Part shown: positions 1 through 64,000 of the stretch, piece after piece
How positions within the stretch are numbered: the stretch's first letter is position 1
Layout of the letters: every line of letters begins with the position of its first letter
Assembly (NCBI GenBank): GCA_944389475.1
Contig: CALXMM010000002.1
Location: forward strand, 19,483 to 83,482
DNA from: an uncultured Clostridia bacterium
GTDB lineage: Bacteria > Bacillota > Clostridia > TANB77 > CAG-508
DNA: 64,000 bases
Direction: 5' to 3'
Notes under the pieces: model-generated
What the model was told of the DNA's origin: nothing
Seen by the model: the letters and a program-made list of their open reading frames with translations, nothing else
The model's database searches: none
Made by a program: the position numbers and the translations under genes

Positions 1-2
1 TA

Positions 3-1526
3 ATAAATCAGTTAATTCAAGATAGTCATTTATTAGTTGGATTAGACCCAGATGTAAGGCAAAAAGCAGAAGCTCGTATTAGAAAAGATATATCATCTGG
101 AATTGAGGATATTAGAATTAAATATAAATGGGGAATGCAAATCCCTGGTGTTATAATAGACCAACAATGTGAACCATATAGAACTTTAAATGAAAATGTG
201 AAAGAAAAATTATTACAAAAATTTAGCCAGAGCAATCCAAGTGATTTAAATTTAGGACAAAATGTAGAAATGATAAATTATATTGCACGAGCTACAAATA
301 TGAGCGAAGAAGAAATAGATACTGCAATAAAAAATCTTGATATAGAACGTATTCCATGTGATACAACTGTCATTTCAAGAACAGCTCAAAAATATAGTGT
401 GGCAACAGCAAATTTACAGGCATTAAAAGCTAAATCAGAAAACAATTTTGAAAGTACAAGATATGTACAAATAGATTTGGATTGTCTACCTCATACAAGA
501 GCTTATATTGAATTTGTTGATAGGAGAGATGTGTCACTTCTTTTAATAAATGGTGAAAATGGAAATATAAATAAATTAGCACTTAATGAAAATGGAGAAT
601 TGCTATCAGAAGAAGGTGTAGTGTCCAGATTGCATAATAAGAGATCAAATTATACAAAATTACCACAAGAAGTTAAAAATGAAGATAGAGTATTTGAGGT
701 ATTTTCATTGGATACAAAAAAATCTGCATTTATAGGAATTCCGGAGGACCATTCAGAACCCAAAATAGAATATAATAAGTTAAAAGTTTCTAATGGAGAA
801 ATAGTTGGAAAAATTGGAACATTTTCTGAGATGAGAGAGGAAGTTTTATCTCAAATTGTTTTAGAAGATATAAGTAAAAAAATAGAAAGCGGTAAATATT
901 CTTCTAATAAATCTCAAAAAAAAGAAGAAAGACAGGATTTTGATTCTAGATATATTTATTTTGATAATTTTATCGAAGATTATAACGCCATGGTAAAAAT
1001 ATTTGATGATGTGGATGAATCTAAAGAAGAATTACAAGATTTGACCGGAAAATTATTAGATAGAACTTTTGAAATTGACAGAATTCCACAAATTAATGAT
1101 GGAAAAAATAATGAGGCAATGAAAAAAATATATTCTGAAAAAAAAGCAAATTTACAGCAAAAATTTATTGAATTTGCAAATATAAAAAGTGAAGGATATG
1201 ATGATGAAACAGAAAGAAAATTAAGAGGAGATATAAATGGATTAATTTTCGAAATAAATCAAGGAGTAAAATCATTAATTCAAGGAAAGGATATTTCTAA
1301 ATCACAAGATGAGTTATTAAATCCGCCAAGACCCCCAAAAACTCAAACCACTGATGATGAACCAATACCTATGCAAAAAACTCAATCCAGTGCAGAGTTT
1401 TTACAAAGTGCTATTAGAGCAACAAAAAAAACAACAAGAATTAGTCAATTAAAAGAACAATTAAGAAATATGCAGGGAATAAGACAGAGAGTTAGCGAAA
1501 ATAGAGATAATCAAGAAAGGGAATAG
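3..1526 (+). CDS. Hypothetical charged protein, 5'-truncated by the window edge (C-terminal 507 codons visible)
   Basis: Frame 3 is open from nt 3 (INQLIQDSHLLVGLDPDV...) into the ORF at 135..1526. The product is rich in K/E/D with a PPRPPK segment. I recognise no family. Confidence 0.45.
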   Translation: MNQLIQDSHLLVGLDPDVRQKAEARIRKDISSGIEDIRIKYKWGMQIPGVIIDQQCEPYRTLNENVKEKLLQKFSQSNPSDLNLGQNVEMINYIARATNMSEEEIDTAIKNLDIERIPCDTTVISRTAQKYSVATANLQALKAKSENNFESTRYVQIDLDCLPHTRAYIEFVDRRDVSLLLINGENGNINKLALNENGELLSEEGVVSRLHNKRSNYTKLPQEVKNEDRVFEVFSLDTKKSAFIGIPEDHSEPKIEYNKLKVSNGEIVGKIGTFSEMREEVLSQIVLEDISKKIESGKYSSNKSQKKEERQDFDSRYIYFDNFIEDYNAMVKIFDDVDESKEELQDLTGKLLDRTFEIDRIPQINDGKNNEAMKKIYSEKKANLQQKFIEFANIKSEGYDDETERKLRGDINGLIFEINQGVKSLIQGKDISKSQDELLNPPRPPKTQTTDDEPIPMQKTQSSAEFLQSAIRATKKTTRISQLKEQLRNMQGIRQRVSENRDNQERE

Positions 1527-1538
1527 CCCTGCAATATA

Positions 1539-1568
1539 AAAGAACCACACGTAAGTGTGGTTCTTTTA
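1539..1568 (+). terminator. Rho-independent terminator
   Basis: The hairpin gaaccacac-gtaa-gtgtggttc is followed by TTTTAT. Confidence 0.6.
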
Positions 1569-1669
1569 TGCTTATATTTAAAATATTATGATATAACTTG
1601 CTGATTTTCAATTTTATTTTCCACTTTCATTTTTATAATTAATTACAATAAAAGTAATATAAATCACTT

Positions 1670-4045
1670 TTATTTTTCATTTCCTAATTTTGAAAACTTT
1701 TTTAATTTTTCATAAACTAGATAATTAATTGTACCAACTGGGAATTTTCCATCTTTATCTTTTGTTCCAGCAGGCACACCTGTTAATAACTCAATTCCTT
1801 CATCAATTGTAGATATTGCATAAATATGGAATTTTTTATTCTTCACTGCTTCGACAACTTCATCGTTCAAATGAAGATTTCTTATATTTTGAACAGGAAT
1901 TATAACTCCATGGCTACCATCTAAGCCTCTGTCAGCACAGATTTGGAAGAATCCTTCTATTTTTTCGTTAACACCACCAATTGGTTGAATTTCTCCTTTT
2001 TGGTTAACAGAACCTGTAACTGCTAAAGCTTGATTTATTGGTATTTCTGATAGGCTAGAAAGTAGGGCATATAATTCTGTACTAGAAGCACTATCACCAT
2101 CAACACCATTATAAAGTTGCTCAAAACAAATGCTTGCAGTTAAAGCAAGAGGGAAGTCTTGTGCAAATTTTTGTCCTAAAAATCCTGTAAGAATTAGAAC
2201 ACCTTTAGAATGAGAAGAACCAGAAAGGTCAACTTCACGTTCTATATCAACAATACCTTGCTTTCCCGCATAAGTATTTGCAGTTATTTTTGCTGGTTTC
2301 CCAAAAGAATAATCTCCAATAGTTAAAACTGTAAGACCATTAATTTGACCTACTTTGTAGCCAGATGTATCTATTAATAATGTATTTTCTTTAATCATTT
2401 CTAAATAATGTGAGTCATATTTTTTTACACGTTCAATTCGTTCTTTTAAAGCTTTTTGAATAAATTTATCCGTAATCAATTTAGAACGACTAAGCTTTGC
2501 CCAAGTTGCAGCTTCACCAATTATTTCTGATAAATCATTAAATCTGGTAGAGATTTTTTCTTTATCATCTGCTAAAGCAGTAGCATAATCAACAAGACTA
2601 GCCATTCCAGACCTATCAAGTTGAGGAAGACCTTCTTTTGCACAAAAGCCATGTGCAAATCTAGCTAGTTTAATCATATTTTCAGAATTACGAGGTGCAT
2701 CATCTTCAAATTCAACTTTAATTCTAAATAATTTTCTAAAATCATTATCTACTGCAAGTAAAGTATGGTATATATTACTGTTTCCAATAATAATAATTTT
2801 TACATCCAATGGAATAGGTTCAGGCTTTAAAGAAATCATTACCATAGAAGAATGTTGTTCTGATGCATTTTCTATATTTAATTCTTTTACTTTTAAAGCC
2901 TTTTTTAAAGCTTCATAGCAAAGGCTATTTTGAATAATATCATCAGCTTGGAAAATGATATAACCACCATTTGCCATATGAAGCAAGCCAGCTTTTAACA
3001 TTGTGTGGTCAGTTTTTAAAGCACCATAATAATTTTCATATTCCAATCTTCCAAATAGATTTGGGTAGGAAGTATTAGAATCCATTATAACTGGTGTACC
3101 TTCCAAATTACTATTATCAACAAATAAATTTACTCTATAATTAAGCCATGGGGCAGGTTGTTCCATTCTTGGGTTTTGAGGTTGATTGTTTTTATCATCA
3201 ACTGTAAAAGCGGAGATATTTTTTAAAATATCAGTTTTAACATCATTTAAAAATTTAGTGATTTTCTTATTTCTTTTAAATTTAGATTTTACATTGTTAA
3301 TATGAACATTAATAGTAAGTAATGCAATATTAGATTGCCATTCTTCTAATTTTTTATCAGCTTCTTTTTCTATTTCTTTTATTTCACTTATTGTTTCTAT
3401 TATTTGTTGTTGTACAATACCAGATTTATCCTCAAATTCTTTCTTTATACTTTCATCTAAATTATCAAATTCTTCTTCTTCTATTGTTTTTCCATTTAAA
3501 ACAGGCATCATATAAATACCATTTTGAGCACTTTTTACAAAGAAACCATATTTCATAGTTTTTTTATTTAAATTTTCCATTAATGCATTTCTTTTATCTT
3601 CGAATTCTTGTCTTATAAGAGTTTTCTCTTTTTCGAAATCTTCATTATTAAAAGTATTTTTTATATCAACTTTTATATCTTTAATAAAGTTATCCATAGT
3701 ATGCTTAAATTCTTTTCCTTGTCCAGCAGGAAGAGAAACAGCAATTGGTTCATTAGGTCTATCAAAATTATATATATAACACCAATCATTTGGTACTTTT
3801 TTCTTCTTAGCAATTGTATCCAAATAATTTTTGGTGTACATTGTTTTTCCAACTCCACTAGGACCTTCTATATAAATATTGTATCCTTTAACATTTACAT
3901 TAAGCCCAAATTCTAAAGCTTTTATACCACGTTCTTGACCAATTCCAGAAGTAATAGGCTCTAAATTTTCTGTGGTTTCAAAATCAAAAATATTTGGATT
4001 GCATATTACTCTTAAATCTTTGTAGTTTAATTCATTTTTTTTCAT
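1670..4045 (-). CDS. Lon-like ATP-dependent protease (COG1067-type: AAA+ module with helical insert plus C-terminal S16 peptidase domain)
   Basis: There is a Walker A motif (GPSGVGKT), a long helical insert, and a C-terminal Lon protease-like domain (GSSHSKGVLILTGFL, ALAVTGSVNQKGEIQPIGGVNEKIEGFF). Length is 791 aa. Confidence 0.75.
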   Translation of the reverse strand: MKKNELNYKDLRVICNPNIFDFETTENLEPITSGIGQERGIKALEFGLNVNVKGYNIYIEGPSGVGKTMYTKNYLDTIAKKKKVPNDWCYIYNFDRPNEPIAVSLPAGQGKEFKHTMDNFIKDIKVDIKNTFNNEDFEKEKTLIRQEFEDKRNALMENLNKKTMKYGFFVKSAQNGIYMMPVLNGKTIEEEEFDNLDESIKKEFEDKSGIVQQQIIETISEIKEIEKEADKKLEEWQSNIALLTINVHINNVKSKFKRNKKITKFLNDVKTDILKNISAFTVDDKNNQPQNPRMEQPAPWLNYRVNLFVDNSNLEGTPVIMDSNTSYPNLFGRLEYENYYGALKTDHTMLKAGLLHMANGGYIIFQADDIIQNSLCYEALKKALKVKELNIENASEQHSSMVMISLKPEPIPLDVKIIIIGNSNIYHTLLAVDNDFRKLFRIKVEFEDDAPRNSENMIKLARFAHGFCAKEGLPQLDRSGMASLVDYATALADDKEKISTRFNDLSEIIGEAATWAKLSRSKLITDKFIQKALKERIERVKKYDSHYLEMIKENTLLIDTSGYKVGQINGLTVLTIGDYSFGKPAKITANTYAGKQGIVDIEREVDLSGSSHSKGVLILTGFLGQKFAQDFPLALTASICFEQLYNGVDGDSASSTELYALLSSLSEIPINQALAVTGSVNQKGEIQPIGGVNEKIEGFFQICADRGLDGSHGVIIPVQNIRNLHLNDEVVEAVKNKKFHIYAISTIDEGIELLTGVPAGTKDKDGKFPVGTINYLVYEKLKKFSKLGNEK

Positions 4046-4107
4046 TAGTTTTCCTTCTTTCTTTAAAATATACTTAACATTTGTATATAGCTTATGACAA
4101 AAACTTG

Positions 4108-4548
4108 TTACTCAAAATTTTTTGTCATAATAATTGCATTATCTCTATGTTTATAATATTTTTTTCTGAAGCCAACTTTTTTAAAACCATATTTTAAGTA
4201 CAAATTAATTGCAGGTAAATTGTTTTCATTTACTTCTAAGGTAATAGCTTTAAAATTTTCACTTTTAGCTGTTTGTATTAGTTTTGCTAATAATTTACTA
4301 CCAATACCTGATTTTCTGTTTGTCTTTTTTACAACAATATCTGTAATATGTACATCATCTACAGATTTCCAAATTCCTGCGAAACCTAAAATATTATTAT
4401 CCATTTTGGCAACAAAATATTCTGAATTGGGATTATTCAATTCATCTTCTAAGATATCATATGTCCAAAAATCATCAAATTCATCTTTTAAAGTATCTTT
4501 TAGTAAAAATAAATCTGACTCTGTCATATTATATATTTCTAAATTCAT
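4108..4548 (-). CDS. rimI: Ribosomal-protein-alanine N-acetyltransferase (GNAT)
   Basis: It is a 146-aa GNAT-fold protein sitting directly downstream of tsaB in the canonical tsaE-tsaB-rimI arrangement. Confidence 0.75.
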   Translation of the reverse strand: MNLEIYNMTESDLFLLKDTLKDEFDDFWTYDILEDELNNPNSEYFVAKMDNNILGFAGIWKSVDDVHITDIVVKKTNRKSGIGSKLLAKLIQTAKSENFKAITLEVNENNLPAINLYLKYGFKKVGFRKKYYKHRDNAIIMTKNFE

Positions 4549-4549
4549 A

Positions 4550-5260
4550 TTAATTATCCTTTAATTTTTTTTCTAATTCTATTTCAGCACTGGATTTTTT
4601 TAAGTATAAAGGTGAAAGAGATAATTCTTCTTTTGAATTACAATTAAAGTGTTTATAAATTGCAGCTTTAGCAATTGACTTAGCACTTGAATTGTTTTCT
4701 TCATCTGTTGCTAAAGTACAATTATTAAAATTACTTTTTATTAAATTAGCAAATAATTTACTACCAGAGCCTACGAAAACAATTTTGTTACTAGAATATT
4801 TTTTTATAATATCTAAAACATTATTTATATTATCGGACATATATTTATTTATTAAAGTATAATGATTTTCATCATATTCAAATAATCCAGCATAAACATT
4901 GTCATTTTTAGCATCTATAATTGAGCATACCAAATTTCCATTTAATGGAGCAATATTATATGCCAAGCCTTCTAAGGAAGAAATACCTATAGCAGGTTTA
5001 TTATAAAAATCTCTAAAGGCACAAATAGTTGCAACACCTATTCTAATACCAGTAAAAGACCCAGGTCCTTTAGAACAAGCATATAAATCTATATCTGATA
5101 AATTAAAATCAAGACTATCAAAAGCTTTTTTTATCATAGGCATTAAATTTTCAGAATGAGTTAATTTATCTGATATAAAATCTTCATATAATATTTTTTC
5201 ATCATCCAAAATTGCAATGCTACAAATATTACTAGATGTATCTATACTTAATGTTTTCAT
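4550..5260 (-). CDS. tsaB: tRNA threonylcarbamoyladenosine biosynthesis protein TsaB (YeaZ)
   Basis: The N-terminus MKTLSIDTSSNICSIAILDD is typical of YeaZ, and the gene lies between tsaE and rimI. Confidence 0.85.
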   Translation of the reverse strand: MKTLSIDTSSNICSIAILDDEKILYEDFISDKLTHSENLMPMIKKAFDSLDFNLSDIDLYACSKGPGSFTGIRIGVATICAFRDFYNKPAIGISSLEGLAYNIAPLNGNLVCSIIDAKNDNVYAGLFEYDENHYTLINKYMSDNINNVLDIIKKYSSNKIVFVGSGSKLFANLIKSNFNNCTLATDEENNSSAKSIAKAAIYKHFNCNSKEELSLSPLYLKKSSAEIELEKKLKDN

Positions 5261-5327
5261 TTTTACACTTCCTATCTCTATAAATGAATAGATTATCTCT
5301 CGATATCTTTATTTTATATAATTTGAC

Positions 5328-5783
5328 TTAAAGATTTATGTCACAATTTAATTTATAATTGCCAAAACACTCTAAATCTAAAATACGAATATTAGAATCT
5401 TCAAAATCTCTTGAAAAAGAAACTTTTAGATATGATTTTGGTAATAGCTCTTCTATTTTTTCACCCCATTCAATTATGCAAATTCCGTTGGAAAAATACT
5501 CATCTCCACCAATTGCATAAAATTCATCAATATCTTCTAATCTGTAAACATCAAAATGATAAATAGGAAAATCGGGAGTATCATACTCATTTACTATCGT
5601 AAATGTAGGACTTGATAGTTCATCTTGTAAATTAAAATACTCAAGAAAACCTTCTGTAAATTTAGTTTTCCCAGAACCAAGTTCTCCACTTAAAACTATA
5701 ATATCTCCTTTTTTTGAATTAGAAGCTAACTTTTTGGCGAATTTTTTTGTTTCATCTTCAGAATGTGAAATAAATCTTGTCAT
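5328..5783 (-). CDS. tsaE: tRNA threonylcarbamoyladenosine biosynthesis ATPase TsaE (YjeE)
   Basis: It carries the P-loop GELGSGKT, is 151 aa, and is followed by tsaB. Confidence 0.85.
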   Translation of the reverse strand: MTRFISHSEDETKKFAKKLASNSKKGDIIVLSGELGSGKTKFTEGFLEYFNLQDELSSPTFTIVNEYDTPDFPIYHFDVYRLEDIDEFYAIGGDEYFSNGICIIEWGEKIEELLPKSYLKVSFSRDFEDSNIRILDLECFGNYKLNCDINL

Positions 5784-5810
5784 AATTTTTCTCCTTAAAA
5801 TTTTAGTTTA

Positions 5811-5963
5811 CACATATATCTGTGATTGCAAAATCAAAAGATTTTGACCACAGCTTAGTTCCACATATAGCTGTGGACGCAAAATCAAAAGATTTTGACC
5901 ACAGCTTAGTTCCACATATATCTGTGATTGCAAAATCAAAAGATTTTGACCACAGCTTAATTA
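5811..5963. repeat. Three tandem 51-bp direct repeats, each containing an imperfect palindrome (ctgtgattgcaaaatc-aaaa-gattttgaccacag)
   Basis: This is read directly from the sequence. Copies 1 and 3 are identical and copy 2 has four substitutions. The array lies in the divergent tsaE/ylmH intergenic region. Confidence 0.9.
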
Positions 5964-6076
5964 TATAAGAAAGAAAAAGGTTTGTAAAGAAAATCAAAGG
6001 CTAAATATATGGAAATTTGTAGAAAAATGTGTTAATATGTAAATATTGTATAAGACATATATTATAGGAGAAATTT

Positions 6077-6913
6077 ATGAATAAAAAAGATTTAATAGAA
6101 GGTTATAAGAAAGAAGAACAAATGCTTATTTCTAAAATGTTGGATAAAGTAGAAGAAACAAAACAGAAAAACAAAATTACTAATACTGATTTTTTGGATG
6201 AGTATCAAATGAAAATTTGCCATGATGTATTAAATAAAATTAAATATGAAAATTACATTCCTTTTGGAGGATATGAAGGAGCAGAAAGAAAGATTTTAAT
6301 TTTTTATCCGGAAAAATTAAAGTTTATAGTGAATAACTGTGTAGATGATAATCATATCTTAATAAAAAATGACAAAACTTTTTTAGATAAATTATGTGCA
6401 ATTAGAATTAGAGTTCCAAACGAATTACATGAAAAATATGTACATAAAAATTATTTGGGAATGGTAATGAAATTAGGCGTGGTAAGAGAAAAAGTAGGAG
6501 ACATCTTGGTGCAAGATATTGGTGCAGATATTATTATCCTACCAGAAATAGCTAAATATTTAATAAATAGTTTGGGGCAATTAATAAGATTAAAAAAAGC
6601 TGATATAAAAGAAATTGAAATTAATCAAGTAGAAAAAGTAGAGTCAAAAACTAAAGAATATCAGATTGTTGTAGCAGCTTTAAGATTGGATAATGTAATT
6701 GCAGAACTTGCAAGAACCTCAAGAGTGCAAGCAAAGGAAATTATTCTACAAGAAAGAGTATTTATAAATTTTAAAAATGAAACAAAATTAACAAAACAAA
6801 TAAATGAAAAAGATATAATAACTATAAGAGGAAGAGGAAGATTTAGAATACTAGAAATTATTGGAAATACTCAAAAAGGAAGGTACATAATAAAAGTAGA
6901 AAAATATGTATAA
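6077..6913 (+). CDS. ylmH: YlmH-like RNA-binding protein with a C-terminal S4 domain
   Basis: The segment FLDEYQ...GGYEGAERKILIFYPE aligns with B. subtilis YlmH. The C-terminal S4 domain reads LRLDNVIAELARTSRVQAKEII. Confidence 0.6.
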   Translation: MNKKDLIEGYKKEEQMLISKMLDKVEETKQKNKITNTDFLDEYQMKICHDVLNKIKYENYIPFGGYEGAERKILIFYPEKLKFIVNNCVDDNHILIKNDKTFLDKLCAIRIRVPNELHEKYVHKNYLGMVMKLGVVREKVGDILVQDIGADIIILPEIAKYLINSLGQLIRLKKADIKEIEINQVEKVESKTKEYQIVVAALRLDNVIAELARTSRVQAKEIILQERVFINFKNETKLTKQINEKDIITIRGRGRFRILEIIGNTQKGRYIIKVEKYV

Positions 6914-7006
6914 AATCTAAATATTTAAGAAAGAATACTTGAAAAGTATTCTTTTTTGTTATAGAATGACTTTGATCAAAAATAGGTCAAATTTTTGTAT
7001 GCCTGA

Positions 7007-8050
<1,044 letters not shown>

Positions 8051-8060
8051 TGATTAAAAT

Positions 8061-8095
8061 TTTAGAGGTTGCTTTTATAAGTAACCTCTAAAAGT
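8061..8095 (+). other. Intergenic gap-pgk hairpin (attenuator or processing structure)
   Basis: An 8-bp inverted repeat, tagaggtt...aacctcta, sits 10 nt after the gap stop codon. Confidence 0.4.
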
Positions 8096-8255
8096 CTTAA
8101 TTATCTTAAAAGAGTAAGCAAAATAATTGTAAAGGTTATATATGTGCCTTTGTATTTTAAAATTTTAAGACATATATATAGCCTTTACAATTAAGCCACT
8201 TCCGTTAGAGTGGACTATAGCTGGGCTTACCAAGTGAAGAAAAGGAGTGAAATGT

Positions 8256-9440
8256 ATGGATAAAAAAACTGTTAGAGATATAGACTTAAAAGGCAAAAAA
8301 GTAATTGAGAGATGTGATTTTAATGTACCATTATTGGATGATGGAACAATAAGGGACAACACAAGAATCGTTGCAGCATTACCAACAATAAAATATTTAT
8401 TAGAACAAAATTGTTCAATAATTTTATGCTCTCACTTAGGAAGACCAAAGGGACAAGTTGTGCCAGAATTATCAATGGCACCAGTAGCAAAAGAATTAAC
8501 TAGATTATTAGGACAAGAAGTTAAACTTGCAAAAGATGTAGTTGGTGAAGATGCTATGAGATTAGCATCAGAATTAAAACCAGGTGAAGTAATGTTACTA
8601 GAAAATGTAAGATTCGAACCAGGAGAAGAAAAAAATGACCCAGAACTTGCTGAGAAATTTGCAAGTATGGCAGAAGTATTTGTAAATGATGCTTTTGGTA
8701 CAGCACATAGAGCACATGCTTCTACAGCAGGAATTGCTGATTATTTACCTGCAGTAGCAGGATTCTTAATCGAAAAAGAATTAAAATTCTTAGGAGATGC
8801 TATAAATAATCCAAAGAGACCATTTGTTGCTATTTTAGGTGGAAAGAAAGTTTCAGATAAAATAGGAGTAATAGATAGTTTATTAGAAAAAGTAGATACA
8901 TTAATGATTGGTGGAGCTATGGCTTATACATTCTTTAAATCAATGGGATATTCAGTAGGAAATTCTATATGCGAAGAAGATAAGTTAGATTTAGCACAAA
9001 GCTTAATTGAAAAAGCAAAAAATAAAGGTGTTAAATTAATGCTACCAGTAGATACAAGAGTTGGAAAAGAAGTAAGTGAAGATACAGAAAGTAAAGTAGT
9101 AAGTTATAAAGAAATCCCAGATGGTTGGGAAGGACTAGATATAGGTTCAGAAACTATAAAAATGTATACAGATGAATTAAGAAAAGCAGCAACAGTATTA
9201 TGGAATGGACCAGTAGGAATATTCGAAATAGAACAATTTGCAGTTGGTACAAATGAAATAGCAAAAACTTTATCAGAAATAGACGCTGTTACAGTAATTG
9301 GAGGAGGAGATTCTGCAGCTGCTGTTAAGAAAGCAGGATTAGCTGATAAAATGACACATATTTCTACAGGTGGTGGAGCTTCTCTAGAATTCATAGAAGG
9401 AAAGAAATTACCAGGAATAGAGTGTTTAATGGATAAATAA
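8256..9440 (+). CDS. pgk: Phosphoglycerate kinase
   Basis: It begins [16 protein letters not shown]...CDFNVPL. An AAGGAG RBS lies 8 nt upstream of the ATG at 8256. Confidence 0.95.
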
Positions 9441-9528
9441 GCTACTTCTCAAATCTTTTATTTGGAAAGCAGGCTATAGTTGGCAAAGCCAACTCCTTTA
9501 AAACAATAGAAACGAAGGGAGAAATACT

Positions 9529-10281
9529 ATGAGAAAAAAAGTAATTGCTGGTAATTGGAAAATGAATATGCTTCCAAATGAAGCCATATCATGTATAGAT
9601 GAATTATCAAAATTAGTTAAAGATACTAAAAATGAAGTTATTTTATGCGTTCCATATACAGATTTATTTTATGCATTATTAACAGCACAAAATACAAATA
9701 TAAAAATTGGAGCACAAAATATGCATTTCGAAGAAAGAGGAGCATATACAGGAGAAATATCTGGACCAATGCTAAAATCAATAGGTGTTGAATATGTTAT
9801 TATAGGGCACTCTGAAAGAAGACAATATTTTGCAGAAACAGATGAAACGGTAAATAAAAAAGTAAAAGCCGCTCATAAATATGGCTTAAAGCCAATTGTA
9901 TGTGTTGGTGAAACATTAGAGCAAAAAGAAACAGGAAAAACTGTAGAAATAATAACAAATCAAACAAGATTAGCTCTAGATGGTTTAAACAAAGAACAAG
10001 TAGAAGGAACTATAATAGCATACGAACCAATTTGGGCAATTGGAACAGGAAAGACAGCAACATCAGAAGATGCTAATAACTCTATAAAAGAAATAAGAAA
10101 AGAGATAGCAAAAAATTATGGACAGGAAACAGCTGATAGAGTTATAATACAATATGGTGGAAGCGTTAAATCTAGCAATGCAAAAGAACTATTTACTACA
10201 TCAGATATAGATGGAGGATTAGTTGGAGGAGCAAGTTTAAAAGCTGATGAATTCGCTAAAATCGTAAATTTTGATAAATAA
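9529..10281 (+). CDS. tpiA: Triosephosphate isomerase
   Basis: It has VIAGNWKMN, IIGHSERR and AYEPIWAIGTGKTAT. Confidence 0.95.
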   Translation: MRKKVIAGNWKMNMLPNEAISCIDELSKLVKDTKNEVILCVPYTDLFYALLTAQNTNIKIGAQNMHFEERGAYTGEISGPMLKSIGVEYVIIGHSERRQYFAETDETVNKKVKAAHKYGLKPIVCVGETLEQKETGKTVEIITNQTRLALDGLNKEQVEGTIIAYEPIWAIGTGKTATSEDANNSIKEIRKEIAKNYGQETADRVIIQYGGSVKSSNAKELFTTSDIDGGLVGGASLKADEFAKIVNFDK

Positions 10282-10298
10282 GGATGGTAACTGAAATG

Positions 10299-11828
10299 AA
10301 AGATAAGCTAACGATGCTAATGATATTGGATGGATTTGGAGAAAACAGCAAATCAGAAGGAAATGCTGTTAAGCTTGCAAATACACCTAATATAGATAGA
10401 CTAATGAAAATATGGCCAACAACAGATATTCATGCAAGTGAATTAAGTGTAGGTCTTCCAGAAGGTCAAATGGGAAATTCAGAGGTAGGACACACAAATA
10501 TTGGTGCTGGTAGGATAGTTTATCAAGAATTAACTAAAATTACAAAATCAATAGAAGATGGAGATTTCTTTTCTATACCAGAATTAGTAGAAGCAATAGA
10601 AAATTGTAAAAAGAATCATTCTAAGTTACATGTTCTAGGTCTTGTATCAGATGGAGGAGTTCATGGTCATATTCGTCATTTGTTTGCAGTTCTAGAACTT
10701 GCAAAAAGAAAAGATTTCGAAGATGTTTATGTACATTGCTTTACAGATGGTAGAGATACACCACCTGCTTCAGGAGAAGGATATATAGCTAAACTAGAAG
10801 AAAAGATGAAGGAAAAAGGTGTAGGTAAAATTGCCACAATTTCAGGAAGATTTTATGCAATGGACAGGGATAAAAGATGGAACAGAGTTCAAAAAGCATA
10901 TGATGCAATGGTAAAAGGAGAAGGAATTAAAGCAACTAGTGCAATTGCAGCAGTAGAAAGTTCTTACCAAAAAGAAGTTTTTGATGAGTTTATCGAACCA
11001 ACAGTTATTTGTAATGGGGAAACACCTATTGCAACAATAGAAGATGGTGATTCTGTTATTTGCTTTAACTTTAGACCTGATAGAGCAAGAGAAATAACTA
11101 GAGCATTAGTAGATCCAGACTTTAATGAATTTGAAACAAAGAAAATGAATTTAGATTATGTATGCTTTACACAATATGATGCAACAATGCCAAATGTAAA
11201 AATTGCTTTTAAACCAGAAAGATTAGTAAATACATTTGGAGAATATGTAAGCAAAAAAGGTTTAAAACAATTAAGAATAGCAGAAACAGAAAAATATGCA
11301 CATGTAACATTTTTCTTTAATGGTGGAGAAGAAAAACAATATCCAGGAGAAGATAGAATTTTAGTACCTTCTCCAAAGGTAGAAACATATGATATGAAAC
11401 CAGAAATGAGTGCTATAGAGGTTACAGATAAAGTTGTTGATGCAATTAATTCTAAAAAATATGATACTATTATTTTGAATTATGCAAATCCAGACATGGT
11501 TGGACATACAGGAAATCTAGAAGCAGCTATTAAAGCAATAGAAACAATAGATACTTGTGTAAAAAGAGTAGTGGATGCAGTAGAAGCACAAGATGGAGTA
11601 GTAATTATTACAGCTGACCATGGAAATGCGGAACAAATGATAGATTATAAAACAGGTGAACCACATACAGCTCATACAACTAATTTAGTTCCTCTAATAC
11701 TAGTAGGAATGAAAGATGTAAAACTAAAAGAAGGTAAACTTGCAGATTTAGCACCAACAATGTTAGAAATTATGGGACTAGATAAACCAGCTGAAATGAC
11801 AGGAGAAAGTTTAATAGTAAAAGAATAA
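10299..11828 (+). CDS. gpmI: 2,3-bisphosphoglycerate-independent phosphoglycerate mutase
   Basis: It has LMILDGFG and ITADHGNAE. The start may instead be at 10284. Confidence 0.93.
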   Translation, partial: KDKLTMLMILDGFGENSKSEGNAVKLANTPNIDRLMKIWPTTDIHASELSVGLPEGQMGNSEVGHTNIGAGRIVYQELTKITKSIEDGDFFSIPELVEAIENCKKNHSKLHVLGLVSDGGVHGHIRHLFAVLELAKRKDFEDVYVHCFTDGRDTPPASGEGYIAKLEEKMKEKGVGKIATISGRFYAMDRDKRWNRVQKAYDAMVKGEGIKATSAIAAVESSYQKEVFDEFIEPTVICNGETPIATIEDGDSVICFNFRPDRAREITRALVDPDFNEFETKKMNLDYVCFTQYDATMPNVKIAFKPERLVNTFGEYVSKKGLKQLRIAETEKYAHVTFFFNGGEEKQYPGEDRILVPSPKVETYDMKPEMSAIEVTDKVVDAINSKKYDTIILNYANPDMVGHTGNLEAAIKAIETIDTCVKRVVDAVEAQDGVVIITADHGNAEQMIDYKTGEPHTAHTTNLVPLILVGMKDVKLKEGKLADLAPTMLEIMGLDKPAEMTGESLIVKE

Positions 11829-11861
11829 TTAAATTAATACTTATATGGGGGGAAAAATAAA

Positions 11862-12593
11862 GTGTCGACTTCGACTAGGATGAAAGAACTATATAAAGAC
11901 ATACAACATAGTCTATTTGACATGATACCAGAAAAATGGAATAAAATATTTTTGTATGCATCTGTAATTGATGGAAGAAATAATTTAGAAACTGGAGAAA
12001 TGTACTTTTATTATATTCCAAAAGGAATATTAAAAAGAGAGCCGGTAAATGTGTATGAAGTTCCAAATAAATTTAATTTGGATGAAAATGCATATTTTAA
12101 ATTGGCAGACAATTTGTATGGAATTATAAAAAAATTAAGAAAAGAATATATTTCTGTGAATGGGGCTTTATGGAGTTATGTTATTATTTCTATAGAAGAT
12201 TTTATGTTTCGAGTAGAATATAACTTCGAAAATTTAGCAAGCTCCCCATATAGTAATTATGATAGACATTTAGTTTTTAGATATAAATATTTAAAAACAG
12301 GTTTAAATGCATATAGCAAAAGAGAAAGACAAATGGTTTTAGATTATTTGAACCAAGAAGAAAAATCTGATAAAAAAGTAGATGTATATGAGGAATCATT
12401 ATATGCTACACCAAATAAAAACCTAGTTAATTTTGAAAAAGATGCACCAACAAAATCTAGAAGAGAAGAAAAGATGGAAGAAATATACGAACTGGAAAAA
12501 GATAGTGAGTTTTGGCCACACGATAAGAAATATATAATCGTAGAAAGCAAACCAAAAAATAAAAATCAAATTATAGATACTAATAAAGATTGA
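11862..12593 (+). CDS. DUF600/YezG-like (immunity-protein-like) domain protein with a charged C-terminal extension of about 90 aa
   Basis: The pattern IPEKW-KIFLY...YFYYIPKG...NG-LW...YKYL matches what I recall of the DUF600/YezG family. No adjacent LXG or YeeF toxin is present. Confidence 0.45.
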   Translation: MSTSTRMKELYKDIQHSLFDMIPEKWNKIFLYASVIDGRNNLETGEMYFYYIPKGILKREPVNVYEVPNKFNLDENAYFKLADNLYGIIKKLRKEYISVNGALWSYVIISIEDFMFRVEYNFENLASSPYSNYDRHLVFRYKYLKTGLNAYSKRERQMVLDYLNQEEKSDKKVDVYEESLYATPNKNLVNFEKDAPTKSRREEKMEEIYELEKDSEFWPHDKKYIIVESKPKNKNQIIDTNKD

Positions 12594-12607
12594 AAGGAGA
12601 AATAAAA

Positions 12608-13300
12608 ATGACATATTCAAAGGAATTAGAAGATATGTGCACGGTAGCAAAAGGAGTAAACCATGGACCAGCACCAATACCAGAAGAAGGAAAATGGGTA
12701 AAAGCAAAAGAAATAAAAGATATATCAGGTTTAACACATGGTATTGGTTGGTGTGCACCACAACAAGGAGCTTGTAAATTAACATTAAATGTAAAAGATG
12801 GAATTATTCAAGAAGCTTTAATCGAAACTATAGGATGTTCAGGAATGACACATTCAGCTGCTATGGCAGGCGAAATTTTAACAGGAAAAACAATATTGGA
12901 AGCTTTAAATACAGACTTAGTATGTGATGCAATAAATACTGCTATGAGAGAATTATTCCTACAAATAGTATATGGAAGAACACAAACAGCTTTCTCAGAA
13001 GGTGGACTTCCAGTAGGTTCTGGACTTGAAGATTTAGGAAAAGGACATACATCACAAGTTGGAACAATATATTCTAGTACATTAAAAGGACCAAGATATC
13101 TACAATTAACAGAAGGATACATAGTTGAATTAGGATTGGATAAAGATGACCAAATAATTGGTTATAAATATGTACATATGGGAAAAATGATGGATTACAT
13201 AAAAAGTGGAATGGATCCAATGAAAGCAATAGAAAAAGCATCAGGAACTTATGGAAGATTTGATGAAGCTGTTAAAACAATAGACCCAAGAGAAAAATAA
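12608..13300 (+). CDS. IscU/NifU-like putative Fe-S scaffold-like protein with an extra C-terminal region of about 100 aa
   Basis: The segment GWCAPQQGACKLTLNVKDGIIQEALIETIGCSGMTHSAAMAGEILTGKTILEAL parallels the IscU cysteine pattern. An AAAGGAG RBS lies 8 nt upstream of the ATG at 12608. Confidence 0.55.
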   Translation: MTYSKELEDMCTVAKGVNHGPAPIPEEGKWVKAKEIKDISGLTHGIGWCAPQQGACKLTLNVKDGIIQEALIETIGCSGMTHSAAMAGEILTGKTILEALNTDLVCDAINTAMRELFLQIVYGRTQTAFSEGGLPVGSGLEDLGKGHTSQVGTIYSSTLKGPRYLQLTEGYIVELGLDKDDQIIGYKYVHMGKMMDYIKSGMDPMKAIEKASGTYGRFDEAVKTIDPREK

Positions 13301-13351
13301 AATGATAGAAATTTATATTAAAAATGAGACTTAAGATAAGAAGGTAAAAAA

Positions 13352-13768
13352 ATGAATATTTATTTTTCAGGTTCAATATATGGTGGTAGACAAAAACTTG
13401 AAGCGTACAAAAAATTAATAAATGAACTAAAAAAATACGGAAATGTTTTGGATGAAGAAGTTGGCGATAATGATGTAATAGCAAATGAAAAATATACTTC
13501 AGATAATGATATTTTCGAAAATTTAGTAAAGAAAATTGATATAGCAGATTTAGTTTTTGCAGAAGTTACAGTACCATCATTAGGTGTTGGATATGAAATA
13601 GGTTATGCAGATAGTCATAATAAAAAAATAATATGTGTTTATGATAAAAACATAACGCCAAAAATTACAACTATGTTAAGAGGTAATAGTAGATTAAAAA
13701 TTATTCCATATATAGATTTAAATGAGATTATAAATAATTTGGAAAATATATTAAAGGAGGAAGATTAA
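13352..13768 (+). CDS. 2'-deoxynucleoside 5'-phosphate N-hydrolase (DNPH1/RCL) / nucleoside 2-deoxyribosyltransferase-family protein
   Basis: IYFSGSIYGGRQ...YGNVLDEEV and LVFAEVTVPSLGVGYEIGYA closely match the DNPH1 motifs IYFCGSIRGGRED and VVVAEVTQPSLGVGYELG. Confidence 0.7.
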   Translation: MNIYFSGSIYGGRQKLEAYKKLINELKKYGNVLDEEVGDNDVIANEKYTSDNDIFENLVKKIDIADLVFAEVTVPSLGVGYEIGYADSHNKKIICVYDKNITPKITTMLRGNSRLKIIPYIDLNEIINNLENILKEED

Positions 13769-14773
13769 ATGGCAGTAACATTCGAGAGCTATGAAAGAAG
13801 AATAGACCAAATCAAACCAGTAATGGAAAAATACGGAATAAAAGATTTTGAAGATGCATTAAAAATATGTACGGACAAAGGATTTAATCCATATGAAATC
13901 GTAAAGGGAGTTCAACCAATTTGTTTTGAAAACGCTTGTTGGGCGTACACATTAGGTGCTGCAATAGCAATAAAAAAAGGATGTACTAAAGCAGCAGATG
14001 CTGCAAAGGCAATAGGTGAAGGATTACAAGCTTTTTGTATACCAGGTTCAGTTGCTGATGATAGAAAAGTAGGATTGGGACATGGTAATTTAGCATCTAT
14101 GCTACTTTCTGAAGATACAAAATGCTTTGCATTTTTAGCTGGACATGAAAGCTTTGCAGCAGCAGAAGGAGCAATTGGTATTGCAAATTCAGCAAACAAA
14201 GTAAGAAAAACACCTCTAAGAGTTATTTTAAATGGTCTTGGAAAAGATGCAGCACAAATAATTTCTAGAGTAAATGGATTTACATATGTTAAAACAGATT
14301 TTGACTTTTTCAACAGCAAAGTAAATGTAGTAGAAGAAATTCCATATTCAAATGGAGAAAGAGCAAAAGTTAGATGTTATGGAGCAAATGATGTTAGAGA
14401 AGGTGTAGCTATAATGTGGTTAGAAGATGTTGATGTATCTATTACAGGTAACTCAACAAACCCAACTAGATTCCAACATCCAGTTGCAGGAACATACAAA
14501 AAAGAAAGATTAGCTGCAGGTAAAAAATATTTCTCTGTTGCTTCAGGAGGAGGAACAGGAAGAACATTACATCCAGATAACATGGCAGCAGGACCAGCTT
14601 CTTATGGTATGACAGATACAATGGGAAGAATGCACTCAGATGCACAATTTGCAGGAAGTTCATCTGTTCCAGCTCACGTTGAAATGATGGGATTAATAGG
14701 AATGGGTAACAACCCAATGGTTGGAGCTTCTGTAGCAGTTGCAGTTGCAGTAGAAGAGGCTATGAAAGCGTAA
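13769..14773 (+). CDS. GGGtGRT-family protein of uncharacterised function
   Basis: It contains the eponymous motif ASGGGTGRTLHPDNMAAGPASYGMTD. It starts 1 nt after the stop of the DNPH1-like gene, and its RBS (AAGGAGG) lies inside that gene's 3' end. Confidence 0.65.
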   Translation: MAVTFESYERRIDQIKPVMEKYGIKDFEDALKICTDKGFNPYEIVKGVQPICFENACWAYTLGAAIAIKKGCTKAADAAKAIGEGLQAFCIPGSVADDRKVGLGHGNLASMLLSEDTKCFAFLAGHESFAAAEGAIGIANSANKVRKTPLRVILNGLGKDAAQIISRVNGFTYVKTDFDFFNSKVNVVEEIPYSNGERAKVRCYGANDVREGVAIMWLEDVDVSITGNSTNPTRFQHPVAGTYKKERLAAGKKYFSVASGGGTGRTLHPDNMAAGPASYGMTDTMGRMHSDAQFAGSSSVPAHVEMMGLIGMGNNPMVGASVAVAVAVEEAMKA

Positions 14774-14935
14774 GATATGATAAATGTAATAATATAATAA
14801 TTAGCTGTTTTTGGTGAAATACTTTAAGAAGATTTATGAAAGGACTTCTAATAATATTAGAGGTTCTTTTATTATGTGGAAAAATCAAAGATTTTGGATA
14901 CATAATAAAAATAATTGTTTTAAATAAAATAAAAA

Positions 14936-14946
14936 TGTGTTATAAT
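14936..14946 (+). promoter_or_regulatory. Extended -10 promoter element (TGTGTTATAAT) upstream of the small ORF
   Basis: The motif is seen in the sequence, about 30 nt upstream of the ORF start. Confidence 0.4.
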
Positions 14947-14978
14947 AATTAAGTCCAATAATAAAGTAGAAAGGATGG

Positions 14979-15320
14979 TTGTCACACATGGAATCTAAAC
15001 TTATAATTAAGCGGTGTGATGATCTTGGACATGTTTATGTTTTCGAAATTATGGGCTATTGTCCAACACTTCTTGAAGTAGAATTCGAAAGAATGGCAGG
15101 TCGATTGGTTTCTGGTGATTGCTCTAATTTAGAAGGTGAATTGAAGGATTTCTGTAAATTCCAACGAAGAAATAATGGAATTAGGATTGACTTTCAAATC
15201 TTCGAATCGCCATACTCATTGGATGTAAATAACATTCATATGAATGAAAAAGGGCATACCACTAGAATAATTATTCGAGTGCGAAGGAGTATTATAAGGA
15301 TACTCAAAGAGCACCTTTAG
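14979..15320 (+). CDS. Small hypothetical protein (113 aa; start possibly the ATG at 14988)
   Basis: It has its own promoter and terminator, codon usage slightly GC-richer than the neighbouring genes, and cysteines. I recognise no family. Confidence 0.4.
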   Translation: MSHMESKLIIKRCDDLGHVYVFEIMGYCPTLLEVEFERMAGRLVSGDCSNLEGELKDFCKFQRRNNGIRIDFQIFESPYSLDVNNIHMNEKGHTTRIIIRVRRSIIRILKEHL

Positions 15321-15328
15321 CTAAAAAG

Positions 15329-15375
15329 TAGACAGAATACACTATCTTTTGGATAGATATTCTGTCTATTTTTTC
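15329..15375 (+). terminator. Rho-independent terminator
   Basis: The stem agacagaata...tattctgtct is followed by ATTTTTTC. Confidence 0.7.
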
Positions 15376-15467
15376 TTTAGTGGGATATATTTTCAAATAA
15401 TTGGTAATAATAATATAAATGGAGGTATAGTAAAAAGCGTTTTTATTGTACCTTAAAAGGGAAATGA

Positions 15468-16754
<1,287 letters not shown>

Positions 16755-16782
16755 GATATTTAGAAACTAAACTAAGAGTAGA

Positions 16783-16820
16783 GTCATTTTATTAATGGCT
16801 CTATTTACTTTTGTCGAAAA
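16783..16820 (+). terminator. Rho-independent terminator after eno
   Basis: An imperfect 10-bp stem, tagagtcatt/aatggctcta, is followed by a T-rich run. Confidence 0.5.
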
Positions 16821-16852
16821 TTGATATATTATACCCACAAGGAGGGGATGAT

Positions 16853-18871
16853 ATGAAAAATAAAAAAGTAATTGTTGGAATAATAATTGCAATAATATTA
16901 ATAGCAATAATTGCAGTAGTAATATTTTTTATTCTAAACAATAAAGGAAACCCAGAAGTAGCTTTAAAAGATTATTTCACAAAAATAAGTGAAAAAAATT
17001 ACGAAGAAGCATACAATTATTTAAGCAATTCAAGTAAAGACAAAATAGCAAAAGATACATTTGTAGACAAAAACAAATCAATATATAGTGGAATAGATAT
17101 GGCAGATTTAACTACAGATATTACAAATGTAGAAAAATCAAATGATGGAGAAAAAATTACATACACGCAAAAAATGAATAGTTCAGCAGGAGAAATTAGT
17201 TTTACAAACACAGCAACACTTGTAAAAGAGGATAAGGAATATAAACTTAATTGGTCAAATAGCATAATATATCCTGACTTAGGAGAAAATGATAAGGTAA
17301 GAGTAAAAACATTATCAGCAGAACGTGGAAATATTTATGATAGAAATAACACTCTTCTTGCTGGAAAGGGCAACATTTCATCAATTGGATTAGTTCCAGG
17401 AAAAATGAGCGAGAATAAAGATGAGGATATTCAAAAATTATCTACAATATTAGGAGTTTCAGTTGATTCTATAAATAATAAATTAGGCATGTCATATGTA
17501 AAAGATGATACTTTTGTGCCTATAAAAAATGTAACAACAACAGAAACGGATTTAAAAAATCAAGCTTTAACAATTCCAGGTGTAAAAATTACAACAGAAA
17601 GCTCTAGAGTATATCCTTTAGGAAGGGAAGCCTCACAAGTTTTAGGCTATGTTCAGGCAATAAGCGCAGAAGAACTAGAAGCCAATACTGGAAAAGGATA
17701 TAATAGCAATAGTGTAATTGGTAAGGCAGGAATAGAAAAAGCATACGAGGACACTTTAAGAGCTAAAGATGGAAAAGAAATATATATAGAAAATGAAAAT
17801 GGCGACAAAGTAAAAACAATAGCCAAAAAGGATATGGAAAATGGAAAAGATGTTAAATTAACAATAGATGCTAATACACAAAAACAAGTATATGACAGCT
17901 TAGAAGGAAATAAAGGTGTATATGTTGCTATGGATTCAAAAACAGGAGAGATTTTAGCATTAGTAAGTACACCTTCATATGATTCAAACGATTTTGTCCT
18001 AGGAATGAGTAATGATGAATGGAACTCATTAAATCAAGATGCAAACAAACCATTATTAAATAGATTCACACAAACTTGGTCACCAGGTTCAACATTCAAG
18101 CCAGTTACAGGTTCAATAGGAATAACAACAGGAAAGGTAGACCCTAATGAAGACTTTGGAAGAAGCGGACTTAGTTGGCAAAAAGATTCAAGCTGGGGAA
18201 ATTATATGGTTACAACTTTAACACCTTATAATGAATCTGCAAATATGCAAAATGCATTAATAAGGTCAGATAATATTTATTTTGCAAAAGCAGCATTAAA
18301 AATTGGTGCTAAAAGTTTCATGGAAGGACTTGATAAATTAGGATTTAATGAAGATATAAAATTTGAGCTTTCTTTAAACAAATCAACATATGATACAGAT
18401 GGAAAAATTGATGATGAGGTGCAACTTGCAGATAGTGGATATGGTCAAGGTCAAATACAAGTTAATCCAGTACATATGACATCAATCTATTCTGCTTTTG
18501 TAAATAACGGAAATATGATAAAACCTACTCTAATATATGAAGAAAATAAACAACCGGAAATTTTAAAAGAAAATGCAATATCAGAAGAGGCTGCAAATAC
18601 AATAAAAGAGGATTTAGTACAAGTTGTAGAAAATCCAAATGGAACAGCACATAATGCAAAAATTGATGGAGTAAGAATTGGAGCAAAAACAGGAACAGCA
18701 GAATTAAAAGCAAGTAAAGATGAAGAAGGAGAAGTCTTAGGATGGTTTAATGCCTTTACAGCTGATGAAAATGCAGAAAAACAATTAGTTGTAGTAAGTA
18801 TGATAGAAGATGCAAATTCAGTGGGCGGAAGTCATTATTTATTCCCTAAAGTAACACAATTATTTAAATAA
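16853..18871 (+). CDS. Class B penicillin-binding transpeptidase with an N-terminal membrane anchor and an NTF2/MecA_N-like domain
   Basis: It has the SxxK motif (STFKP), the SxN motif (SDN) and KTGT. An AGGAGG RBS precedes the ATG at 16853. Confidence 0.85.
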   Translation: MKNKKVIVGIIIAIILIAIIAVVIFFILNNKGNPEVALKDYFTKISEKNYEEAYNYLSNSSKDKIAKDTFVDKNKSIYSGIDMADLTTDITNVEKSNDGEKITYTQKMNSSAGEISFTNTATLVKEDKEYKLNWSNSIIYPDLGENDKVRVKTLSAERGNIYDRNNTLLAGKGNISSIGLVPGKMSENKDEDIQKLSTILGVSVDSINNKLGMSYVKDDTFVPIKNVTTTETDLKNQALTIPGVKITTESSRVYPLGREASQVLGYVQAISAEELEANTGKGYNSNSVIGKAGIEKAYEDTLRAKDGKEIYIENENGDKVKTIAKKDMENGKDVKLTIDANTQKQVYDSLEGNKGVYVAMDSKTGEILALVSTPSYDSNDFVLGMSNDEWNSLNQDANKPLLNRFTQTWSPGSTFKPVTGSIGITTGKVDPNEDFGRSGLSWQKDSSWGNYMVTTLTPYNESANMQNALIRSDNIYFAKAALKIGAKSFMEGLDKLGFNEDIKFELSLNKSTYDTDGKIDDEVQLADSGYGQGQIQVNPVHMTSIYSAFVNNGNMIKPTLIYEENKQPEILKENAISEEAANTIKEDLVQVVENPNGTAHNAKIDGVRIGAKTGTAELKASKDEEGEVLGWFNAFTADENAEKQLVVVSMIEDANSVGGSHYLFPKVTQLFK

Positions 18872-18944
18872 ACTTATAAAATATTGCAGAGTGTTGTTAT
18901 ATCATTATTAGAAATAAAAATTAGAAGATATGGGAGATGACTAT

Positions 18945-19544
18945 ATGTTTAAATATATGAAAGCATTTATTAATATTTTATGTTGCCACATCTTGTTTAG
19001 AGTTAAATACATAGGCTTGGAGAAAGTAGATAATAGTAAAAAATATATTATTTGCCCAAATCATTCAAATATATTTGACCCAACATATATTTTTCCATTA
19101 ATGGATAATTTATCTATAATGGCGAAGGTGGAAATATTTAAATATAAGATATTTGCTAAATTATTTACAAGATATAGAGTGTTTCCAGTTAATAGAAAGA
19201 TAAGAGATGTAGAAAGTACTTTGCATGCAATAGAATGTCTAAGTTATGAGGAAAATTCAAAGCTTTTAATATTTCCTGAGGGAGGAATATTAAAAAACGA
19301 AGAAGATTTAAGACACAAAGTAAAAAATGGTGCAGTATATATTTCGGCAGAAACAGGGGTAGAAATATTACCAGTCTTTATTACTCGAAGACCACATCTG
19401 TTTCAAAAAGTATATGTAGTATTTGGTGATACAATAAAAGTACCAACAGAAATAAAGGATGACAGACCTAAAATAAGGGAGTATTCTAAGAAAATGATAA
19501 ATACAATTTATGACTTGCAAGATGAGATACCAAAGAAGAGATAA
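18945..19544 (+). CDS. 1-acyl-sn-glycerol-3-phosphate acyltransferase family (PlsC-like) protein
   Basis: It has the acyltransferase HxxxxD motif (CPNHSNIFDP) and FPEGG. Confidence 0.7.
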   Translation: MFKYMKAFINILCCHILFRVKYIGLEKVDNSKKYIICPNHSNIFDPTYIFPLMDNLSIMAKVEIFKYKIFAKLFTRYRVFPVNRKIRDVESTLHAIECLSYEENSKLLIFPEGGILKNEEDLRHKVKNGAVYISAETGVEILPVFITRRPHLFQKVYVVFGDTIKVPTEIKDDRPKIREYSKKMINTIYDLQDEIPKKR

Positions 19545-19580
19545 TATTAAAAAAATAACAATAAAAATAGTTGAAAAAAA

Positions 19581-19615
19581 GCTAGATATGTATTATTATA
19601 TATCTAGCTTTTTGT
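19581..19615 (+). terminator. Rho-independent terminator
   Basis: The stem agctagatat...atatctagct is followed by TTTTTG. Confidence 0.65.
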
Positions 19616-19679
19616 GTTTGGAGCAATTATAATTGCGTAACTACATTGTGAATTATAATCAGTATAAAAGCGAAAATAT

Positions 19680-19753
19680 TCGGGTATGGCCAAGCGGTAA
19701 GGCAGTAGGCTCTGACCCTACGATCGTTAGTTCGAATCTAACTACCCGAACCA
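19680..19753 (+). tRNA. tRNA-Gln (anticodon CUG)
   Basis: It folds as a cloverleaf by hand: acceptor tcgggta/tacccga, D-arm gcc-aagcggtaa-ggc, anticodon stem gtagg/cctac with loop cuCUGac, T-arm gttag-ttcgaat-ctaac, and an encoded CCA. It resembles B. subtilis tRNA-Gln. Confidence 0.85.
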
Positions 19754-19756
19754 GAA

Positions 19757-19800
19757 AATGCCTTTGTATTGCTATTTTACAAGGGCATAAATTTTTTACA
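19757..19800 (+). terminator. Terminator after tRNA-Gln
   Basis: The stem atgcctttg...caagggcat is followed by AAATTTTTTAC. Confidence 0.55.
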
Positions 19801-19829
19801 AAAAACCGAACAAAATTTCGAAAAAAGTA

Positions 19830-19858
19830 TTGACAAAAATAAAAATAGAATATAAAAT
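19830..19858 (+). promoter_or_regulatory. Sigma-A-like promoter (TTGACA ... TATAAAAT)
   Basis: It has the -35 TTGACA and an AT-rich -10, and lies about 100 nt upstream of the CDS at 19962. Confidence 0.4.
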
Positions 19859-19961
19859 ACAATCATCAAAAGCAAACAAGAGTTCGAACAATATATTGCT
19901 TAGTAATTTAATAAATTAAAAGTTAATTAATATAAAAGCGAGATATTGAGGAGGTTTTATT

Positions 19962-29814: not shown

Positions 29815-30742
29815 AAATGAAAAAGTAGCTACAAGACAAAGTTATGGAGAGGAATTAGCTATTTTAGGAGAAAAAAATGAAAAAATAGTTGTTTTGGATG
29901 CAGATTTATCAAGTGCCACAAAAACTAATATTTTTGCTAAGAAATTTCCAAATAGATTTTTTGACATGGGAATCGCAGAACAAGATATGATGGGAACTGC
30001 TGCAGGTCTAGCAACTTGTGGAAAGATTCCTTTTGCAAGCACTTTTGCTATGTTTGCCGCAGGAAGAGCTTATGACCAAATACGAAATAGTATTTGTTAT
30101 CCAAAATTAAATGTTAAAATATGTGCAACTCATGCAGGAATAACTGTTGGAGAAGATGGGGCTACTCATCAAATGATAGAAGATATATCTTTAATGAGAA
30201 CAATTCCAAATATGAAGGTAATGTGCACATCAGATGATATACAAACAAGATGGGCTGTTAATGAAATAGCAAAAATTGATGGACCAGTATATTTAAGATT
30301 GTGTAGGTTAGCAACTCCAAAAATATATAACCAAGATGAAAAATTTGAATTTGGAAAAGGGGTTCAAATTGGAAATGGAACGGATGCAACGGTAATAGCT
30401 ACTGGAGTTACTGTGTCAGAAGCAATTGATGCTATGGAAGAATTAAAAAATAATGGAGTAAATATTAGAGTTATAGATATGCATACCATAAAGCCAATTG
30501 ACAAAGATATAATAATTAAAGCTGCTAAAGAAACAAAAAAAATAATAACAGTAGAAGACCATAATATAATTGGTGGATTAGGCTCTGCTGTTTGTGAAGT
30601 TTTAGCAGAAAATTATCCAACTAAAGTTTATAGAATGGGTATAAAAGATGTTTTCGGAAAATCTGGGAAAGCACAGGAATTATTAAAATATTTTAAAATA
30701 GATAAAACAGCGATAATGGAAGCAATTACACAGAATAAATAG
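29804..30742 (+). CDS. tktC: Transketolase, C-terminal (pyrimidine-binding) subunit
   Basis: RQSYGEEL...DADLSSATKT...HAGITVGEDGATHQ is the transketolase Pyr domain. It overlaps the tktN stop codon. Confidence 0.9.
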   Translation: MMNKNEKVATRQSYGEELAILGEKNEKIVVLDADLSSATKTNIFAKKFPNRFFDMGIAEQDMMGTAAGLATCGKIPFASTFAMFAAGRAYDQIRNSICYPKLNVKICATHAGITVGEDGATHQMIEDISLMRTIPNMKVMCTSDDIQTRWAVNEIAKIDGPVYLRLCRLATPKIYNQDEKFEFGKGVQIGNGTDATVIATGVTVSEAIDAMEELKNNGVNIRVIDMHTIKPIDKDIIIKAAKETKKIITVEDHNIIGGLGSAVCEVLAENYPTKVYRMGIKDVFGKSGKAQELLKYFKIDKTAIMEAITQNK

Positions 30743-30839
30743 TGTAAATTTTTATGTACCCTCTTGCAATAAATTGTATTTATTGTTATTATATCTTGTA
30801 GATATAAACAAAAATATATCGAATTAAGGAGCAATTGAT

Positions 30840-31520
30840 ATGATAGAATTTAGAAATGTTACCAAAAAGTATGAGACAGGCACAGTTGCATTAAAAAATG
30901 CTAATTTTATTATAGAAAAAGGAGAGTTCGCTTTCCTAGTAGGAGCTTCTGGTTCAGGAAAATCAACAATTATTAAATTAATTTTAAAAGAAGAAGATCC
31001 TACATCTGGAAACATTATAATAAATGGAAAAGATACTACATTCTTAAAACCAAATAGAATTCCATATTTAAGAAGAAGCATGGGAGTCGTATTCCAAGAC
31101 TTTAGATTATTACCAGATAAAACAGTATACGAAAATGTAGCATTTGCAATGTATATAGTAAAAGCTACACCTAGACATATTAGAAGACAGGTACCTATGG
31201 TATTATCATTGGTTGGATTAAGTGCAAAAGCAAAAATGTATCCAAACGAGTTATCAGGAGGAGAGCAACAAAGAGTAGCACTTGCTAGAGCTTTAGTTAA
31301 TAATCCTTCAATGTTAATTGCTGATGAGCCTACAGGAAACTTGGATCCAGATACTGCATGGGATATTATGACATTATTAAATGATATCAATTTAAGAGGA
31401 ACTACAGTTGTAGTTGCAACTCATGCAAAAGATATTGTAGACCAAATGAATAAGAGAGTTATTCATATTCGTAAAGGCTCAATAGTAAAAGATGATGAAA
31501 AAGGTGGGTATGAATTGTGA
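30840..31520 (+). CDS. ftsE: Cell division ATP-binding protein FtsE
   Basis: It has ABC ATPase motifs (GASGSGKST, LSGGEQQRVALARAL) and is followed by ftsX. Confidence 0.9.
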   Translation: MIEFRNVTKKYETGTVALKNANFIIEKGEFAFLVGASGSGKSTIIKLILKEEDPTSGNIIINGKDTTFLKPNRIPYLRRSMGVVFQDFRLLPDKTVYENVAFAMYIVKATPRHIRRQVPMVLSLVGLSAKAKMYPNELSGGEQQRVALARALVNNPSMLIADEPTGNLDPDTAWDIMTLLNDINLRGTTVVVATHAKDIVDQMNKRVIHIRKGSIVKDDEKGGYEL

Positions 31521-32437
31521 GATATAATGTAATAACTTATTTAATTGGGGAAGGATTTAGAAATGTTTTCAAAAATAAAAAATCAACTAGTGCTTCAATA
31601 ATAATTATGAGTCTTACTATGTTAATATTTGGTGTGTTCTTTGTAATTACAGAAAATATTAATAGCATAATGAAACAAATAGAAAGTGAACAAGGAATAG
31701 AGGTATTCTTATATGACATTTCAGAAGACCAAACAAAAGCAATAGGGGATTACATAAGAAATATAGATGGAGTAAATACTGTAGAGTATAAAACAAAAGA
31801 AGATGCTTTAAATCAATTAAAAAGTCAATTTAAGGATAGGGAAGATTTATTATCAGGATATGATGAAAACAATATTTTCCCAGCATCTTATGTTGTAACA
31901 TTAACCGATTTAACGAAGAGTGATGAAGTACAACAAAAAATAAGGGCCTATGATGATGGCAAGTCCGATTCAGAAAAGGTAATAAAGAATATAACAAGTA
32001 AAGATGAAACCGTATCAACTTTAGTTAGTTTAGCTAATGGTGTTAAAATTATAACTGGTGTAATTTTAGTAATTTTAATTTTAATATCAATATTCATAAT
32101 AGCCAATACAATAAAACTTACTGTACATGCAAGAAGAAGAGAAATATCTATAATGAAATATGTGGGAGCTACTAATAGTTTTATAAGATGGCCATTCATT
32201 GTAGAAGGTATAATTATTGGAATAATATCAGGAGCAATCTCAATAATTATTTTAGGAATAAATTATAATTTAATTGCAGGAAAGATCTTAGAATCACAAG
32301 TTGTATCAGCTATGAATATAAATTTATTAACATTTGCAGATATGTTTGGATTAATAGTTTTAGTATATACAATATTAGGAGTTGGAATTGGTGTTTTAGG
32401 AAGTTGTATTTCTATGCGTAGATATTTAAAAGTATAG
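31517..32437 (+). CDS. ftsX: Cell division permease-like protein FtsX
   Basis: It has four TM segments with a large first extracellular loop, and overlaps the ftsE stop codon. Confidence 0.85.
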   Translation: MRYNVITYLIGEGFRNVFKNKKSTSASIIIMSLTMLIFGVFFVITENINSIMKQIESEQGIEVFLYDISEDQTKAIGDYIRNIDGVNTVEYKTKEDALNQLKSQFKDREDLLSGYDENNIFPASYVVTLTDLTKSDEVQQKIRAYDDGKSDSEKVIKNITSKDETVSTLVSLANGVKIITGVILVILILISIFIIANTIKLTVHARRREISIMKYVGATNSFIRWPFIVEGIIIGIISGAISIIILGINYNLIAGKILESQVVSAMNINLLTFADMFGLIVLVYTILGVGIGVLGSCISMRRYLKV

Positions 32438-32451
32438 CAAAGGAGTATAAT

Positions 32452-33612
32452 ATGAAAAAAATTCTAAAAATATTAATGATAATAACATTATTAATATCAA
32501 CTTTTGGGTTTCAAGAGACTTTTGCGGCTGATTTGAATGACTTACAACAACAACAGTCACAAGTGCAAGCAAATCAAGACATGGCAACGACCCAACTTCA
32601 AGCCGTACAAGAAGAATTAACAACAAATTTACAGCAAATTGTAGAATTAAATAACAATATTACACAGTATGAAGCCGAAATAAATAACTATAATTCTCAA
32701 ATTGTAAGCTTACAAGATAGTATTTCAAATACAGAGCAAGAAATCCAAAAAGCTCAACAAAATTATGATAGCCAAAAGAAATTATTAGATGATAGGCTTG
32801 TAACTATGTATGAAGCGGGTTCAACGGAATATCTAGATGTGGTATTAAGTTCAAAAAATATAACCGACTTTTTATCAACATATTATTTGTTATCTATATT
32901 AACAAGTAATAATGTAGATTTTCTAGATACAATAGAAAAACAAAAACAAACAATAGAAGATGAAAAGAAAAAATTAGAAGAACAAAAACAGCAAATCGAT
33001 ACAGCAAAACAAGAAAAAGAAAAAGCTTCAATTATATTGCAAAATACAAAAGTTATGAAGGATACATATACATCACAGTTAACAGACCAAGAAAAACAAA
33101 TACAATCAGAAATTGATGCATATCAAACACAATTAAATCAAATAGAATCAGAGATTCAATCAATAACAGCAAATAACTTAATATTAAATCCAAATTACAT
33201 TGGAGGAGAAATGCTATGGCCATTGCCAGGGTATACAAAATTAAGTTCAACATTTAAGATGAGAGTTCATCCAATAACCGGTGTATATAAATTACACACA
33301 GGAATTGATATACCAGCACCTATAGGAACGAATTTCTTGGCAGCAAATGATGGTGTTGTAGTAAAAGCAGAATATAATACAGCATATGGTAACATGGTTA
33401 TGATAGACCATGGAGGAGGAGTATCTACATTATATGCACATGGAAGTAAAATAATGGTAAGTGTAGGACAACAAGTAAAAAAAGGAGATGTGGTTTTGCT
33501 AGTTGGTGAAACAGGTTATGCAACAGGACCACATGGACATTTCGAGGTAAGAATAAATGGTTCACCAGTGGATCCATTACCATATGTAACTAATCAAAAT
33601 GGAGTAAATTAA
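32452..33612 (+). CDS. Coiled-coil M23 (LytM) peptidase, EnvC/PcsB-like
   Basis: It has a signal peptide, a Q-rich coiled coil, and the M23 motifs HTGIDI and GPHGHFEV. Confidence 0.8.
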   Translation: MKKILKILMIITLLISTFGFQETFAADLNDLQQQQSQVQANQDMATTQLQAVQEELTTNLQQIVELNNNITQYEAEINNYNSQIVSLQDSISNTEQEIQKAQQNYDSQKKLLDDRLVTMYEAGSTEYLDVVLSSKNITDFLSTYYLLSILTSNNVDFLDTIEKQKQTIEDEKKKLEEQKQQIDTAKQEKEKASIILQNTKVMKDTYTSQLTDQEKQIQSEIDAYQTQLNQIESEIQSITANNLILNPNYIGGEMLWPLPGYTKLSSTFKMRVHPITGVYKLHTGIDIPAPIGTNFLAANDGVVVKAEYNTAYGNMVMIDHGGGVSTLYAHGSKIMVSVGQQVKKGDVVLLVGETGYATGPHGHFEVRINGSPVDPLPYVTNQNGVN

Positions 33613-33634
33613 CTTAAAAAACGGAGGATAAAAA

Positions 33635-34798
33635 ATGAAAAAAATATGCTTAAAAATTTTAATAACATTATTAGCAATAGTTGTAATATTTAGTTCATTA
33701 TCAATAACATATGCTGCTTCAAATATAAGCAGTGAAAAAAGCGAATTAAATCAAAAAATAAAAGAAACAAAAGAAGATTTAAATGAAGTTAATAGTCAAA
33801 AGAAAGAATCACAAAATAAAGTTAATGATTTATCAAATCAAATATCTTCATATGAAACACAAATTAATTCTTTAAAAAGTGAAATTGAAACCAAAACCAA
33901 TGAAGTAAATGAAATGCAAAAAAAATTAGATAAACTAGAGGAAGAAAGAGAAAAGAATCAAAAATTATTGGATGAAAGATTAGTTACATTATATGAATCT
34001 GGAGAAGTTTCATATATGGATGTATTATTATCTTCTGCTGATATAACAGAGTTTATATCTAATTATTATATGATAGAAACATTAACAGCAGCAGATAAAG
34101 AATTAATACAAAACTTAGAAAATGAAAAGAATGAAATAGCAGATACTCAAACAAAATTAAATGCTAGCTTGGAAGAAATTGAATCTAAAAAAACTCAATT
34201 AGAATCTGTACAATCAGAATTAAGTAAGGCTAAGAATGAAGAACAAAAAAAGGTTGACAATTTAACTCAACAATCAGAAGATTTGGAAGAAAATGTCGAA
34301 GAATATGAAAAACAAATGAAAGAGCTTGATAAGAAAGAACAAGAACAAGAAGCACAATTAAAATCAAAAATTCAAGCAGCTCAATCAGCAGCAGCATCTT
34401 CAGGAACAAGTTCTTCTGGATTTATAAGACCAGTTAAAACTGGAAGTATTACAGCAACAATGTATTATTCAAGCGGAAAATATCATGGAGCAGTAGATTT
34501 TGGTGTACCAGTTGGAACACCAGTATATGCAGCAGCTGATGGTGTTGTAGTTACAGCAACTTGGGGTGGTTCAGACAGCTATGGATACTATGTAAAAATT
34601 AAGCATTACAATGGATTATATACTTTATATGCACATGCATCTTCTTTAGTTGTAAGTGCAGGACAAGTAGTAAAACAAGGACAGTTAATAATGTATTCTG
34701 GAAATACAGGAAACTCAACGGGTCCACATTGTCATTTCGAAGTAAGAGTATCTCCTGGAGGATATAGTAATAGAGTTAATCCATTAAATTATTTATAA
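33635..34798 (+). CDS. Coiled-coil M23 (LytM) peptidase, a tandem paralog
   Basis: It has a signal peptide, a coiled coil, and the M23 motifs HGAVDFG and GPHCHFEV. Confidence 0.8.
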   Translation: MKKICLKILITLLAIVVIFSSLSITYAASNISSEKSELNQKIKETKEDLNEVNSQKKESQNKVNDLSNQISSYETQINSLKSEIETKTNEVNEMQKKLDKLEEEREKNQKLLDERLVTLYESGEVSYMDVLLSSADITEFISNYYMIETLTAADKELIQNLENEKNEIADTQTKLNASLEEIESKKTQLESVQSELSKAKNEEQKKVDNLTQQSEDLEENVEEYEKQMKELDKKEQEQEAQLKSKIQAAQSAAASSGTSSSGFIRPVKTGSITATMYYSSGKYHGAVDFGVPVGTPVYAAADGVVVTATWGGSDSYGYYVKIKHYNGLYTLYAHASSLVVSAGQVVKQGQLIMYSGNTGNSTGPHCHFEVRVSPGGYSNRVNPLNYL

Positions 34799-34804
34799 AA
34801 AATA

Positions 34805-34848
34805 GGGATTTTAGGTTTATACCTAAAATTCCTATTTTTTGTTGTATA
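34805..34848 (+). terminator. Rho-independent terminator
   Basis: The stem ggattttaggt...acctaaaattcc is followed by TATTTTTTG. Confidence 0.65.
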
Positions 34849-34900
34849 GGAAAATCGAAAATTTTGACCATATAAAAATGAATAAAAACCGTTAATTTCT

Positions 34901-35596
34901 TTGGGAAATGTTTCATTTGCAATAGTACCAAAAACAACTGAATTCTATGTTAATGATTCAGCAAACTTATTATCTAATGATACAGAAAAATATATAATTA
35001 ATATGAATAAAGCATTAGAGGATAAAACTGGAGCACAAATTGTGGTAGTAACTGTAAAGAATTTAGAAGGTAAATCCATAGAAGATTATGCAACTGAATT
35101 ATTTAGAGATTATGGTATTGGAAATAAAGAGAAAAATAATGGAGTTCTATTATTATGTGCCTATCAAGAAAGACAATTTAGAATAGAAGTAGGCTATGGA
35201 TTAGAGGGAATACTAACTGATGGTAAGACAGGGAGAATTCAAGATAATTATATAATTCCATATTTAAGTCAAAATAATTTTAATGATGGAATAAAGAATG
35301 GATTTAATGCTGTATTACAAGAAGTGGAAAGTGAATATGGAATTACGATAGATGGTGCACAGGAAGGAAATATTGTAGGAACAAGTACAACTGCTAAAAC
35401 TGTTAATAGTTTGATACCACATGTGATTTTATTTATATTTTTTATTTTACTTATGTTTTTCTCTGCCAGACATGGATTCTTCTTCATTGGAGGAATTGGA
35501 ACCGGAAGAGGAGGCTTTGGAGGGGGATCTTTTGGTGGAGGCTCATTTGGAGGTGGAGGTTTATCCGGGGGAGGAGGTTCTTCAAGAAGGTTTTAA
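34901..35596 (+). CDS. TPM-domain (YgcG-like) protein with a C-terminal TM segment and a Gly-rich tail, and an apparent TTG start
   Basis: The TPM core reads VVVTVKNLEGKSIEDYA...GVLLLCAYQERQFRIEVGYGLE. The tail is GGFGGGSFGGGSFGGGG. There is no in-frame ATG or signal peptide. Confidence 0.6.
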   Translation: MGNVSFAIVPKTTEFYVNDSANLLSNDTEKYIINMNKALEDKTGAQIVVVTVKNLEGKSIEDYATELFRDYGIGNKEKNNGVLLLCAYQERQFRIEVGYGLEGILTDGKTGRIQDNYIIPYLSQNNFNDGIKNGFNAVLQEVESEYGITIDGAQEGNIVGTSTTAKTVNSLIPHVILFIFFILLMFFSARHGFFFIGGIGTGRGGFGGGSFGGGSFGGGGLSGGGGSSRRF

Positions 35597-35619
35597 AATT
35601 TAATTTAAAAAAATGGTAT

Positions 35620-35660
35620 TAATGATTTTCATTAATACCATTTTTAGGTATTTAGTTATT
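35620..35660. terminator. Bidirectional terminator
   Basis: A perfect 13-bp stem, atggtattaatga/tcattaataccat, is flanked by an A-run and a T-run. Confidence 0.7.
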
Positions 35661-35837
35661 ATATAAATTTTTTTCATATAAATCTTCAATACGTACATCT
35701 TTTTCTTCAAAATTATCAATAAATCCAACTTTAGCAATATCATTATTAACTTCTTGAATCCACACAGGTCTTTCATTATAAAAAATATCAACTTTTTGCT
35801 TATTTCTTAAAATTTCATGTATTTGCGAAGCTTTCAT
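35652..35837 (-). CDS. sspH: Small acid-soluble spore protein, SspH family
   Basis: ERPVWIQEVNNDIAKVGFIDN aligns with B. subtilis SspH (GVPVYIQHVDEQNETARIFPLDN). The protein is about 61 aa from the internal Met. Confidence 0.65.
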   Translation of the reverse strand: MKASQIHEILRNKQKVDIFYNERPVWIQEVNNDIAKVGFIDNFEEKDVRIEDLYEKNLYNN

Positions 35838-35956
35838 AAAAATCATCTCCTTATATAACTTGTACTAATAATATATCCAAAATATAGAAAAATATGCCAA
35901 TAAAAATTAATAAAAAGGGAAAATCCCTATGATGTAATAACATCATAAGGATTTCC

Positions 35957-36169
35957 CTACCAGAACCAAATTGTAAATAGTAAGAAAAATATAATCTTAC
36001 CAATTAATATAATGGTTCCTTGTCGTTCCGTGTGCTCTTCTGGTTTAAACAGCTTATTAAAAAACCAATTAAGGAGTAATAAAACCAGTCCATAAATGGC
36101 AAACCAAAAAGCAATGTCTCCCAGTCCAAAGATAAGAGCAAGAATCAACAAAATAATGAAAAACCACAT
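35957..36169 (-). CDS. Small hydrophobic membrane protein (hypothetical)
   Basis: A 70-aa product with two predicted TM helices. The evidence is weak. Confidence 0.3.
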   Translation of the reverse strand: MWFFIILLILALIFGLGDIAFWFAIYGLVLLLLNWFFNKLFKPEEHTERQGTIILIGKIIFFLLFTIWFW

Positions 36170-36366
36170 TTTAAGCTCCTTTCAAAAGCCAATAAACATA
36201 TTGTAGTGGGTTCATTTATTTTGATTTATTCAACAAATAATATAATTATATTATACCATATTATTTTACATAATTCAAAAAATATATATTTAGAGATAGA
36301 AAATAGAACAAAAAAAGAGTATCAAGTAAATTCATAAAATACTTGATACTCTAAATAATTTTGAAT

Positions 36367-36441
36367 TGGTGACCCGTACGGGAATCGAACCCATGATTCA
36401 GCCTTGAGAGGGCTGCGTCTTAACCGCTTGACCAACGGGCC
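36367..36441 (-). tRNA. tRNA-Glu (anticodon CUC)
   Basis: The reverse complement reads ggcccgt-tg-gtc-aagcggttaa-gac-g-cagcc-cuCUCaa-ggctg-aatc-atggg-ttcgatt-cccgt-acgggtc-a-cca. It is nearly identical to B. subtilis tRNA-Glu except that anticodon position 34 is C. Confidence 0.85.
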
Positions 36442-36513
36442 AATAACAAACCTAATTATTTATATCATAAAAAAAAGATTAAGTCAATAGAAACAAAATT
36501 TCGCAAAAATCTA

Positions 36514-36541
36514 TTGACAAAATATAAAAATAATATATAAT
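36514..36541 (+). promoter_or_regulatory. Sigma-A-like promoter for tlyA (TTGACA-16-TATAAT)
   Basis: The consensus hexamers are seen directly in the sequence. Confidence 0.5.
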
Positions 36542-36576
36542 AATAAGCGAACAAAAGTTTTAAAGAGTGAGGAAAA

Positions 36577-37392
36577 ATGGTAGAGGAAAAAGATAGATTA
36601 GATGTTGTTTTAGTAAACAGAAAATTCTTTCAGACTAGGCAAAAAGCTAAGTATGAAATAGAAAATGGAAACATATATGTAAATGGTAAACAAGTTACTA
36701 AATCAAGTAAAATTATAGATTATAATGATGAAATAGAGGTAAAAGGAGCTACATTAAAATATGTAAGTAGAGGTGGCTTAAAACTAGAAAAAGCAATAAA
36801 TACATTTGAAATTGTATTAAAAAATAAAATTTGTGCAGATATTGGTGCATCAACAGGTGGTTTTACAGATTGTATGTTAAAAAATGGGGCTCAGAAGGTA
36901 TATGCAATAGATGTTGGACATTCTCAATTAGCAGATACATTAAAAGAAGATAAAAGGGTGGTTAATTTAGAAGGAACAAACATAAGAGATTTAGACACAA
37001 ATAGTATGGAAAAATTAGATTTTATTAGTTCAGATGTTTCTTTTATATCAGAAACACATGTACTTCCTAAAATATATGAGCTATTAAAAATAAAGGGAAG
37101 AGCAGTAGTATTAATAAAACCACAATTCGAAGCAGGAAGTCAAAATTTAAATAAAAATGGAGTTGTTAAAAATATTAGAGTTCATCAAAAGGTTATTCAA
37201 AATATAGTAATTTTTGCTAATAAATTAGGATTTCGAATTATAGATGTAACATTTTCTCCTATTAAAGGACCTGCAGGTAATATAGAATATTTGTTATATA
37301 TAGAAAAAAATGAAAATAACTTGTTAGATTTATACAAAATGAAAAACAATGCGGTAGAGATTACTACTGAAGCATTTAAAAAATTAAAATAA
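36577..37392 (+). CDS. tlyA: TlyA-family rRNA 2'-O-methyltransferase (hemolysin A-like) with an N-terminal S4 domain
   Basis: It has an S4 domain (RLDVVLVNRKFFQTRQKAKYEIENGNIYVNGK) and an FtsJ-like methyltransferase motif (IGASTGGFTDC). Confidence 0.85.
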   Translation: MVEEKDRLDVVLVNRKFFQTRQKAKYEIENGNIYVNGKQVTKSSKIIDYNDEIEVKGATLKYVSRGGLKLEKAINTFEIVLKNKICADIGASTGGFTDCMLKNGAQKVYAIDVGHSQLADTLKEDKRVVNLEGTNIRDLDTNSMEKLDFISSDVSFISETHVLPKIYELLKIKGRAVVLIKPQFEAGSQNLNKNGVVKNIRVHQKVIQNIVIFANKLGFRIIDVTFSPIKGPAGNIEYLLYIEKNENNLLDLYKMKNNAVEITTEAFKKLK

Positions 37393-37404
37393 AGAGGTGT
37401 GCTT

Positions 37405-39024
37405 ATGATATCTACATTGCATATAAAAAATATAGGAATTATTGATGAAATCACAATAGATTTTTCTAAGGGATTTAATATTTTAACTGGAGAGACTGGA
37501 GCTGGAAAAACTTTAATAATTGGTGCATTGGGAATAGTAGCTGGCGGAAGATTTTCTAAAGAAATGATTAGAAAAGGTGAAAATCATTCATTTGTAGAAA
37601 TAAGTATATATTTACCAAATCATCCAAGTGCTATAGATGGAAATATTATAATATCTAGAGAAATTTTTGATAATGGAAGAAATACTTGTAAAATAAATGG
37701 AAGATTAGTAACTGTAACAGAATTAAAGGAATTTATGAACAACATTATAAATATACATGGCCAAAATGATAATCAAAATTTATTAAATAAAGAAAATCAT
37801 ATAAAATATTTGGATAAATTCTTAGGTAATGAATTTTTGAAACAAAAATCTAAATATGTAGAATTATACAATAAATATGTAGATATAAATAAACAACTAA
37901 AGGAAAACTATGGAGATGAAAAAGAAAAGCAACGTAAGTTGGATTTATTGTATTACCAAGTAAATGAAATAAAAAATGCTAATTTAAAAATAAATGAAGA
38001 TGAAGAGTTAGAAGATAAAAGAAATTTAATAGTTAATGCAGAGAAAATATCTAAGAGTTTGCAAGAAGCAGATATACAAATAAATGAGAATGCTTTAAAT
38101 TCAATAAGTATAGCAATAAGAAATTTAGAAAGAATAGAAGATATTAATGTTAAATACCAAAAAACTTTAAGTTCTTTAAAAAGTAATTATTACGATTTAC
38201 AAGAAATAGGGATAGATTTAAATCATTTTAATTCTGATACAAATTTCGAAGAATCAGAAAGAGATGAAATAGAAAATAGAATAGATGAAATAAATGATTT
38301 AAAGAGAAAATATGGAAACACTATAGAAGAAATATTAAATTATAAAGAAGAGGTAGAAGAAGAGATAGAAAAAATAGAAAACTCAGAAGAAAAAAATCAG
38401 CAATTGAAACAGGAATTAGAAAAATTAACAAAGGAATTAAAAAAACTAGCAGATAATTTACATACAATAAGGGAAAAAAATAGTAGTGATTTGGAAATAA
38501 AAATAAATAAAGAACTTTCAGATTTAGAGATGCCTGGTGCTAAATTTAAAGTAGATATAAAAAACACTAATTTTAATAAAGATGGTACTGATGAAATCGA
38601 GTTCATGATTACGACTAATAAGGGAGAAGACTTTAAGCCATTAATAAAAACAGCCTCAGGAGGAGAAATGTCTCGAATAATGTTAGCAATTAAAACAGTT
38701 TTGTCAGATGTTGATGAGGTACCTATTTTAATATTTGATGAAATAGACACAGGAATAAGCGGAAAAGCTGGTAATGCAGTTGGAGAAAAACTAAAGACTA
38801 TTTCTAAAAAACATCAAGTTATTATAGTAACACATTTAGCAAGTATAGCAGCAAAAGGAGATTCAAATTATTATATTTATAAAGAAGTTGAAGGCAATTC
38901 TACCAAAACAAAAGTAAAGAATTTAAATGAACAAGAAGTGATAGAAGAGATAGCAAGAATTTCAAGTGGCATTGTTTCAGAGATTTCTTTAAAACATGCA
39001 ATGGAACTAAGAGCAGCAGTTTAA
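37405..39024 (+). CDS. recN: DNA repair protein RecN
   Basis: It has an N-terminal Walker A (GETGAGKT), an SMC-like coiled coil, and a C-terminal signature/Walker B segment (SGGEMSRIMLAIK...ILIFDEIDTGISG). Confidence 0.9.
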   Translation: MISTLHIKNIGIIDEITIDFSKGFNILTGETGAGKTLIIGALGIVAGGRFSKEMIRKGENHSFVEISIYLPNHPSAIDGNIIISREIFDNGRNTCKINGRLVTVTELKEFMNNIINIHGQNDNQNLLNKENHIKYLDKFLGNEFLKQKSKYVELYNKYVDINKQLKENYGDEKEKQRKLDLLYYQVNEIKNANLKINEDEELEDKRNLIVNAEKISKSLQEADIQINENALNSISIAIRNLERIEDINVKYQKTLSSLKSNYYDLQEIGIDLNHFNSDTNFEESERDEIENRIDEINDLKRKYGNTIEEILNYKEEVEEEIEKIENSEEKNQQLKQELEKLTKELKKLADNLHTIREKNSSDLEIKINKELSDLEMPGAKFKVDIKNTNFNKDGTDEIEFMITTNKGEDFKPLIKTASGGEMSRIMLAIKTVLSDVDEVPILIFDEIDTGISGKAGNAVGEKLKTISKKHQVIIVTHLASIAAKGDSNYYIYKEVEGNSTKTKVKNLNEQEVIEEIARISSGIVSEISLKHAMELRAAV

Positions 39025-39120
39025 AATTGAATGCTAGAATCCTTATTTTTACAAAAGAAGTTAAATAATAAGAAATTCTTGTATTTATTAATACAAGAAT
39101 TTCTATTAAATACCATAAAT

Positions 39121-41496
39121 TTATTTTAATTCTACAATAGTAACACCCATTTCGCCTTCACCAAAAGTACCAAGTCTAAAAGATTTTACATGTGGATTTG
39201 TTCTTAAAAAATTATGAATGCCATTTCTTAATTTTCCAGTACCTTTACCATGTACAATTCTAACAGATTGCAATTTAGCTAAGCTACAATCATCTAGATA
39301 TTTATCTATAACAAATATTGCTTCTTCTACTGTTTGTCCAATTACATTTATTTCTGGTGAAATATTTTTGGATTTTGAAATATTAGAAGAATATGATTTT
39401 GTTTGTATTTTTTTGTTTAAAGATTTTCCTTTTATTAAAGAAACTTCGGTAACAGGAACAAATGATTTTAAACTTCCAATTTGTACTTGAACTTCATTAT
39501 TTTTATTTGGCAAAGAAAGTAAAGTTCCAGTGTTCATGAATTTATTTATATAAACTTCCATACCAACTTGCAAATCATTAATATTTATACTTGATTTAGT
39601 ATTTAAATTTGTAGAGGTTTTAGAAGATACTTTCTTAATAGAATTATTTAAATCATTTCTTAAATTATCCAAATCTTTTAAAGAATTGGAATTATCAGTA
39701 ACTTTTCTTATTTTTCGTATAATATCTGTTGCTTCATCTTTTGCGGAATATAATATCTCACGAGCCTCTAACTTAGCCTTATCAATAATTTCACGTTTTT
39801 TATTTTGAACATCTGAATAATCTTTTGAAAGAGAGTTTTCCAATTTAGAAACTTCTAACAATTTCTGGTCTATTTCAGCTTTTTCGGTTTCAATTTTTTG
39901 TTTATTATCATAAATATTTTTAAGTAAATCCTCTATATGGATAGTATCAGAATCTATAAATTCATTTGCTCTTTTTAAAATATCTTCAGGAAGTCCAAGT
40001 TTTTTACTAATAGCAAAAGCATTACTTTTTCCTGGAACACCTATTAAAAGTTTATAGGTAGGGGAAAGAGTTTCTATGTTAAATTCTTGACTAGCATTTT
40101 CAAATCCATTATTAGTTAATGCATAATTTTTAATTTCTGGATAATGGGTCGTTGCTACTGTTAATGTACCTTGCTTATATAAATGTTCTAAAATACTAAT
40201 TGCTAAACTACTTCCTTCTATTGGGTCAGTACCTGATCCAAGTTCATCCAATAGAACTAAACTATTAGAGGTTGAATTCTTTATAATTTCTATAATATTT
40301 AAAATGTGAGAAGAAAAAGTACTTAAAGACTCTTGTATACTTTGTTCATCACCTATATCTGCAAATACATTGTCAAATACAAATATGCTACTTTTTTCAT
40401 TTGCCGGAATATTTAAGCCGGACATACCCATTAGAATTATTAATCCTATAGTTTTTAAGGTTACCGTTTTTCCACCGGTATTTGGACCAGTAATAACAAG
40501 AGTATTAAAATTCACTCCTAAATTAACATCAATTGGAACTACAGAGTCTTTATTAATTAATGGGTGCCTAGCTTTTATTAGATTAATTTGTTTTTTATCA
40601 TTTAATATAGGGCGTGTAGCATTAATATCGATAGAATAATTTGCTTTGGCAAATATAAAATCTAATATTCCAATAATTCTAACATTATTTTTTAGTTGTT
40701 CTAAGATATCATAAAGTAAATTAGAAAGAGTAGTTAGTATCTTTTCTATTTCGATATTTTCTTCAACATTTAAATTACTTATTTTGCCATTTAAATCAAA
40801 TATAGAAATTGGTTCTATAAAAACTGTGGAACCACTGTTAGAAATATCATGTATAAATCCTTTAATATTAGATTTGTATTCTTCTTTAACAGGTATAACA
40901 TATCTATCATTTCTTATTGTTACAACAGGCTCTTGAAGATATTTAGAATAGGTAGAAGAAGAAATATAAGAATTTAACTTGTTCTTTATTTCTTGTTCGG
41001 TTTTTCTTTTCGCAGTCCTAATATTAAATAAATTATTAGAAGCCCTGTCATCAAGAGTGTATTCATCGATTATAGTAGAAAAAATCTTATTTTCAATATC
41101 TTTATTAACATATAGATTATCAAAATAATTATATAATGAACTAAAATCATCTAAATTTATTAATTCATCGGAGAAAAAGTAAGATTTTAACTCATTAGAT
41201 AATTTTAAAATTTTTCCTATATTTAAAATATTAGAAATTGATAGTACTTTATTGCTACTTAAAGTTTTTAAACAAATTTCTATATCTTCTGAAATCTCAT
41301 AAATTGGAATATTTCCCTTTTTATACCTTAAGGTTACTGCTTCATTTGTCTCATCCAAAACTTTAATAACTTTAGTTTTATCCGTATATGGAAAAATATT
41401 ATTACAATAACGTTTTCCAATGTATGTTTTGGAATATTTTAATAAATTTTCCTTTATTTTATCAAATTCTAATTTTTGCAAATATTTGTTTAGCAT
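39121..41496 (-). CDS. mutS2: Endonuclease MutS2 (MutS domain plus C-terminal Smr domain)
   Basis: It has the MutS ATPase motif (ITGPNTGGKT, LLDELGSGTDP) and a C-terminal Smr domain (VIGQTVEEA...HGKGTGKLR). Confidence 0.9.
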   Translation of the reverse strand: MLNKYLQKLEFDKIKENLLKYSKTYIGKRYCNNIFPYTDKTKVIKVLDETNEAVTLRYKKGNIPIYEISEDIEICLKTLSSNKVLSISNILNIGKILKLSNELKSYFFSDELINLDDFSSLYNYFDNLYVNKDIENKIFSTIIDEYTLDDRASNNLFNIRTAKRKTEQEIKNKLNSYISSSTYSKYLQEPVVTIRNDRYVIPVKEEYKSNIKGFIHDISNSGSTVFIEPISIFDLNGKISNLNVEENIEIEKILTTLSNLLYDILEQLKNNVRIIGILDFIFAKANYSIDINATRPILNDKKQINLIKARHPLINKDSVVPIDVNLGVNFNTLVITGPNTGGKTVTLKTIGLIILMGMSGLNIPANEKSSIFVFDNVFADIGDEQSIQESLSTFSSHILNIIEIIKNSTSNSLVLLDELGSGTDPIEGSSLAISILEHLYKQGTLTVATTHYPEIKNYALTNNGFENASQEFNIETLSPTYKLLIGVPGKSNAFAISKKLGLPEDILKRANEFIDSDTIHIEDLLKNIYDNKQKIETEKAEIDQKLLEVSKLENSLSKDYSDVQNKKREIIDKAKLEAREILYSAKDEATDIIRKIRKVTDNSNSLKDLDNLRNDLNNSIKKVSSKTSTNLNTKSSININDLQVGMEVYINKFMNTGTLLSLPNKNNEVQVQIGSLKSFVPVTEVSLIKGKSLNKKIQTKSYSSNISKSKNISPEINVIGQTVEEAIFVIDKYLDDCSLAKLQSVRIVHGKGTGKLRNGIHNFLRTNPHVKSFRLGTFGEGEMGVTIVELK

Positions 41497-41508
41497 GAAA
41501 AAACTCCT

Positions 41509-42099
41509 TTATATTAAATTATATTTTTCAAAAATATTTTTAATCGTATGTGTATCCAAACCAACTATGGAGTTGTAATCACCATCATAACCTTTTAAAT
41601 ATACTTTGCCAATACCTTGTACTGCATAGGCACCAGCTTTATCCATAGGCTCTTTTGTATCAACATAGGAACAAATATCAAAATATGACATATTTTTAAA
41701 ATATACTGTTGATTTATTAACTCTAGTTTCAAAAACAACAGAATGTTCATTTTTTATAATAACGGTTGTTCCCGTATATATATCATTAGAATTTCCTTGT
41801 AATAATTTTAACATCCTAATAGCATCATCTTTATCTTTTGGTTTGCCTAAAATAATATTTCCAAAAGAAACTAAAGTGTCAGAACCAATTACAGTATATT
41901 CATTATCTTCTTTATATTTATTTAAAAAAATTGAATAAGCTTTTTCATATGATAATTTTGCTGCCAGCTTTTTTGGATTTTTTTCCATTTTCTTTAATTT
42001 ATTTTCATCAACATCACTTGGAATAATATCGAAATTACTTATTATAGTTGACAATAATTGTTTTCTTCTAGGAGAAGAAGAAGCTAAAATAAATTCCAT
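41509..42099 (-). CDS. maf: Maf-like nucleoside triphosphate pyrophosphatase
   Basis: It begins MEFILASSSPRRKQLL and carries the Maf signature. Confidence 0.85.
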   Translation of the reverse strand: MEFILASSSPRRKQLLSTIISNFDIIPSDVDENKLKKMEKNPKKLAAKLSYEKAYSIFLNKYKEDNEYTVIGSDTLVSFGNIILGKPKDKDDAIRMLKLLQGNSNDIYTGTTVIIKNEHSVVFETRVNKSTVYFKNMSYFDICSYVDTKEPMDKAGAYAVQGIGKVYLKGYDGDYNSIVGLDTHTIKNIFEKYNLI

Positions 42100-42212
42100 A
42101 ACAAAACCTCCTATAATATCACGTATTATAACATTTTTTATTTTAAAAAATCAATATTGCGTTTAGTTCTTTGCTATGATAAAATAAATAAAGCAAAAAT
42201 GGAGGATTTTAT

Positions 42213-44027
42213 ATGGAAGATAAACAGCAGAATATAAGGAATTTTAGCATAATTGCACATATAGATCATGGAAAATCAACATTAGCAGATAGAATGATTG
42301 AAATGACTGGTGTTCTTTCTAAAAGAGAAATGGAATCACAGGTATTAGATAATATGGAAATAGAAAGAGAACGTGGAATAACTATAAAATCACAATCTGT
42401 AAGAATGATTTATAAAGCTAAAAATGGACAAGAATATATTTTTAATTTGATAGATACACCGGGACATGTGGATTTTAATTATGAAGTATCTAGAAGTTTG
42501 GCGGCATGTGAAGGAGCAATATTAGTTGTAGATAGCAGTCAAGGAGTTGAGGCACAAACACTTGCCAATGTTTATTTAGCTCTAGATAATAATTTGGAAA
42601 TTTTACCAGTAATAAATAAAGTAGATTTACCAAATGCAAGACCGGAAGAAGTAAAAAAGGAAATAGAAGATATAATAGGAATTCCAGCTGAAGATGCACC
42701 ATGTATTTCTGCTAAGACAGGATTAAATGTGGATGAGGTATTGGAGAGAATTGTAACAGATATTCCAGCACCATCTGGAGATAAGAATAAACCTCTAAAA
42801 TGTTTAATATTTGATTCTTATTATGATAATTATAAGGGTGCAGTAAGCTATGTAAGAGTAAGAGATGGAAAAGTTAAAGTTGGGGATGAAATATTATTAA
42901 TGTCTTCAAATAAAACTTTTATAGTAACTGAAGTTGGATTTTTTGAACCAGGAAGATATTATCCTTGTGATGAGTTAGTTGCAGGAGATGTTGGATATAT
43001 TGCAGCTAGTATAAAGAGTTTATCAGATATTAGAGTTGGAGATACAATTACTTTAAAAGACAATAAGGCAGATGAACCTTTGCCAGGTTATAAAAAAGTA
43101 AATCCAATGGTATATTGTGGTTTATATCCTGTTGATGGAAATGATTATGAGAATTTAAAAGTAGCTTTAGAAAAATTACAATTAAATGATGCATCACTTC
43201 AATTTGAACCGGAGACATCTAATGCACTTGGTTTTGGATTTAGATGCGGTTTTTTAGGTTTATTACATCTGGAAATAATAGAAGAAAGATTAGATAAGGA
43301 ATTTGACTTAAGCTTAATAACAACATCACCTTCAGTTATTTATAAAGTACACAAAACGGATGGAAGTGTAATAGAATTATATAATCCAGCAGACTTACCT
43401 AGTCCACAGGAAATAAGCTATATGGAAGAACCTTTTGTGGAGGCAGAAATATTAACACCAAAGGATTTTGTAGGAAATATAATGGAAATATGCCAAAATA
43501 GAAGAGGCATATATAAAGACATGAAATATTTGGATGAAAATAGGGTAACATTAGTTTATGAATTACCTTTAAATGAAATAATTTATGATTTCTTTGATAC
43601 CTTAAAATCTAAAACAAAAGGATATGCATCATTTGATTATGAACTTAAAGAATATAGAAGATCTGATTTGGTAAAATTAGATATATATGTAAACGGAGAA
43701 AGTGTAGATGCATTAAGCTTTATAGTACATAAAGATTCTGCTTATGATAGAGGCAAGAAAATGATAGAAAAATTAAAAACAGTTATACCTCGTCATTTAT
43801 TTACAATCCCACTACAAGCAGTTGTAGGAGGAAAAATAATAGCTAGAGAAACAATTTCTGCAATGAGGAAAGATGTTTTGGCAAAATGCTATGGAGGAGA
43901 TATTACTAGAAAGAAAAAATTATTAGAGAAACAAAAACGTGGAAAGAAGAAAATGCGTGAAATAGGAAATGTAGAAATACCACAGGAAGCATTTCTATCA
44001 GTACTAAAATTGGATGAAGATAAATAA
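42213..44027 (+). CDS. lepA: Elongation factor 4 (LepA)
   Basis: The GTPase motifs are [16 protein letters not shown] and DTPGHVDF, and the C-terminus is the LepA-specific one. Confidence 0.95.
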
Positions 44028-44049
44028 ATTCATAGATATGGGAGGATAT

Positions 44050-44802
44050 ATGAGCGAAAAAGAATATGAGGACCAAATAGAAGGTAGAAATAGTGTTCTA
44101 GAATTGCTTGATTCAGGTAAGGATATTAATAAGATATATGTCCAAATAGGTGAAAAGCATGGTTCAATCAATAAGATAATAGCAAAAGCAAAGGAAAAAC
44201 GAATTGTAATAGTGCAAACTGAAAAATCAAAATTGGATAAAATGAGTCAAACTAAAAATCATCAAGGAGTTATAGCTATTGTTCCACCTTTTGAATACAG
44301 TTCTGTAGATGATATATTAGAAGAGGCTAGGGAAAGAAATGAAAAACCATTTATATTAATATTGGATGGGATTGAAGACCCACACAATTTGGGTTCTATT
44401 ATAAGAACTGCAGAAACTGCAGGCGTACATGGGATAATAATTCCAAAAAGAAGGGCTGCATCTGTTAACAGTACTGTTAATAAGACATCTGCAGGTGCTG
44501 TACAATATATGAAAATTGCAAGAGTAAATAACATAAATGAAACTATAAAATATCTAAAAGAAAACGATGTATGGATATGTGGAACAGATATGAATACGAA
44601 TGTATATTATTACGAAGAAGATTATAAGATTCCCATTGCAATTGTAATTGGAAGCGAAGGCTTTGGAATGAGTAGATTAGTAAAGGAAAATTGTGATTTC
44701 TTAGTAAAAATTCCAATGAAAGGAAAAATAACATCATTAAATGCTTCTGTATCATCTGGAATTATAATGTACGAAGTAGTTAAACAGAGAGAAAAAATAT
44801 AG
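44050..44802 (+). CDS. rlmB: TrmH-family 23S rRNA (guanosine-2'-O)-methyltransferase RlmB-like
   Basis: It has SpoU methylase motifs (ILDGIEDPHNLGSIIRTAE, IVIGSEGFGMS). Confidence 0.8.
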   Translation: MSEKEYEDQIEGRNSVLELLDSGKDINKIYVQIGEKHGSINKIIAKAKEKRIVIVQTEKSKLDKMSQTKNHQGVIAIVPPFEYSSVDDILEEARERNEKPFILILDGIEDPHNLGSIIRTAETAGVHGIIIPKRRAASVNSTVNKTSAGAVQYMKIARVNNINETIKYLKENDVWICGTDMNTNVYYYEEDYKIPIAIVIGSEGFGMSRLVKENCDFLVKIPMKGKITSLNASVSSGIIMYEVVKQREKI

Positions 44803-44837
44803 ATTAAACATAGTACAAAAGATGGGGGGAAAAGGAT

Positions 44838-46601
44838 ATGATGGGAAGAAAGAAAAGAATATTAATTATAGTACTTTCTATCTCAATTGTTTTACTTGTA
44901 ATAATAGGAGGAATTTTATTCTATTTAAATTATGCAACAGATACTTTTAAAAGTACAAATGAATTATTTTATAAATATCTTTATCAGAATGGTTCAATAG
45001 CAAATGTTTTTGATACAAATTTATTAGATAGGTATTATCAAAAAATAGATAATAATCCATATAATGGTACTGGGGAATTAACTATAAAAACTGGAATGGC
45101 AGATAATTCAGAAAGTGATACGAAAGAATTTGATGAGTTCTTAAATAATTTAAAATTAACCTATGAAACCAAAAGTAATTTATCAGAGAAAAAACAAGAA
45201 GTAGAAACTAAAATTTCATATAATGACCAGGAACAATTTAAATTTAACATAATAAAAAATGATAATAATTATGGCATAAAATCTGATGAAGTAGTATATA
45301 AATATTTAGTTGTAAAAAATGAAAATTTAAGAGATATTTATAATAAATTAGGTGTACAAAATGCAGATAATATTCCAAATCAATTTAGTAGAATAGACTA
45401 TAATATTTATAAAAACATGAATGCTGAAGATAAGTCTAAGATTTTATCTACATATCAAAATTTATTAAATTCTGAAATACAAGAAAATCACTACTCAAAA
45501 CAATCAAAAGTTAATTTAACAGTAAATGGACAAAATATTGTTACTAATGCATATGCTTTAAGCTTAACAGGACAAGAAATAGCTTCATTAAAAATCAGTT
45601 TTTTAGAAACTTTAATGGAAGATGAATTAACTTTAAAATATATAGTTCAATTTTTACAAATGGACCCATCATATACTGTTCAATTAAAACAAAATATACA
45701 GGAGAAAATAGATGCATTAAAAAGGGAACAACAGACTAATGATGTTGTTAAAATCACGGTTTATGAGAGTAATAGACAACTTGTAACAACTAGAATTGAA
45801 AGCAAGGATTTTAACTATACAATTGATAATATTATATCTGAAAATAACCAAAAAGTAATAGTAACAAAAACTTCTAATGATGGCAATAATATAAATGATA
45901 CTCTTACAATCGAAAGAAATACATCTGATAGTAAGAATTCATTATACATAGAATATGTTTCAAAGACTGGAGAAACAACAACTAATAGAAATGCCTTAAC
46001 AATAGAATTAGATGGTATTATTGAATCAAACGAGTTAAGTATAAATGCTAAGTTTGAAAATCTTGATGGAAATAAAACAAATGAAATTAATTTAAGTGAT
46101 AAGAAAGAATTTACATCAGAGGTAGATGTGGATGAGTTAAATTCTGATAATGCTGTAAGTGTTAATGCAATGAATGTGGAGGATTTAAAATCTTTGTATA
46201 ATGCACTTATAGATAGACTAAAGAGCTTATATAATGAAAAGGTTCAAAATTTAGGAATTGATGTTAATACAATAAACTATCAAGGAAGTTTAAAATGGAG
46301 TCGAATAGTTGATGCATTTGATGAAGATGAATTTAAAGCGCAAGTCCAAAGAGCTTTAAATCTAGCAAAGGATGATTTACAAAATAGGGATGAATACAAA
46401 GCATTAATAGAGCAAGCTTCTGGTGATACGAATAAAATTAATCAAGTAAAAGGTTTAGTAACAGTGGAACGATTAAAAGAAACAGGATTAGATGCTTCAT
46501 TAAATGGAGAAGACAATTCTATTTCGATAAAGACTAATAGCGAATCTGCTCATAAATATGAAATAGATTATGATAATTTTAAAATATCAAAAATAGAATA
46601 G
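44838..46601 (+). CDS. N-terminally membrane-anchored extracytoplasmic protein of unknown function (587 aa)
   Basis: It has a single N-terminal TM helix followed by an N/K/T-rich soluble region. I recognise no family. Confidence 0.5.
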   Translation: MMGRKKRILIIVLSISIVLLVIIGGILFYLNYATDTFKSTNELFYKYLYQNGSIANVFDTNLLDRYYQKIDNNPYNGTGELTIKTGMADNSESDTKEFDEFLNNLKLTYETKSNLSEKKQEVETKISYNDQEQFKFNIIKNDNNYGIKSDEVVYKYLVVKNENLRDIYNKLGVQNADNIPNQFSRIDYNIYKNMNAEDKSKILSTYQNLLNSEIQENHYSKQSKVNLTVNGQNIVTNAYALSLTGQEIASLKISFLETLMEDELTLKYIVQFLQMDPSYTVQLKQNIQEKIDALKREQQTNDVVKITVYESNRQLVTTRIESKDFNYTIDNIISENNQKVIVTKTSNDGNNINDTLTIERNTSDSKNSLYIEYVSKTGETTTNRNALTIELDGIIESNELSINAKFENLDGNKTNEINLSDKKEFTSEVDVDELNSDNAVSVNAMNVEDLKSLYNALIDRLKSLYNEKVQNLGIDVNTINYQGSLKWSRIVDAFDEDEFKAQVQRALNLAKDDLQNRDEYKALIEQASGDTNKINQVKGLVTVERLKETGLDASLNGEDNSISIKTNSESAHKYEIDYDNFKISKIE

Positions 46602-46673
46602 ATTGCAATAAACAAAGTTGACATTAAAAATACAGTGTATTGCAAAAATACAGTATATTGCAACAAATAAACA

Positions 46674-46702
46674 TTGCTAAATTATGTAAATTGTGATAAA
46701 AT
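46674..46702 (+). promoter_or_regulatory. Promoter with an extended -10 (TTGCTA-N12-TGTGATAAAAT), preceded by ATTGCAA direct repeats
   Basis: It is seen directly, about 55 nt upstream of the GC-rich ORF. Confidence 0.4.
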
Positions 46703-46756
46703 AATAATGTATGGCATTAGCTATATTGAAATGGTACTCCAATAGAAAGGATTAAA

Positions 46757-47407
46757 ATGAAGGTTCCAGAATACACGAATCTTGAAGATCTCGATAAGAG
46801 AAAGAAGATTCGGGTTTCTATCCCCCGTGATCGGTGTACTGTGATTCCTGCGGAATTTAGTGGTTGGAAATATCCTCAAGAATTTACAGGAAATGACTGG
46901 TTAAGTCCGATTTCTGCAAAGTCAAGTCAGCTTCCTGTAAAGCCTCATCAACTTTGCGCAAAGCTTGTTGGTCTTGCAGAAGACAAGAAGTCGGGCGGTC
47001 ATCCGGTTTATGTGGTAGATCCTTCTACTACATTGCTTAAGCTGGGTGGACCGAATGGCATGGACTTTGGTCCAGGTATCTTGGATAGGATTTGTAGGGA
47101 CATGTTCATTCAACCCGGTGTTATTGCGGCTTTTAGCCTGACACGTTCGGTGTTGGAAAGGTTCGATTACGAACACGAAGATTGTGCTGTGCCTTATTGG
47201 GTATCCTCTCGAGTCACGGAAGTATTCAATAAATCCTGCGAATACAACCTTTGCAGGGTGAGAGATGGCAGACTTCACCTTAGAAGACTGTATAATTCTG
47301 ATGGATTCGGTCGGAACCGAGAAGGTGCTGTTCGTGCGGTAATCGTACTGCAAACCAAGGTGCCTAGCACCAAGGGGCGCACCGACATCAAGTGGGTTGA
47401 GTTCTAG
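46757..47407 (+). CDS. Compositionally foreign hypothetical protein (216 aa; gene about 47% GC against a genome of about 28%)
   Basis: Its length is very improbable by chance at this GC content. It has an AAAGGA RBS 5 nt upstream and a host-like promoter. The product is R/V/P/G/C-rich, unlike host proteins. An alternative reading is a structured RNA. Confidence 0.4.
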   Translation: MKVPEYTNLEDLDKRKKIRVSIPRDRCTVIPAEFSGWKYPQEFTGNDWLSPISAKSSQLPVKPHQLCAKLVGLAEDKKSGGHPVYVVDPSTTLLKLGGPNGMDFGPGILDRICRDMFIQPGVIAAFSLTRSVLERFDYEHEDCAVPYWVSSRVTEVFNKSCEYNLCRVRDGRLHLRRLYNSDGFGRNREGAVRAVIVLQTKVPSTKGRTDIKWVEF

Positions 47408-47447
47408 GTACCAGTAAAGAAACCTCTGTAATAGGGGTTTCTTTACA
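47407..47447 (+). terminator. Hairpin terminator after the GC-rich gene
   Basis: A perfect 11-bp stem, gtaaagaaacc/ggtttctttac, is followed by a weak T tract. Confidence 0.5.
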
Positions 47448-47486
47448 TATATATTATAAGCAAATAAAAATTCTAGTGATTTACTA

Positions 47487-47515
47487 TTGACAAAAATTAA
47501 AAATACTAGTATACT
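47487..47515 (+). promoter_or_regulatory. Sigma-A promoter for rpmF (TTGACA-17-TATACT)
   Basis: The hexamers are seen directly in the sequence. Confidence 0.5.
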
Positions 47516-47587
47516 AATACAGTAATGGAATTTATGAGAAAAATTAAATAGATATATAAATATCTTATGTTAAAGGGGGGAATAAAA

Positions 47588-47782
47588 ATGGCACAACCAA
47601 AAAGAAGATGGTCAAAACAAAGAACTCATAAAAGAAGATCAACATGGAAATTAGAAACTCCAAAATTTACAACATGCTCACATTGCCATGAACCTGTAAT
47701 GCCACACAGAGTTTGCCCAACATGTGGATATTATAATGGAGAAGAAGTTGTAGTTAAGGAAACAAAAACAGCAAATAATTAA
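47588..47782 (+). CDS. rpmF: 50S ribosomal protein L32
   Basis: MAQPKRRWSKQRTHKRRSTWKL...CSHCHEPVMPHRVCPTCGYYNG aligns with B. subtilis L32. The track's ATG at 47567 is an upstream false start. Confidence 0.85.
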   Translation: MAQPKRRWSKQRTHKRRSTWKLETPKFTTCSHCHEPVMPHRVCPTCGYYNGEEVVVKETKTANN

Positions 47783-47948
47783 TGAATTATAATGATTAAG
47801 AGTAGAAAGGACTAAAATATTAAGTAATTAATGTTTTAGTCCTTTTTGTTTTCTAATTAAAATACATCACAAAACGAAATGAAGGATTTTACCAAATTAT
47901 TGACTTGAATAATTAAATAGTATAAAATGTGAGCGAGAGGTGAAATAA

Positions 47949-49283
47949 ATGGCAAAACCGATTGTGGCAATAATAGGAAAACCAAATGTTGGAAAGTCAA
48001 CATTTTTTAATTATATAGTAGGAAAAAGAATATCAATCGTAGAAGATACTCCTGGTGTTACGAGAGATAGAGTATATGGAGAAGCTAACTGGAGAGGGAG
48101 AGAATTTACATTAATAGATACTGGTGGAATAGAACCAGAATCAAATGATGAAATTTTAGTACAAATGAGGACACAAGCAAATATTGCAATAGATGTAGCA
48201 GATGTAATTATTTTTATGACAGATATTAAACAGGGGGTAACAGCAGCAGACCAAGATATTGCAATTATGTTAAAGAAAGCGAAGAAACCAGTAGTATTAG
48301 TATGTAATAAATCAGATTCTTTTGGAAAAGTAGAAGATGAAATATATGAATTTTATAATTTAGGATTAGGTGACCCATATGCAATATCAGCTACAAATGC
48401 AAAAGGACTTGGAGATGTGCTAGATGCAATTTACGATAAATTCCCAGAAGAAAAGGAAGAGGAAGATTTAGGAACAGAAATAAAAGTAGCGGTAATAGGA
48501 AAGCCAAATGTTGGAAAATCATCTTTAATTAATAAGATTTTAGGAGAAAATAGAGTAATTGTAAGTAATGTAGCCGGAACAACAAGGGATGCAGTAGATT
48601 CAAATTTTGAAAATGAATATGGAAAATATGTATTTATAGATACTGCAGGAATTAGAAGAAAATCAAAAGTAACAGAAAATATAGAGAGATACAGTGTAAT
48701 GCGTTCAAAACTAGCAATAGAAAGAGCTGATGTATGTTTATTATTAATAGATGCAACAGAAGGGGTTTCAGACCAAGATACTAAGATCGCGGGTGAAGCA
48801 CATGAAGCGGGAAAAGGTATAATAATTGTTGTTAACAAATGGGATGCTTTGGAAAAAGATAATGGAACATTAGAAAAATATAAAAAAGAAGTATACAATA
48901 AATTATCATATATTTCATATGCACCAATTATATTTATTTCAGCCAAAACTGGTCAAAGAATAAATAAATTATTTGAAATGATAAATATTGTTGCTAACCA
49001 AAATGCAATAAGAATACCTACAGCTACACTAAATCAAATAATTAATGAGGCAGTAGCAGTTAGACAACCACCAACAGATAGAGGACGTAGATTAAAAATT
49101 TTATATGCAACTCAAGCTTCTACTAAACCACCAACTTTTGTAATTTTTGTAAATGTTAAAAAGTTATTTCACTTTTCTTACCAAAGGTATTTAATGAACC
49201 AAATAAGAAGTGAATTTAAACTTACTGGAACACCAATAAGACTAATAGTAAGAGAAAAAGGAAAAACTATAGAGACTAAATAG
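47949..49283 (+). CDS. der: Ribosome biogenesis GTPase Der (EngA)
   Basis: It has two tandem GTPase domains (GKPNVGKSTFFN and GKPNVGKSSLIN) and a C-terminal KH-like domain. Confidence 0.95.
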   Translation: MAKPIVAIIGKPNVGKSTFFNYIVGKRISIVEDTPGVTRDRVYGEANWRGREFTLIDTGGIEPESNDEILVQMRTQANIAIDVADVIIFMTDIKQGVTAADQDIAIMLKKAKKPVVLVCNKSDSFGKVEDEIYEFYNLGLGDPYAISATNAKGLGDVLDAIYDKFPEEKEEEDLGTEIKVAVIGKPNVGKSSLINKILGENRVIVSNVAGTTRDAVDSNFENEYGKYVFIDTAGIRRKSKVTENIERYSVMRSKLAIERADVCLLLIDATEGVSDQDTKIAGEAHEAGKGIIIVVNKWDALEKDNGTLEKYKKEVYNKLSYISYAPIIFISAKTGQRINKLFEMINIVANQNAIRIPTATLNQIINEAVAVRQPPTDRGRRLKILYATQASTKPPTFVIFVNVKKLFHFSYQRYLMNQIRSEFKLTGTPIRLIVREKGKTIETK

Positions 49284-49294
49284 GAGGAATTTAT

Positions 49295-49939
49295 ATGGAA
49301 TATGTTGTAATGTTAATAATAGCGTATTTAATAGGAAGCATTAATTTTTCAATTTTAATAAGTAAGAAAAGGGCTGGATATGATATAAGAGAAAAAGGTA
49401 GTGGTAATGCTGGAACTACGAATATGCTAAGGAATTTAGGAAAAAAATATGCCGCAATTACTTTAATTTGTGATATATTAAAAGGTGTTGTTTCCATTGT
49501 TATAGCAATTATTATTGGTAAAATATTAGGAGAAAATACAAATGCAGCATTATTAGTACAAATCGCTGGAGTAGCAGTTGTTTTAGGACATACTTTTCCA
49601 ATATTTTTTGGATTTAAAGGGGGAAAAGGTGTTGCAACATCTTTAGGTATTCTTTTAATAACAAATTGGCAGATTGGTTTAATTTGTTTAGTATTTGGAA
49701 TAGTATTGATAGCTTTAACAAGAATGGTTTCGTTGGGAGCAATAGCTGCAGCAGTATTATTCCCAATCCTTACACTATTCATTGGCGAAAATTATTATAT
49801 TGTGCCAAGTTTTTCAGGATTAGGAAATGGCTATTTTATATTTAGTGTTATATTAGCTGTAATAGTAATATTTAACCATAGAACAAATATAAAAAGAATA
49901 TTAAATGGTTCAGAAAACAAAGTAAGTTTTAAAAAGTAG
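49295..49939 (+). CDS. plsY: Glycerol-3-phosphate acyltransferase PlsY
   Basis: It has IAYLIGSINFSI and GSGNAGTTN, and is a multi-TM protein. Confidence 0.85.
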   Translation: MEYVVMLIIAYLIGSINFSILISKKRAGYDIREKGSGNAGTTNMLRNLGKKYAAITLICDILKGVVSIVIAIIIGKILGENTNAALLVQIAGVAVVLGHTFPIFFGFKGGKGVATSLGILLITNWQIGLICLVFGIVLIALTRMVSLGAIAAAVLFPILTLFIGENYYIVPSFSGLGNGYFIFSVILAVIVIFNHRTNIKRILNGSENKVSFKK

Positions 49940-49950
49940 GAGGAAAACAA

Positions 49951-50934
49951 ATGAAAAAAATTGCAATAATAGGTAGTGGAAGTTGGGGAGTAGCATTAGC
50001 TATTCATTTATCAAAATTAGGACATCAAATAAAATTATGGTCACATTCAGAAAGCGAAGCAGATTTAATAAATAATGAAAGAAAGTGTAAGTTTTTACCA
50101 AATGTAACGATACCTGATGGAATTACAGCATACACAGAATATAAAGATGCAATAGATGGGTCAGAATTAATATTACATGTTACACCATCAAAATTTACTC
50201 GTGAGAATGTAAAAAAATATAAACAATATGTAACTAATCAACCAATAATAATGTGTTCTAAAGGCTTTGAAAAAGAAACGTTATTACCATTGGATGAAGT
50301 TGTAAGACAGGAAATACCAAATGCAAGAATAGGTGCTTTTTCTGGACCAAGTCATGCTGAAGAAGTTAGTATAGGGATTCCAACAGTAATGGTAATTGCC
50401 TCTAATGATGATGAACTTTTATTTGATATTCAAAACTCTTTTATGAGTCCAGAATTAAGAATATATACTTCACGTGATATAAGAGGAGTTGAAATTGGAG
50501 GAGCGTTTAAAAATATCATAGCTTTTTGTGCCGGTGTTGCAGCTGGTTTAGGATTAGGAGATAATTCTTTTGCCGCTCTAATAACAAGAGGTTTAGGAGA
50601 AATTACTAGGTTAGGAGTAACATTAGGTGGAAATAAAGATACTTTCTATGGCTTAAGTGGTTTAGGCGATTTAATAGTAACATGTCTAAGTGAGCATAGT
50701 AGAAATAGAAGAGCAGGAAAATTAATTGGACAAGGAAAAACAATAGAAGAGGCAAGAAAAGAAGTTGGGATGGTAATAGAGAGTATAGATAATATAGAAG
50801 CAGCATACGAACTTGCTAAAATTCATAATATAGAAATGCCAATTGTAAATGGAGTTTATGATATATTATATAATAATCTAGACCCTAAAGAAGCAGTTAC
50901 TATGCTAATGACACGTGATAAAAAATTTGAGTAA
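49951..50934 (+). CDS. gpsA: NAD(P)H-dependent glycerol-3-phosphate dehydrogenase
   Basis: It has the Rossmann-fold motif KIAIIGSGSWG. The der-plsY-gpsA order is conserved. Confidence 0.9.
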   Translation: MKKIAIIGSGSWGVALAIHLSKLGHQIKLWSHSESEADLINNERKCKFLPNVTIPDGITAYTEYKDAIDGSELILHVTPSKFTRENVKKYKQYVTNQPIIMCSKGFEKETLLPLDEVVRQEIPNARIGAFSGPSHAEEVSIGIPTVMVIASNDDELLFDIQNSFMSPELRIYTSRDIRGVEIGGAFKNIIAFCAGVAAGLGLGDNSFAALITRGLGEITRLGVTLGGNKDTFYGLSGLGDLIVTCLSEHSRNRRAGKLIGQGKTIEEARKEVGMVIESIDNIEAAYELAKIHNIEMPIVNGVYDILYNNLDPKEAVTMLMTRDKKFE

Positions 50935-50947
50935 AGGAGAAATTATT

Positions 50948-51310
50948 ATGGATTTTTTTGATAAAATTGGAAAAAAGGCATCAGAAACATATAAGGTAAC
51001 AGCAGAAAAAACAAGTAAAATTGCAAAAGAAACAAAATTAAAAATGGCAATTAACACATATAAATCAAATGCGGAAGAAGTATATAAAGAAATAGGAAAA
51101 ATTGTTTATCAAAAATATGCAGCACAAGAGGAAATGTTAGAAGAAGACATACAAGAAGAATTAAATAAATTAGATACAATACATGAACAAATTGAACAAG
51201 CAAACAAAGAAATTATGAGTTTAAAAGATAAAATTAGATGTAAAAATTGTAATTATGAAATGGATGAAGATTTTAAATATTGTCCAAAATGTGGTGCAAA
51301 GCAAGATTAA
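50948..51310 (+). CDS. Zinc-ribbon domain protein (hypothetical)
   Basis: The C-terminus has a CxxC...CxxC zinc ribbon (CKNCNYEMDEDFKYCPKCG). The start is probably the internal Met (MDFFDKIGKK). Confidence 0.5.
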   Translation: MDFFDKIGKKASETYKVTAEKTSKIAKETKLKMAINTYKSNAEEVYKEIGKIVYQKYAAQEEMLEEDIQEELNKLDTIHEQIEQANKEIMSLKDKIRCKNCNYEMDEDFKYCPKCGAKQD

Positions 51311-51369
51311 AAATAAATAATACTCTTGTATGAAATCGTGCAAGAGTATTATTTTTAAGGAGTGAAAAA

Positions 51370-51810
51370 ATGAAATTAGTTATACAAAGAGTAATTAAAT
51401 CAAAAGTAGAAGTGGATGGTAAAACTGTAGGAGAAATAGGCAAAGGATATATGGTGTTGCTTGGTGTAAAAAAAGGTGATACAAAAGAAAATGCGGATTA
51501 TCTTTCTAGAAAACTATGTAATTTAAGAATATTTGAAGATGAAAATGGTAAGATGAATTTATCTATAAAAGATATTAATGGGGAATTGCTTATAATTTCA
51601 CAATTTACTTTATACGGAAACACAAAAGATGGTAATAGACCAAGTTTTATAGAAGCAGAGGAACCTAAAAAAGCAAATGAACTTTATGAATATTTTATGG
51701 AAAAATGTAAAGAGAATGGAATAAAAAAAGTGGAAAAAGGAATATTTGGAGCTCATATGGAAGTTTCATTAATAAATGATGGGCCAGATACAATTATTAT
51801 GGAAAAATAG
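51370..51810 (+). CDS. dtd: D-aminoacyl-tRNA deacylase
   Basis: MKLVIQRV...LLGV...[17 protein letters not shown]...LINDGP aligns with E. coli Dtd. Confidence 0.9.
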
Positions 51811-52140
51811 CTAATATGGAAAACGTTCAAACATATATCTTATAATTAAATCAGCATTATGGTCTGTAATGTTAATTAAGATTCCTGGGTCAAGAGAAAT
51901 CCACATTCCAATTTTATATTTATAGTTATTATCAATAAAACTACCAATTATATCAACAATCTCTATGGGATTGTTGTATTTTTTTGACCAATTTAAATCA
52001 TCTTTCAATTTAATGGGCTCATTAAAAAAACTTTCTAAAAAATTTTTTATATCACCACTTCTCGTACTATATAAATTTACACTTACCAATGTTAAAACTC
52101 CTTTTAAAATAGTATTTGTATTAAAAAAATATTTATGCAT
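51811..52140 (-). CDS. Hypothetical protein (109 aa)
   Basis: The ORF abuts the dtd stop codon on the opposite strand. I recognise no motif, and coding support is weak. Confidence 0.3.
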   Translation of the reverse strand: MHKYFFNTNTILKGVLTLVSVNLYSTRSGDIKNFLESFFNEPIKLKDDLNWSKKYNNPIEIVDIIGSFIDNNYKYKIGMWISLDPGILINITDHNADLIIRYMFERFPY

Positions 52141-52194
52141 TAGTATACAAAATCAATTTTTGGAAATAATATGAAAAAAGGTTTTGGAGGGAAT

Positions 52195-53031
52195 ATGATA
52201 AAGAAAAGTTTGCAAATATTAATTGTTCTATGTTTTATAGCTTTAATGATATTTTCAATTTCTGGTTGTTCAAAACAAAAAACTGAAGAAGAGGAATTGA
52301 GTGATAAAAATATTTCAGAAATAGAATATTTAGATGATTACATTATGCTAATGCTAAATAGTATAAATGATATAGATTTAAAACAATATGATGCTAAAAT
52401 CGAAAAAACAGAAAATTTAAATGAGGTATTGTCAGCAGATGAGGAAACTTCAAGTGAGGATTCTAGTAATAATGTAATACAATATACAATGATTCCAAAT
52501 ATGGTTTTAAATTCTGATAAAACAATTAATTGGGATAATTTAAAAATGCAAGTTGAAAATTTAAATAATATTTGGCCATCTATAATTGTGGATTTATATA
52601 AAGCAAATGTAGACAACAATAAATTAACAGAATTTAGTGATTTAATTAATACATGTATTACTAATGTAAAATCGGAAAATAGAACAGAGACACTTAATAG
52701 TTTGTCAAAGTTATATGACTATATACCAACTTTTTTAGAAAAAATAACGAATAATGAACAAGATTTGGCAATAGCCAAAACTAAAGTAGAAGTAATGCAT
52801 GCATATGTAAATATTGACTTAGAGAATTGGGAAGGTTTAAAAAATAATTTGGATTTGGCAGTTCAAAATTTTGAACCTGTTGTAAATAATACAAATAACT
52901 CCGAAAAGGAATATAATATAAGTAAATCGTATGTTTTGCTACAAGAATTTAAAAATGCTGTAGATTCACATGATAAAGATTTATTGTTTATAAAATATAA
53001 AAATTTAATGGAAGAATTGATAATACTGTAG
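52195..53031 (+). CDS. Putative lipoprotein (hypothetical)
   Basis: It has a signal peptide with a lipobox (FSISGCS). A GGAGGG RBS precedes the ATG at 52195. Confidence 0.55.
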   Translation: MIKKSLQILIVLCFIALMIFSISGCSKQKTEEEELSDKNISEIEYLDDYIMLMLNSINDIDLKQYDAKIEKTENLNEVLSADEETSSEDSSNNVIQYTMIPNMVLNSDKTINWDNLKMQVENLNNIWPSIIVDLYKANVDNNKLTEFSDLINTCITNVKSENRTETLNSLSKLYDYIPTFLEKITNNEQDLAIAKTKVEVMHAYVNIDLENWEGLKNNLDLAVQNFEPVVNNTNNSEKEYNISKSYVLLQEFKNAVDSHDKDLLFIKYKNLMEELIIL

Positions 53032-53063
53032 TTGACATTTTTTTCAAAAATGTTAAAATAAAT

Positions 53064-53397
53064 AAGAGTAAATTAGACAGTCGCGTATAGCAAGGTCGAA
53101 AGGCAGCGTACGAGGAAAGTCCGGGCTCCATAGAGCAATGATGCTGGATAACGTCCAGTGAGGGAAACCTTAAGGAAAGTGCAACAGAAAATAACCGCCA
53201 GAAATGGTAAGGGTGAAAAGGTGAGGTAAGAGCTTACCGCAGATATGGTGACATATCTGGTCAATGTAAACCCCATCTGGAGCAACACCGAGCTTGAGGG
53301 TTAAGACTGCTCGTCATCCTCTTATTGGTGGCTTGAGCCATATGGTAACATATGGAATAGATAAATGACTGTCCAAGACAGAACCCGGCTTATAGAT
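53064..53397 (+). ncRNA. rnpB: RNase P RNA (bacterial type A)
   Basis: It has the universal P4 sequences GAGGAAAGTCCGGGCTCCATAG and ACAGAACCCGGCTTA, and a 5' CAGACAGTCGC like E. coli M1 RNA. P1 pairs agagtaaatt with agatttactt. Confidence 0.8.
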
Positions 53398-53413
53398 TTA
53401 CTTATATATCAAA

Positions 53414-53446
53414 AATAGGCTGTAAATGCAGCCTATTTTTGTTGCT
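53414..53446. terminator. Bidirectional terminator after rnpB
   Basis: The stem aggctg-taaat-gcagcct is flanked by an A-run and TATTTTTG. Confidence 0.6.
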
Positions 53447-53470
53447 TTTTATATTAAATAAAATTTTTAA

Positions 53471-53564
53471 GTTTTATGGAAACCAGATGAACTTTAAGGT
53501 CCGTCCCCAAAGTTCAAAGTTTATGGAAACCAGATGAACTTTAAGGTCTGTCCTTAAAGTTCAG
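53471..53564. repeat. Tandem 47-bp duplication (two copies), each with a hairpin (gaactttaagg-N5-ccttaaagttc), overlapping the 3' end of the rluD-like gene
   Basis: It is seen directly. The two copies share 28 identical nucleotides. Copy 2 encodes the C-terminal residues NFKDRP and the stop codon. Confidence 0.8.
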
Positions 53565-54410
53565 AGGAGCTTCCAAGGTCATAACTTTTTTAAAAATTGG
53601 ATGTGTAAAAGTAATTCTATAGCTATGTAGAGCTTGTCTATTAATTAATTTAGAAGGATTCCCATATAGAGTGTCTCCTAAAACCGGATGTCCAATATGG
53701 CTAAAATGAACTCTTATTTGATGTGTTCTACCTGTTTCTAATACAATGTGTACCAATGAAAGGTTGTTAAAAGTTTTTAATACTTCATAATGTGTAATGG
53801 CTTTATCACCATTTGGAGAAACACATCTTTCTATAATGCTACCTTCTTTTCTTGCAATTGGGTAATCCAATGTTCCAGATTTTTTATCTAAAATACCTTC
53901 TACAATTGCTAAATATTCTTTTTTAAATTCTTTTGTTTTCATTTGCCTAATTAAACATTCCTGTATATATTCATTTTTCGCAAAAATAACAAGTCCAGAA
54001 GTGTTCCTATCCAGCCTGTTTACAATTCTAATTTTTTTCTTTAAACCTATTTTATCAAAATAAAATTTGACACCATTGGATAAACTATCACTATAATGTA
54101 AAATTGAAGGATGAATTGCGATACTTGCAGGTTTGTTAATAACTAGTAAATAGTCATCTTCATAAATAATATCTAATGGCATTTCTGTTGCAACTATATT
54201 AGAATTATCTTCTTCAAAATCAATTGTAACAGATATTGTATCGCCAATATTTACTAACTTCCTGGTATATGTTGGAAGATTATTTAAATAAATTTTATTT
54301 ACTTTTTTAAGCTTTGTAATTAATCTGTCAGACAATAAAAATTGTTCTTTTAAAACGTGAAAAACATTGTTAAATTTATCAGTTTCCTTTATTTTATAAG
54401 ATAAATTCAT
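53541..54410 (-). CDS. rluD: RluA-family pseudouridine synthase (RluD/YlyB-like) with an N-terminal S4-like domain
   Basis: It has the catalytic motif HRLDRNTSGLVIFAKNE and GRTHQIRVH. Confidence 0.85.
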   Translation of the reverse strand: MNLSYKIKETDKFNNVFHVLKEQFLLSDRLITKLKKVNKIYLNNLPTYTRKLVNIGDTISVTIDFEEDNSNIVATEMPLDIIYEDDYLLVINKPASIAIHPSILHYSDSLSNGVKFYFDKIGLKKKIRIVNRLDRNTSGLVIFAKNEYIQECLIRQMKTKEFKKEYLAIVEGILDKKSGTLDYPIARKEGSIIERCVSPNGDKAITHYEVLKTFNNLSLVHIVLETGRTHQIRVHFSHIGHPVLGDTLYGNPSKLINRQALHSYRITFTHPIFKKVMTLEAPLNFKDRP

Positions 54411-54589
54411 AAAATCACCAAGTATATTATAAAAAAATTACAAAATAATGGCAATATAAATAAGAATTTTACTTGATTTTTATATAGAAATATAGTAAAA
54501 TATTGAAAGCAACCTTATACTTAGCTTTAGGATATAACACACCTAACTTTAGCTCAGTTTAAGGAATAGGAATTATGGGAGGTGTAAAC

Positions 54590-54853
54590 ATGACAAAGGA
54601 AAGAAAACAAGAAGTTATTAATACTTATAAAAGAGATGAAAAAGATACTGGTTCACCAGAAGTACAAGTAGCTCTTTTAACAGAAAGAATTAATGAATTA
54701 ACAGAACATTTAAAAGTTCACAAAAAAGACAATCACTCTAGAAGAGGACTTTTAAAAATGGTTGGTAAAAGAAGAAATTTATTAAACTATTTAGCTAGAA
54801 AAGATGTTCAAAGATATAGAGATTTAATAGCAAAATTAGGTTTAAGAAAATAG
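54590..54853 (+). CDS. rpsO: 30S ribosomal protein S15
   Basis: It has [51 protein letters not shown] precedes the ATG at 54590. Confidence 0.95.
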
Positions 54854-55049
54854 TATACAACTTTAGGGCGTTATCAGTACGCCCTAAAATTATATAATTA
54901 AAATTGGGTTATAACTTTTAAAGTTTAACATAAATACTTATTTATTATTTTAGAAGGTAGCTTGTATTCTGAACTATTTTAGATAATTTAGAATAGAGGT
55001 TACATCTAATAATAAATAAGTAAAATTAATTATTAGAGGAGAGATGAAA

Positions 55050-57158
55050 ATGTATAAAGTTTATGAAACAGAACTTGCAGGAAGAAAACTTTCTTTAGAG
55101 ACAGGTAAGCTAGCAGGTTTAGCAAATGGAAGTGTTTTGGTAAGATATGGAGATACAGTAGTATTAGTAGATGTTACTGCATCAAAAGAACCAAGAGATG
55201 GGATAGATTTCTTCCCATTATCAGTAGATTACGAGGAAAAATTATATTCAGTAGGAAAAATACCAGGAAGTTATACAAAAAGAGAGGGAAAACCAAGTGA
55301 TAAAGCAATACTTACATCAAGAGCAATAGACAGACCATTAAGACCATTATTCCCAAAAGATTTTAGAAATGATGTATGTGTTGTAGCAACAGTTCTTTCA
55401 GTAGAACAAGACAATCAACCAGAAATATGTGCAATGATTGGTGCATCAGCAGCATTGTCAATATCAGATATTCCATTTGGAGGTCCAACAGCAGCAGTAG
55501 CAGTAGGATATGTAAATGATGAAATTATTATTAATCCAACAGAGGAACAAAGAAAAAATAGTAGATTAACTCTTACAGTAGCTGGAACTGAAGAAAAAAT
55601 AACAATGATAGAAGCCGGAGCAGATGAAATACCAGATGATACAATGTTAGAAGCAATAAAAGAAGCACATGTAGAAATTAAAAAATTATGTGCATTTATA
55701 AGCAAAATGAAAGAAGAAATAGGAAAGCCAAAATTTGAATATAAATCATTTGCAGTAGATGAAGAAGTATATAAAGAAATAGAAGAAAACTTCGAAGAAA
55801 AAATGAAAGTTGCAATTCAAGCTGTAGATAAAGAAGTAAGAGATGACAATATAGATAAATTAACAGATGAAGTTGTTGAATATTACACAAATAAATATGG
55901 CGAAGAAGCAGCAGAAGAGAAAATGCCAGATTTAGCAACAAGTATTCATGATTTGGAGAAAAAATGTGTAAGAGCAATGATATATAATGAACATAGAAGA
56001 CCTGATGGAAGAAAGATTGATGAAATTAGACCATTATCATGTGAAGTTGGATTACTTCCAAGAGTTCATGGTAGTGCATTATTTACAAGAGGTCAAACAC
56101 AAGTATTATCTGTTGCAACATTAGGAACGGTATCAGAAGAGCAAACTTTTGATGGAATAGATACAGAAGACCATAAGAGATATATGCACCAATATAATTT
56201 CCCAAGCTACAGTGTTGGAGAAGCAAGACCATCAAGAGGACCAGGAAGAAGAGAAATTGGACATGGAGCTTTAGCAGAAAAAGCATTAGCACCAGTAATA
56301 CCAAGTGAAGAGGAATTTCCATATGCAATAAGAGTTGTATCAGAAGTATTATCTTCTAATGGTTCAACATCACAAGCAAGTATTTGTGCAAGTACATTAG
56401 CATTAATGGATGCTGGTGTACCAATTAAAAGACCAGTTGCAGGAATTTCAACAGGACTTATAACAGCCCCAGATGGTTCAGATTATGTAATGCTAACAGA
56501 TATTCAAGGAATAGAAGATTTCTTTGGTGATATGGACTTTAAAGTTGGTGGAACAGAAAAAGGAATAACAGCAATACAAGTTGATATTAAAATAGATGGT
56601 TTAACTTATGACATAATTAGAGATGCATTCGAAAGAACTAGAAAAGCTCGTAAATATATTCTAGAAGAAATTATGTTAAAGAAATTACCAGAGCCTAGAA
56701 AAGAAATTTCAAAATATGCACCAAAAATTGTTAATATGAAAATTAAAGTAGATAAAATAAAAGATGTAATAGGTACTGGTGGAAAGACAATTAATAAAAT
56801 AATAGAAGAAACAGGCGTAAAAATAGATATTCAAGAAGATGGACAAGTATTCATATATTCTTCAGAAGAAAGTCAAGCTAAGAGAGCAAAAGAAATAATA
56901 GAAGACATGGTAAGAGAAATCGAAGTGGGACAAGTATATACAGGAAAAGTAATAAAAATCATGAATTTTGGAGCTTTTGTAGATTTAGGTGCTGGCAAAG
57001 AAGGACTAGTTCACATTTCAAAAATTTCAAAAGAAAGAATAAAGAATATAGAAGATGTACTTCATGTAGGAGATACAGTTAAAGTAAAAGTAATAGAGAT
57101 AGATGAACAAGGTAGAATAAACTTATCAATGAAAGATGTAGATGAAAATAAACAATAA
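55050..57158 (+). CDS. pnp: Polynucleotide phosphorylase
   Basis: It has two RNase PH domains plus KH and S1 domains, and follows rpsO. Confidence 0.95.
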
Positions 57159-57269
57159 AATATTAAGATATTCTTAAATTTTGTCAAAAGTTGCAAAAAT
57201 AGTATAAAGGTAGTATAATTTAAATTGTAGTGAATAATATAGAATAAATAATAAAAAGAGAGGGAAAAG

Positions 57270-58523
57270 ATGGAATATTTATATATAGTTCAACAAGCAT
57301 TAGTTTGGATACTTACAATATTTTGGTTGTACCAATTAATGATAAGTATTTGTTCGCTTGTAAAATTAAAAGAAAAACCTTTACTAGTAAATAAAAATCA
57401 TAGATTTATGGCAATTATTCCTGCACACAATGAAGAGGCTGTAGTAGGCAACTTAATAGAAAGTTTAAAAAATCAAGATTATCCTAAAGAATTATACGAT
57501 ATATATGTAATTGCAGATAACTGTACAGATAATACTGCAAAAATTGCTAGAGAAAAAGGAGCCATTGTATACGAAAGATTTGATAGTGAAAAGAAAACAA
57601 AAGGATATGCATTACAATGGTTTCTACAACAAAAAATACAGGAAAATGCTCCATATGATGCATTCTTTGTATTTGATGCAGATAATATAGTAGATAAAGG
57701 CTTTATAAAAGCAATGAATAAAAAATTATGCCAAGGTGAAGATGTTGTTCAAGGATATAGAGATATAAAAAATCCAACAGATAGTTGGGTAACAGCTGGT
57801 TATGCAATATTCTATTGGACAATGCACCGTTTCTACCATTTAGCTAGATATAATTTAGGATTATCACCATTATTAAATGGTACAGGTTTTATGGTAAGAT
57901 TTGATGTAATTAAGCCAAATGGTTGGGATACACAAACATTAACAGAAGATATAGAGTTTTCTCTTAAAAGAATTATAAAAGGTAAAAAACTTGGTTGGGC
58001 AACAGATGCAATAGTTTATGATGAACAACCAGTAGGATTTAGACAATCTTGGTCACAAAGAACAAGATGGAGTGTTGGACATATCCAATGTATTCAAAAA
58101 TATACTAAGGAACTTGCAAAAGGTGTAAAGAAATATAAAACATTAATGAACTTTGATGGTTTATTATATATTTTAGGTAGTATACCAATGTTCGTAGTTA
58201 CTTTAATTTTACTATTAATAAATGCAATTATGTATTTAAATAATGGTATGACAACAATGGATTTACTAGCAAATTATGCAAGATACATTATTCCAACATT
58301 CTTCTTACCAATCTTAAGTGGTATATTAATAATGAAATTGGATAAAAGACCAATTAAACCTATGATAAAAGGACTATTATGTTATCCTTTATTCCTAGGT
58401 TCATGGCTTTTAATTAACTTTAAAGTATTATTTAAGAGAGATACAAAATGGGAGAAAATTGACCACGTTAGAGATATTAAAATTAGCGATGTTCAAGAAA
58501 ATCCAGAACTTGAGAAAGTATAA
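57270..58523 (+). CDS. Family 2 glycosyltransferase, processive type (IcaA/NodC-like), integral membrane
   Basis: It has IIPAHNEE, a DxD motif (FDADN) and the QxxRW motif (QRTRW), with N- and C-terminal TM helices. Confidence 0.75.
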   Translation: MEYLYIVQQALVWILTIFWLYQLMISICSLVKLKEKPLLVNKNHRFMAIIPAHNEEAVVGNLIESLKNQDYPKELYDIYVIADNCTDNTAKIAREKGAIVYERFDSEKKTKGYALQWFLQQKIQENAPYDAFFVFDADNIVDKGFIKAMNKKLCQGEDVVQGYRDIKNPTDSWVTAGYAIFYWTMHRFYHLARYNLGLSPLLNGTGFMVRFDVIKPNGWDTQTLTEDIEFSLKRIIKGKKLGWATDAIVYDEQPVGFRQSWSQRTRWSVGHIQCIQKYTKELAKGVKKYKTLMNFDGLLYILGSIPMFVVTLILLLINAIMYLNNGMTTMDLLANYARYIIPTFFLPILSGILIMKLDKRPIKPMIKGLLCYPLFLGSWLLINFKVLFKRDTKWEKIDHVRDIKISDVQENPELEKV

Positions 58524-58537
58524 AATATAAAAAAAGC

Positions 58538-58590
58538 TGAAAACATTTAAGCACTTTTATAAGCTGAAAAGCCTATAAAAGTGCTTTTTT
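58538..58590 (+). terminator. Rho-independent terminator
   Basis: The stem aagcacttttata...tataaaagtgctt is followed by a T7 run. Confidence 0.7.
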
Positions 58591-58897
58591 TATATAGAAA
58601 AATCTAAGGTTTTAATTTATATAACAAGGTTGGGTCTTTTTGATTGCAAAGTAATTGTACACATGTGGCAAATTTATTTTCTATATAAATAAAATTTATG
58701 GGATATATAAAAAATAAGTATTTGCTTTTTGAGTAAAGAAATTATATATATAATACAATATTAGTATTTATAATGCTTTTATAGTTTTCAAAAGAAAAAA
58801 TATGATCGTTTTAAAACAAAATGGTTAAATTAGAAAAACATAAAAGAAAAAAGAGAATCAGTAATTATAACAAAAGGGGGTGTAGAAATTGGAAGAA

Positions 58898-59448
58898 ATG
58901 GAATATGAAAAAATTATTAATGATATTGAGATATTATTAAATGATATTTGTAAAGATGATAGAATGAAGTATCATATTATTCCAGTAGTAAATATTTCAA
59001 AAGAAATGGCAAAAAAATGAATGCTGATATTCAAGTTGTAGAGATAGCAGCTTATTTGCATGATGTAACAAAAATTTTAGGTGATAGAAAAAATCATCAT
59101 ATTTCAGGAGCTAAGTATGCAAGAGGTTTTTTAGAAAAGTATAAAATTCCGAAAGAAAAAATTAGTCTAATAGAGGAATGTATAAAAAATCATAGAGGTT
59201 CAACGGATTCTCAAAGAAAAACAATAGAAGAAAAAATTGTAGCGACAGCTGATTCGGTTGCTCAATTTCAGCATCCGCTTACTTTGTTTTATGCTTGGTA
59301 TGGTAGGAGACAATGTTCAATAGATGATGGAGCGGATGGAATAGAAAATAAACTACAGAGAAGTTGGAATAAGATAGAGTTTGAATATGTAAAAAATGAA
59401 CTCAAAGAAAAATATAATAATTTAATGCAATTATTAAGGGAGAGATAA
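58898..59448 (+). pseudogene. HD-domain phosphohydrolase gene interrupted by a frameshift at an A7 homopolymer (59011-59017)
   Basis: The upstream 40-codon ORF (...RMKYHIIPVVNISKEMAKK) and the downstream ORF (MNADIQVVEIAAYLHDVTK...) would join into one H..HD protein if the run were A8. Confidence 0.6.
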
Positions 59449-59449
59449 A

Positions 59450-59986
59450 GTGAAAGTACATTATGCAGACCGAAGATATGATAAAAATATATTAAAAAAA
59501 GATTTCAAAATAAAAGATATTGATAATATGGGCTTTATAGGAAAAGTTGGTCTTATAAAAATAAAAGATTTACAAAATGAGTTTGTAGGTACTAGGCCAG
59601 ATGGTAGTAAAACATTATTGATTGCGAAAAATTATAAATTGATGACAATTTTCCCAAAAAAAGAAAATTATTGTATAACCGTTATGTATGATAAAAATTG
59701 GAATATATTACAATGGTATTTTGACATAAACAGATATGTATGTAAATATGATGATGGAATACCATATAGTGAAGATTTATATTTAGATGTTGTGGTATTA
59801 CCAAATGGAGAATTTTATTCACTTGATGAAAATGAGTTGGAAGAGGCTCTGAGCAAAAAATTAATTTCTAAAGATGAATTTGACATGGCTTATAAAACGA
59901 TGGATAAAATTACTAAAATGATAAAAAATGAATTTGAAAAATTTTGTGATTTCACAAATTTTTGCCTAGAAGTTATAAAATATTAA
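59450..59986 (+). CDS. DUF402-family protein (FomD/YgaC-like putative nucleoside-diphosphatase fold)
   Basis: The size and motifs ([30 protein letters not shown]) fit DUF402. This is recognition-level evidence only. Confidence 0.5.
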
Positions 59987-60002
59987 AATTAGGAGTATAA
60001 AA

Positions 60003-60377
60003 ATGGAATATAGTTTATTTATGATAAAACCTATTGCATATGAGCATAAACAAGAAATTTTAGATATTATAAAAAAAAAATTACAAATTGTTTCGACAAC
60101 CAATGTTTGCTTAAGTGAAGAATTTTTAAATAAATTATATGCAAGTGAAACAGATGAAGAGTTTAGAAAAATAAATAGCAAATGTTTAGCAAATAAAAAA
60201 GCATGTATAGGTGTCGTTAGAGGAGAAATTATAAGCAAAATAGAGAAGACTTTTGACTTAACACCTATAGGAATTATTAGATATTTAGATTTGCAAAAAC
60301 CAATTTATAAGAAAACAACAAATTATGGACATTTTGGAAAAGAAGGATTAAGTTGGGAAAAAATAATAAAATTTTAA
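60003..60377 (+). pseudogene. Mini-MetK remnant: a 124-aa ORF retaining only the N- and C-terminal segments of S-adenosylmethionine synthetase
   Basis: The C-terminus [37 protein letters not shown] matches MetK FDLRPxGIIxMLDLxxPIYKxTAAYGHFGR. The N-terminus [21 protein letters not shown] matches MetK [21 protein letters not shown]. The central roughly 270 residues are absent. Confidence 0.55.
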
Positions 60378-60484
60378 GAAATTAAAGTTACATTATTTTA
60401 TTTATTTTATAAAAAAATAAATAAAAACAATGTATATAAAATTAAAATATTTAATTTTTTTGATTAATTTCTATAGAATAAATT

Positions 60485-60514
60485 CTTGACTAACGCACAA
60501 AAAAAGGGTAAAAT
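60485..60514 (+). promoter_or_regulatory. Promoter of the thrS leader (TTGACT-17-TAAAAT)
   Basis: The hexamers are seen directly in the sequence. Confidence 0.5.
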
Positions 60515-60520
60515 ATTATC

Positions 60521-60752
60521 AAATTTATAAAAAACGTATAAGAGACAAAGTAAAATAAAGGTTACTACAAGAGAGAATTGGTCATGGGCTGTAAGCCAAT
60601 TTTAGAAAACATATTTGAAAAACTACCTCTTTTAGCTAAGCTAAACGTTTTAAATTTTAATATCATCTTTAAATTAAGTAAAAAAAATGGGATGGAACCG
60701 TGCAATATAGCACTCCTATGGATGATTAATAGCCATAGGAGTGTTTTCTTAT
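60521..60752 (+). promoter_or_regulatory. T-box riboswitch leader (threonine specifier) with an intrinsic terminator
   Basis: The T-box sequence is AATGGGATGGAACCGTGC at 60687-60704. The terminator is cactcctatgg...ccataggagtg followed by TTTTCTT at 60711-60750. Stem I carries an ACU/ACC Thr codon at 60622-60627. Confidence 0.8.
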
Positions 60753-60880
60753 GTGCTAAATAATATTTAATTGCAAAGGAAACGATAATATTATGTAGGC
60801 CTAAGTTTCCAGAAATGCAATTAATATGCAAAAAGCATAATGAAGAGATAAATTCCTAATGGCAGAAGGAGGGATATTTT

Positions 60881-62824
60881 ATGGTAAAAGTAAGCTTAAA
60901 AGATGGATCTGTTATGGAGGTTGAAAAAGGAACATCTATAATAGATGTAGCAAAAAAAATTAGTGAAGGATTAGCAAGAGTAGCTACTTGTGGAGAAGTT
61001 AATGGACAAGTTAAAGACTTAAGATTTGAATTAAACGAAGATTGTAATCTAGTTATCCATACTTTCCAAGATGATGATGAAGAAGGAAAAAAAGCATATT
61101 GGCATACAACATCACATATTATGGCACAAGCTATAAAAAGATTATATAAAGATGTAAAATTAACAATAGGTCCTGCAATAGAAAATGGATTCTATTATGA
61201 TTTCGACACAGATAAGCATTTCTCAGAAGAGGATTTCGAAAAAATAGAAGAAGAAATGAAAAAAATAATAAAAGAAGATTTACCAATAGAAAAATTTACT
61301 TTATCAAGAGAAGAAGCAATTAAATTCATGGAAGAACATGATGAACCATATAAAATAGAATTAATTGGAGATATACCAGAAGGTGATGAAATATCATTCT
61401 ATAAACAAGGTGAATTTGTAGATTTATGTGCTGGTCCTCATTTAATGAGTACAGGAAAAGTAAAAGTTGTAAAACTATTATCTGCCTCAGGTGCATATTG
61501 GAGAGGTAACGAAAAAAACAAAATGCTTCAAAGAGTTTATGGAATATCATTCCCTAAAAAATCTCAATTAGATGATTATTTAAAATTACTAGAAGAAGCA
61601 AAAGAAAGAGACCATAGAAAACTTGGTAAAGAATTAGATTTATTTATGACACACGAACTTGTTGGTGCAGGCCTTCCAATGTATTTACCAGATGGAGCAA
61701 CAATAAGAAGAATTCTAGAAAGATATATTCAAGATAAAGAAATAGAACTTGGATATAAACATGTATATACACCATCACTTGCAAATGTTGAATTATATAA
61801 AACAAGTGGACATTGGGACCACTACAAAGAAGATATGTTCCCAGCAATGAAGATGGACAATGAAGAAATGGTATTAAGACCAATGAACTGTCCACATCAT
61901 ATGCTAATTTACAAAAATAAATTACACTCATATAGAGATTTACCAATAAGAATTGGTGAATTAGCACATGACTTTAGATATGAAGCAAGCGGAAGCGTTT
62001 GTGGACTAGAGAGAGTTAGAGAAATGTGCCAAAATGATGCTCATTTATTTGTAAGACCTGACCAAATAAAAGATGAAGTTGGAAAAGTTATAAACTTAAT
62101 TTTTGAAGTATATCAAAAAGACTTTGGATTCCCAGCATCAGCATTTAAATTTAGATTATCTTTAAGAGATAAGAAAAATGTAGAAAAATATATAGACAAT
62201 GATGAAATGTGGGAGACAGCAGAAAGTCAATTAAGACAAATTCTAAAAGAATTAAATATCGATTTCTACGAAGCAGAAGGAGAAGCAGCTTTTTATGGAC
62301 CAAAGATTGATATACAAATAAGAACAGCTCTAAACCATGATGTTACAATTCCAACATGTCAATTAGACTTCGCATTACCAGAAAGATTTGATTTAACATA
62401 TGTTGGAGAAGATGGAAAACAACATAGACCAGTTGTAATTCATAGAGCAATTCTAGGTTCTTCAGATAGATTTATGGCTTTCTTATTAGAAGAAACAAAA
62501 GGAGCTTTACCTTTATGGGTAGCACCAACACAAGCAAAAGTATTGCCAATTTCTGATGCTCAGGTTGAATATGCAAAGAAGATAGAAGAAAAATATAGAA
62601 AAGCTAAAATAAGAGTAGAAGTTGATGATAGAAACGAGAAGATAGGATATAAGATTCGTGAAGCACAATTAAAGAAAACACCATATATGCTAGTTGTAGG
62701 AGATAAAGAAGTTAATTCTAACACAGTATCTGTAAGATCTAGAAAAGAAGGAGATATTGGAGCAGTAGATGTTGATGAATTCTTAGCAAGAATGGAAAAA
62801 GAAATAGCTGATAAAGTTAGATAA
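60881..62824 (+). CDS. thrS: Threonine--tRNA ligase
   Basis: It has an N-terminal TGS domain, a class II core (HRAILGS) and an anticodon-binding domain. Length is 647 aa. Confidence 0.95.
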   Translation: MVKVSLKDGSVMEVEKGTSIIDVAKKISEGLARVATCGEVNGQVKDLRFELNEDCNLVIHTFQDDDEEGKKAYWHTTSHIMAQAIKRLYKDVKLTIGPAIENGFYYDFDTDKHFSEEDFEKIEEEMKKIIKEDLPIEKFTLSREEAIKFMEEHDEPYKIELIGDIPEGDEISFYKQGEFVDLCAGPHLMSTGKVKVVKLLSASGAYWRGNEKNKMLQRVYGISFPKKSQLDDYLKLLEEAKERDHRKLGKELDLFMTHELVGAGLPMYLPDGATIRRILERYIQDKEIELGYKHVYTPSLANVELYKTSGHWDHYKEDMFPAMKMDNEEMVLRPMNCPHHMLIYKNKLHSYRDLPIRIGELAHDFRYEASGSVCGLERVREMCQNDAHLFVRPDQIKDEVGKVINLIFEVYQKDFGFPASAFKFRLSLRDKKNVEKYIDNDEMWETAESQLRQILKELNIDFYEAEGEAAFYGPKIDIQIRTALNHDVTIPTCQLDFALPERFDLTYVGEDGKQHRPVVIHRAILGSSDRFMAFLLEETKGALPLWVAPTQAKVLPISDAQVEYAKKIEEKYRKAKIRVEVDDRNEKIGYKIREAQLKKTPYMLVVGDKEVNSNTVSVRSRKEGDIGAVDVDEFLARMEKEIADKVR

Positions 62825-62860
62825 TTATAACTGAAAAAAATAAAAATGATCAAATACACC

Positions 62861-62910
62861 TTAAATGTTAGATTGAATAATTTAACATTTACAGGTGTAT
62901 TTTTGTGCAT
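62861..62910 (+). terminator. Rho-independent terminator after thrS
   Basis: The long stem acaccttaaatgtta...taacatttacaggtgt is followed by ATTTTTG. Confidence 0.7.
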
Positions 62911-63058
62911 GCAAAATATAAAAATTTACATAAATAACCCTTGACAGTATTGCATATTAAAGATAAAATTATATTGTGAGTAAAAATATATTTTTAAATA
63001 TTATTTATATATATTTACACTGTACATTGAAAATTTAATAGAAAGAGGTAGAGGGGTT

Positions 63059-64000
63059 ATGATATACACAATAATCATTATCGCTTCTATTATAATCTCT
63101 GCTGTTATATTCTTTTTTGTAGGTTTTACTTACAGAAAAAAGATAGCAGAATCTAAAATTCAAAGTGCTGAAGAAGAAGCTAAGAAAATAATCGAGGCTG
63201 CTAATAAAGATGCTGAAAATAAGAAAAAAGAAGAAATATTTAAAGCAAAAGAAGAAATCATGAATGCAAGAAATGAATTAGATAAAGAGATTAAAGAAAG
63301 AAGAGGCGAAATACAAAGTCAAGAAAAAAGATTGTTCCAAAGAGAAGAGACAATAGATAAAAAATCAGACAATTTGGAGAAAAAAGAACAAGAATTAGAA
63401 CAAAGAAGACAAGACTTAGAAAATGAAAAAACAAATTTGGAAAAAATAATTTCTATGCAGAAACAAGAATTAGAAAGAATATCTAATTTAACTTCTGAAG
63501 AAGCAAAACAACAGTTATTAAAAGAGCTTGATGAACAACTAACTAATGAAAAAGCTGTTTTAATAAAAGAAAAAGAAAAAGAATTTAAAGAACAATCAGA
63601 TAAAATGGCAAAAGAAATTATTGGATATTCTATTCAAAAATGTGCTGCAGACCATTCACAGGAAACTACAGTTTCAATAGTTTCTCTTCCAAATGATGAT
63701 ATGAAAGGTAGAATTATAGGTAGAGAAGGAAGAAATATTAAAGCTATTGAAACATTAACAGGTGTTGACTTAATTATTGATGATACTCCAGAAGCTGTAG
63801 TAATTTCAGGATTTGACCCATTAAGAAGAGAAGTTGCTAGAATTGCTCTTGAAAAATTAATTGATGATGGAAGAATTCATCCTGCAAAGATAGAAGAAAT
63901 GGTTGAAAAAGCTAAAGAAGAATTAGCTGATACTATCAAAGAAGAAGGAGAAAGAGCTACATTAGAAACAGGAGTTATGGGATTACATCCAGATTTAATT
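63059..64000 (+). CDS. rny: Ribonuclease Y (3'-truncated by the window edge)
   Basis: It has an N-terminal TM helix ([23 protein letters not shown]), a coiled coil, and a KH domain ([15 protein letters not shown]). The frame is open to the window end. Confidence 0.9.

What the first reader, a model, noticed from the sequence alone, without database searches (positions are those of the whole stretch)
11862..15375. A 3.5-kb accessory insertion splits the otherwise contiguous gap-pgk-tpiA-gpmI-eno operon
In low-GC Firmicutes the five glycolytic genes are normally adjacent. Here five unrelated ORFs lie between gpmI (ends 11828) and eno (starts 15486), all on the glycolytic strand. They are the DUF600-like gene, the IscU-like/DNPH1-like/GGGtGRT trio, and a small ORF with its own promoter and terminator. 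The insert is bounded by hairpin terminators at about 14841-14873 and 15329-15375. It would therefore be co-transcribed with, or would interrupt, a very highly expressed operon. This is an unusual place for cargo and may help it hitch onto a strong promoter.
Basis: partly seen in the sequence, partly recalled or inferred. Interest (0 to 1): 0.6.

Follow-up and report, generated by a model that had tools for sequence, protein, structure and literature searches.

The report
Old add-on genes inside glycolytic operon
Five non-glycolytic genes do sit between gpmI and eno in this gut Clostridia genome, but they are mostly old, vertically inherited residents of the operon in this whole bacterial clade, not one recent piece of foreign cargo; the most useful by-product is a hint that the abundant, uncharacterised NifU-like/GGGtGRT protein pair is connected to glycolysis.

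Summary
Between gpmI (ends 11828) and eno (starts 15486) lie a YezG/EsaG-family gene, a NifU-like gene, a DNPH1-like gene, a GGGtGRT gene and a 110-aa orphan ORF, all on the + strand, and both hairpins are real. The reading as a single accessory insertion does not hold. In 80 related species, the YezG-like gene follows gpmI in 64 of 78. The NifU-like/GGGtGRT pair follows in about half. Direct gpmI-eno adjacency occurs in only 8 of 53. Parsimony places both the YezG-like gene and the pair at the root of the clade. Their divergence tracks GpmI (Mantel r 0.49, 0/2000 permutations). Pair codon usage matches the glycolytic genes. No repeats, integrase or tRNA site flank the region. The DNPH1-like gene sits in a variable slot inside the pair, most likely from one old insertion followed by losses. 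The small ORF is a fast-evolving, locus-linked gene with its own conserved promoter and terminator. No terminator lies between pgk and GGGtGRT, so those genes are probably co-transcribed. Two structurally conserved terminators then insulate eno, which has its own invariant 47-nt upstream element. Outside this clade the pair is never next to glycolytic genes. A Bacteroides transposon screen did hit the pair together with pfkA.

The parts
6939..6967 (+). Promoter-like site (TTGAAA-17-TAGAAT) upstream of gap; candidate start of the glycolytic transcript
   Evidence: Consensus scan, 10 of 12 matches. The intergenic region 6914-7036 is invariant in 9 strains. Inferred, not mapped.
7037..11828 (+). 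gap (7037-8050), hairpin 8060-8093, pgk (8256-9440), tpi (9529-10281), gpmI (10296-11828)
   Evidence: ORFs, Pfam for gpmI, gene calls with Pfam in conspecific assemblies, hairpin dG -19.1 and z -6.4.
11862..12593 (+). YezG/EsaG-family (DUF600) protein, 243 aa, with a K/E-rich C-terminal extension. It starts 33 nt after gpmI behind a GGGGGG Shine-Dalgarno. No toxin gene is adjacent, so it is an orphan.
   Evidence: PF04634 E 2.7e-23; EsaG 8guo E 4e-5; present after gpmI in 64 of 78 relatives; root state present with 6 losses; dN/dS 0.066 against L001; average codon usage.
12608..13300 (+). NifU/IscU-like 230-aa protein, the obligate upstream partner of GGGtGRT
   Evidence: NifU_N E 1.8e-4; IscU/NifU structures E 4e-4 to 0.05. 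A 230-aa gene precedes GGGtGRT in every context sampled. 82-98% identical across the clade. Codon score above all 43 background genes.
13352..13768 (+). DNPH1/Rcl-like 2'-deoxynucleoside 5'-phosphate N-hydrolase homologue, 138 aa, occupying the variable slot inside the pair. Its last codons carry the Shine-Dalgarno of GGGtGRT.
   Evidence: PF05014 E 3e-12; Rcl/DNPH1 E ~6e-20 with YFxGSIxGGR, PSLGVGYE and MxRG motifs kept. Found only in WIN, L001, L006, L059 and L080. Divergence scales with GpmI. dN/dS 0.126.
13769..14773 (+). GGGtGRT protein (PF14057), 334 aa, function unknown, extremely conserved
   Evidence: E 6e-197. 83-98% identical in the clade, ~89% to Bacilli MAGs, 68-80% to Vibrio, Bacteroidota and Actinomycetota. 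dN/dS 0.032. Glycolysis-like codon usage. No solved relative by sequence or fold.
14836..14879 (+). Intrinsic terminator (17-bp stem plus UUUUAUUAU) ending the gpmI...GGGtGRT block
   Evidence: dG -16.9, z -5.3. A hairpin at the same position with a different sequence occurs in L001 (z -4.5) and L091 (z -3.4) and in L025.
14919..14946 (+). Promoter of the small ORF (TTTAAA-16-TATAAT with an upstream TG)
   Evidence: Scan. The TATAAT is invariant in WIN, L001 and L091 although the flanks are scrambled.
14988..15320 (+). Orphan 110-aa protein, fast-evolving, always between GGGtGRT and eno
   Evidence: Only 3 true relatives among 1.84e9 representatives. L001 copy 55% identical, L091 copy 32%, in the same position. 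dN/dS 0.33, dS 1.13. GC3 0.286 against 0.143, codon z -2.6. AF2 pLDDT 62, unusable.
15323..15379 (+). Intrinsic terminator of the small ORF (A-tract, 17+6-bp stem, UUUUUUCUUU)
   Evidence: dG -23.6, z -6.2. Structurally conserved with different sequences in L001 (dG -33.1, z -7.1) and L091 (dG -25.4, z -7.2).
15382..15428 (+). Invariant 47-nt element upstream of eno. It holds TTCAAA-N16-TATAAA hexamers and the ancestral GGAGG, and positions 15388-15401 pair perfectly with eno codons 3-7 (15493-15506).
   Evidence: Alignment of WIN, L001 and L091; inverted repeat I7; 0 of 200 shuffles reach it and it is absent from the other 17 relatives tested; invariant in 9 strains. A promoter role is inferred.
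15486..16754 (+). eno (422 aa), followed by hairpin 16776-16806
   Evidence: Pfam Enolase_N and Enolase_C; gene calls; hairpin dG -15.0, z -4.2.

Best explanation
The gpmI-eno interval is a layered and mostly ancestral extension of the glycolytic operon in this clade of small, AT-rich, uncultured gut Clostridia (the Clostridium sp. CAG:508 / CAG:575 / Candidatus Merdicola group). It is not a recently acquired island.

Layer 1: a YezG/EsaG-family gene fixed directly behind gpmI in the common ancestor of the 80 sampled species.
Layer 2: the portable two-gene NifU-like -> GGGtGRT module, also present at this spot in that ancestor, then lost or moved about a dozen times.
Layer 3: a DNPH1-like gene placed in the spacer inside the pair in one sub-lineage and then repeatedly lost. 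Relatives hold an MNT/HEPN toxin-antitoxin pair or another small gene in the same slot.
Layer 4: a fast-evolving 110-aa orphan gene with its own promoter and terminator in the GGGtGRT-eno spacer of the window's immediate lineage.

How it works (inferred from sequence): no terminator lies between pgk and GGGtGRT (a U-tract-less hairpin follows gap), and the four insert genes are joined by gaps of 0-51 nt. They are therefore probably read from the same transcript as pgk-tpi-gpmI, which ends at the terminator at 14836-14879. The small ORF is a monocistronic unit. eno lies behind two terminators and is expressed from, or controlled by, its own invariant 47-nt upstream element. The window's species keeps the fullest version of an architecture that relatives have trimmed in different ways. 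In some relatives the trimming restored gpmI-eno adjacency secondarily.
For: Distribution in 80 species at 75-97% GpmI identity: YezG-like after gpmI in 64 of 78; the pair in 32 of 61; direct gpmI-eno in 8 of 53; all five genes only in WIN and L001.

Parsimony on a GpmI+Tpi+Pgk tree: YezG-like is present at the root with 6 losses. The pair is present at the root with 12-13 changes.

Vertical descent: NifU+GGGtGRT distances correlate with GpmI+Tpi distances (Mantel r 0.485, 0 of 2000 permutations). YezG-like against GpmI gives Pearson 0.73. DNPH1-like identity scales with GpmI identity and all copies share the same junction design.

Native character: dN/dS is 0.03-0.13 for the four genes. NifU-like and GGGtGRT score above all 43 background genes for glycolysis-like codon usage. 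There are no flanking repeats and no nearby tRNA. GGGtGRT occurs on only 10 of 72,556 plasmid records, all large and non-mobilizable. There are no defence or phage family hits.

Transcription signals: there is no hairpin at the gpmI/yezG junction. Terminators after GGGtGRT and after the small ORF are structurally conserved with divergent sequences in L001 and L091. The small-ORF -10 box is invariant. The 47-nt element upstream of eno is invariant.

Other support: the small ORF is locus-linked in L091. The operon is permissive in general. Relatives carry NUDIX, guanylate-kinase-like, IspH, Uma2 and DUF1653 genes between glycolytic genes, and MNT/HEPN genes in the slot inside the pair. The arrangement is fixed in at least 8 independent assemblies.
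Against: The tree is neighbour-joining on three proteins, midpoint-rooted, with no outgroup and no bootstrap, so the root states could shift. The number of changes does not depend on the root.

About a dozen independent losses of a protein pair this conserved is a lot. I could not check whether species lacking the pair here keep it elsewhere in the genome, which would mean translocation. The alternative, repeated homologous exchange between relatives, is not excluded.

No deletion scars were visible in sister taxa.

All transcription claims rest on sequence motifs; no RNA data were available. The promoter reading of the 47-nt block is awkward in L001 and L091, where the -10-like hexamer lies only about 3 nt from the Shine-Dalgarno.

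The small ORF's atypical composition and high dS would also fit allele replacement from outside the lineage.
Confidence: 0.75

Rival explanations
1. One reading: a single 3.5-kb block of accessory cargo was recently inserted, horizontally, into a contiguous gap-pgk-tpiA-gpmI-eno operon and exploits its strong promoter.
For: The canonical operon is contiguous in C. difficile and B. subtilis. The exact five-gene set occurs only in WIN and L001. The small ORF is compositionally atypical.
Against: The parts have different phyletic distributions and ages. They co-diverge with GpmI. The pair uses native, high-expression codons. No repeats, tRNA, integrase or plasmid/phage links were found. Nucleotide identity to L001 is as high inside the insert as in the flanks, except around the small ORF.
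Confidence: 0.04
2. Functional coupling: the NifU-like/GGGtGRT pair sits in the glycolytic operon because it acts in or on lower glycolysis or sugar-phosphate homeostasis, for example as an Fe-S-dependent enzyme or metabolite sensor. Selection for co-regulation, not hitch-hiking, would then have kept it there.
For: It is embedded between gpmI and eno in 41 species. Its codon usage matches the glycolytic genes. It is more conserved than GpmI itself, with mean distances of 0.07-0.10 against 0.20. In B. thetaiotaomicron, transposon hits in BT0173-4 (GGGtGRT + NifU) came out of the same screen as pfkA for loss of glucose-dependent Cur silencing, with a 2-fold effect (bioRxiv 10.64898/2026.04.10.717545). 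It is highly expressed in vivo in many gut and rumen anaerobes and shifts with feeding together with GAPDH, PEPCK and PPDK (PMC11204068, PMC7035244).
Against: Outside this clade, none of seven sampled contexts is glycolytic: fab genes, pilins, the suf operon, redox genes, tRNA synthetase. About half the clade has removed the pair from this position. The B. thetaiotaomicron effect is modest and those mutants grew normally on glucose. Iron regulation (PMC10434189, PMC5395762) fits a general Fe-S or redox role equally well. The fold search gave no informative match.
Confidence: 0.2
3. Anchored orphan immunity: the YezG/EsaG-family gene is a stand-alone immunity protein against nuclease toxins delivered by competing Firmicutes. 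It persists behind gpmI because an essential, constitutive operon guarantees its expression and makes deletion costly.
For: Family membership. It is a single copy with no adjacent toxin in the window or in 80 relatives. It diverges fast between species (mean distance 0.52 against 0.20 for GpmI) yet is strongly constrained within the lineage (dN/dS 0.066). The gpmI-yezG junction is the most stable junction in the region, with a median gap of about 13 nt.
Against: No toxin partner or type VII secretion genes were looked for genome-wide; only 64 kb was available. Single-copy, clade-wide vertical conservation is unlike the tandem, variable immunity arrays typical of EsaG and YezG. The score is below the TIGR01741 cut-off (51.6 against 82.05). 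The long C-terminal extension is not a family feature, so a co-opted function is possible.
Confidence: 0.35
4. Neutral packing: in these reduced, strongly strand-biased genomes, any short spacer in a long co-directional array accepts small genes. The glycolytic operon is one such array, and the placement has no adaptive meaning.
For: 43 of 53 ORFs in the window are on one strand. Relatives carry many unrelated small genes at several glycolytic junctions. Content downstream of yezG turns over often.
Against: The YezG-like gene and the pair persist at the same junction across deep divergence, with strong purifying selection and, for the pair, high-expression codon usage. The terminators and the element upstream of eno are conserved, which suggests a tuned architecture.
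Confidence: 0.25

Closest known systems
Central glycolytic gapA operon of Firmicutes (B. subtilis cggR-gapA-pgk-tpiA-pgm-eno; C. difficile gapA-pgk-tpi-gpmI-eno, CD3174-CD3170)
   Same: Same five enzymes in the same order on the same strand, with a hairpin after gap and probably one long transcript through gpmI.
   Different: There is no cggR at the canonical upstream position; a YlmH-like gene sits there. Five extra genes separate gpmI from eno. eno is insulated by two terminators. In many relatives eno is absent from the locus altogether.
NifU-like / GGGtGRT gene pair (e.g. B. thetaiotaomicron BT0174-BT0173; Collinsella and Parabacteroides loci)
   Same: The same two proteins in the same order (NifU-like upstream), tightly linked and extremely conserved. 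Parabacteroides also has a small gene wedged between the two.
   Different: Here, and only in this clade, the pair lies inside a glycolytic operon. In this species the slot inside the pair holds a DNPH1-like gene. The function is unknown everywhere.
EsaG / YezG (DUF600, PF04634) immunity proteins of type VII secretion nuclease toxins (S. aureus EssD-EsaG; B. subtilis YeeF-YezG)
   Same: Clear family-level sequence match over residues 7-146. Orphan copies without a toxin are also known for EsaG (from my own knowledge).
   Different: It is a single copy with no toxin neighbour. It carries a ~95-residue charged C-terminal tail. It is inherited vertically as a fixed member of a housekeeping operon across a whole clade.
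DNPH1 / Rcl 2'-deoxynucleoside 5'-phosphate N-hydrolase (hmdUMP hydrolase)
   Same: E ~6e-20 to the rat and human enzymes, with the catalytic and phosphate-binding motifs retained.
   Different: This is a bacterial homologue in an operon slot between two unrelated genes. Substrate and role were not tested.

Membership tests
Canonical Firmicutes gapA operon | gap-pgk-tpi-gpmI-eno contiguous | tested here: not met
   3,657 bp carrying five genes and two terminators lie between gpmI and eno.
Canonical Firmicutes gapA operon | CggR repressor gene directly upstream of gap | tested here: not met
   The upstream gene is YlmH_RBD/S4. The rest of the window was not searched for cggR.
Genomic island / mobile insertion | Integrase or transposase, flanking direct or inverted repeats, tRNA target | tested here: not met
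   There are no boundary repeats. The nearest tRNA is at 19680. None of the five proteins matches such families.
Genomic island / mobile insertion | Foreign composition and a phylogeny incongruent with the host | tested here: not met
   Four genes are native by codon usage and GC. Mantel r is 0.485 with 0 of 2000 permutations. Only the small ORF deviates (GC3 0.286, dS 1.13).
GGGtGRT protein family (PF14057) | Full-length HMM match containing the GGGTGRT motif | tested here: met
   653.6 bits over profile positions 1-327 of 327. G260-T266 are invariant in the alignment.
GGGtGRT protein family (PF14057) | Preceded by a ~230-aa NifU-like partner | tested here: met
   True in the window and in all seven outside contexts.
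IscU/NifU Fe-S scaffold | Reaches the curated family thresholds | tested here: not met
   NCBIfam scores are 26.7, 22.3 and 17.9 bits against cut-offs of 187.9, 192.4 and 92.5. Pfam NifU_N is only borderline, 22.1 against 22. It is a partial IscU-like domain within a longer protein.
IscU/NifU Fe-S scaffold | Three cluster-ligand cysteines; Fe-S binding | tested here: inconclusive
   Cysteines occur in GACK, GCSG and LVCD contexts (sequence), but only the middle one lies in the aligned stretch. Binding cannot be tested here.
YezG/EsaG immunity proteins | PF04634 domain | tested here: met
   E 2.7e-23, 83.2 bits against a cut-off of 21.7; EsaG structure E 4e-5.
YezG/EsaG immunity proteins | Adjacent cognate LXG/EssD-type toxin, or a tandem paralogue array | tested here: not met
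   The neighbours are gpmI and nifU-like. It is a single copy in the window and in 80 relatives. TIGR01741 scores 51.6 against 82.05.
YezG/EsaG immunity proteins | Neutralises a nuclease toxin | not testable with these tools
   Needs binding or rescue assays.
DNPH1/Rcl | Sequence family and catalytic motifs (Tyr in YFxGS, Asp, Glu in GYE, the PSLG serine) | tested here: met
   PF05014 E 3e-12. The alignment to 2klh and 8rpt shows the motifs conserved.
Intrinsic (Rho-independent) terminators | Stable hairpin plus U-tract, conserved in relatives | tested here: met
   z is -5.3 and -6.2 in the window. Hairpins occur at the same positions with different sequences in L001 and L091. Termination efficiency was not measured.

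The most novel reading that the evidence does not exclude
The NifU-like/GGGtGRT pair is among the most conserved and most highly expressed uncharacterised protein pairs of anaerobic bacteria. The novel reading is that it is functionally tied to lower glycolysis or sugar-phosphate sensing. Under that reading, this clade reveals the link by hard-wiring the pair between gpmI and eno, which would agree with the B. thetaiotaomicron screen in which BT0173-4 insertions behaved like a weak pfkA mutant.
Probability: 0.2. Interest if true: 0.75.

Novelty: new variant of a known kind. Interest (0 to 1): 0.4.

Why it matters
The split operon itself is ordinary operon evolution. It is a known operon with a lineage-specific, layered set of passenger genes, and the genome is not carrying new mobile cargo here. 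Three points still have some value.

1. Across dozens of species, the uncharacterised GGGtGRT/NifU-like pair keeps company with glycolytic genes. That is independent of, and consistent with, a genetic hit in Bacteroides, and it gives a concrete hypothesis for a protein seen at high abundance in gut and rumen metaproteomes.

2. A toxin-immunity-family protein is a stable, strongly constrained member of a housekeeping operon in a whole clade. That suggests either anchoring of orphan immunity genes or co-option to a new role.

3. The locus shows that apparent canonical gpmI-eno adjacency in some species can be secondary, produced by deletion.

Tried and rejected
- Rfam (E-value mode, 5500-17500) found only chance miRNA-family hits at the palindrome after gap. 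Nothing was found in the insert or upstream of eno.
- PADLOC and PHROGs gave no meaningful hits. The weak TIR-like match of the DNPH1-like protein probably reflects a shared fold class (my own knowledge, not tested here).
- The small-ORF AF2 model had pLDDT 62 and was not searched. Its 636-aa 'relative' P0123 is a cadherin-like repeat protein, a spurious hit.
- I looked for deletion scars or target-site repeats in sister pairs with and without the pair (L037/L065, L025/L064, L032/L022). Nothing was recognisable in the AT-rich spacers.
- The boundary repeat search showed only chance-level short matches.
- The 59-nt window-specific segment upstream of eno is not a repeated element in the window or in the loci.
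- Within-species diversity is uniformly low, and the small ORF is not hypervariable among strains.
- The idea that the DNPH1-like gene spread recently among lineages was rejected, because its divergence scales with GpmI.

Full report
**1. What is there**

The window comes from an AT-rich (about 28% GC), uncultured gut member of the Clostridia. Its nearest relatives are MAGs labelled Clostridium sp. CAG:508, CAG:575 and Candidatus Merdicola.

On the + strand the genes run as follows:
- a YlmH-like gene
- gap, then a hairpin, then pgk, tpi and gpmI (ending at 11828)
- a YezG/EsaG-family gene (11862-12593; PF04634 E 2.7e-23; EsaG structure E 4e-5)
- a NifU/IscU-like gene (true start ATG 12608, 230 aa; NifU_N only borderline)
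- a DNPH1/Rcl-like gene (13352-13768; E ~6e-20 to the rat and human enzymes, catalytic motifs intact)
- a GGGtGRT gene (13769-14773; PF14057 E 6e-197)
- a 110-aa orphan ORF (14988-15320)
- eno (15486-16754)

These assignments rest.

The one at 14836-14872 has dG -16.9 and z -5.3. The one at 15323-15374 has dG -23.6 and z -6.2. Each is followed by a U-tract. The same twelve-gene order with identical spacing occurs in at least eight independent assemblies from different samples, so the arrangement is not an assembly artefact.

Two descriptive points need amending. First, the hairpins do not bound the insert. Both lie at its 3' side, and the 33-nt gpmI/yezG junction has a Shine-Dalgarno and no structure. 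Second, co-orientation is weak evidence here, because 43 of 53 ORFs in the window share that strand.

**2. Is it an insertion?**

I fetched the gpmI neighbourhood of 80 related species (75-97% GpmI identity) and mapped every window gene onto those loci.
- The YezG-like gene lies directly after gpmI in 64 of 78 species with enough sequence, at a median gap of about 13 nt.
- The NifU-like/GGGtGRT pair follows in 32 of 61.
- Direct gpmI-eno adjacency, the canonical state (C. difficile gapA-pgk-tpi-gpmI-eno, PMC3510511), occurs in only 8 of 53.
- The DNPH1-like gene occurs in five genomes from three lineages.
- The small ORF occurs only in the window's immediate lineage.
- All five genes together occur only in this species and its sister L001.

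On a GpmI+Tpi+Pgk neighbour-joining tree, parsimony gives the following. The YezG-like gene is present at the root with six losses. The pair is present at the root with 12-13 changes. The DNPH1-like gene needs either three gains or one gain and eight losses.

Several results favour vertical descent in place:
- NifU-like+GGGtGRT distances correlate with GpmI+Tpi distances (Mantel r 0.485, 0 of 2000 permutations). That is at least as good as Tpi against GpmI.
- The DNPH1-like orthologues share the same junction design, with the GGGtGRT Shine-Dalgarno built into or just after the gene's 3' end. Their identity also scales with GpmI identity. This fits one old insertion followed by losses.
- Window-versus-L001 nucleotide identity is as high inside the insert (88-97%) as in the flanks. 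The exception is 14782-15556.
- dN/dS is 0.066 (YezG-like), 0.042 (NifU-like), 0.126 (DNPH1-like) and 0.032 (GGGtGRT), comparable with the glycolytic enzymes.
- NifU-like and GGGtGRT score above all 43 background genes for glycolysis-like codon usage. YezG-like and DNPH1-like look like average native genes.
- No boundary repeats, no tRNA target, no recombinase, no plasmid or phage association and no defence-family hit were found.

**3. The operon is permissive, with recurrent slots**

Relatives carry other small genes at glycolytic junctions:
- DUF1653 between gap and pgk
- NUDIX, guanylate-kinase-like and IspH genes between pgk and tpi, and Uma2 between pgk and tpi or between tpi and gpmI
- an MNT/HEPN toxin-antitoxin pair, or another small gene, in the same NifU-GGGtGRT slot that holds the DNPH1-like gene here
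- YgjP-like and other genes after GGGtGRT

So the 'trio' is a conserved pair with an interloper. Parabacteroides likewise has a 63-aa gene wedged inside the pair. Downstream of yezG the synteny often breaks. In relatives without the pair, the next genes look by eye like an ABC transporter, guaB/guaA, spoIIIA-like genes and ldh. None is a toxin.

**4. The small ORF**

It has only three true relatives among 1.84 billion representative proteins. One of them, P0124, lies in a contig with the order nifU-like > GGGtGRT (97% identical) > small ORF (32%) > eno (91%).

It is therefore a real gene tied to this position that evolves very fast. Against L001 it has 55% identity, dN/dS 0.33 and dS 1.13, compared with dS 0.3-0.6 in its neighbours. 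Its composition is atypical: GC3 is 0.286 against 0.143 and the codon z-score is -2.6. Its -10 box (TATAAT) is invariant in three genomes. Its terminator is kept as a structure while the sequence changes. Its function is unknown, and the AF2 model was too poor to use.

**5. Likely transcription logic (inferred)**

No terminator separates pgk from GGGtGRT; the hairpin after gap lacks a U-tract. Within the insert the gaps are 33, 14, 51 and 0 nt. This block probably ends at the terminator at 14836-14879, which is conserved as a structure in L001, L091 and L025. The small ORF is monocistronic. eno therefore lies behind two terminators.

Immediately upstream of eno, a 47-nt block (15382-15428) is invariant in the window, L001 and L091, while the surrounding spacer is scrambled. 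It is also invariant among nine strains. It contains TTCAAA-N16-TATAAA and the ancestral GGAGG. Its 5' part pairs perfectly over 14 nt with eno codons 3-7. None of 200 shuffles reaches that length, and the pairing is absent from the 17 other relatives tested.

I read this block as eno's own promoter and/or a 5' regulatory stem. This is inference only. The window alone carries an extra 59 nt, with an inner hairpin and a new Shine-Dalgarno, between the old Shine-Dalgarno and the ATG.

**6. What the parts may do**

The NifU-like -> GGGtGRT module is a portable two-gene unit found across phyla, always in this order. Its conservation is extraordinary: about 89% identity to Bacilli MAGs and 68-80% to Vibrio, Bacteroidota and Actinomycetota. 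It has no solved structural relative.

The literature shows the following:
- It is highly expressed in vivo in many gut and rumen anaerobes (PMC11204068, PMC7035244).
- It is iron-responsive (PMC10434189, PMC5395762).
- In B. thetaiotaomicron, transposon insertions in BT0173-4 were recovered together with pfkA in a screen for loss of glucose-dependent Cur silencing. The effect was 2-fold and growth on glucose was normal (bioRxiv 10.64898/2026.04.10.717545).

Outside this clade none of the seven sampled contexts is glycolytic. The placement here is therefore clade-specific. It is suggestive of a link to glycolysis but does not prove one.

The YezG-like protein is an orphan member of a nuclease-immunity family with an added charged tail. 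It may be an anchored immunity gene or a co-opted protein. The DNPH1-like protein probably has a role in nucleotide sanitation, like several other slot genes in relatives.

**7. Comparison, novelty, verdict**

The closest known system is the Firmicutes gapA operon. This locus is a lineage-specific variant of it. It fails the contiguity feature and lacks cggR at the canonical position. All the passenger genes except the orphan ORF belong to known families. It is not a mobile island.

I rate it a new variant of a known kind, with moderate interest (0.4). The insertion story is mostly explained away. The clade-wide linkage of GGGtGRT/NifU-like to glycolysis, the housekeeping-operon residency of a YezG-family protein, and the insulated eno with its conserved 5' element are worthwhile leads.

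**Main caveats**
- The tree is unrooted in effect (midpoint-rooted neighbour-joining, no outgroup, no bootstrap).
- There were no whole-genome checks for relocated copies.
- There were no RNA data.

Noticed in passing
window 15382-15428 and 15493-15506; L001 15068-15115: An invariant 47-nt block lies upstream of eno. Its 5' part (TATTTTCAAATAAT) is perfectly complementary to eno codons 3-7 and forms a ~15-bp stem that encloses the Shine-Dalgarno and the AUG. It is found only in the three genomes where eno sits behind two terminators. It may be a promoter, a translational operator or an mRNA-stability element.
   Followed up: partly
window 15427-15485: A 59-nt segment unique to this species lies between the ancestral Shine-Dalgarno and the eno start codon. 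It has an inner hairpin (GGTATAGTAAAAAGC / GTTTTTATTGTACC) that pairs with the old Shine-Dalgarno region, and it provides a new Shine-Dalgarno (GAAAGGA). It is not repeated elsewhere and is invariant in 9 strains.
   Followed up: partly
window 5803-5959: A 51-nt tandem repeat of 3.1 copies (90% matches) lies in the divergent intergenic region between a minus-strand gene and the YlmH-like gene. Each unit contains a short palindrome (AAAATC...GATTTT).
   Followed up: no
L002-L080, junctions gap-pgk, pgk-tpi, tpi-gpmI, nifU-GGGtGRT, and after GGGtGRT: Relatives carry many different small genes inside the glycolytic operon: DUF1653, NUDIX, guanylate-kinase-like, IspH/LytB, Uma2 endonuclease-like, an MNT/HEPN toxin-antitoxin pair and a YgjP-like peptidase. 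Several are nucleotide house-cleaning enzymes, which suggests a recurring theme.
   Followed up: partly
L006, L017, L022, L025, L026, L029, L032, L043, L055, L058, L063, L064, L067, L068, L071, L073, L074, L077, L079 (gap position): In about 19 relatives the gap gene at the head of the operon is only 43-46% identical to the window's GAPDH, against 78-85% in the others. This suggests replacement by a divergent paralogue or xenologue at the same position. Pgk likewise falls into a long (about 445-453 aa, ~50% identical) class and a short (394 aa, ~72% identical) class.
   Followed up: no
window 8060-8093 and 8123-8194: A strong hairpin follows gap directly (dG -19.1, z -6.4) but has no U-tract. 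A second palindrome follows it and produced only chance-level Rfam miRNA hits. They could be a processing or stability element like the one in the B. subtilis gapA transcript.
   Followed up: no
window 13769-14773 and relatives: GGGtGRT is more conserved than the glycolytic enzymes around it: mean pairwise distance is 0.07 against 0.20 for GpmI. It is still 68-80% identical in Vibrio, Bacteroidota and Actinomycetota. The AF2 model is confident everywhere except the most conserved stretch (residues 260-312, including the GGGTGRT motif). That would fit a cofactor- or partner-dependent site.
   Followed up: partly
window 21492-23762 (minus strand): Three tRNA-Gly(tcc) genes lie close together, two of them 34 nt apart, downstream of the glycolytic region.
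   Followed up: no
L087 (Collinsella aerofaciens NZ_OY725717.1), 1-7005: In Collinsella the NifU-like/GGGtGRT pair lies just downstream of sufB-sufD-sufS-sufU, separated from it by a transposase gene. That context points to Fe-S metabolism and not to glycolysis.
   Followed up: no

What the first reader, a model, noticed from the sequence alone, without database searches (positions are those of the whole stretch)
12608..14773. Tightly coupled IscU-like / DNPH1-like N-glycosidase / GGGtGRT three-gene module of unknown function
Three co-oriented genes are packed with no intergenic space. The GGGtGRT gene starts 1 nt after the DNPH1-like stop, and its RBS is embedded in that gene. Gene 1 is an IscU-like protein that keeps the scaffold cysteine pattern (C-x7-C ... 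GCSGMTHSAAMA) but has a 100-aa C-terminal extension not found in IscU. Gene 2 is an unusually clear DNPH1/RCL homolog, matching both catalytic motifs of the dNMP N-glycosidase. Gene 3 carries the GGGtGRT motif, a family known only by that motif with no assigned function. An Fe-S/thiol-scaffold-like protein, a nucleotide N-glycosidase and an unknown enzyme in one translationally coupled unit looks like a small nucleotide-directed pathway, which could be nucleotide modification or salvage, or a depletion or signalling function. Nothing in the sequence links the unit to the surrounding glycolytic genes.
Basis: partly seen in the sequence, partly recalled or inferred. Interest (0 to 1): 0.75.

Follow-up and report, generated by a model that had tools for sequence, protein, structure and literature searches.

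The report
NifU-like/GGGtGRT pair with inserted nucleotide hydrolase
The three genes are real and co-expressed, but only two of them (an IscU-like iron-sulfur protein and the "GGGtGRT" protein) form a universal, extraordinarily conserved gene pair of unknown function in anaerobes; the DNPH1-like nucleotide hydrolase between them is an optional cassette that related genomes gain and lose.

Summary
Three co-oriented genes lie at 12608-14773, and the DNPH1-like stop abuts the GGGtGRT start. A 51-nt gap separates genes 1 and 2.

The "three-gene module" reading is only partly supported. In 96 of 98 loci the NifU-like gene sits directly upstream of GGGtGRT; the other two loci are truncated contigs. 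These loci span Clostridia, Bacilli, Collinsella, Alistipes and Methanobrevibacter, plus an unassigned branch at 52% identity. The two proteins co-diverge (r≈0.95).

The DNPH1-like gene occupies the slot only in a patchy subset of one clade. Sister genomes carry nothing there, or palindromic repeats, or a phage-type MazG-like pyrophosphatase.

The pair is more conserved than the glycolytic enzymes beside it: 89-96% and 83-95% identity, against 64-84%. At 50% clustering essentially all intact full-length members seen fall into one cluster.

The NifU-like protein has four invariant Cys. GGGtGRT is Rossmann-like, has invariant glycine-rich loops, and has no solved structural relative. Published data show iron-dependent, abundant expression and no assigned function.

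My best reading is a two-subunit Fe-S protein of unknown substrate with a hitch-hiking (d)NMP N-glycosidase.

The parts
12608..13300 (+). NifU/IscU-like protein, 230 aa. It is the small subunit of the conserved pair. The IscU-fold core spans roughly residues 40-120, and there are family-specific N- and C-terminal domains. Invariant residues include C49, C56, C77, C106, H44 and D107.
13301..13351 (+). 51-nt spacer carrying the ribosome-binding region of the DNPH1-like gene. This is the 5' edge of the variable slot.
   Evidence: Sequence. The slot is 23-73 nt in relatives without an insertion and 114-529 nt where repeats or a gene are present.
13352..13768 (+). DNPH1/Rcl-like nucleotide N-glycosidase, 138 aa. 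It is a lineage-specific accessory cassette.
   Evidence: PF05014 at 3e-12. PDB 2klh, 4fyh and 8rpt at about 1e-19. The motifs GSIYGGR, PSLGVGYE and TTMLRG are conserved, and the Asp69 position is an invariant Leu. The gene is present only in the window, L016 and L081-L089. Its GC3 of 0.108 matches host genes.
13754..13760 (+). Shine-Dalgarno sequence AAGGAGG of the GGGtGRT gene, read as the codons K-E-E of the DNPH1-like C-terminus.
   Evidence: The insertion-free relative L005 has the same ...AAGGAGGAAAATTAA|ATG as plain spacer. The cassette ORF therefore runs through the ancestral RBS to a pre-existing TAA.
13769..14773 (+). GGGtGRT protein, 334 aa. It is the large subunit of the conserved pair. 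It has an N-terminal helical domain and a Rossmann-like alpha/beta domain. Invariant loops are GHESFAAA (125-132), GLGK (156-159), TGNST (226-230) and GGGxGRTxHPD (260-270). C203 is the only invariant Cys.
14836..14872 (+). Strong hairpin with an A-tract before and a U-tract after. It is the probable intrinsic terminator ending the transcription unit after GGGtGRT.
   Evidence: strand folding gives -16.5 kcal/mol, z = -5.5, with 0 of 200 shuffles as stable. The consensus scan lists no canonical G+C-rich terminator-like site in 9900-14773 (gpmI to GGGtGRT); the + strand sites it lists further upstream are short 5-6 bp stems inside pgk and tpi.
7022..12593 (+). Upstream context on the same strand: gap (7022-8050), pgk (8247-9440), tpi (9529-10281), gpmI (10284-11828) and a YezG-like protein (11862-12593).
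   Evidence: ORFs. The same order is found in L001-L020.
15474..16754 (+). Enolase, the downstream member of the glycolytic cluster. It is separated from GGGtGRT by a terminator, promoter-like sites and a 110-aa ORF.

Best explanation
The functional unit is a two-gene operon, not three genes.

The conserved pair:
- Gene 1 (NifU-like) and gene 3 (GGGtGRT) encode the small and large subunits of one iron-sulfur protein found in strict anaerobes.
- The small subunit uses an IscU fold that has been converted from a labile scaffold into a stable cluster holder. It has four invariant Cys (C49, C56, C77, C106). The positions of IscU Asp39 and His105 are Ala and Val.
- The large subunit is a helical domain plus a Rossmann-like domain. 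Four invariant glycine-rich loops sit at strand ends, together with many invariant Arg, Lys, His and Asp residues. These features suggest a pocket for a phosphorylated ligand, either a sugar phosphate or a nucleotide.
- The protein is iron-costly, very abundant and under stronger purifying selection than the glycolytic enzymes next to it.
- In the window's clade it is transcribed as part of the gap-pgk-tpi-gpmI operon.

The accessory gene:
- The DNPH1-like gene is a (d)NMP N-glycosidase that would release a base and (deoxy)ribose 5-phosphate.
- It entered the insertion-prone spacer between the two subunit genes. Its reading frame now runs through the ancestral GGGtGRT ribosome-binding site, so it is expressed and translationally coupled with the operon.
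- It is dispensable for the pair.

What is shown and what is inferred:
- Shown: the anatomy, the universal pairing and co-divergence, the patchy distribution of the cassette, the conservation levels, the fold classes and the invariant residues.
- Taken from the literature: iron regulation, abundance, and a mild glucose-signalling phenotype.
- Inferred: the heteromer, stable cluster binding, a phosphorylated substrate, and the activity of the cassette.
For: Pairing:
- The NifU-like gene is directly upstream of GGGtGRT in 96 of 98 loci, and the other 2 are truncated contigs. The loci cover Clostridia, Bacilli, Collinsella, Alistipes and Methanobrevibacter, plus an unassigned divergent branch from metagenome contigs.
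- The spacer runs from -17 to about 70 nt outside the window's clade.
- Identities of the two proteins to the window co-vary, r = 0.95-0.96.

Conservation:
- In the same syntenic loci, identity to the window is GGGtGRT 89-96% and NifU-like 83-95%. The flanking enzymes are Pgk 64-77%, Tpi 71-84%, GpmI 75-82% and Eno 73-76%.
- GGGtGRT is 78-88% identical across phyla.
- Among the 150 best 50%-identity representatives listed, the nine inspected were one intact full-length sequence (P0363), one genuine 52% outlier (P0394), a tandem partial duplication and frameshifted or chimeric sequences. Most of the remainder match only part of the query.

Cluster site and fold:
- Invariant residues are given.
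- The Rossmann-like fold has no specific PDB relative.

Cassette status:
- The DNPH1-like gene is absent from 79 of 80 species-representative loci.
- Within the clade it is scattered on the Tpi+GpmI tree.
- The same slot holds MITE-like repeats in L002, L010, L011, L014 and L015, and a MazG-like pyrophosphatase in L001 (PHROG 3301, 6.7e-40).
- Other intergenic slots of the same operon hold NUDIX plus a guanylate-kinase-like gene, LytB, or Uma2.
- The RBS read-through is shown.
- The cassette evolves at an ordinary rate, 65-75% identity.

Operon: there are 14-nt and 0-nt junctions, and a terminator follows GGGtGRT.

Literature:
- B. thetaiotaomicron BT0173-74 falls 11-13-fold under iron deficiency (PMC10434189).
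- The C. pasteurianum GGGtGRT protein changes several-fold across the varied-iron conditions compared (PMC5395762).
- BT0173-4 transposon mutants grow normally on glucose and show 2-fold derepression of Cur-controlled Roc. The same screen also hit pfkA (bioRxiv 10.64898/2026.04.10.717545).
Against: - No direct evidence exists that the two proteins form a complex or bind a cluster.
- The NifU-like AF2 model is poor (pLDDT 60). The GGGtGRT motif region, residues 260-313, is unmodelled with pLDDT below 50.
- No substrate can be named.
- The context hints conflict. Glycolysis or phosphoglycerate mutase neighbours occur in two lineages. sufD-sufS lies nearby in Collinsella. Nucleotide-metabolism neighbours occur in several others.
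- Within the carrier lineages the DNPH1-like gene has been kept intact and in the same position down to 65-70% identity. It is therefore under selection there.
- The occupants of the slot and its surroundings are repeatedly nucleotide hydrolases (DNPH1-like, MazG-like, NUDIX). This could reflect a functional tie rather than hitch-hiking.
- Some of the cross-phylum identity may reflect horizontal transfer rather than constraint. Methanobrevibacter copies are 87-88% identical, and integrases lie next to the pair.
Confidence: 0.68

Rival explanations
1. The IscU-like protein, the DNPH1-like glycosidase and GGGtGRT form one nucleotide-directed pathway. For example, the glycosidase supplies (deoxy)ribose 5-phosphate or a base, and the Fe-S/GGGtGRT enzyme converts it further, feeding glycolysis or modifying or salvaging nucleotides.
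For: - The trio order and the stop/start junction are conserved across carriers at 65-100% identity.
- The same slot in L001 holds another nucleotide-pool enzyme, a MazG-like pyrophosphatase.
- A NUDIX gene lies 29 nt downstream of GGGtGRT on the same strand in Methanobrevibacter.
- A PRPP-synthetase-like gene (L026) and a Cytidylate_kin2 gene (L079) lie immediately upstream of the pair, and a nucleobase permease is nearby in L042.
- NUDIX plus a guanylate-kinase-like gene sit in the same operon in relatives.
- GGGtGRT has nucleotide-binding-type loops, and its weak best Foldseek hits are eIF2B-alpha and ribose-1,5-bisphosphate isomerase-type proteins.
Against: - The DNPH1-like gene is missing from 79 of 80 species-level loci, and from close sisters of carriers (L018 versus L016, L008 versus L087).
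- The pair is equally conserved with or without it.
- Non-coding repeats occupy the same slot.
- Unrelated genes (LytB, Uma2, YezG-like) also sit in other slots of the operon.
- Most lineages show no nucleotide-related neighbours.
- The Foldseek similarity is not significant (E 0.01, TM 0.2).
- The neighbour enrichment is anecdotal: about 4 of about 16 lineages, with no formal test.
Confidence: 0.17
2. The pair is not an enzyme of intermediary metabolism. It is instead an auxiliary Fe-S cluster carrier, storage or repair system: an IscU-derived cluster holder plus a nucleotide-binding partner that loads or releases clusters.
For: - The IscU fold is supported.
- Expression is strongly iron-dependent, abundance is high, and the genes are dispensable in vitro.
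- In all Collinsella loci the pair lies 2-3 kb downstream of sufD-sufS.
- In the rumen metaproteome both proteins fall in the pre-feeding-high group that also contains cysteine synthase and several central-metabolic enzymes.
Against: - Scaffold hallmarks are lost. The Cys37 position is Gln, Asp39 is Ala (the substitution known to lock clusters on IscU), and His105 is Val. The IscU, NifU and SufU equivalog models score 18-27 bits against cut-offs of 92-192.
- No cysteine desulfurase is adjacent in the other lineages examined.
- Storage proteins are not usually conserved at about 80% across phyla.
- GGGtGRT has a dense set of invariant polar and charged residues typical of an active site.
Confidence: 0.2
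3. The extreme similarity of the pair across phyla mainly reflects recent horizontal spread on or next to mobile elements among gut anaerobes, rather than exceptional functional constraint.
For: - Methanobrevibacter copies are 87-88% identical to the Clostridia copy, closer than those of Clostridium species at 82-84%.
- Tyrosine integrases lie immediately downstream of GGGtGRT in three unrelated lineages: L021, L024 and L079.
- The neighbourhood differs in almost every lineage.
- Metagenome assemblies are chimeric across this gene.
Against: - Within one clade the pair is syntenic with pgk-tpi-gpmI and so presumably inherited vertically. Even there it has diverged 2-5 times less than those enzymes.
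- GC3 matches the host.
- A genuinely divergent branch (52%) exists and still keeps the pair and its motifs.
- Transfer and strong constraint are not mutually exclusive.
Confidence: 0.15

Closest known systems
Bacteroides thetaiotaomicron BT0173-BT0174 (GGGtGRT protein plus 'NifU') and the Pfam family PF14057
   Same: It is the same two protein families encoded side by side. The window protein matches PF14057 end to end (6e-197) and is about 80% identical to Bacteroidota members (Alistipes, Parabacteroides). No function is assigned. The B. thetaiotaomicron proteins are iron-responsive, and GGGtGRT proteins are abundantly expressed in gut Bacteroidetes.
   Different: In the window the pair is split by a DNPH1-like gene and embedded in the glycolytic operon. 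In the other lineages examined here the pair stands alone in variable neighbourhoods. The BT0173-74 neighbourhood itself was not examined. No experiment exists for the window organism.
IscU / NifU N-terminal domain / SufU Fe-S scaffold proteins (PF01592; TIGR01999, TIGR03419, TIGR01994)
   Same: The core fold of three strands plus helices is shared. The GC(S/G)xxxxS motif with the Cys63 equivalent (C77) is present, as is a Cys at the Cys106 position.
   Different: The protein is 230 aa, against about 125-150 aa. It has conserved N- and C-terminal additions. A C-x6-C pair replaces the Cys37/Asp39 loop. There is no His105 and no LPPVK-type motif (the sequence reads LNTDLVC). Equivalog scores are far below cut-off. 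No desulfurase is adjacent, and the protein is always paired with GGGtGRT.
DNPH1 / Rcl, 2'-deoxynucleoside 5'-phosphate N-hydrolase (PDB 2klh, 4fyh, 8rpt) within the nucleoside 2-deoxyribosyltransferase superfamily
   Same: The size and fold family match. The phosphate and ribose-binding elements described for rat DNPH1 are present as GSIYGGR, PSLGVGYE and TTMLRG; in rat these are the Gly16-Gly20 loop, Ser87, Gly89, Glu93 and the Ser117/Met119 region. E is about 1e-19.
   Different: The Asp69 position is an invariant Leu in this bacterial clade. That position is mutated to Ala or Asn in the deposited mechanistic structures, and its catalytic role rests on my own knowledge. Ser117 is Thr. The substrate is unknown. 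The gene sits inside a bacterial operon.
Two-subunit Fe-S hydro-lyases such as SdaAB/SdaAA L-serine dehydratase (analogy only, from general knowledge)
   Same: Both have a small (about 220 aa) gene followed by a larger (about 300 aa) gene, are oxygen-sensitive iron-dependent proteins of anaerobes, and are abundant.
   Different: No sequence or fold similarity was detected. Pfam finds only PF14057 and NifU_N, even at E≤10. Cluster ligands appear to lie on the small subunit, not the large one.

Membership tests
GGGtGRT protein family (PF14057) | Full-length match to the family model above the gathering score | tested here: met
   653.6 bits against a cut-off of 27, covering profile positions 1-327 of 327.
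GGGtGRT protein family (PF14057) | GGGTGRT sequence motif | tested here: met
   S259-GGGTGRT-L267. G260, G261, G262, G264, R265 and T266 are invariant, including in the 52% branch.
GGGtGRT protein family (PF14057) | Encoded directly downstream of a 230-aa NifU-like gene (an empirical rule derived here) | tested here: met
   This holds in 96 of 98 loci. In the window the two genes are separated only by the 468-nt slot that holds the cassette.
IscU/NifU/SufU Fe-S scaffold | Score above the curated cut-offs of the scaffold models | tested here: not met
   TIGR03419 scores 26.7 against 187.9, TIGR01999 22.3 against 192.4, and TIGR01994 17.9 against 92.5. Pfam NifU_N scores 22.1 against 22.0, matching only 58 residues.
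IscU/NifU/SufU Fe-S scaffold | Three cluster-ligand cysteines at the Cys37, Cys63 and Cys106 positions, plus labile Asp39 and His105 | tested here: not met
   The Cys63 and Cys106 equivalents are present (C77, C106). The Cys37 position is Gln, Asp39 is Ala and His105 is Val. Extra invariant Cys are found at C49 and C56. IscU residue roles are from general knowledge.
IscU/NifU/SufU Fe-S scaffold | Genomic association with a cysteine desulfurase (IscS, NifS or SufS) | tested here: not met
   None is present in the window's operon or in the other lineages examined. Only Collinsella has sufS, 2-3 kb upstream.
IscU/NifU/SufU Fe-S scaffold | IscU-type fold | tested here: inconclusive
DNPH1/Rcl dNMP N-glycosidase | Significant sequence similarity to solved DNPH1 over the whole catalytic domain | tested here: met
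   E is 6e-20 to 6e-19 against 12 DNPH1 sequences, covering residues 2-118.
DNPH1/Rcl dNMP N-glycosidase | 5'-phosphate and ribose-binding elements (Gly16-Gly20 loop, Ser87, Gly89, Ser117/Met119) and catalytic Glu93 | tested here: met
   GSIYGGR, PSLGVGYE (with the Ser, Gly and Glu) and TTMLRG (Thr in place of Ser117, Met kept) are at least 98% conserved in 120 homologues. Residue roles are from PMC3834327.
DNPH1/Rcl dNMP N-glycosidase | Asp69 (rat numbering) of the catalytic triad | tested here: not met
   The position aligns with an invariant Leu in the motif FExL. The role of Asp69 rests on my own knowledge and on the D69A and D69N substitutions visible in the PDB sequences.
DNPH1/Rcl dNMP N-glycosidase | Hydrolysis of dNMP to base plus deoxyribose 5-phosphate | not testable with these tools
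   This needs an enzyme assay.
Anti-phage defence or nucleotide-depletion systems (PADLOC) | Match of the component proteins to a defence-system model set | tested here: not met
   Only gene 2 gives a weak partial hit, to ThsB1 (TIR-like, 25 bits, 2e-6). That is a fold-level relative, and no ThsA or other partner is present. Genes 1 and 3, the YezG-like gene and orf110 give no hits.

The most novel reading that the evidence does not exclude
The NifU-like/GGGtGRT pair is a previously unrecognised, oxygen-sensitive Fe-S enzyme of core anaerobic metabolism. It would act on a phosphorylated intermediate at the junction of nucleotide-sugar salvage and lower glycolysis. Two observations would then be clues to its substrate rather than coincidence. 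First, nucleotide-pool hydrolases (DNPH1-like, MazG-like, NUDIX) repeatedly lie inside or beside it. Second, it sits next to phosphoglycerate mutases of two different types (GpmI here, ApgM in L090).
Probability: 0.15. Interest if true: 0.85.

Novelty: new variant of a known kind. Interest (0 to 1): 0.5.

Why it matters
GGGtGRT and its IscU-like partner are among the most conserved and most abundant proteins of gut and rumen anaerobes, and they still have no function. They are more conserved than Pgk, Tpi, GpmI or enolase in the same genomes.

This analysis shows that the real unit is a co-evolving two-gene Fe-S system. It lists the invariant residues to mutate: four Cys on the small subunit, and the glycine-rich loops, C203 and several His, Asp and Arg residues on the large subunit. 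That gives a concrete, testable entry point.

It also prevents a wrong lead. The DNPH1-like gene is an optional cassette, so it should not be used uncritically to infer the pair's chemistry.

If the pair proves to be a new central-metabolic Fe-S enzyme, it would fill a gap in models of anaerobic metabolism and of iron economy in the gut.

Tried and rejected

2. **Domain fusions as functional clues.** Long 'representatives' containing GGGtGRT were inspected. One is a tandem partial duplication of GGGtGRT itself. The others have frameshifted or out-of-frame tails, or are chimeras with an ABC ATPase, GMP synthase, SusD-like or other fragments. None gives a real architecture.

3. **Large spacers as decayed DNPH1-like genes.** tblastn and blastn found no remnants. 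The spacers are palindromic repeat elements shared between genomes, or a MazG-like ORF.

4. **A 3-Cys [4Fe-4S] site on GGGtGRT.** C34 and C119 are not conserved in the divergent branch, and only C203 is invariant. The idea was dropped.

5. **A consistent neighbourhood theme outside the clade.** Contexts differ in nearly every lineage. Only anecdotal themes emerge: glycolysis, nucleotides and suf.

6. **Foreign origin of the cassette by composition.** Its GC3 of 0.108 is the same as host genes.

7. **Defence-system reading.** This was rejected on the PADLOC result.

8. **Literature.** Of the 19 papers listed for 'GGGtGRT' (21 hold the term), the 7 relevant ones that were read assign no function. 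Many of the other hits are the same letters in primer sequences. Searches for PF14057 and the BT0173/BT0174 locus tags added nothing.


Full report
**Anatomy**

The window is a low-GC (28%) Firmicute-like genome segment. On the + strand it carries gap (7022-8050), pgk (8247-9440), tpi (9529-10281), gpmI (10284-11828) and a YezG-like gene (11862-12593). The three flagged genes follow, then a 110-aa ORF and eno (15474-16754).

- Gene 1 is best read from the ATG at 12608, giving 230 aa. Nearly all of its 120 best homologues are exactly 230 aa, and an AAAGGAG motif lies a few nt upstream of the ATG.
- Gene 2 is 13352-13768 (138 aa) and gene 3 is 13769-14773 (334 aa).
- The junctions are 14 nt (yezG to gene 1), 51 nt (gene 1 to gene 2) and 0 nt (gene 2 to gene 3).
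- The GGGtGRT Shine-Dalgarno sequence AAGGAGG (13754-13760) lies inside the last codons of gene 2.
- A 17-bp hairpin at 14836-14872 is flanked by A- and U-tracts (-16.5 kcal/mol, z = -5.5). It is the first convincing terminator after gpmI.

**Identities**

- Gene 3 matches PF14057 (GGGtGRT) end to end at 6e-197. It has no sequence relative among solved structures, even with a profile.
- Gene 2 matches Nuc_deoxyrib_tr (3e-12) and rat and human DNPH1/Rcl at about 1e-19. The phosphate and ribose-binding elements described for rat DNPH1 are the Gly16-Gly20 loop, Ser87, Gly89, Glu93 and the Ser117/Met119 region (PMC3834327). They are present here as GSIYGGR, PSLGVGYE and TTMLRG and are at least 98% conserved in 120 homologues.
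- The position of Asp69 is an invariant Leu. That position is the one replaced in the deposited D69A and D69N structures.
- Gene 1 reaches the NifU_N model only at threshold (22.1 vs 22.0 bits, 58 residues). It falls far below the IscU, NifU and SufU equivalog cut-offs.

**Is it a three-gene module?**

A scan of one genome per species returned 80 loci. GGGtGRT in them is 78-96% identical to the window protein, and they come from Clostridia, Bacilli, Collinsella, Alistipes, Parabacteroides and Methanobrevibacter.

- The NifU-like gene lies immediately upstream in 78 of the 80. The other two contigs are cut within 300 nt of the GGGtGRT start.
- A divergent branch at 52-55% identity, found in metagenome contigs, has the same pair with overlapping or abutting genes.
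- Two further lineages reached through exact-protein look-ups also have the pair.
- Overall, 96 of 98 loci carry the pair. The identities of the two proteins to the window co-vary, r = 0.95-0.96.

The DNPH1-like gene is found between them in only one of the 80 loci (L016, 65% identity). It also occurs in nine contigs recovered by looking up DNPH1-like proteins of 70-100% identity. All nine have the same order and a stop|ATG junction.

On a rough Tpi+GpmI neighbour-joining tree (no support values), carriers fall in three separate places. Each is next to non-carriers: L016 next to L018, which has a 26-nt spacer, and L087 next to L008.

In non-carrier relatives the slot takes several forms.
- It is 23-73 nt in some genomes.
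- It holds palindromic repeat elements shared among genomes in L002, L010, L011, L014 and L015.
- In L001 it holds a 111-aa MazG-like NTP pyrophosphatase (PHROG 3301, 6.7e-40; PDB 4qgp, 5e-3).

Insertion-free L005 has the sequence ...AAGGAGGAAAATTAA|ATG as plain spacer. The 'embedded RBS' therefore arises because the cassette ORF reads through the ancestral RBS to a pre-existing TAA.

Other intergenic slots of the same operon hold NUDIX plus a guanylate-kinase-like gene, LytB, or a Uma2 nuclease.

My conclusion is that the conserved module is the pair. The DNPH1-like gene is an accessory cassette in an insertion-prone operon. It is retained under selection where present (GC3 equal to host) but is dispensable for the pair.

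**How unusual is the pair?**

In syntenic loci, identity to the window is as follows.

| Protein | Identity to window |
|---|---|
| GGGtGRT | 89-96% |
| NifU-like | 83-95% |
| Pgk | 64-77% |
| Tpi | 71-84% |
| GpmI | 75-82% |
| Eno | 73-76% |
| DNPH1-like | 65-75% |

- An exhaustive HMMER search of 1.84 billion 50%-identity representatives listed its 150 best hits. The nine I inspected were one intact full-length sequence at 79% (P0363), one genuine 52% outlier (P0394), a tandem partial duplication, and frameshifted or chimeric sequences. Most of the remaining hits match only part of the query.
- 111 of 334 GGGtGRT positions and 70 of 230 NifU-like positions are invariant across all lineages, including the divergent branch.

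**What the sequences suggest**

*NifU-like subunit.*
- The invariant residues include C49, C56, C77, C106, H44 and D107.
- In the alignment to IscU, the Cys37 position is Gln and Asp39 is Ala.
- Where IscU has HC the sequence reads VC. Where IscU has LPPVK it reads LNTDL (IscU residue roles are from general knowledge).
- This looks like a permanent four-Cys cluster site rather than a labile scaffold.

*GGGtGRT subunit.*
- The model (pTM 0.76) has an N-terminal helical domain and a seven-stranded alpha/beta domain. Residues 260-313, the most conserved part, are unmodelled.
- Invariant glycine-rich loops follow four strands: GHESFAAA, GLGK(D)AA, TGNST and GGGxGRTxHPD.
- Only one Cys (C203) is invariant, together with five His and many Arg, Lys, Asp and Glu residues.
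- I infer a pocket for a phosphorylated ligand on the large subunit, served by a cluster on the small one. This is inference, not demonstration.

**Context and literature**

Outside the window's clade the neighbours vary.
- L090 has ApgM-type phosphoglycerate mutase plus a HAD phosphatase.
- Collinsella has sufD-sufS 2-3 kb upstream.
- Methanobrevibacter has a NUDIX gene directly downstream.
- L026 has a PRPP-synthetase-like gene and L079 has Cytidylate_kin2 directly upstream.
- L021, L024 and L079 have integrases directly downstream.
- L093 and L096 have unrelated genes.

Published data:
- BT0173-74 falls 11-13-fold under iron deficiency (PMC10434189).
- The C. pasteurianum GGGtGRT protein changes several-fold across the varied-iron conditions compared (PMC5395762).
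- BT0173-4 transposon mutants grow normally on glucose but show 2-fold derepression of the Cur-controlled Roc protein, in the screen that also hit pfkA (bioRxiv 10.64898/2026.04.10.717545).
- In 2025 the function was still described as unclear (PMC12078515).

**Verdict**

- The best-supported reading is an ultra-conserved, iron-dependent, two-subunit Fe-S protein of unknown substrate. In this clade it is co-transcribed with lower glycolysis, and a hitch-hiking DNPH1-like (d)NMP N-glycosidase has been inserted between its genes.
- The integrated nucleotide-pathway model remains possible (about 0.17). Nucleotide-pool hydrolases recur in or near the pair, but the evidence is anecdotal.
- The pair is a catalogued 'known unknown'. 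The DNPH1-bearing, glycolysis-embedded arrangement is a new variant of it.

Noticed in passing
window 11862-12593 (+): A YezG-like protein (PF04634, 2.7e-23; an immunity-protein family of polymorphic toxin systems) has a K/E-rich C-terminal tail. It sits between gpmI and the NifU-like gene, 14 nt before the latter. It is kept at this position throughout the clade although it evolves fast (about 41-43% identity in L007 and L011). This is an odd resident for a glycolytic operon.
   Followed up: partly
window 14988-15320 (+): A 110-aa ORF lies between the GGGtGRT terminator and eno. It has no Pfam, PHROG or PADLOC hit. Its GC3 is 0.29, against 0.11-0.15 for all neighbours. A 107-110 aa gene is called at the same position only in the nearest relatives (L081-L086). 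There is no tblastn hit in L001-L080. It may have been acquired recently.
   Followed up: partly
L001 9649-9984: In a genome whose GGGtGRT is 96% identical, a phage-type MazG-like NTP pyrophosphatase (PHROG 3301, 6.7e-40) occupies exactly the NifU-like|GGGtGRT slot that holds the DNPH1-like gene in the window.
   Followed up: yes
L002 373-620, L010 9667-10000, L011 9848-10000, L014 8458-8634, L015 9692-10000: The same slot contains AT-rich palindromic repeat elements shared between different genomes. Inverted repeats reach 188 nt. They look like MITE/REP-type insertions.
   Followed up: partly
L001 4829-5943, L009 5578-6132, L010 6098-7314, L015 4684-5280, L087 542-1787; L007 5184-6059; L014 3911-4549: In relatives, the pgk|tpi slot (or the tpi|gpmI slot) of the same operon holds a NUDIX hydrolase plus a guanylate-kinase-like gene, or LytB/IspH, or a Uma2 nuclease. 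The glycolytic operon of this clade is a mosaic that collects small inserted genes.
   Followed up: partly
L021 6979-7920, L024 11255-12490, L079 9438-10736: Tyrosine recombinase (phage integrase) genes lie immediately downstream of GGGtGRT in three unrelated lineages: two Clostridia and Alistipes. The 3' flank of this ultra-conserved gene may be an integration site for mobile elements.
   Followed up: partly
L022 and L025 (Methanobrevibacter): The archaeal copies of the pair are 87-88% (GGGtGRT) and 79-80% (NifU-like) identical to the Clostridia copy. That is closer than Clostridium species, which suggests inter-domain transfer in the gut or rumen. A NUDIX gene follows on the same strand.
   Followed up: no
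P0369, P0399, P0421, P0441, P0449, P0368, P0370: Many metagenome 'proteins' are chimeras. An unrelated N-terminal part (ABC ATPase, GMP synthase, SusD-like and others) switches abruptly into GGGtGRT. Assemblers probably join different organisms across this near-identical gene.
   Followed up: partly
L090 842-6141: In the divergent (52%) branch the pair follows a His-phosphatase, an HTH regulator, an ApgM-type cofactor-independent phosphoglycerate mutase and a HAD phosphatase. This is a second, independent juxtaposition of the pair with a phosphoglycerate mutase of a different family from GpmI.
   Followed up: partly
L027 and about 45 other Collinsella loci: The pair lies 2-3 kb downstream of sufD-sufS. 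A conserved transposase-like gene on the opposite strand lies in between, and a fumarate-reductase-type flavoprotein gene follows directly downstream.
   Followed up: partly
window 8060-8093 (+): A 15-bp terminator-like hairpin lies between gap and pgk. gap may therefore be transcribed separately, or attenuated, relative to pgk-tpi-gpmI and the genes that follow.
   Followed up: no
window 53065-53408 (+); tRNAs at 19680, 21495, 23585, 23692, 36370: RNase P RNA (class A, 279.7 bits) and five tRNA genes were found by Rfam. These are ordinary housekeeping RNAs, unrelated to the finding.
   Followed up: no

Follow-up and report, generated by a model that had tools for sequence, protein, structure and literature searches.

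The GC-richness of a single gene in the AT-rich genome of an uncultured clostridium appears to be held by selection on its silent sites, probably at the level of the mRNA, and not to be the leftover of a recent foreign origin; from the comparisons of homologous sequences set out below we put the probability of this reading at roughly one half. The gene, here called X, is the ORF at positions 46757-47407 (plus strand) of the window, a 64,000-nucleotide stretch of this genome, and lies upstream of rpmF. A lone gene of raised GC is usually taken for a recent horizontal acquisition, and the evidence on X points elsewhere, to silent sites that resist a strong AT bias in two lineages. If this is true, X would show cleanly, in a natural setting, that selection can act strongly on synonymous sites and on mRNA architecture in bacteria, and it would also be a warning for composition-based detection of transfer. 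A literature search on the GC-island phenomenon was unproductive.

X comprises 651 nt and 216 codons and has a GC content of 46.4%, against 28.4% for the whole window. These values bear out the original prediction of a 216-codon open frame with sharply raised GC in a genome of about 28% GC; the GC-rich stretch of 651 nt was recovered as well, whereas local windows of about 55% GC were not reproduced, the maximum over 200-nt windows being 0.50. GC at the three codon positions is 0.54/0.42/0.43, and when the window's 53 longest ORFs that do not overlap are compared, X alone has a GC3 above 0.30, the other 52 ranging from 0.075 to 0.298. X and its ortholog alike draw on codons that make up 0.00-0.03 of their amino-acid family in the host, the host-rare codons in X being CTG, CTC, CGG, CCC, CCG, TCG and AAG. 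The preference for AAG over AAA was confirmed (13 vs 2, where the host picks AAA in 84% of cases), and X still prefers GAA and CAA while avoiding AAA, ATA and TTA. At the third position the share of A drops from 0.50 to 0.20, that of T is steady at 0.37 and that of G/C triples; the GC-richness of X is a codon-level, strand-asymmetric property. The codon usage of X is not the optimal set of the host, because the highly expressed enolase gene (15474-16754) has an ordinary GC3 of 0.145. No avoidance of A/T runs was found in X beyond the effect of codon usage alone. The locus recurs, identical or nearly so, in over 30 independent contigs drawn from several projects, and it is therefore not the misassembly or contaminant considered at the outset as its possible undoing.

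The layout of the locus supports the view of X as a self-contained, compositionally aberrant single-gene unit directly 5′ of rpmF. Two tandem 18-nt direct repeats, AAAAATACAGTrTATTGC (46626-46661, plus strand, as are all signals of X given here), precede the promoter and are absent in the second lineage that carries the locus (L011/L030). The predicted sigma-70-type promoter, TTGCTA-17-TAAAAT with an extended -10 (TG), occupies 46674-46702 and is homologous to the promoters of the array cassettes described below. Eight nucleotides past the -10 box, where the mRNA is predicted to begin, lies a conserved leader stem-loop, TATGGC-ATTA-GCTATA (46710-46725), followed by the conserved motif GGTACT (46733-46738), which is complementary to AGGTACC just past the stop codon, and by the RBS AAAGGA (46746-46751), which stands 5 nt 5′ of the ATG and is kept in all cassettes. 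At the other end, GGTACC (47407-47412) overlaps the last base of the stop codon and is the 3′ partner of the leader GGTAC; RNAalifold pairs the leader GGTACT with it, and we infer from this model that the two motifs would pair in the message. An intrinsic terminator hairpin (47414-47446), homologous to the array terminators, has a stem of 15 pairs allowing G-U, with 11 perfect Watson-Crick pairs followed by U.G and two more. The RBS at 5 nt, the extended -10 promoter and the 11-bp perfect hairpin after the stop are thus all as first described. The promoter of rpmF itself (47487-47515) is downstream of the X terminator, and the rpmF ATG is at 47588, 180 nt beyond the end of X. The antisense ORF of 143 codons also exists (46922-47353, minus strand); its codons align in register with those of the sense strand, and it reflects codon usage and is not a gene. 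It stays open only because the sense frame of X is nearly free of TTA, CTA and TCA, having a single TTA and a single TCA, both outside the antisense ORF stretch. The neighbours of X are lepA, a SpoU methylase gene, DUF6583, rpmF, der, plsY and gpsA, and at the locus there is no integrase or transposase gene, no tRNA target and no flanking direct repeat bracketing X; X has no long internal inverted repeats.

The leader stem-loop is kept in 12 cassettes although the stem sequence varies, and 93% of cells are paired. Three of its six pairs change on both sides, and the covariation score was reached in 4 of 500 shuffles. A distant family member, P0087, carries AGTCA/TGACT in the same place.

Signals and substitution pattern together mark X as a translated monocistronic gene with its own promoter, leader stem-loop, RBS and terminator. 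The dN/dS is 0.19 and substitutions number 34/25/67 by codon position, most of them falling on the third, and protein homologs were found at 99%, 68% and 47% identity. The original prediction had also offered a large structured RNA whose stability keeps the frame open. The high GC amid an AT-rich genome and an MFE z of -4.1 for X against dinucleotide shuffles would suit such an RNA, yet a search of positions 46550-47600 with all 4227 Rfam families, including OLE, ROOL, GOLLD and raiA, gave no match at the gathering threshold and only noise at E<=10 (E 0.24-7.4). The coding pattern of substitutions, homologs of the protein down to about 20% identity, a confidently predicted protein fold and an RBS at the correct spacing likewise contradict it, as does RNAalifold on three sequences, where the global fold of the coding sequence had no net covariation (term +2.96). 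No specific conserved internal structure was identified in the coding sequence, and the structured-RNA reading is effectively refuted.

Contrary to what had been supposed, X is not an orphan: an exhaustive profile search in a space of 15 billion proteins yielded 789 relatives, 23 of them at E<=1e-30, and the cluster representative of X matched at E 5.4e-78 over profile positions 1-201 with the motif columns conserved. The closest relatives of X are AT-rich paralogs in tandem arrays upstream of mutL in related Clostridia MAGs. X, P0002 and P0003 form a clade with 98% bootstrap support in which the AT-rich P0003 is closest to X, and no closer homolog was found among the 15 billion proteins. The uncharacterised, stand-alone proteins of these arrays, which lie upstream of mutL-miaA (P0003-P0013 in L001/L024/L028/L029, with the P0161 cluster in L046; about 200 aa, AT-rich Clostridia MAGs), give full-length profile matches at E 1e-78 to 1e-87 and have in common with X the motifs SGY..Q.FTS, GL...HP.Y, G..GY.NG, IC..L, ARS, YWLAS and [IV]RP[VI].VL. 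Array genes and X also share a cassette of extended -10 promoter, leader hairpin, GGTAC, RBS and terminator, the promoter, leader and terminator being homologous with those of X. Unlike the array genes, X is a singleton at the rpmF locus, has a GC3 of 0.43 against 0.11-0.18 and contains a 14-aa loop insertion. These AT-rich relatives with homologous signals speak against recent acquisition of X from a higher-GC donor. No match to X came from tblastn against phage and plasmid collections, and no family member with a high-GC-type amino-acid composition was seen. The 825-aa ORF at 26429 was considered as mutL and rejected, being a papain-like protease, and the window therefore cannot show whether the genome also has a mutL array. 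In sample BRZ_HV an X contig and an array contig are both present, at coverage 4.0 and 6.9. Upstream of the array, sequence inspection gives TasA/camelysin-like, HD-domain and SecDF-like genes, with no functional link.

The DUF6583-X-rpmF locus occurs in two lineages whose synonymous divergence is near saturation and whose synteny around X extends over 16-20 kb. The dS of X is 0.75, within the 0.40-1.05 of its neighbours, and pS, even over the whole length of X, matches the flanks, with no tract of low divergence over X. By these divergences, X is as old as its flanks in the two lineages. X is present in both lineages having the locus and absent from all GTDB species representatives, among them two related MAGs, possibly incomplete, that carry the array.

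How the composition of X has fared since the two lineages split was assessed at 69 4-fold sites of X in this one lineage pair. With a neutral process calibrated on 11 neighbouring genes, themselves perhaps subject to codon selection, neutral amelioration of X was rejected (G=33.6, df 6, p=8e-6). The predicted 4-fold identity was 0.42 and the observed 0.62, and even an ancestor at GC4=1.0 would leave just 0.39 today under neutral decay. The excess lies in G/C-ending sites, of which X retained 14/25.5 and the neighbours 15/107 (p=5e-5; 3.5 times more), while A/T-ending sites were retained alike (0.67 in X, 0.68 in the neighbours). The composition of X has not decayed at the rate of its neighbours. 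The data agree with a mutation-selection model at stationarity in which fitness ranks G>C>T>A (p=0.19, AIC 329.5). Recent acquisition from a higher-GC donor, as first proposed, is not supported by these results, the same slot being occupied in two lineages with a flank-like dS and without neutral amelioration. Elsewhere in the family, P0087 (in L058) has a GC3 of 0.42 in a host with GC3 0.12, with A3 down and T3 flat as in X, and the remaining members show a GC3 excess that averages +0.067 (p=6e-4).

Folding of the message was compared with that of synonymous-codon shuffles. The MFE z was -3.63 for X and -3.40 for its ortholog, and -5.34, -5.73 and -4.86 for P0003, the array paralog arr7726 and P0087, against +0.6 to -2.7 for 11 control genes (family vs controls, Mann-Whitney p=0.005). 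Excess folding was absent from the array paralog arr9234 (z -0.61) and from two L046 members (z -1.3 and -2.0). P0003 and arr7726 have equally strong z yet remain AT-rich, and structure alone therefore does not explain why X became GC-rich. In the preferred reading, selection on the synonymous sites of X would act via the mRNA, and the likeliest target would be a densely base-paired, nuclease-resistant and long-lived message, with the 5′ hairpin as its cap, the GGUAC/GUACC pairing as a possible closure and the strong terminator at its end; the same signature appears independently in the distant P0087. Stabilisers of mRNA of the 5′ stem-loop or STAB type are known in Firmicutes from the ermC, aprE and cryIIIA leaders. 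By analogy X resembles these in its conserved hairpin at the predicted 5′ end, its strong 3′ terminator and its monocistronic message, and would differ in that selection for pairing and GC seems to reach into its coding sequence as well. More tentatively, and as a possibility we would not yet favour, genes of this family of small proteins in ultra-AT-rich Clostridia may at least twice have been rewritten into a coding sequence that is GC-rich, A3-depleted and hyper-base-paired and follows a conserved 5′ hairpin. Selection would keep them in that state against a strong AT mutation bias, as a cis-encoded 'armoured mRNA' or a device for codon-gated expression, and in such genomes a sharp GC island would not always point to horizontal transfer.

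Another form of the transfer hypothesis, which we consider unlikely, holds that X is a xenolog still ameliorating: a member equilibrated in a mid-GC host (about 45-50% GC) would have entered the lineage. Once the two lineages had split, it would have passed from one to the other or reached both from a common pool, leaving alleles younger than the flanks and a residual GC excess. Like 'alien' genes of recent transfer, X has a sharp GC and codon deviation confined to one gene, and freeing the divergence time greatly improves the neutral model (t/T = 0.40, ancestral GC4 0.53, likelihood ratio 20.1). Even so this model of a younger allele fits poorly (p=0.019) and has an AIC of 336.3 against 329.5 for stationary selection, and a younger allele is contradicted by the A/T-ending 4-fold sites, which diverged like those of the neighbours, as well as by the uniform pS. 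The finding of two array loci among the GTDB representatives and of X in none of them would agree with transfer, as would the IS elements that adjoin the family cluster in L046 and the GC-shifted amino-acid composition of P0041, P0063 and P0089. Unlike 'alien' genes, X has no integrase, tRNA or flanking repeats at its locus and no amelioration, is of the age of its flanks, has a strand-asymmetric shift, and has native-looking AT-rich homologs, of which P0003 remains the closest despite the size of the search, phage and plasmid matches being nil. Its promoter, leader and terminator are those of the AT-rich family cassette, and two unrelated members converge on a GC3 of about 0.42-0.43 with depletion specific to A3, which also speaks against a xenolog.

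Selection might also bear on the identity of the codons and not on structure, in that near-unused codons would make translation slow or conditional on tRNA supply or modification, a mirror image in an AT genome of the control exerted through bldA and TTA codons. The use by X and its ortholog of codons at the very bottom of the host range, the conservation of synonymous G/C sites across lineages and the distance of this usage from that of enolase all agree with this idea. It leaves unexplained both the excess folding relative to shuffles that preserve codon usage and the preference for GAA and CAA beside the avoidance of AAA, ATA and TTA, and we regard it as improbable. GC-biased gene conversion at an often-recombining locus would raise GC3, and many protein alleles do look recombinant, with one site carrying all four bases. 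This process is strand-symmetric, however, yet in X A3 alone is depleted and T3 unchanged; the flanking genes, expected to share its tracts, show ordinary GC3, and rpmF, which looks recently exchanged (pS 0.026), has no comparable rise of GC in a 200-nt profile. Gene conversion is a very improbable source of the composition of X, for which silent-site selection remains our preferred explanation.

The product of X is predicted to be a soluble, mostly beta protein of 216 aa. AlphaFold with a 10-sequence alignment gave an unusable model (pLDDT 41), and the AF2 model from a 36-sequence alignment was used instead (pLDDT 93.6, pTM 0.90). Residues 49-62 (LSPISAKSSQLPVK; 46901-46942, plus strand) are the 14-codon insertion, which is lineage-specific, absent from all homologs and predicted as a surface loop of low confidence (pLDDT about 61 for residues 51-60). 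Pfam, NCBIfam, PHROGs and PADLOC held no family for X, 36 family members or 93 distant relatives, in keeping with the early remark that the product matched no recognised family; Pfam gave X no match even at E<=10, and the PADLOC anti-phage models gave nothing below E 0.0038, the weak matches being single and scattered. X does sit at the site where DUF177/yceD usually precedes rpmF, but it is not a DUF177/YceD homolog, having no Pfam DUF177 domain at E<=10. DUF6273, suggested by the YWL.S...RP motif, was rejected as well, with a best E of 0.088 in one of 36 members and no match in X and the 35 others. A sequence-profile search of the PDB returned only a chance match to thermosome (E 0.63), and Foldseek against PDB and BFVD returned nothing at E<=0.001, with TM scores up to 0.19; any role predicted for the protein is only a guess because no structural analog was found. 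Since no catalytic motif was seen, the N-terminal part evolves fast and one residue is hypervariable, the protein may be a putative binding or recognition module, not an enzyme.

By its profile matches, X belongs to a sizeable family that the curated libraries searched do not cover. The present work delimits a family of this size with a confident predicted fold and neither a curated model nor a solved structural analog, linked to pseudopilin-like and giant surface proteins. About 200 aa long and standing alone, its members come from AT-rich Firmicutes and have the core motif L.L.G..GY.NG...C..L....ARS / YWLAS / [IV]RP[VI].VL. The same core recurs elsewhere, as a C-terminal module in pseudopilin-like proteins and in the interior of giant surface proteins. 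Type IV pilin-like (N_methyl) proteins, in their C-terminal domain, and giant surface proteins with Flg_new, Big and Fn3 repeats match X over about residues 65-200 in two stretches (E 1e-8 to 1e-17, YWLAS...RPVV.L), and the common domain has no Pfam or NCBIfam model. Unlike the pilin-like proteins, X lacks a prepilin motif, a transmembrane helix and a signal peptide, and about 60 aa at its N-terminal end form an additional beta unit; its N-terminus is charged (MKVPEYTNLEDLDKRKK) and gives no N_methyl match, whereas the prepilin-type N_methyl motif is present in 3 of the 93 distant relatives.

The 216-codon ORF situated before rpmF, referred to here as X, spans positions 46757-47407 on the plus strand (651 nt) and has a GC content of 46.4% (0.54, 0.42 and 0.43 at the three codon positions) against 28.4% for the window, confirming the original prediction of a GC-rich single-gene unit as a whole. 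In 200-nt windows, GC rises from 0.27 to 0.45-0.50 exactly over the ORF and falls to 0.25 beyond it, the increase being bounded by the start and stop codons; third-position GC (GC3) of the other 52 among the 53 longest non-overlapping ORFs of the window is 0.075-0.298. The expression signals predicted earlier were all found, namely an extended -10 promoter (TTGCTA-17-TAAAAT with TG, 46674-46702), an AAAGGA ribosome binding site (RBS) 5 nt 5′ of the ATG, and a 3′ hairpin, a terminator at 47414-47446 in which 11 perfect pairs are followed by U.G and two further pairs. Downstream of X, rpmF has its own near-consensus promoter (47487-47515). Since over 30 independent contigs of up to 252 kb, from several sequencing projects, carry the locus in identical or near-identical form, the misassembly or contamination considered earlier is excluded. 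Directly 5′ of the -35 box lie two tandem 18-nt repeats (AAAAATACAGTrTATTGC, 46626-46661), which are not present in a second lineage carrying the locus; ATTGCAA-like motifs recur close by.

X is a translated gene. A large structured RNA had been proposed as one explanation for its composition, and this is refuted: an Rfam search over the locus had no match at the gathering threshold, and relaxing it to E<=10 added only noise, while protein homologs were found at 99, 68 and 47% identity. Against the 68% ortholog, which occupies the same locus in the second lineage (contigs L011/L030), dN/dS is 0.19 with 34, 25 and 67 substitutions at codon positions 1, 2 and 3, and an AlphaFold2 model based on a 36-sequence alignment reached a pLDDT of 93.6 and a pTM of 0.90. 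The predicted 143-codon antisense ORF is present, in register with the sense codons of X, and is open only because TTA, CTA and TCA, the complements of stop codons, are almost absent from the gene.

Nor is X an orphan, as had been suggested, since an exhaustive profile search recovered 789 proteins at E<=1e-3, of which 63 reach E<=1e-10 and 23 reach E<=1e-30. Proteins of this family are stand-alone, about 200 aa long and without a signal peptide, and have in common the motifs SGY..Q.FTS, GL...HP.Y, G..GY.NG, IC..L, ARS, YWLAS and [IV]RP[VI].VL. The family core (residues ~65-200), covered by no model of the searched libraries, recurs as a C-terminal module of proteins with prepilin-type N-termini and inside giant surface proteins with Flg_new, Big and Fn3 repeats; the evidence places X with an uncurated domain common to pseudopilin-like and surface proteins. 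The N-terminal quarter of X is the fastest-evolving part (pN drops from 0.21 to 0.06 along the gene), and six of the seven variable sites among four nucleotide alleles from 21 loci are nonsynonymous. Residue 27, which adjoins the conserved Arg26, has four alleles (C/S/G/R), as nucleotide 79 of the coding sequence (window 46835) occurs as all four bases (TGT, GGT, AGT, CGT). With no catalytic constellation evident in the family, a fast N-terminal quarter and a hypervariable residue 27, we infer from sequence that the protein may be a binding or recognition module.

The nearest relative of X outside the rpmF locus is the family protein P0003, which groups with X and a further member, P0002, in a clade with 98% bootstrap support. 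P0003 is encoded by the last gene of a tandem series of five diverged paralogs, 23-30% identical to X, which immediately precedes mutL-miaA in uncultured Clostridia MAGs of the same sample series (L001:6949-10597, also in contigs L024, L028 and L029). At least two AT-rich organisms that are only distantly related have such arrays ahead of mutL, the more distant being represented by contig L046 (5334-9054), where IS elements adjoin the family cluster. X and the mutL array show minimal sample overlap, and X was not found in GTDB species representatives. Each paralog is a self-contained cassette in which a TTGnTA-17-TGaTAAAAT promoter is followed by a leader hairpin starting ~8 nt past the -10 box, GGTAC, the RBS GAAAGGA and ATG, and which closes, after the stop codon and often GTACC, with a strong terminator of its own. 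The leader stems vary while pairing is kept (CAGC/GCTG, TAGC/GCTA, TGGC/GCTA, TCAGC/GCTGA, AGTCA/TGACT); 93% of alignment cells are paired, three of the six pairs are altered on both sides, and the covariation score was reached by 4 of 500 shuffles and collapsed in slid controls. Between X and P0003 the promoter/leader and terminator regions are 72-79% identical, yet synonymous sites are saturated. The leader GGTAC(T) (46733-46738) is complementary to the post-stop (A)GGTACC (47407-47412), both recurring in cassettes of L001, L030 and L048, and RNAalifold pairs GGUAC with GUACC, a predicted closure of the whole message.

The second lineage (contigs L030/L031) allowed the age of X to be compared with that of its flanks over 16 kb of synteny at ~87% identity. 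The ortholog there has a GC content of 45% and a GC3 of 0.42; dS of X (0.75) falls inside the 0.40-1.05 range of 13 neighboring genes, and pS along the gene is uniform (0.40-0.57) and flank-like, indicating no recombination tract over X. A reference neutral process derived from 11 neighboring genes (1230 4-fold sites) has an equilibrium of A 0.52, C 0.043, G 0.044 and T 0.39, and its G/C states are nearly randomized between the lineages (C to C 0.17, G to G 0.11). Under this process an ancestral GC at 4-fold sites of 0.4-0.6 would have decayed to 0.19-0.26 today, and one of 1.0 to 0.39; X has 0.37. The back-calculated ancestor requires an impossible, negative A frequency, and the best-fitting neutral model is rejected (G=33.6, df 6, p=8e-6; identity 0.42 predicted versus 0.62 observed). 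X has kept 14/25.5 of its G/C-ending sites and the neighbors 15/107 of theirs (Fisher p=5e-5), with equal retention of A/T-ending sites (0.67 versus 0.68). Given this equal A/T retention, the flank-like dS and pS and the excess G/C retention, X matches its flanks in age and specifically preserves G/C at third positions, as measured at 69 sites of one lineage pair against an ordinary-gene process. The key words of a "recent foreign orphan" are thus unsupported, X being neither recent nor foreign-looking.

Near X, rpmF (47588-47782) is almost identical between the lineages (pS 0.026, 1/39 synonymous sites) and the X-rpmF spacer (47408-47587) is 94% identical, at flanking-gene pS of 0.25-0.57, which suggests very strong constraint or recent exchange of a short segment. 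An 86-nt stretch of L031 (4356-4441) that takes in the start of rpmF is missing from L030 (10790-10800), a contig of the same lineage and otherwise 99.8% identical; this is probably an assembly or scaffolding artefact.

With a probability of about 0.5, X would be a paralog native to its lineage, with a coding sequence that selection at the mRNA level keeps GC-rich and poor in third-position A, most probably in favor of a stable message with dense base pairing. The main competing reading, that X is a xenolog of mid-GC donor origin which passed between the two lineages once they had separated, appears doubtful to us. A younger exchanged allele corresponds to a model with free divergence time, which settled at t/T=0.40 and still fitted poorly (p=0.019, AIC 336.3), against a stationary mutation-selection model that fits at the full divergence time (p=0.19, AIC 329.5) with scaled fitnesses relative to A of +2.3 for C, +2.7 for G and +1.2 for T. 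Transfer would also have to explain P0087, a family protein of another subfamily (~22% identity to X) at another locus of another AT-rich host (L058:598-1227), which is an independent second case of GC enrichment (GC 0.449, GC3 0.424; neighbors 0.27-0.29 and 0.12-0.13). Its third positions match the pattern of X (A 0.28 versus 0.54-0.57 in neighbors, T 0.29 versus 0.30-0.34, C and G up 3-5 times), and it has the family's cassette; were both genes acquired, unrelated transfers would by coincidence have to involve donors of matching composition. A selective regime specific to the family accounts for both genes more simply, leaving unexplained why only some members are extreme: P0162, the same-locus relative of P0087 (44% identity), has a GC3 of only 0.18. 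The family without X has a mean GC3 excess over the locus mean of 0.067 (p=6e-4).

As to the kind of selection, third-position A falls from 0.50 in the host to 0.20 in X, T stays at 0.37, C rises from 0.06 to 0.18 and G from 0.08 to 0.245, with the same values in the ortholog. Because this shift is strand-asymmetric, it argues against DNA-level causes (gBGC, avoidance of nucleoid proteins) and for a cause at the level of RNA or translation. Codon usage of X differs from the host high-expression set, as the enolase gene has a GC3 of 0.145. Codon gating, a variant form of such selection, seems rather improbable. The fitted preference G>C>U>A, as we infer, mirrors base-pairing capacity. Against shuffles preserving protein and codon usage, folding z was -3.63 for X, -3.40 for its L030 ortholog, -5.34 for P0003, -4.86 for P0087, and -5.73, -2.89 and -2.40 for the mutL-array paralogs arr7726, arr8484 and arr6949, versus +0.6 to -2.7 in 11 control genes; family mRNAs fold more stably than controls (Mann-Whitney p=0.005). 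Several results speak against one specific conserved fold: one paralog and two L046 members showed no excess folding, RNAalifold on three sequences gave no net covariation, and X contains no long inverted repeats and shows no A/T-run avoidance beyond the effect of codon choice.

Elsewhere in the window, the sole other mild GC3 outlier is the ORF at 14979-15320 (113 aa, GC 0.35, GC3 0.30), which has no Pfam match and is equipped with a promoter-like region, an RBS and a terminator of its own. Another local GC peak, at 53065-53408, is a class A bacterial RNase P RNA (280 bits), and five tRNA genes lie within 19680-36441. Two adjoining large papain-family (Peptidase_C1) protease genes with an 11-nt overlap occupy 24490-28906, the first of which also encodes a Lectin_like domain.
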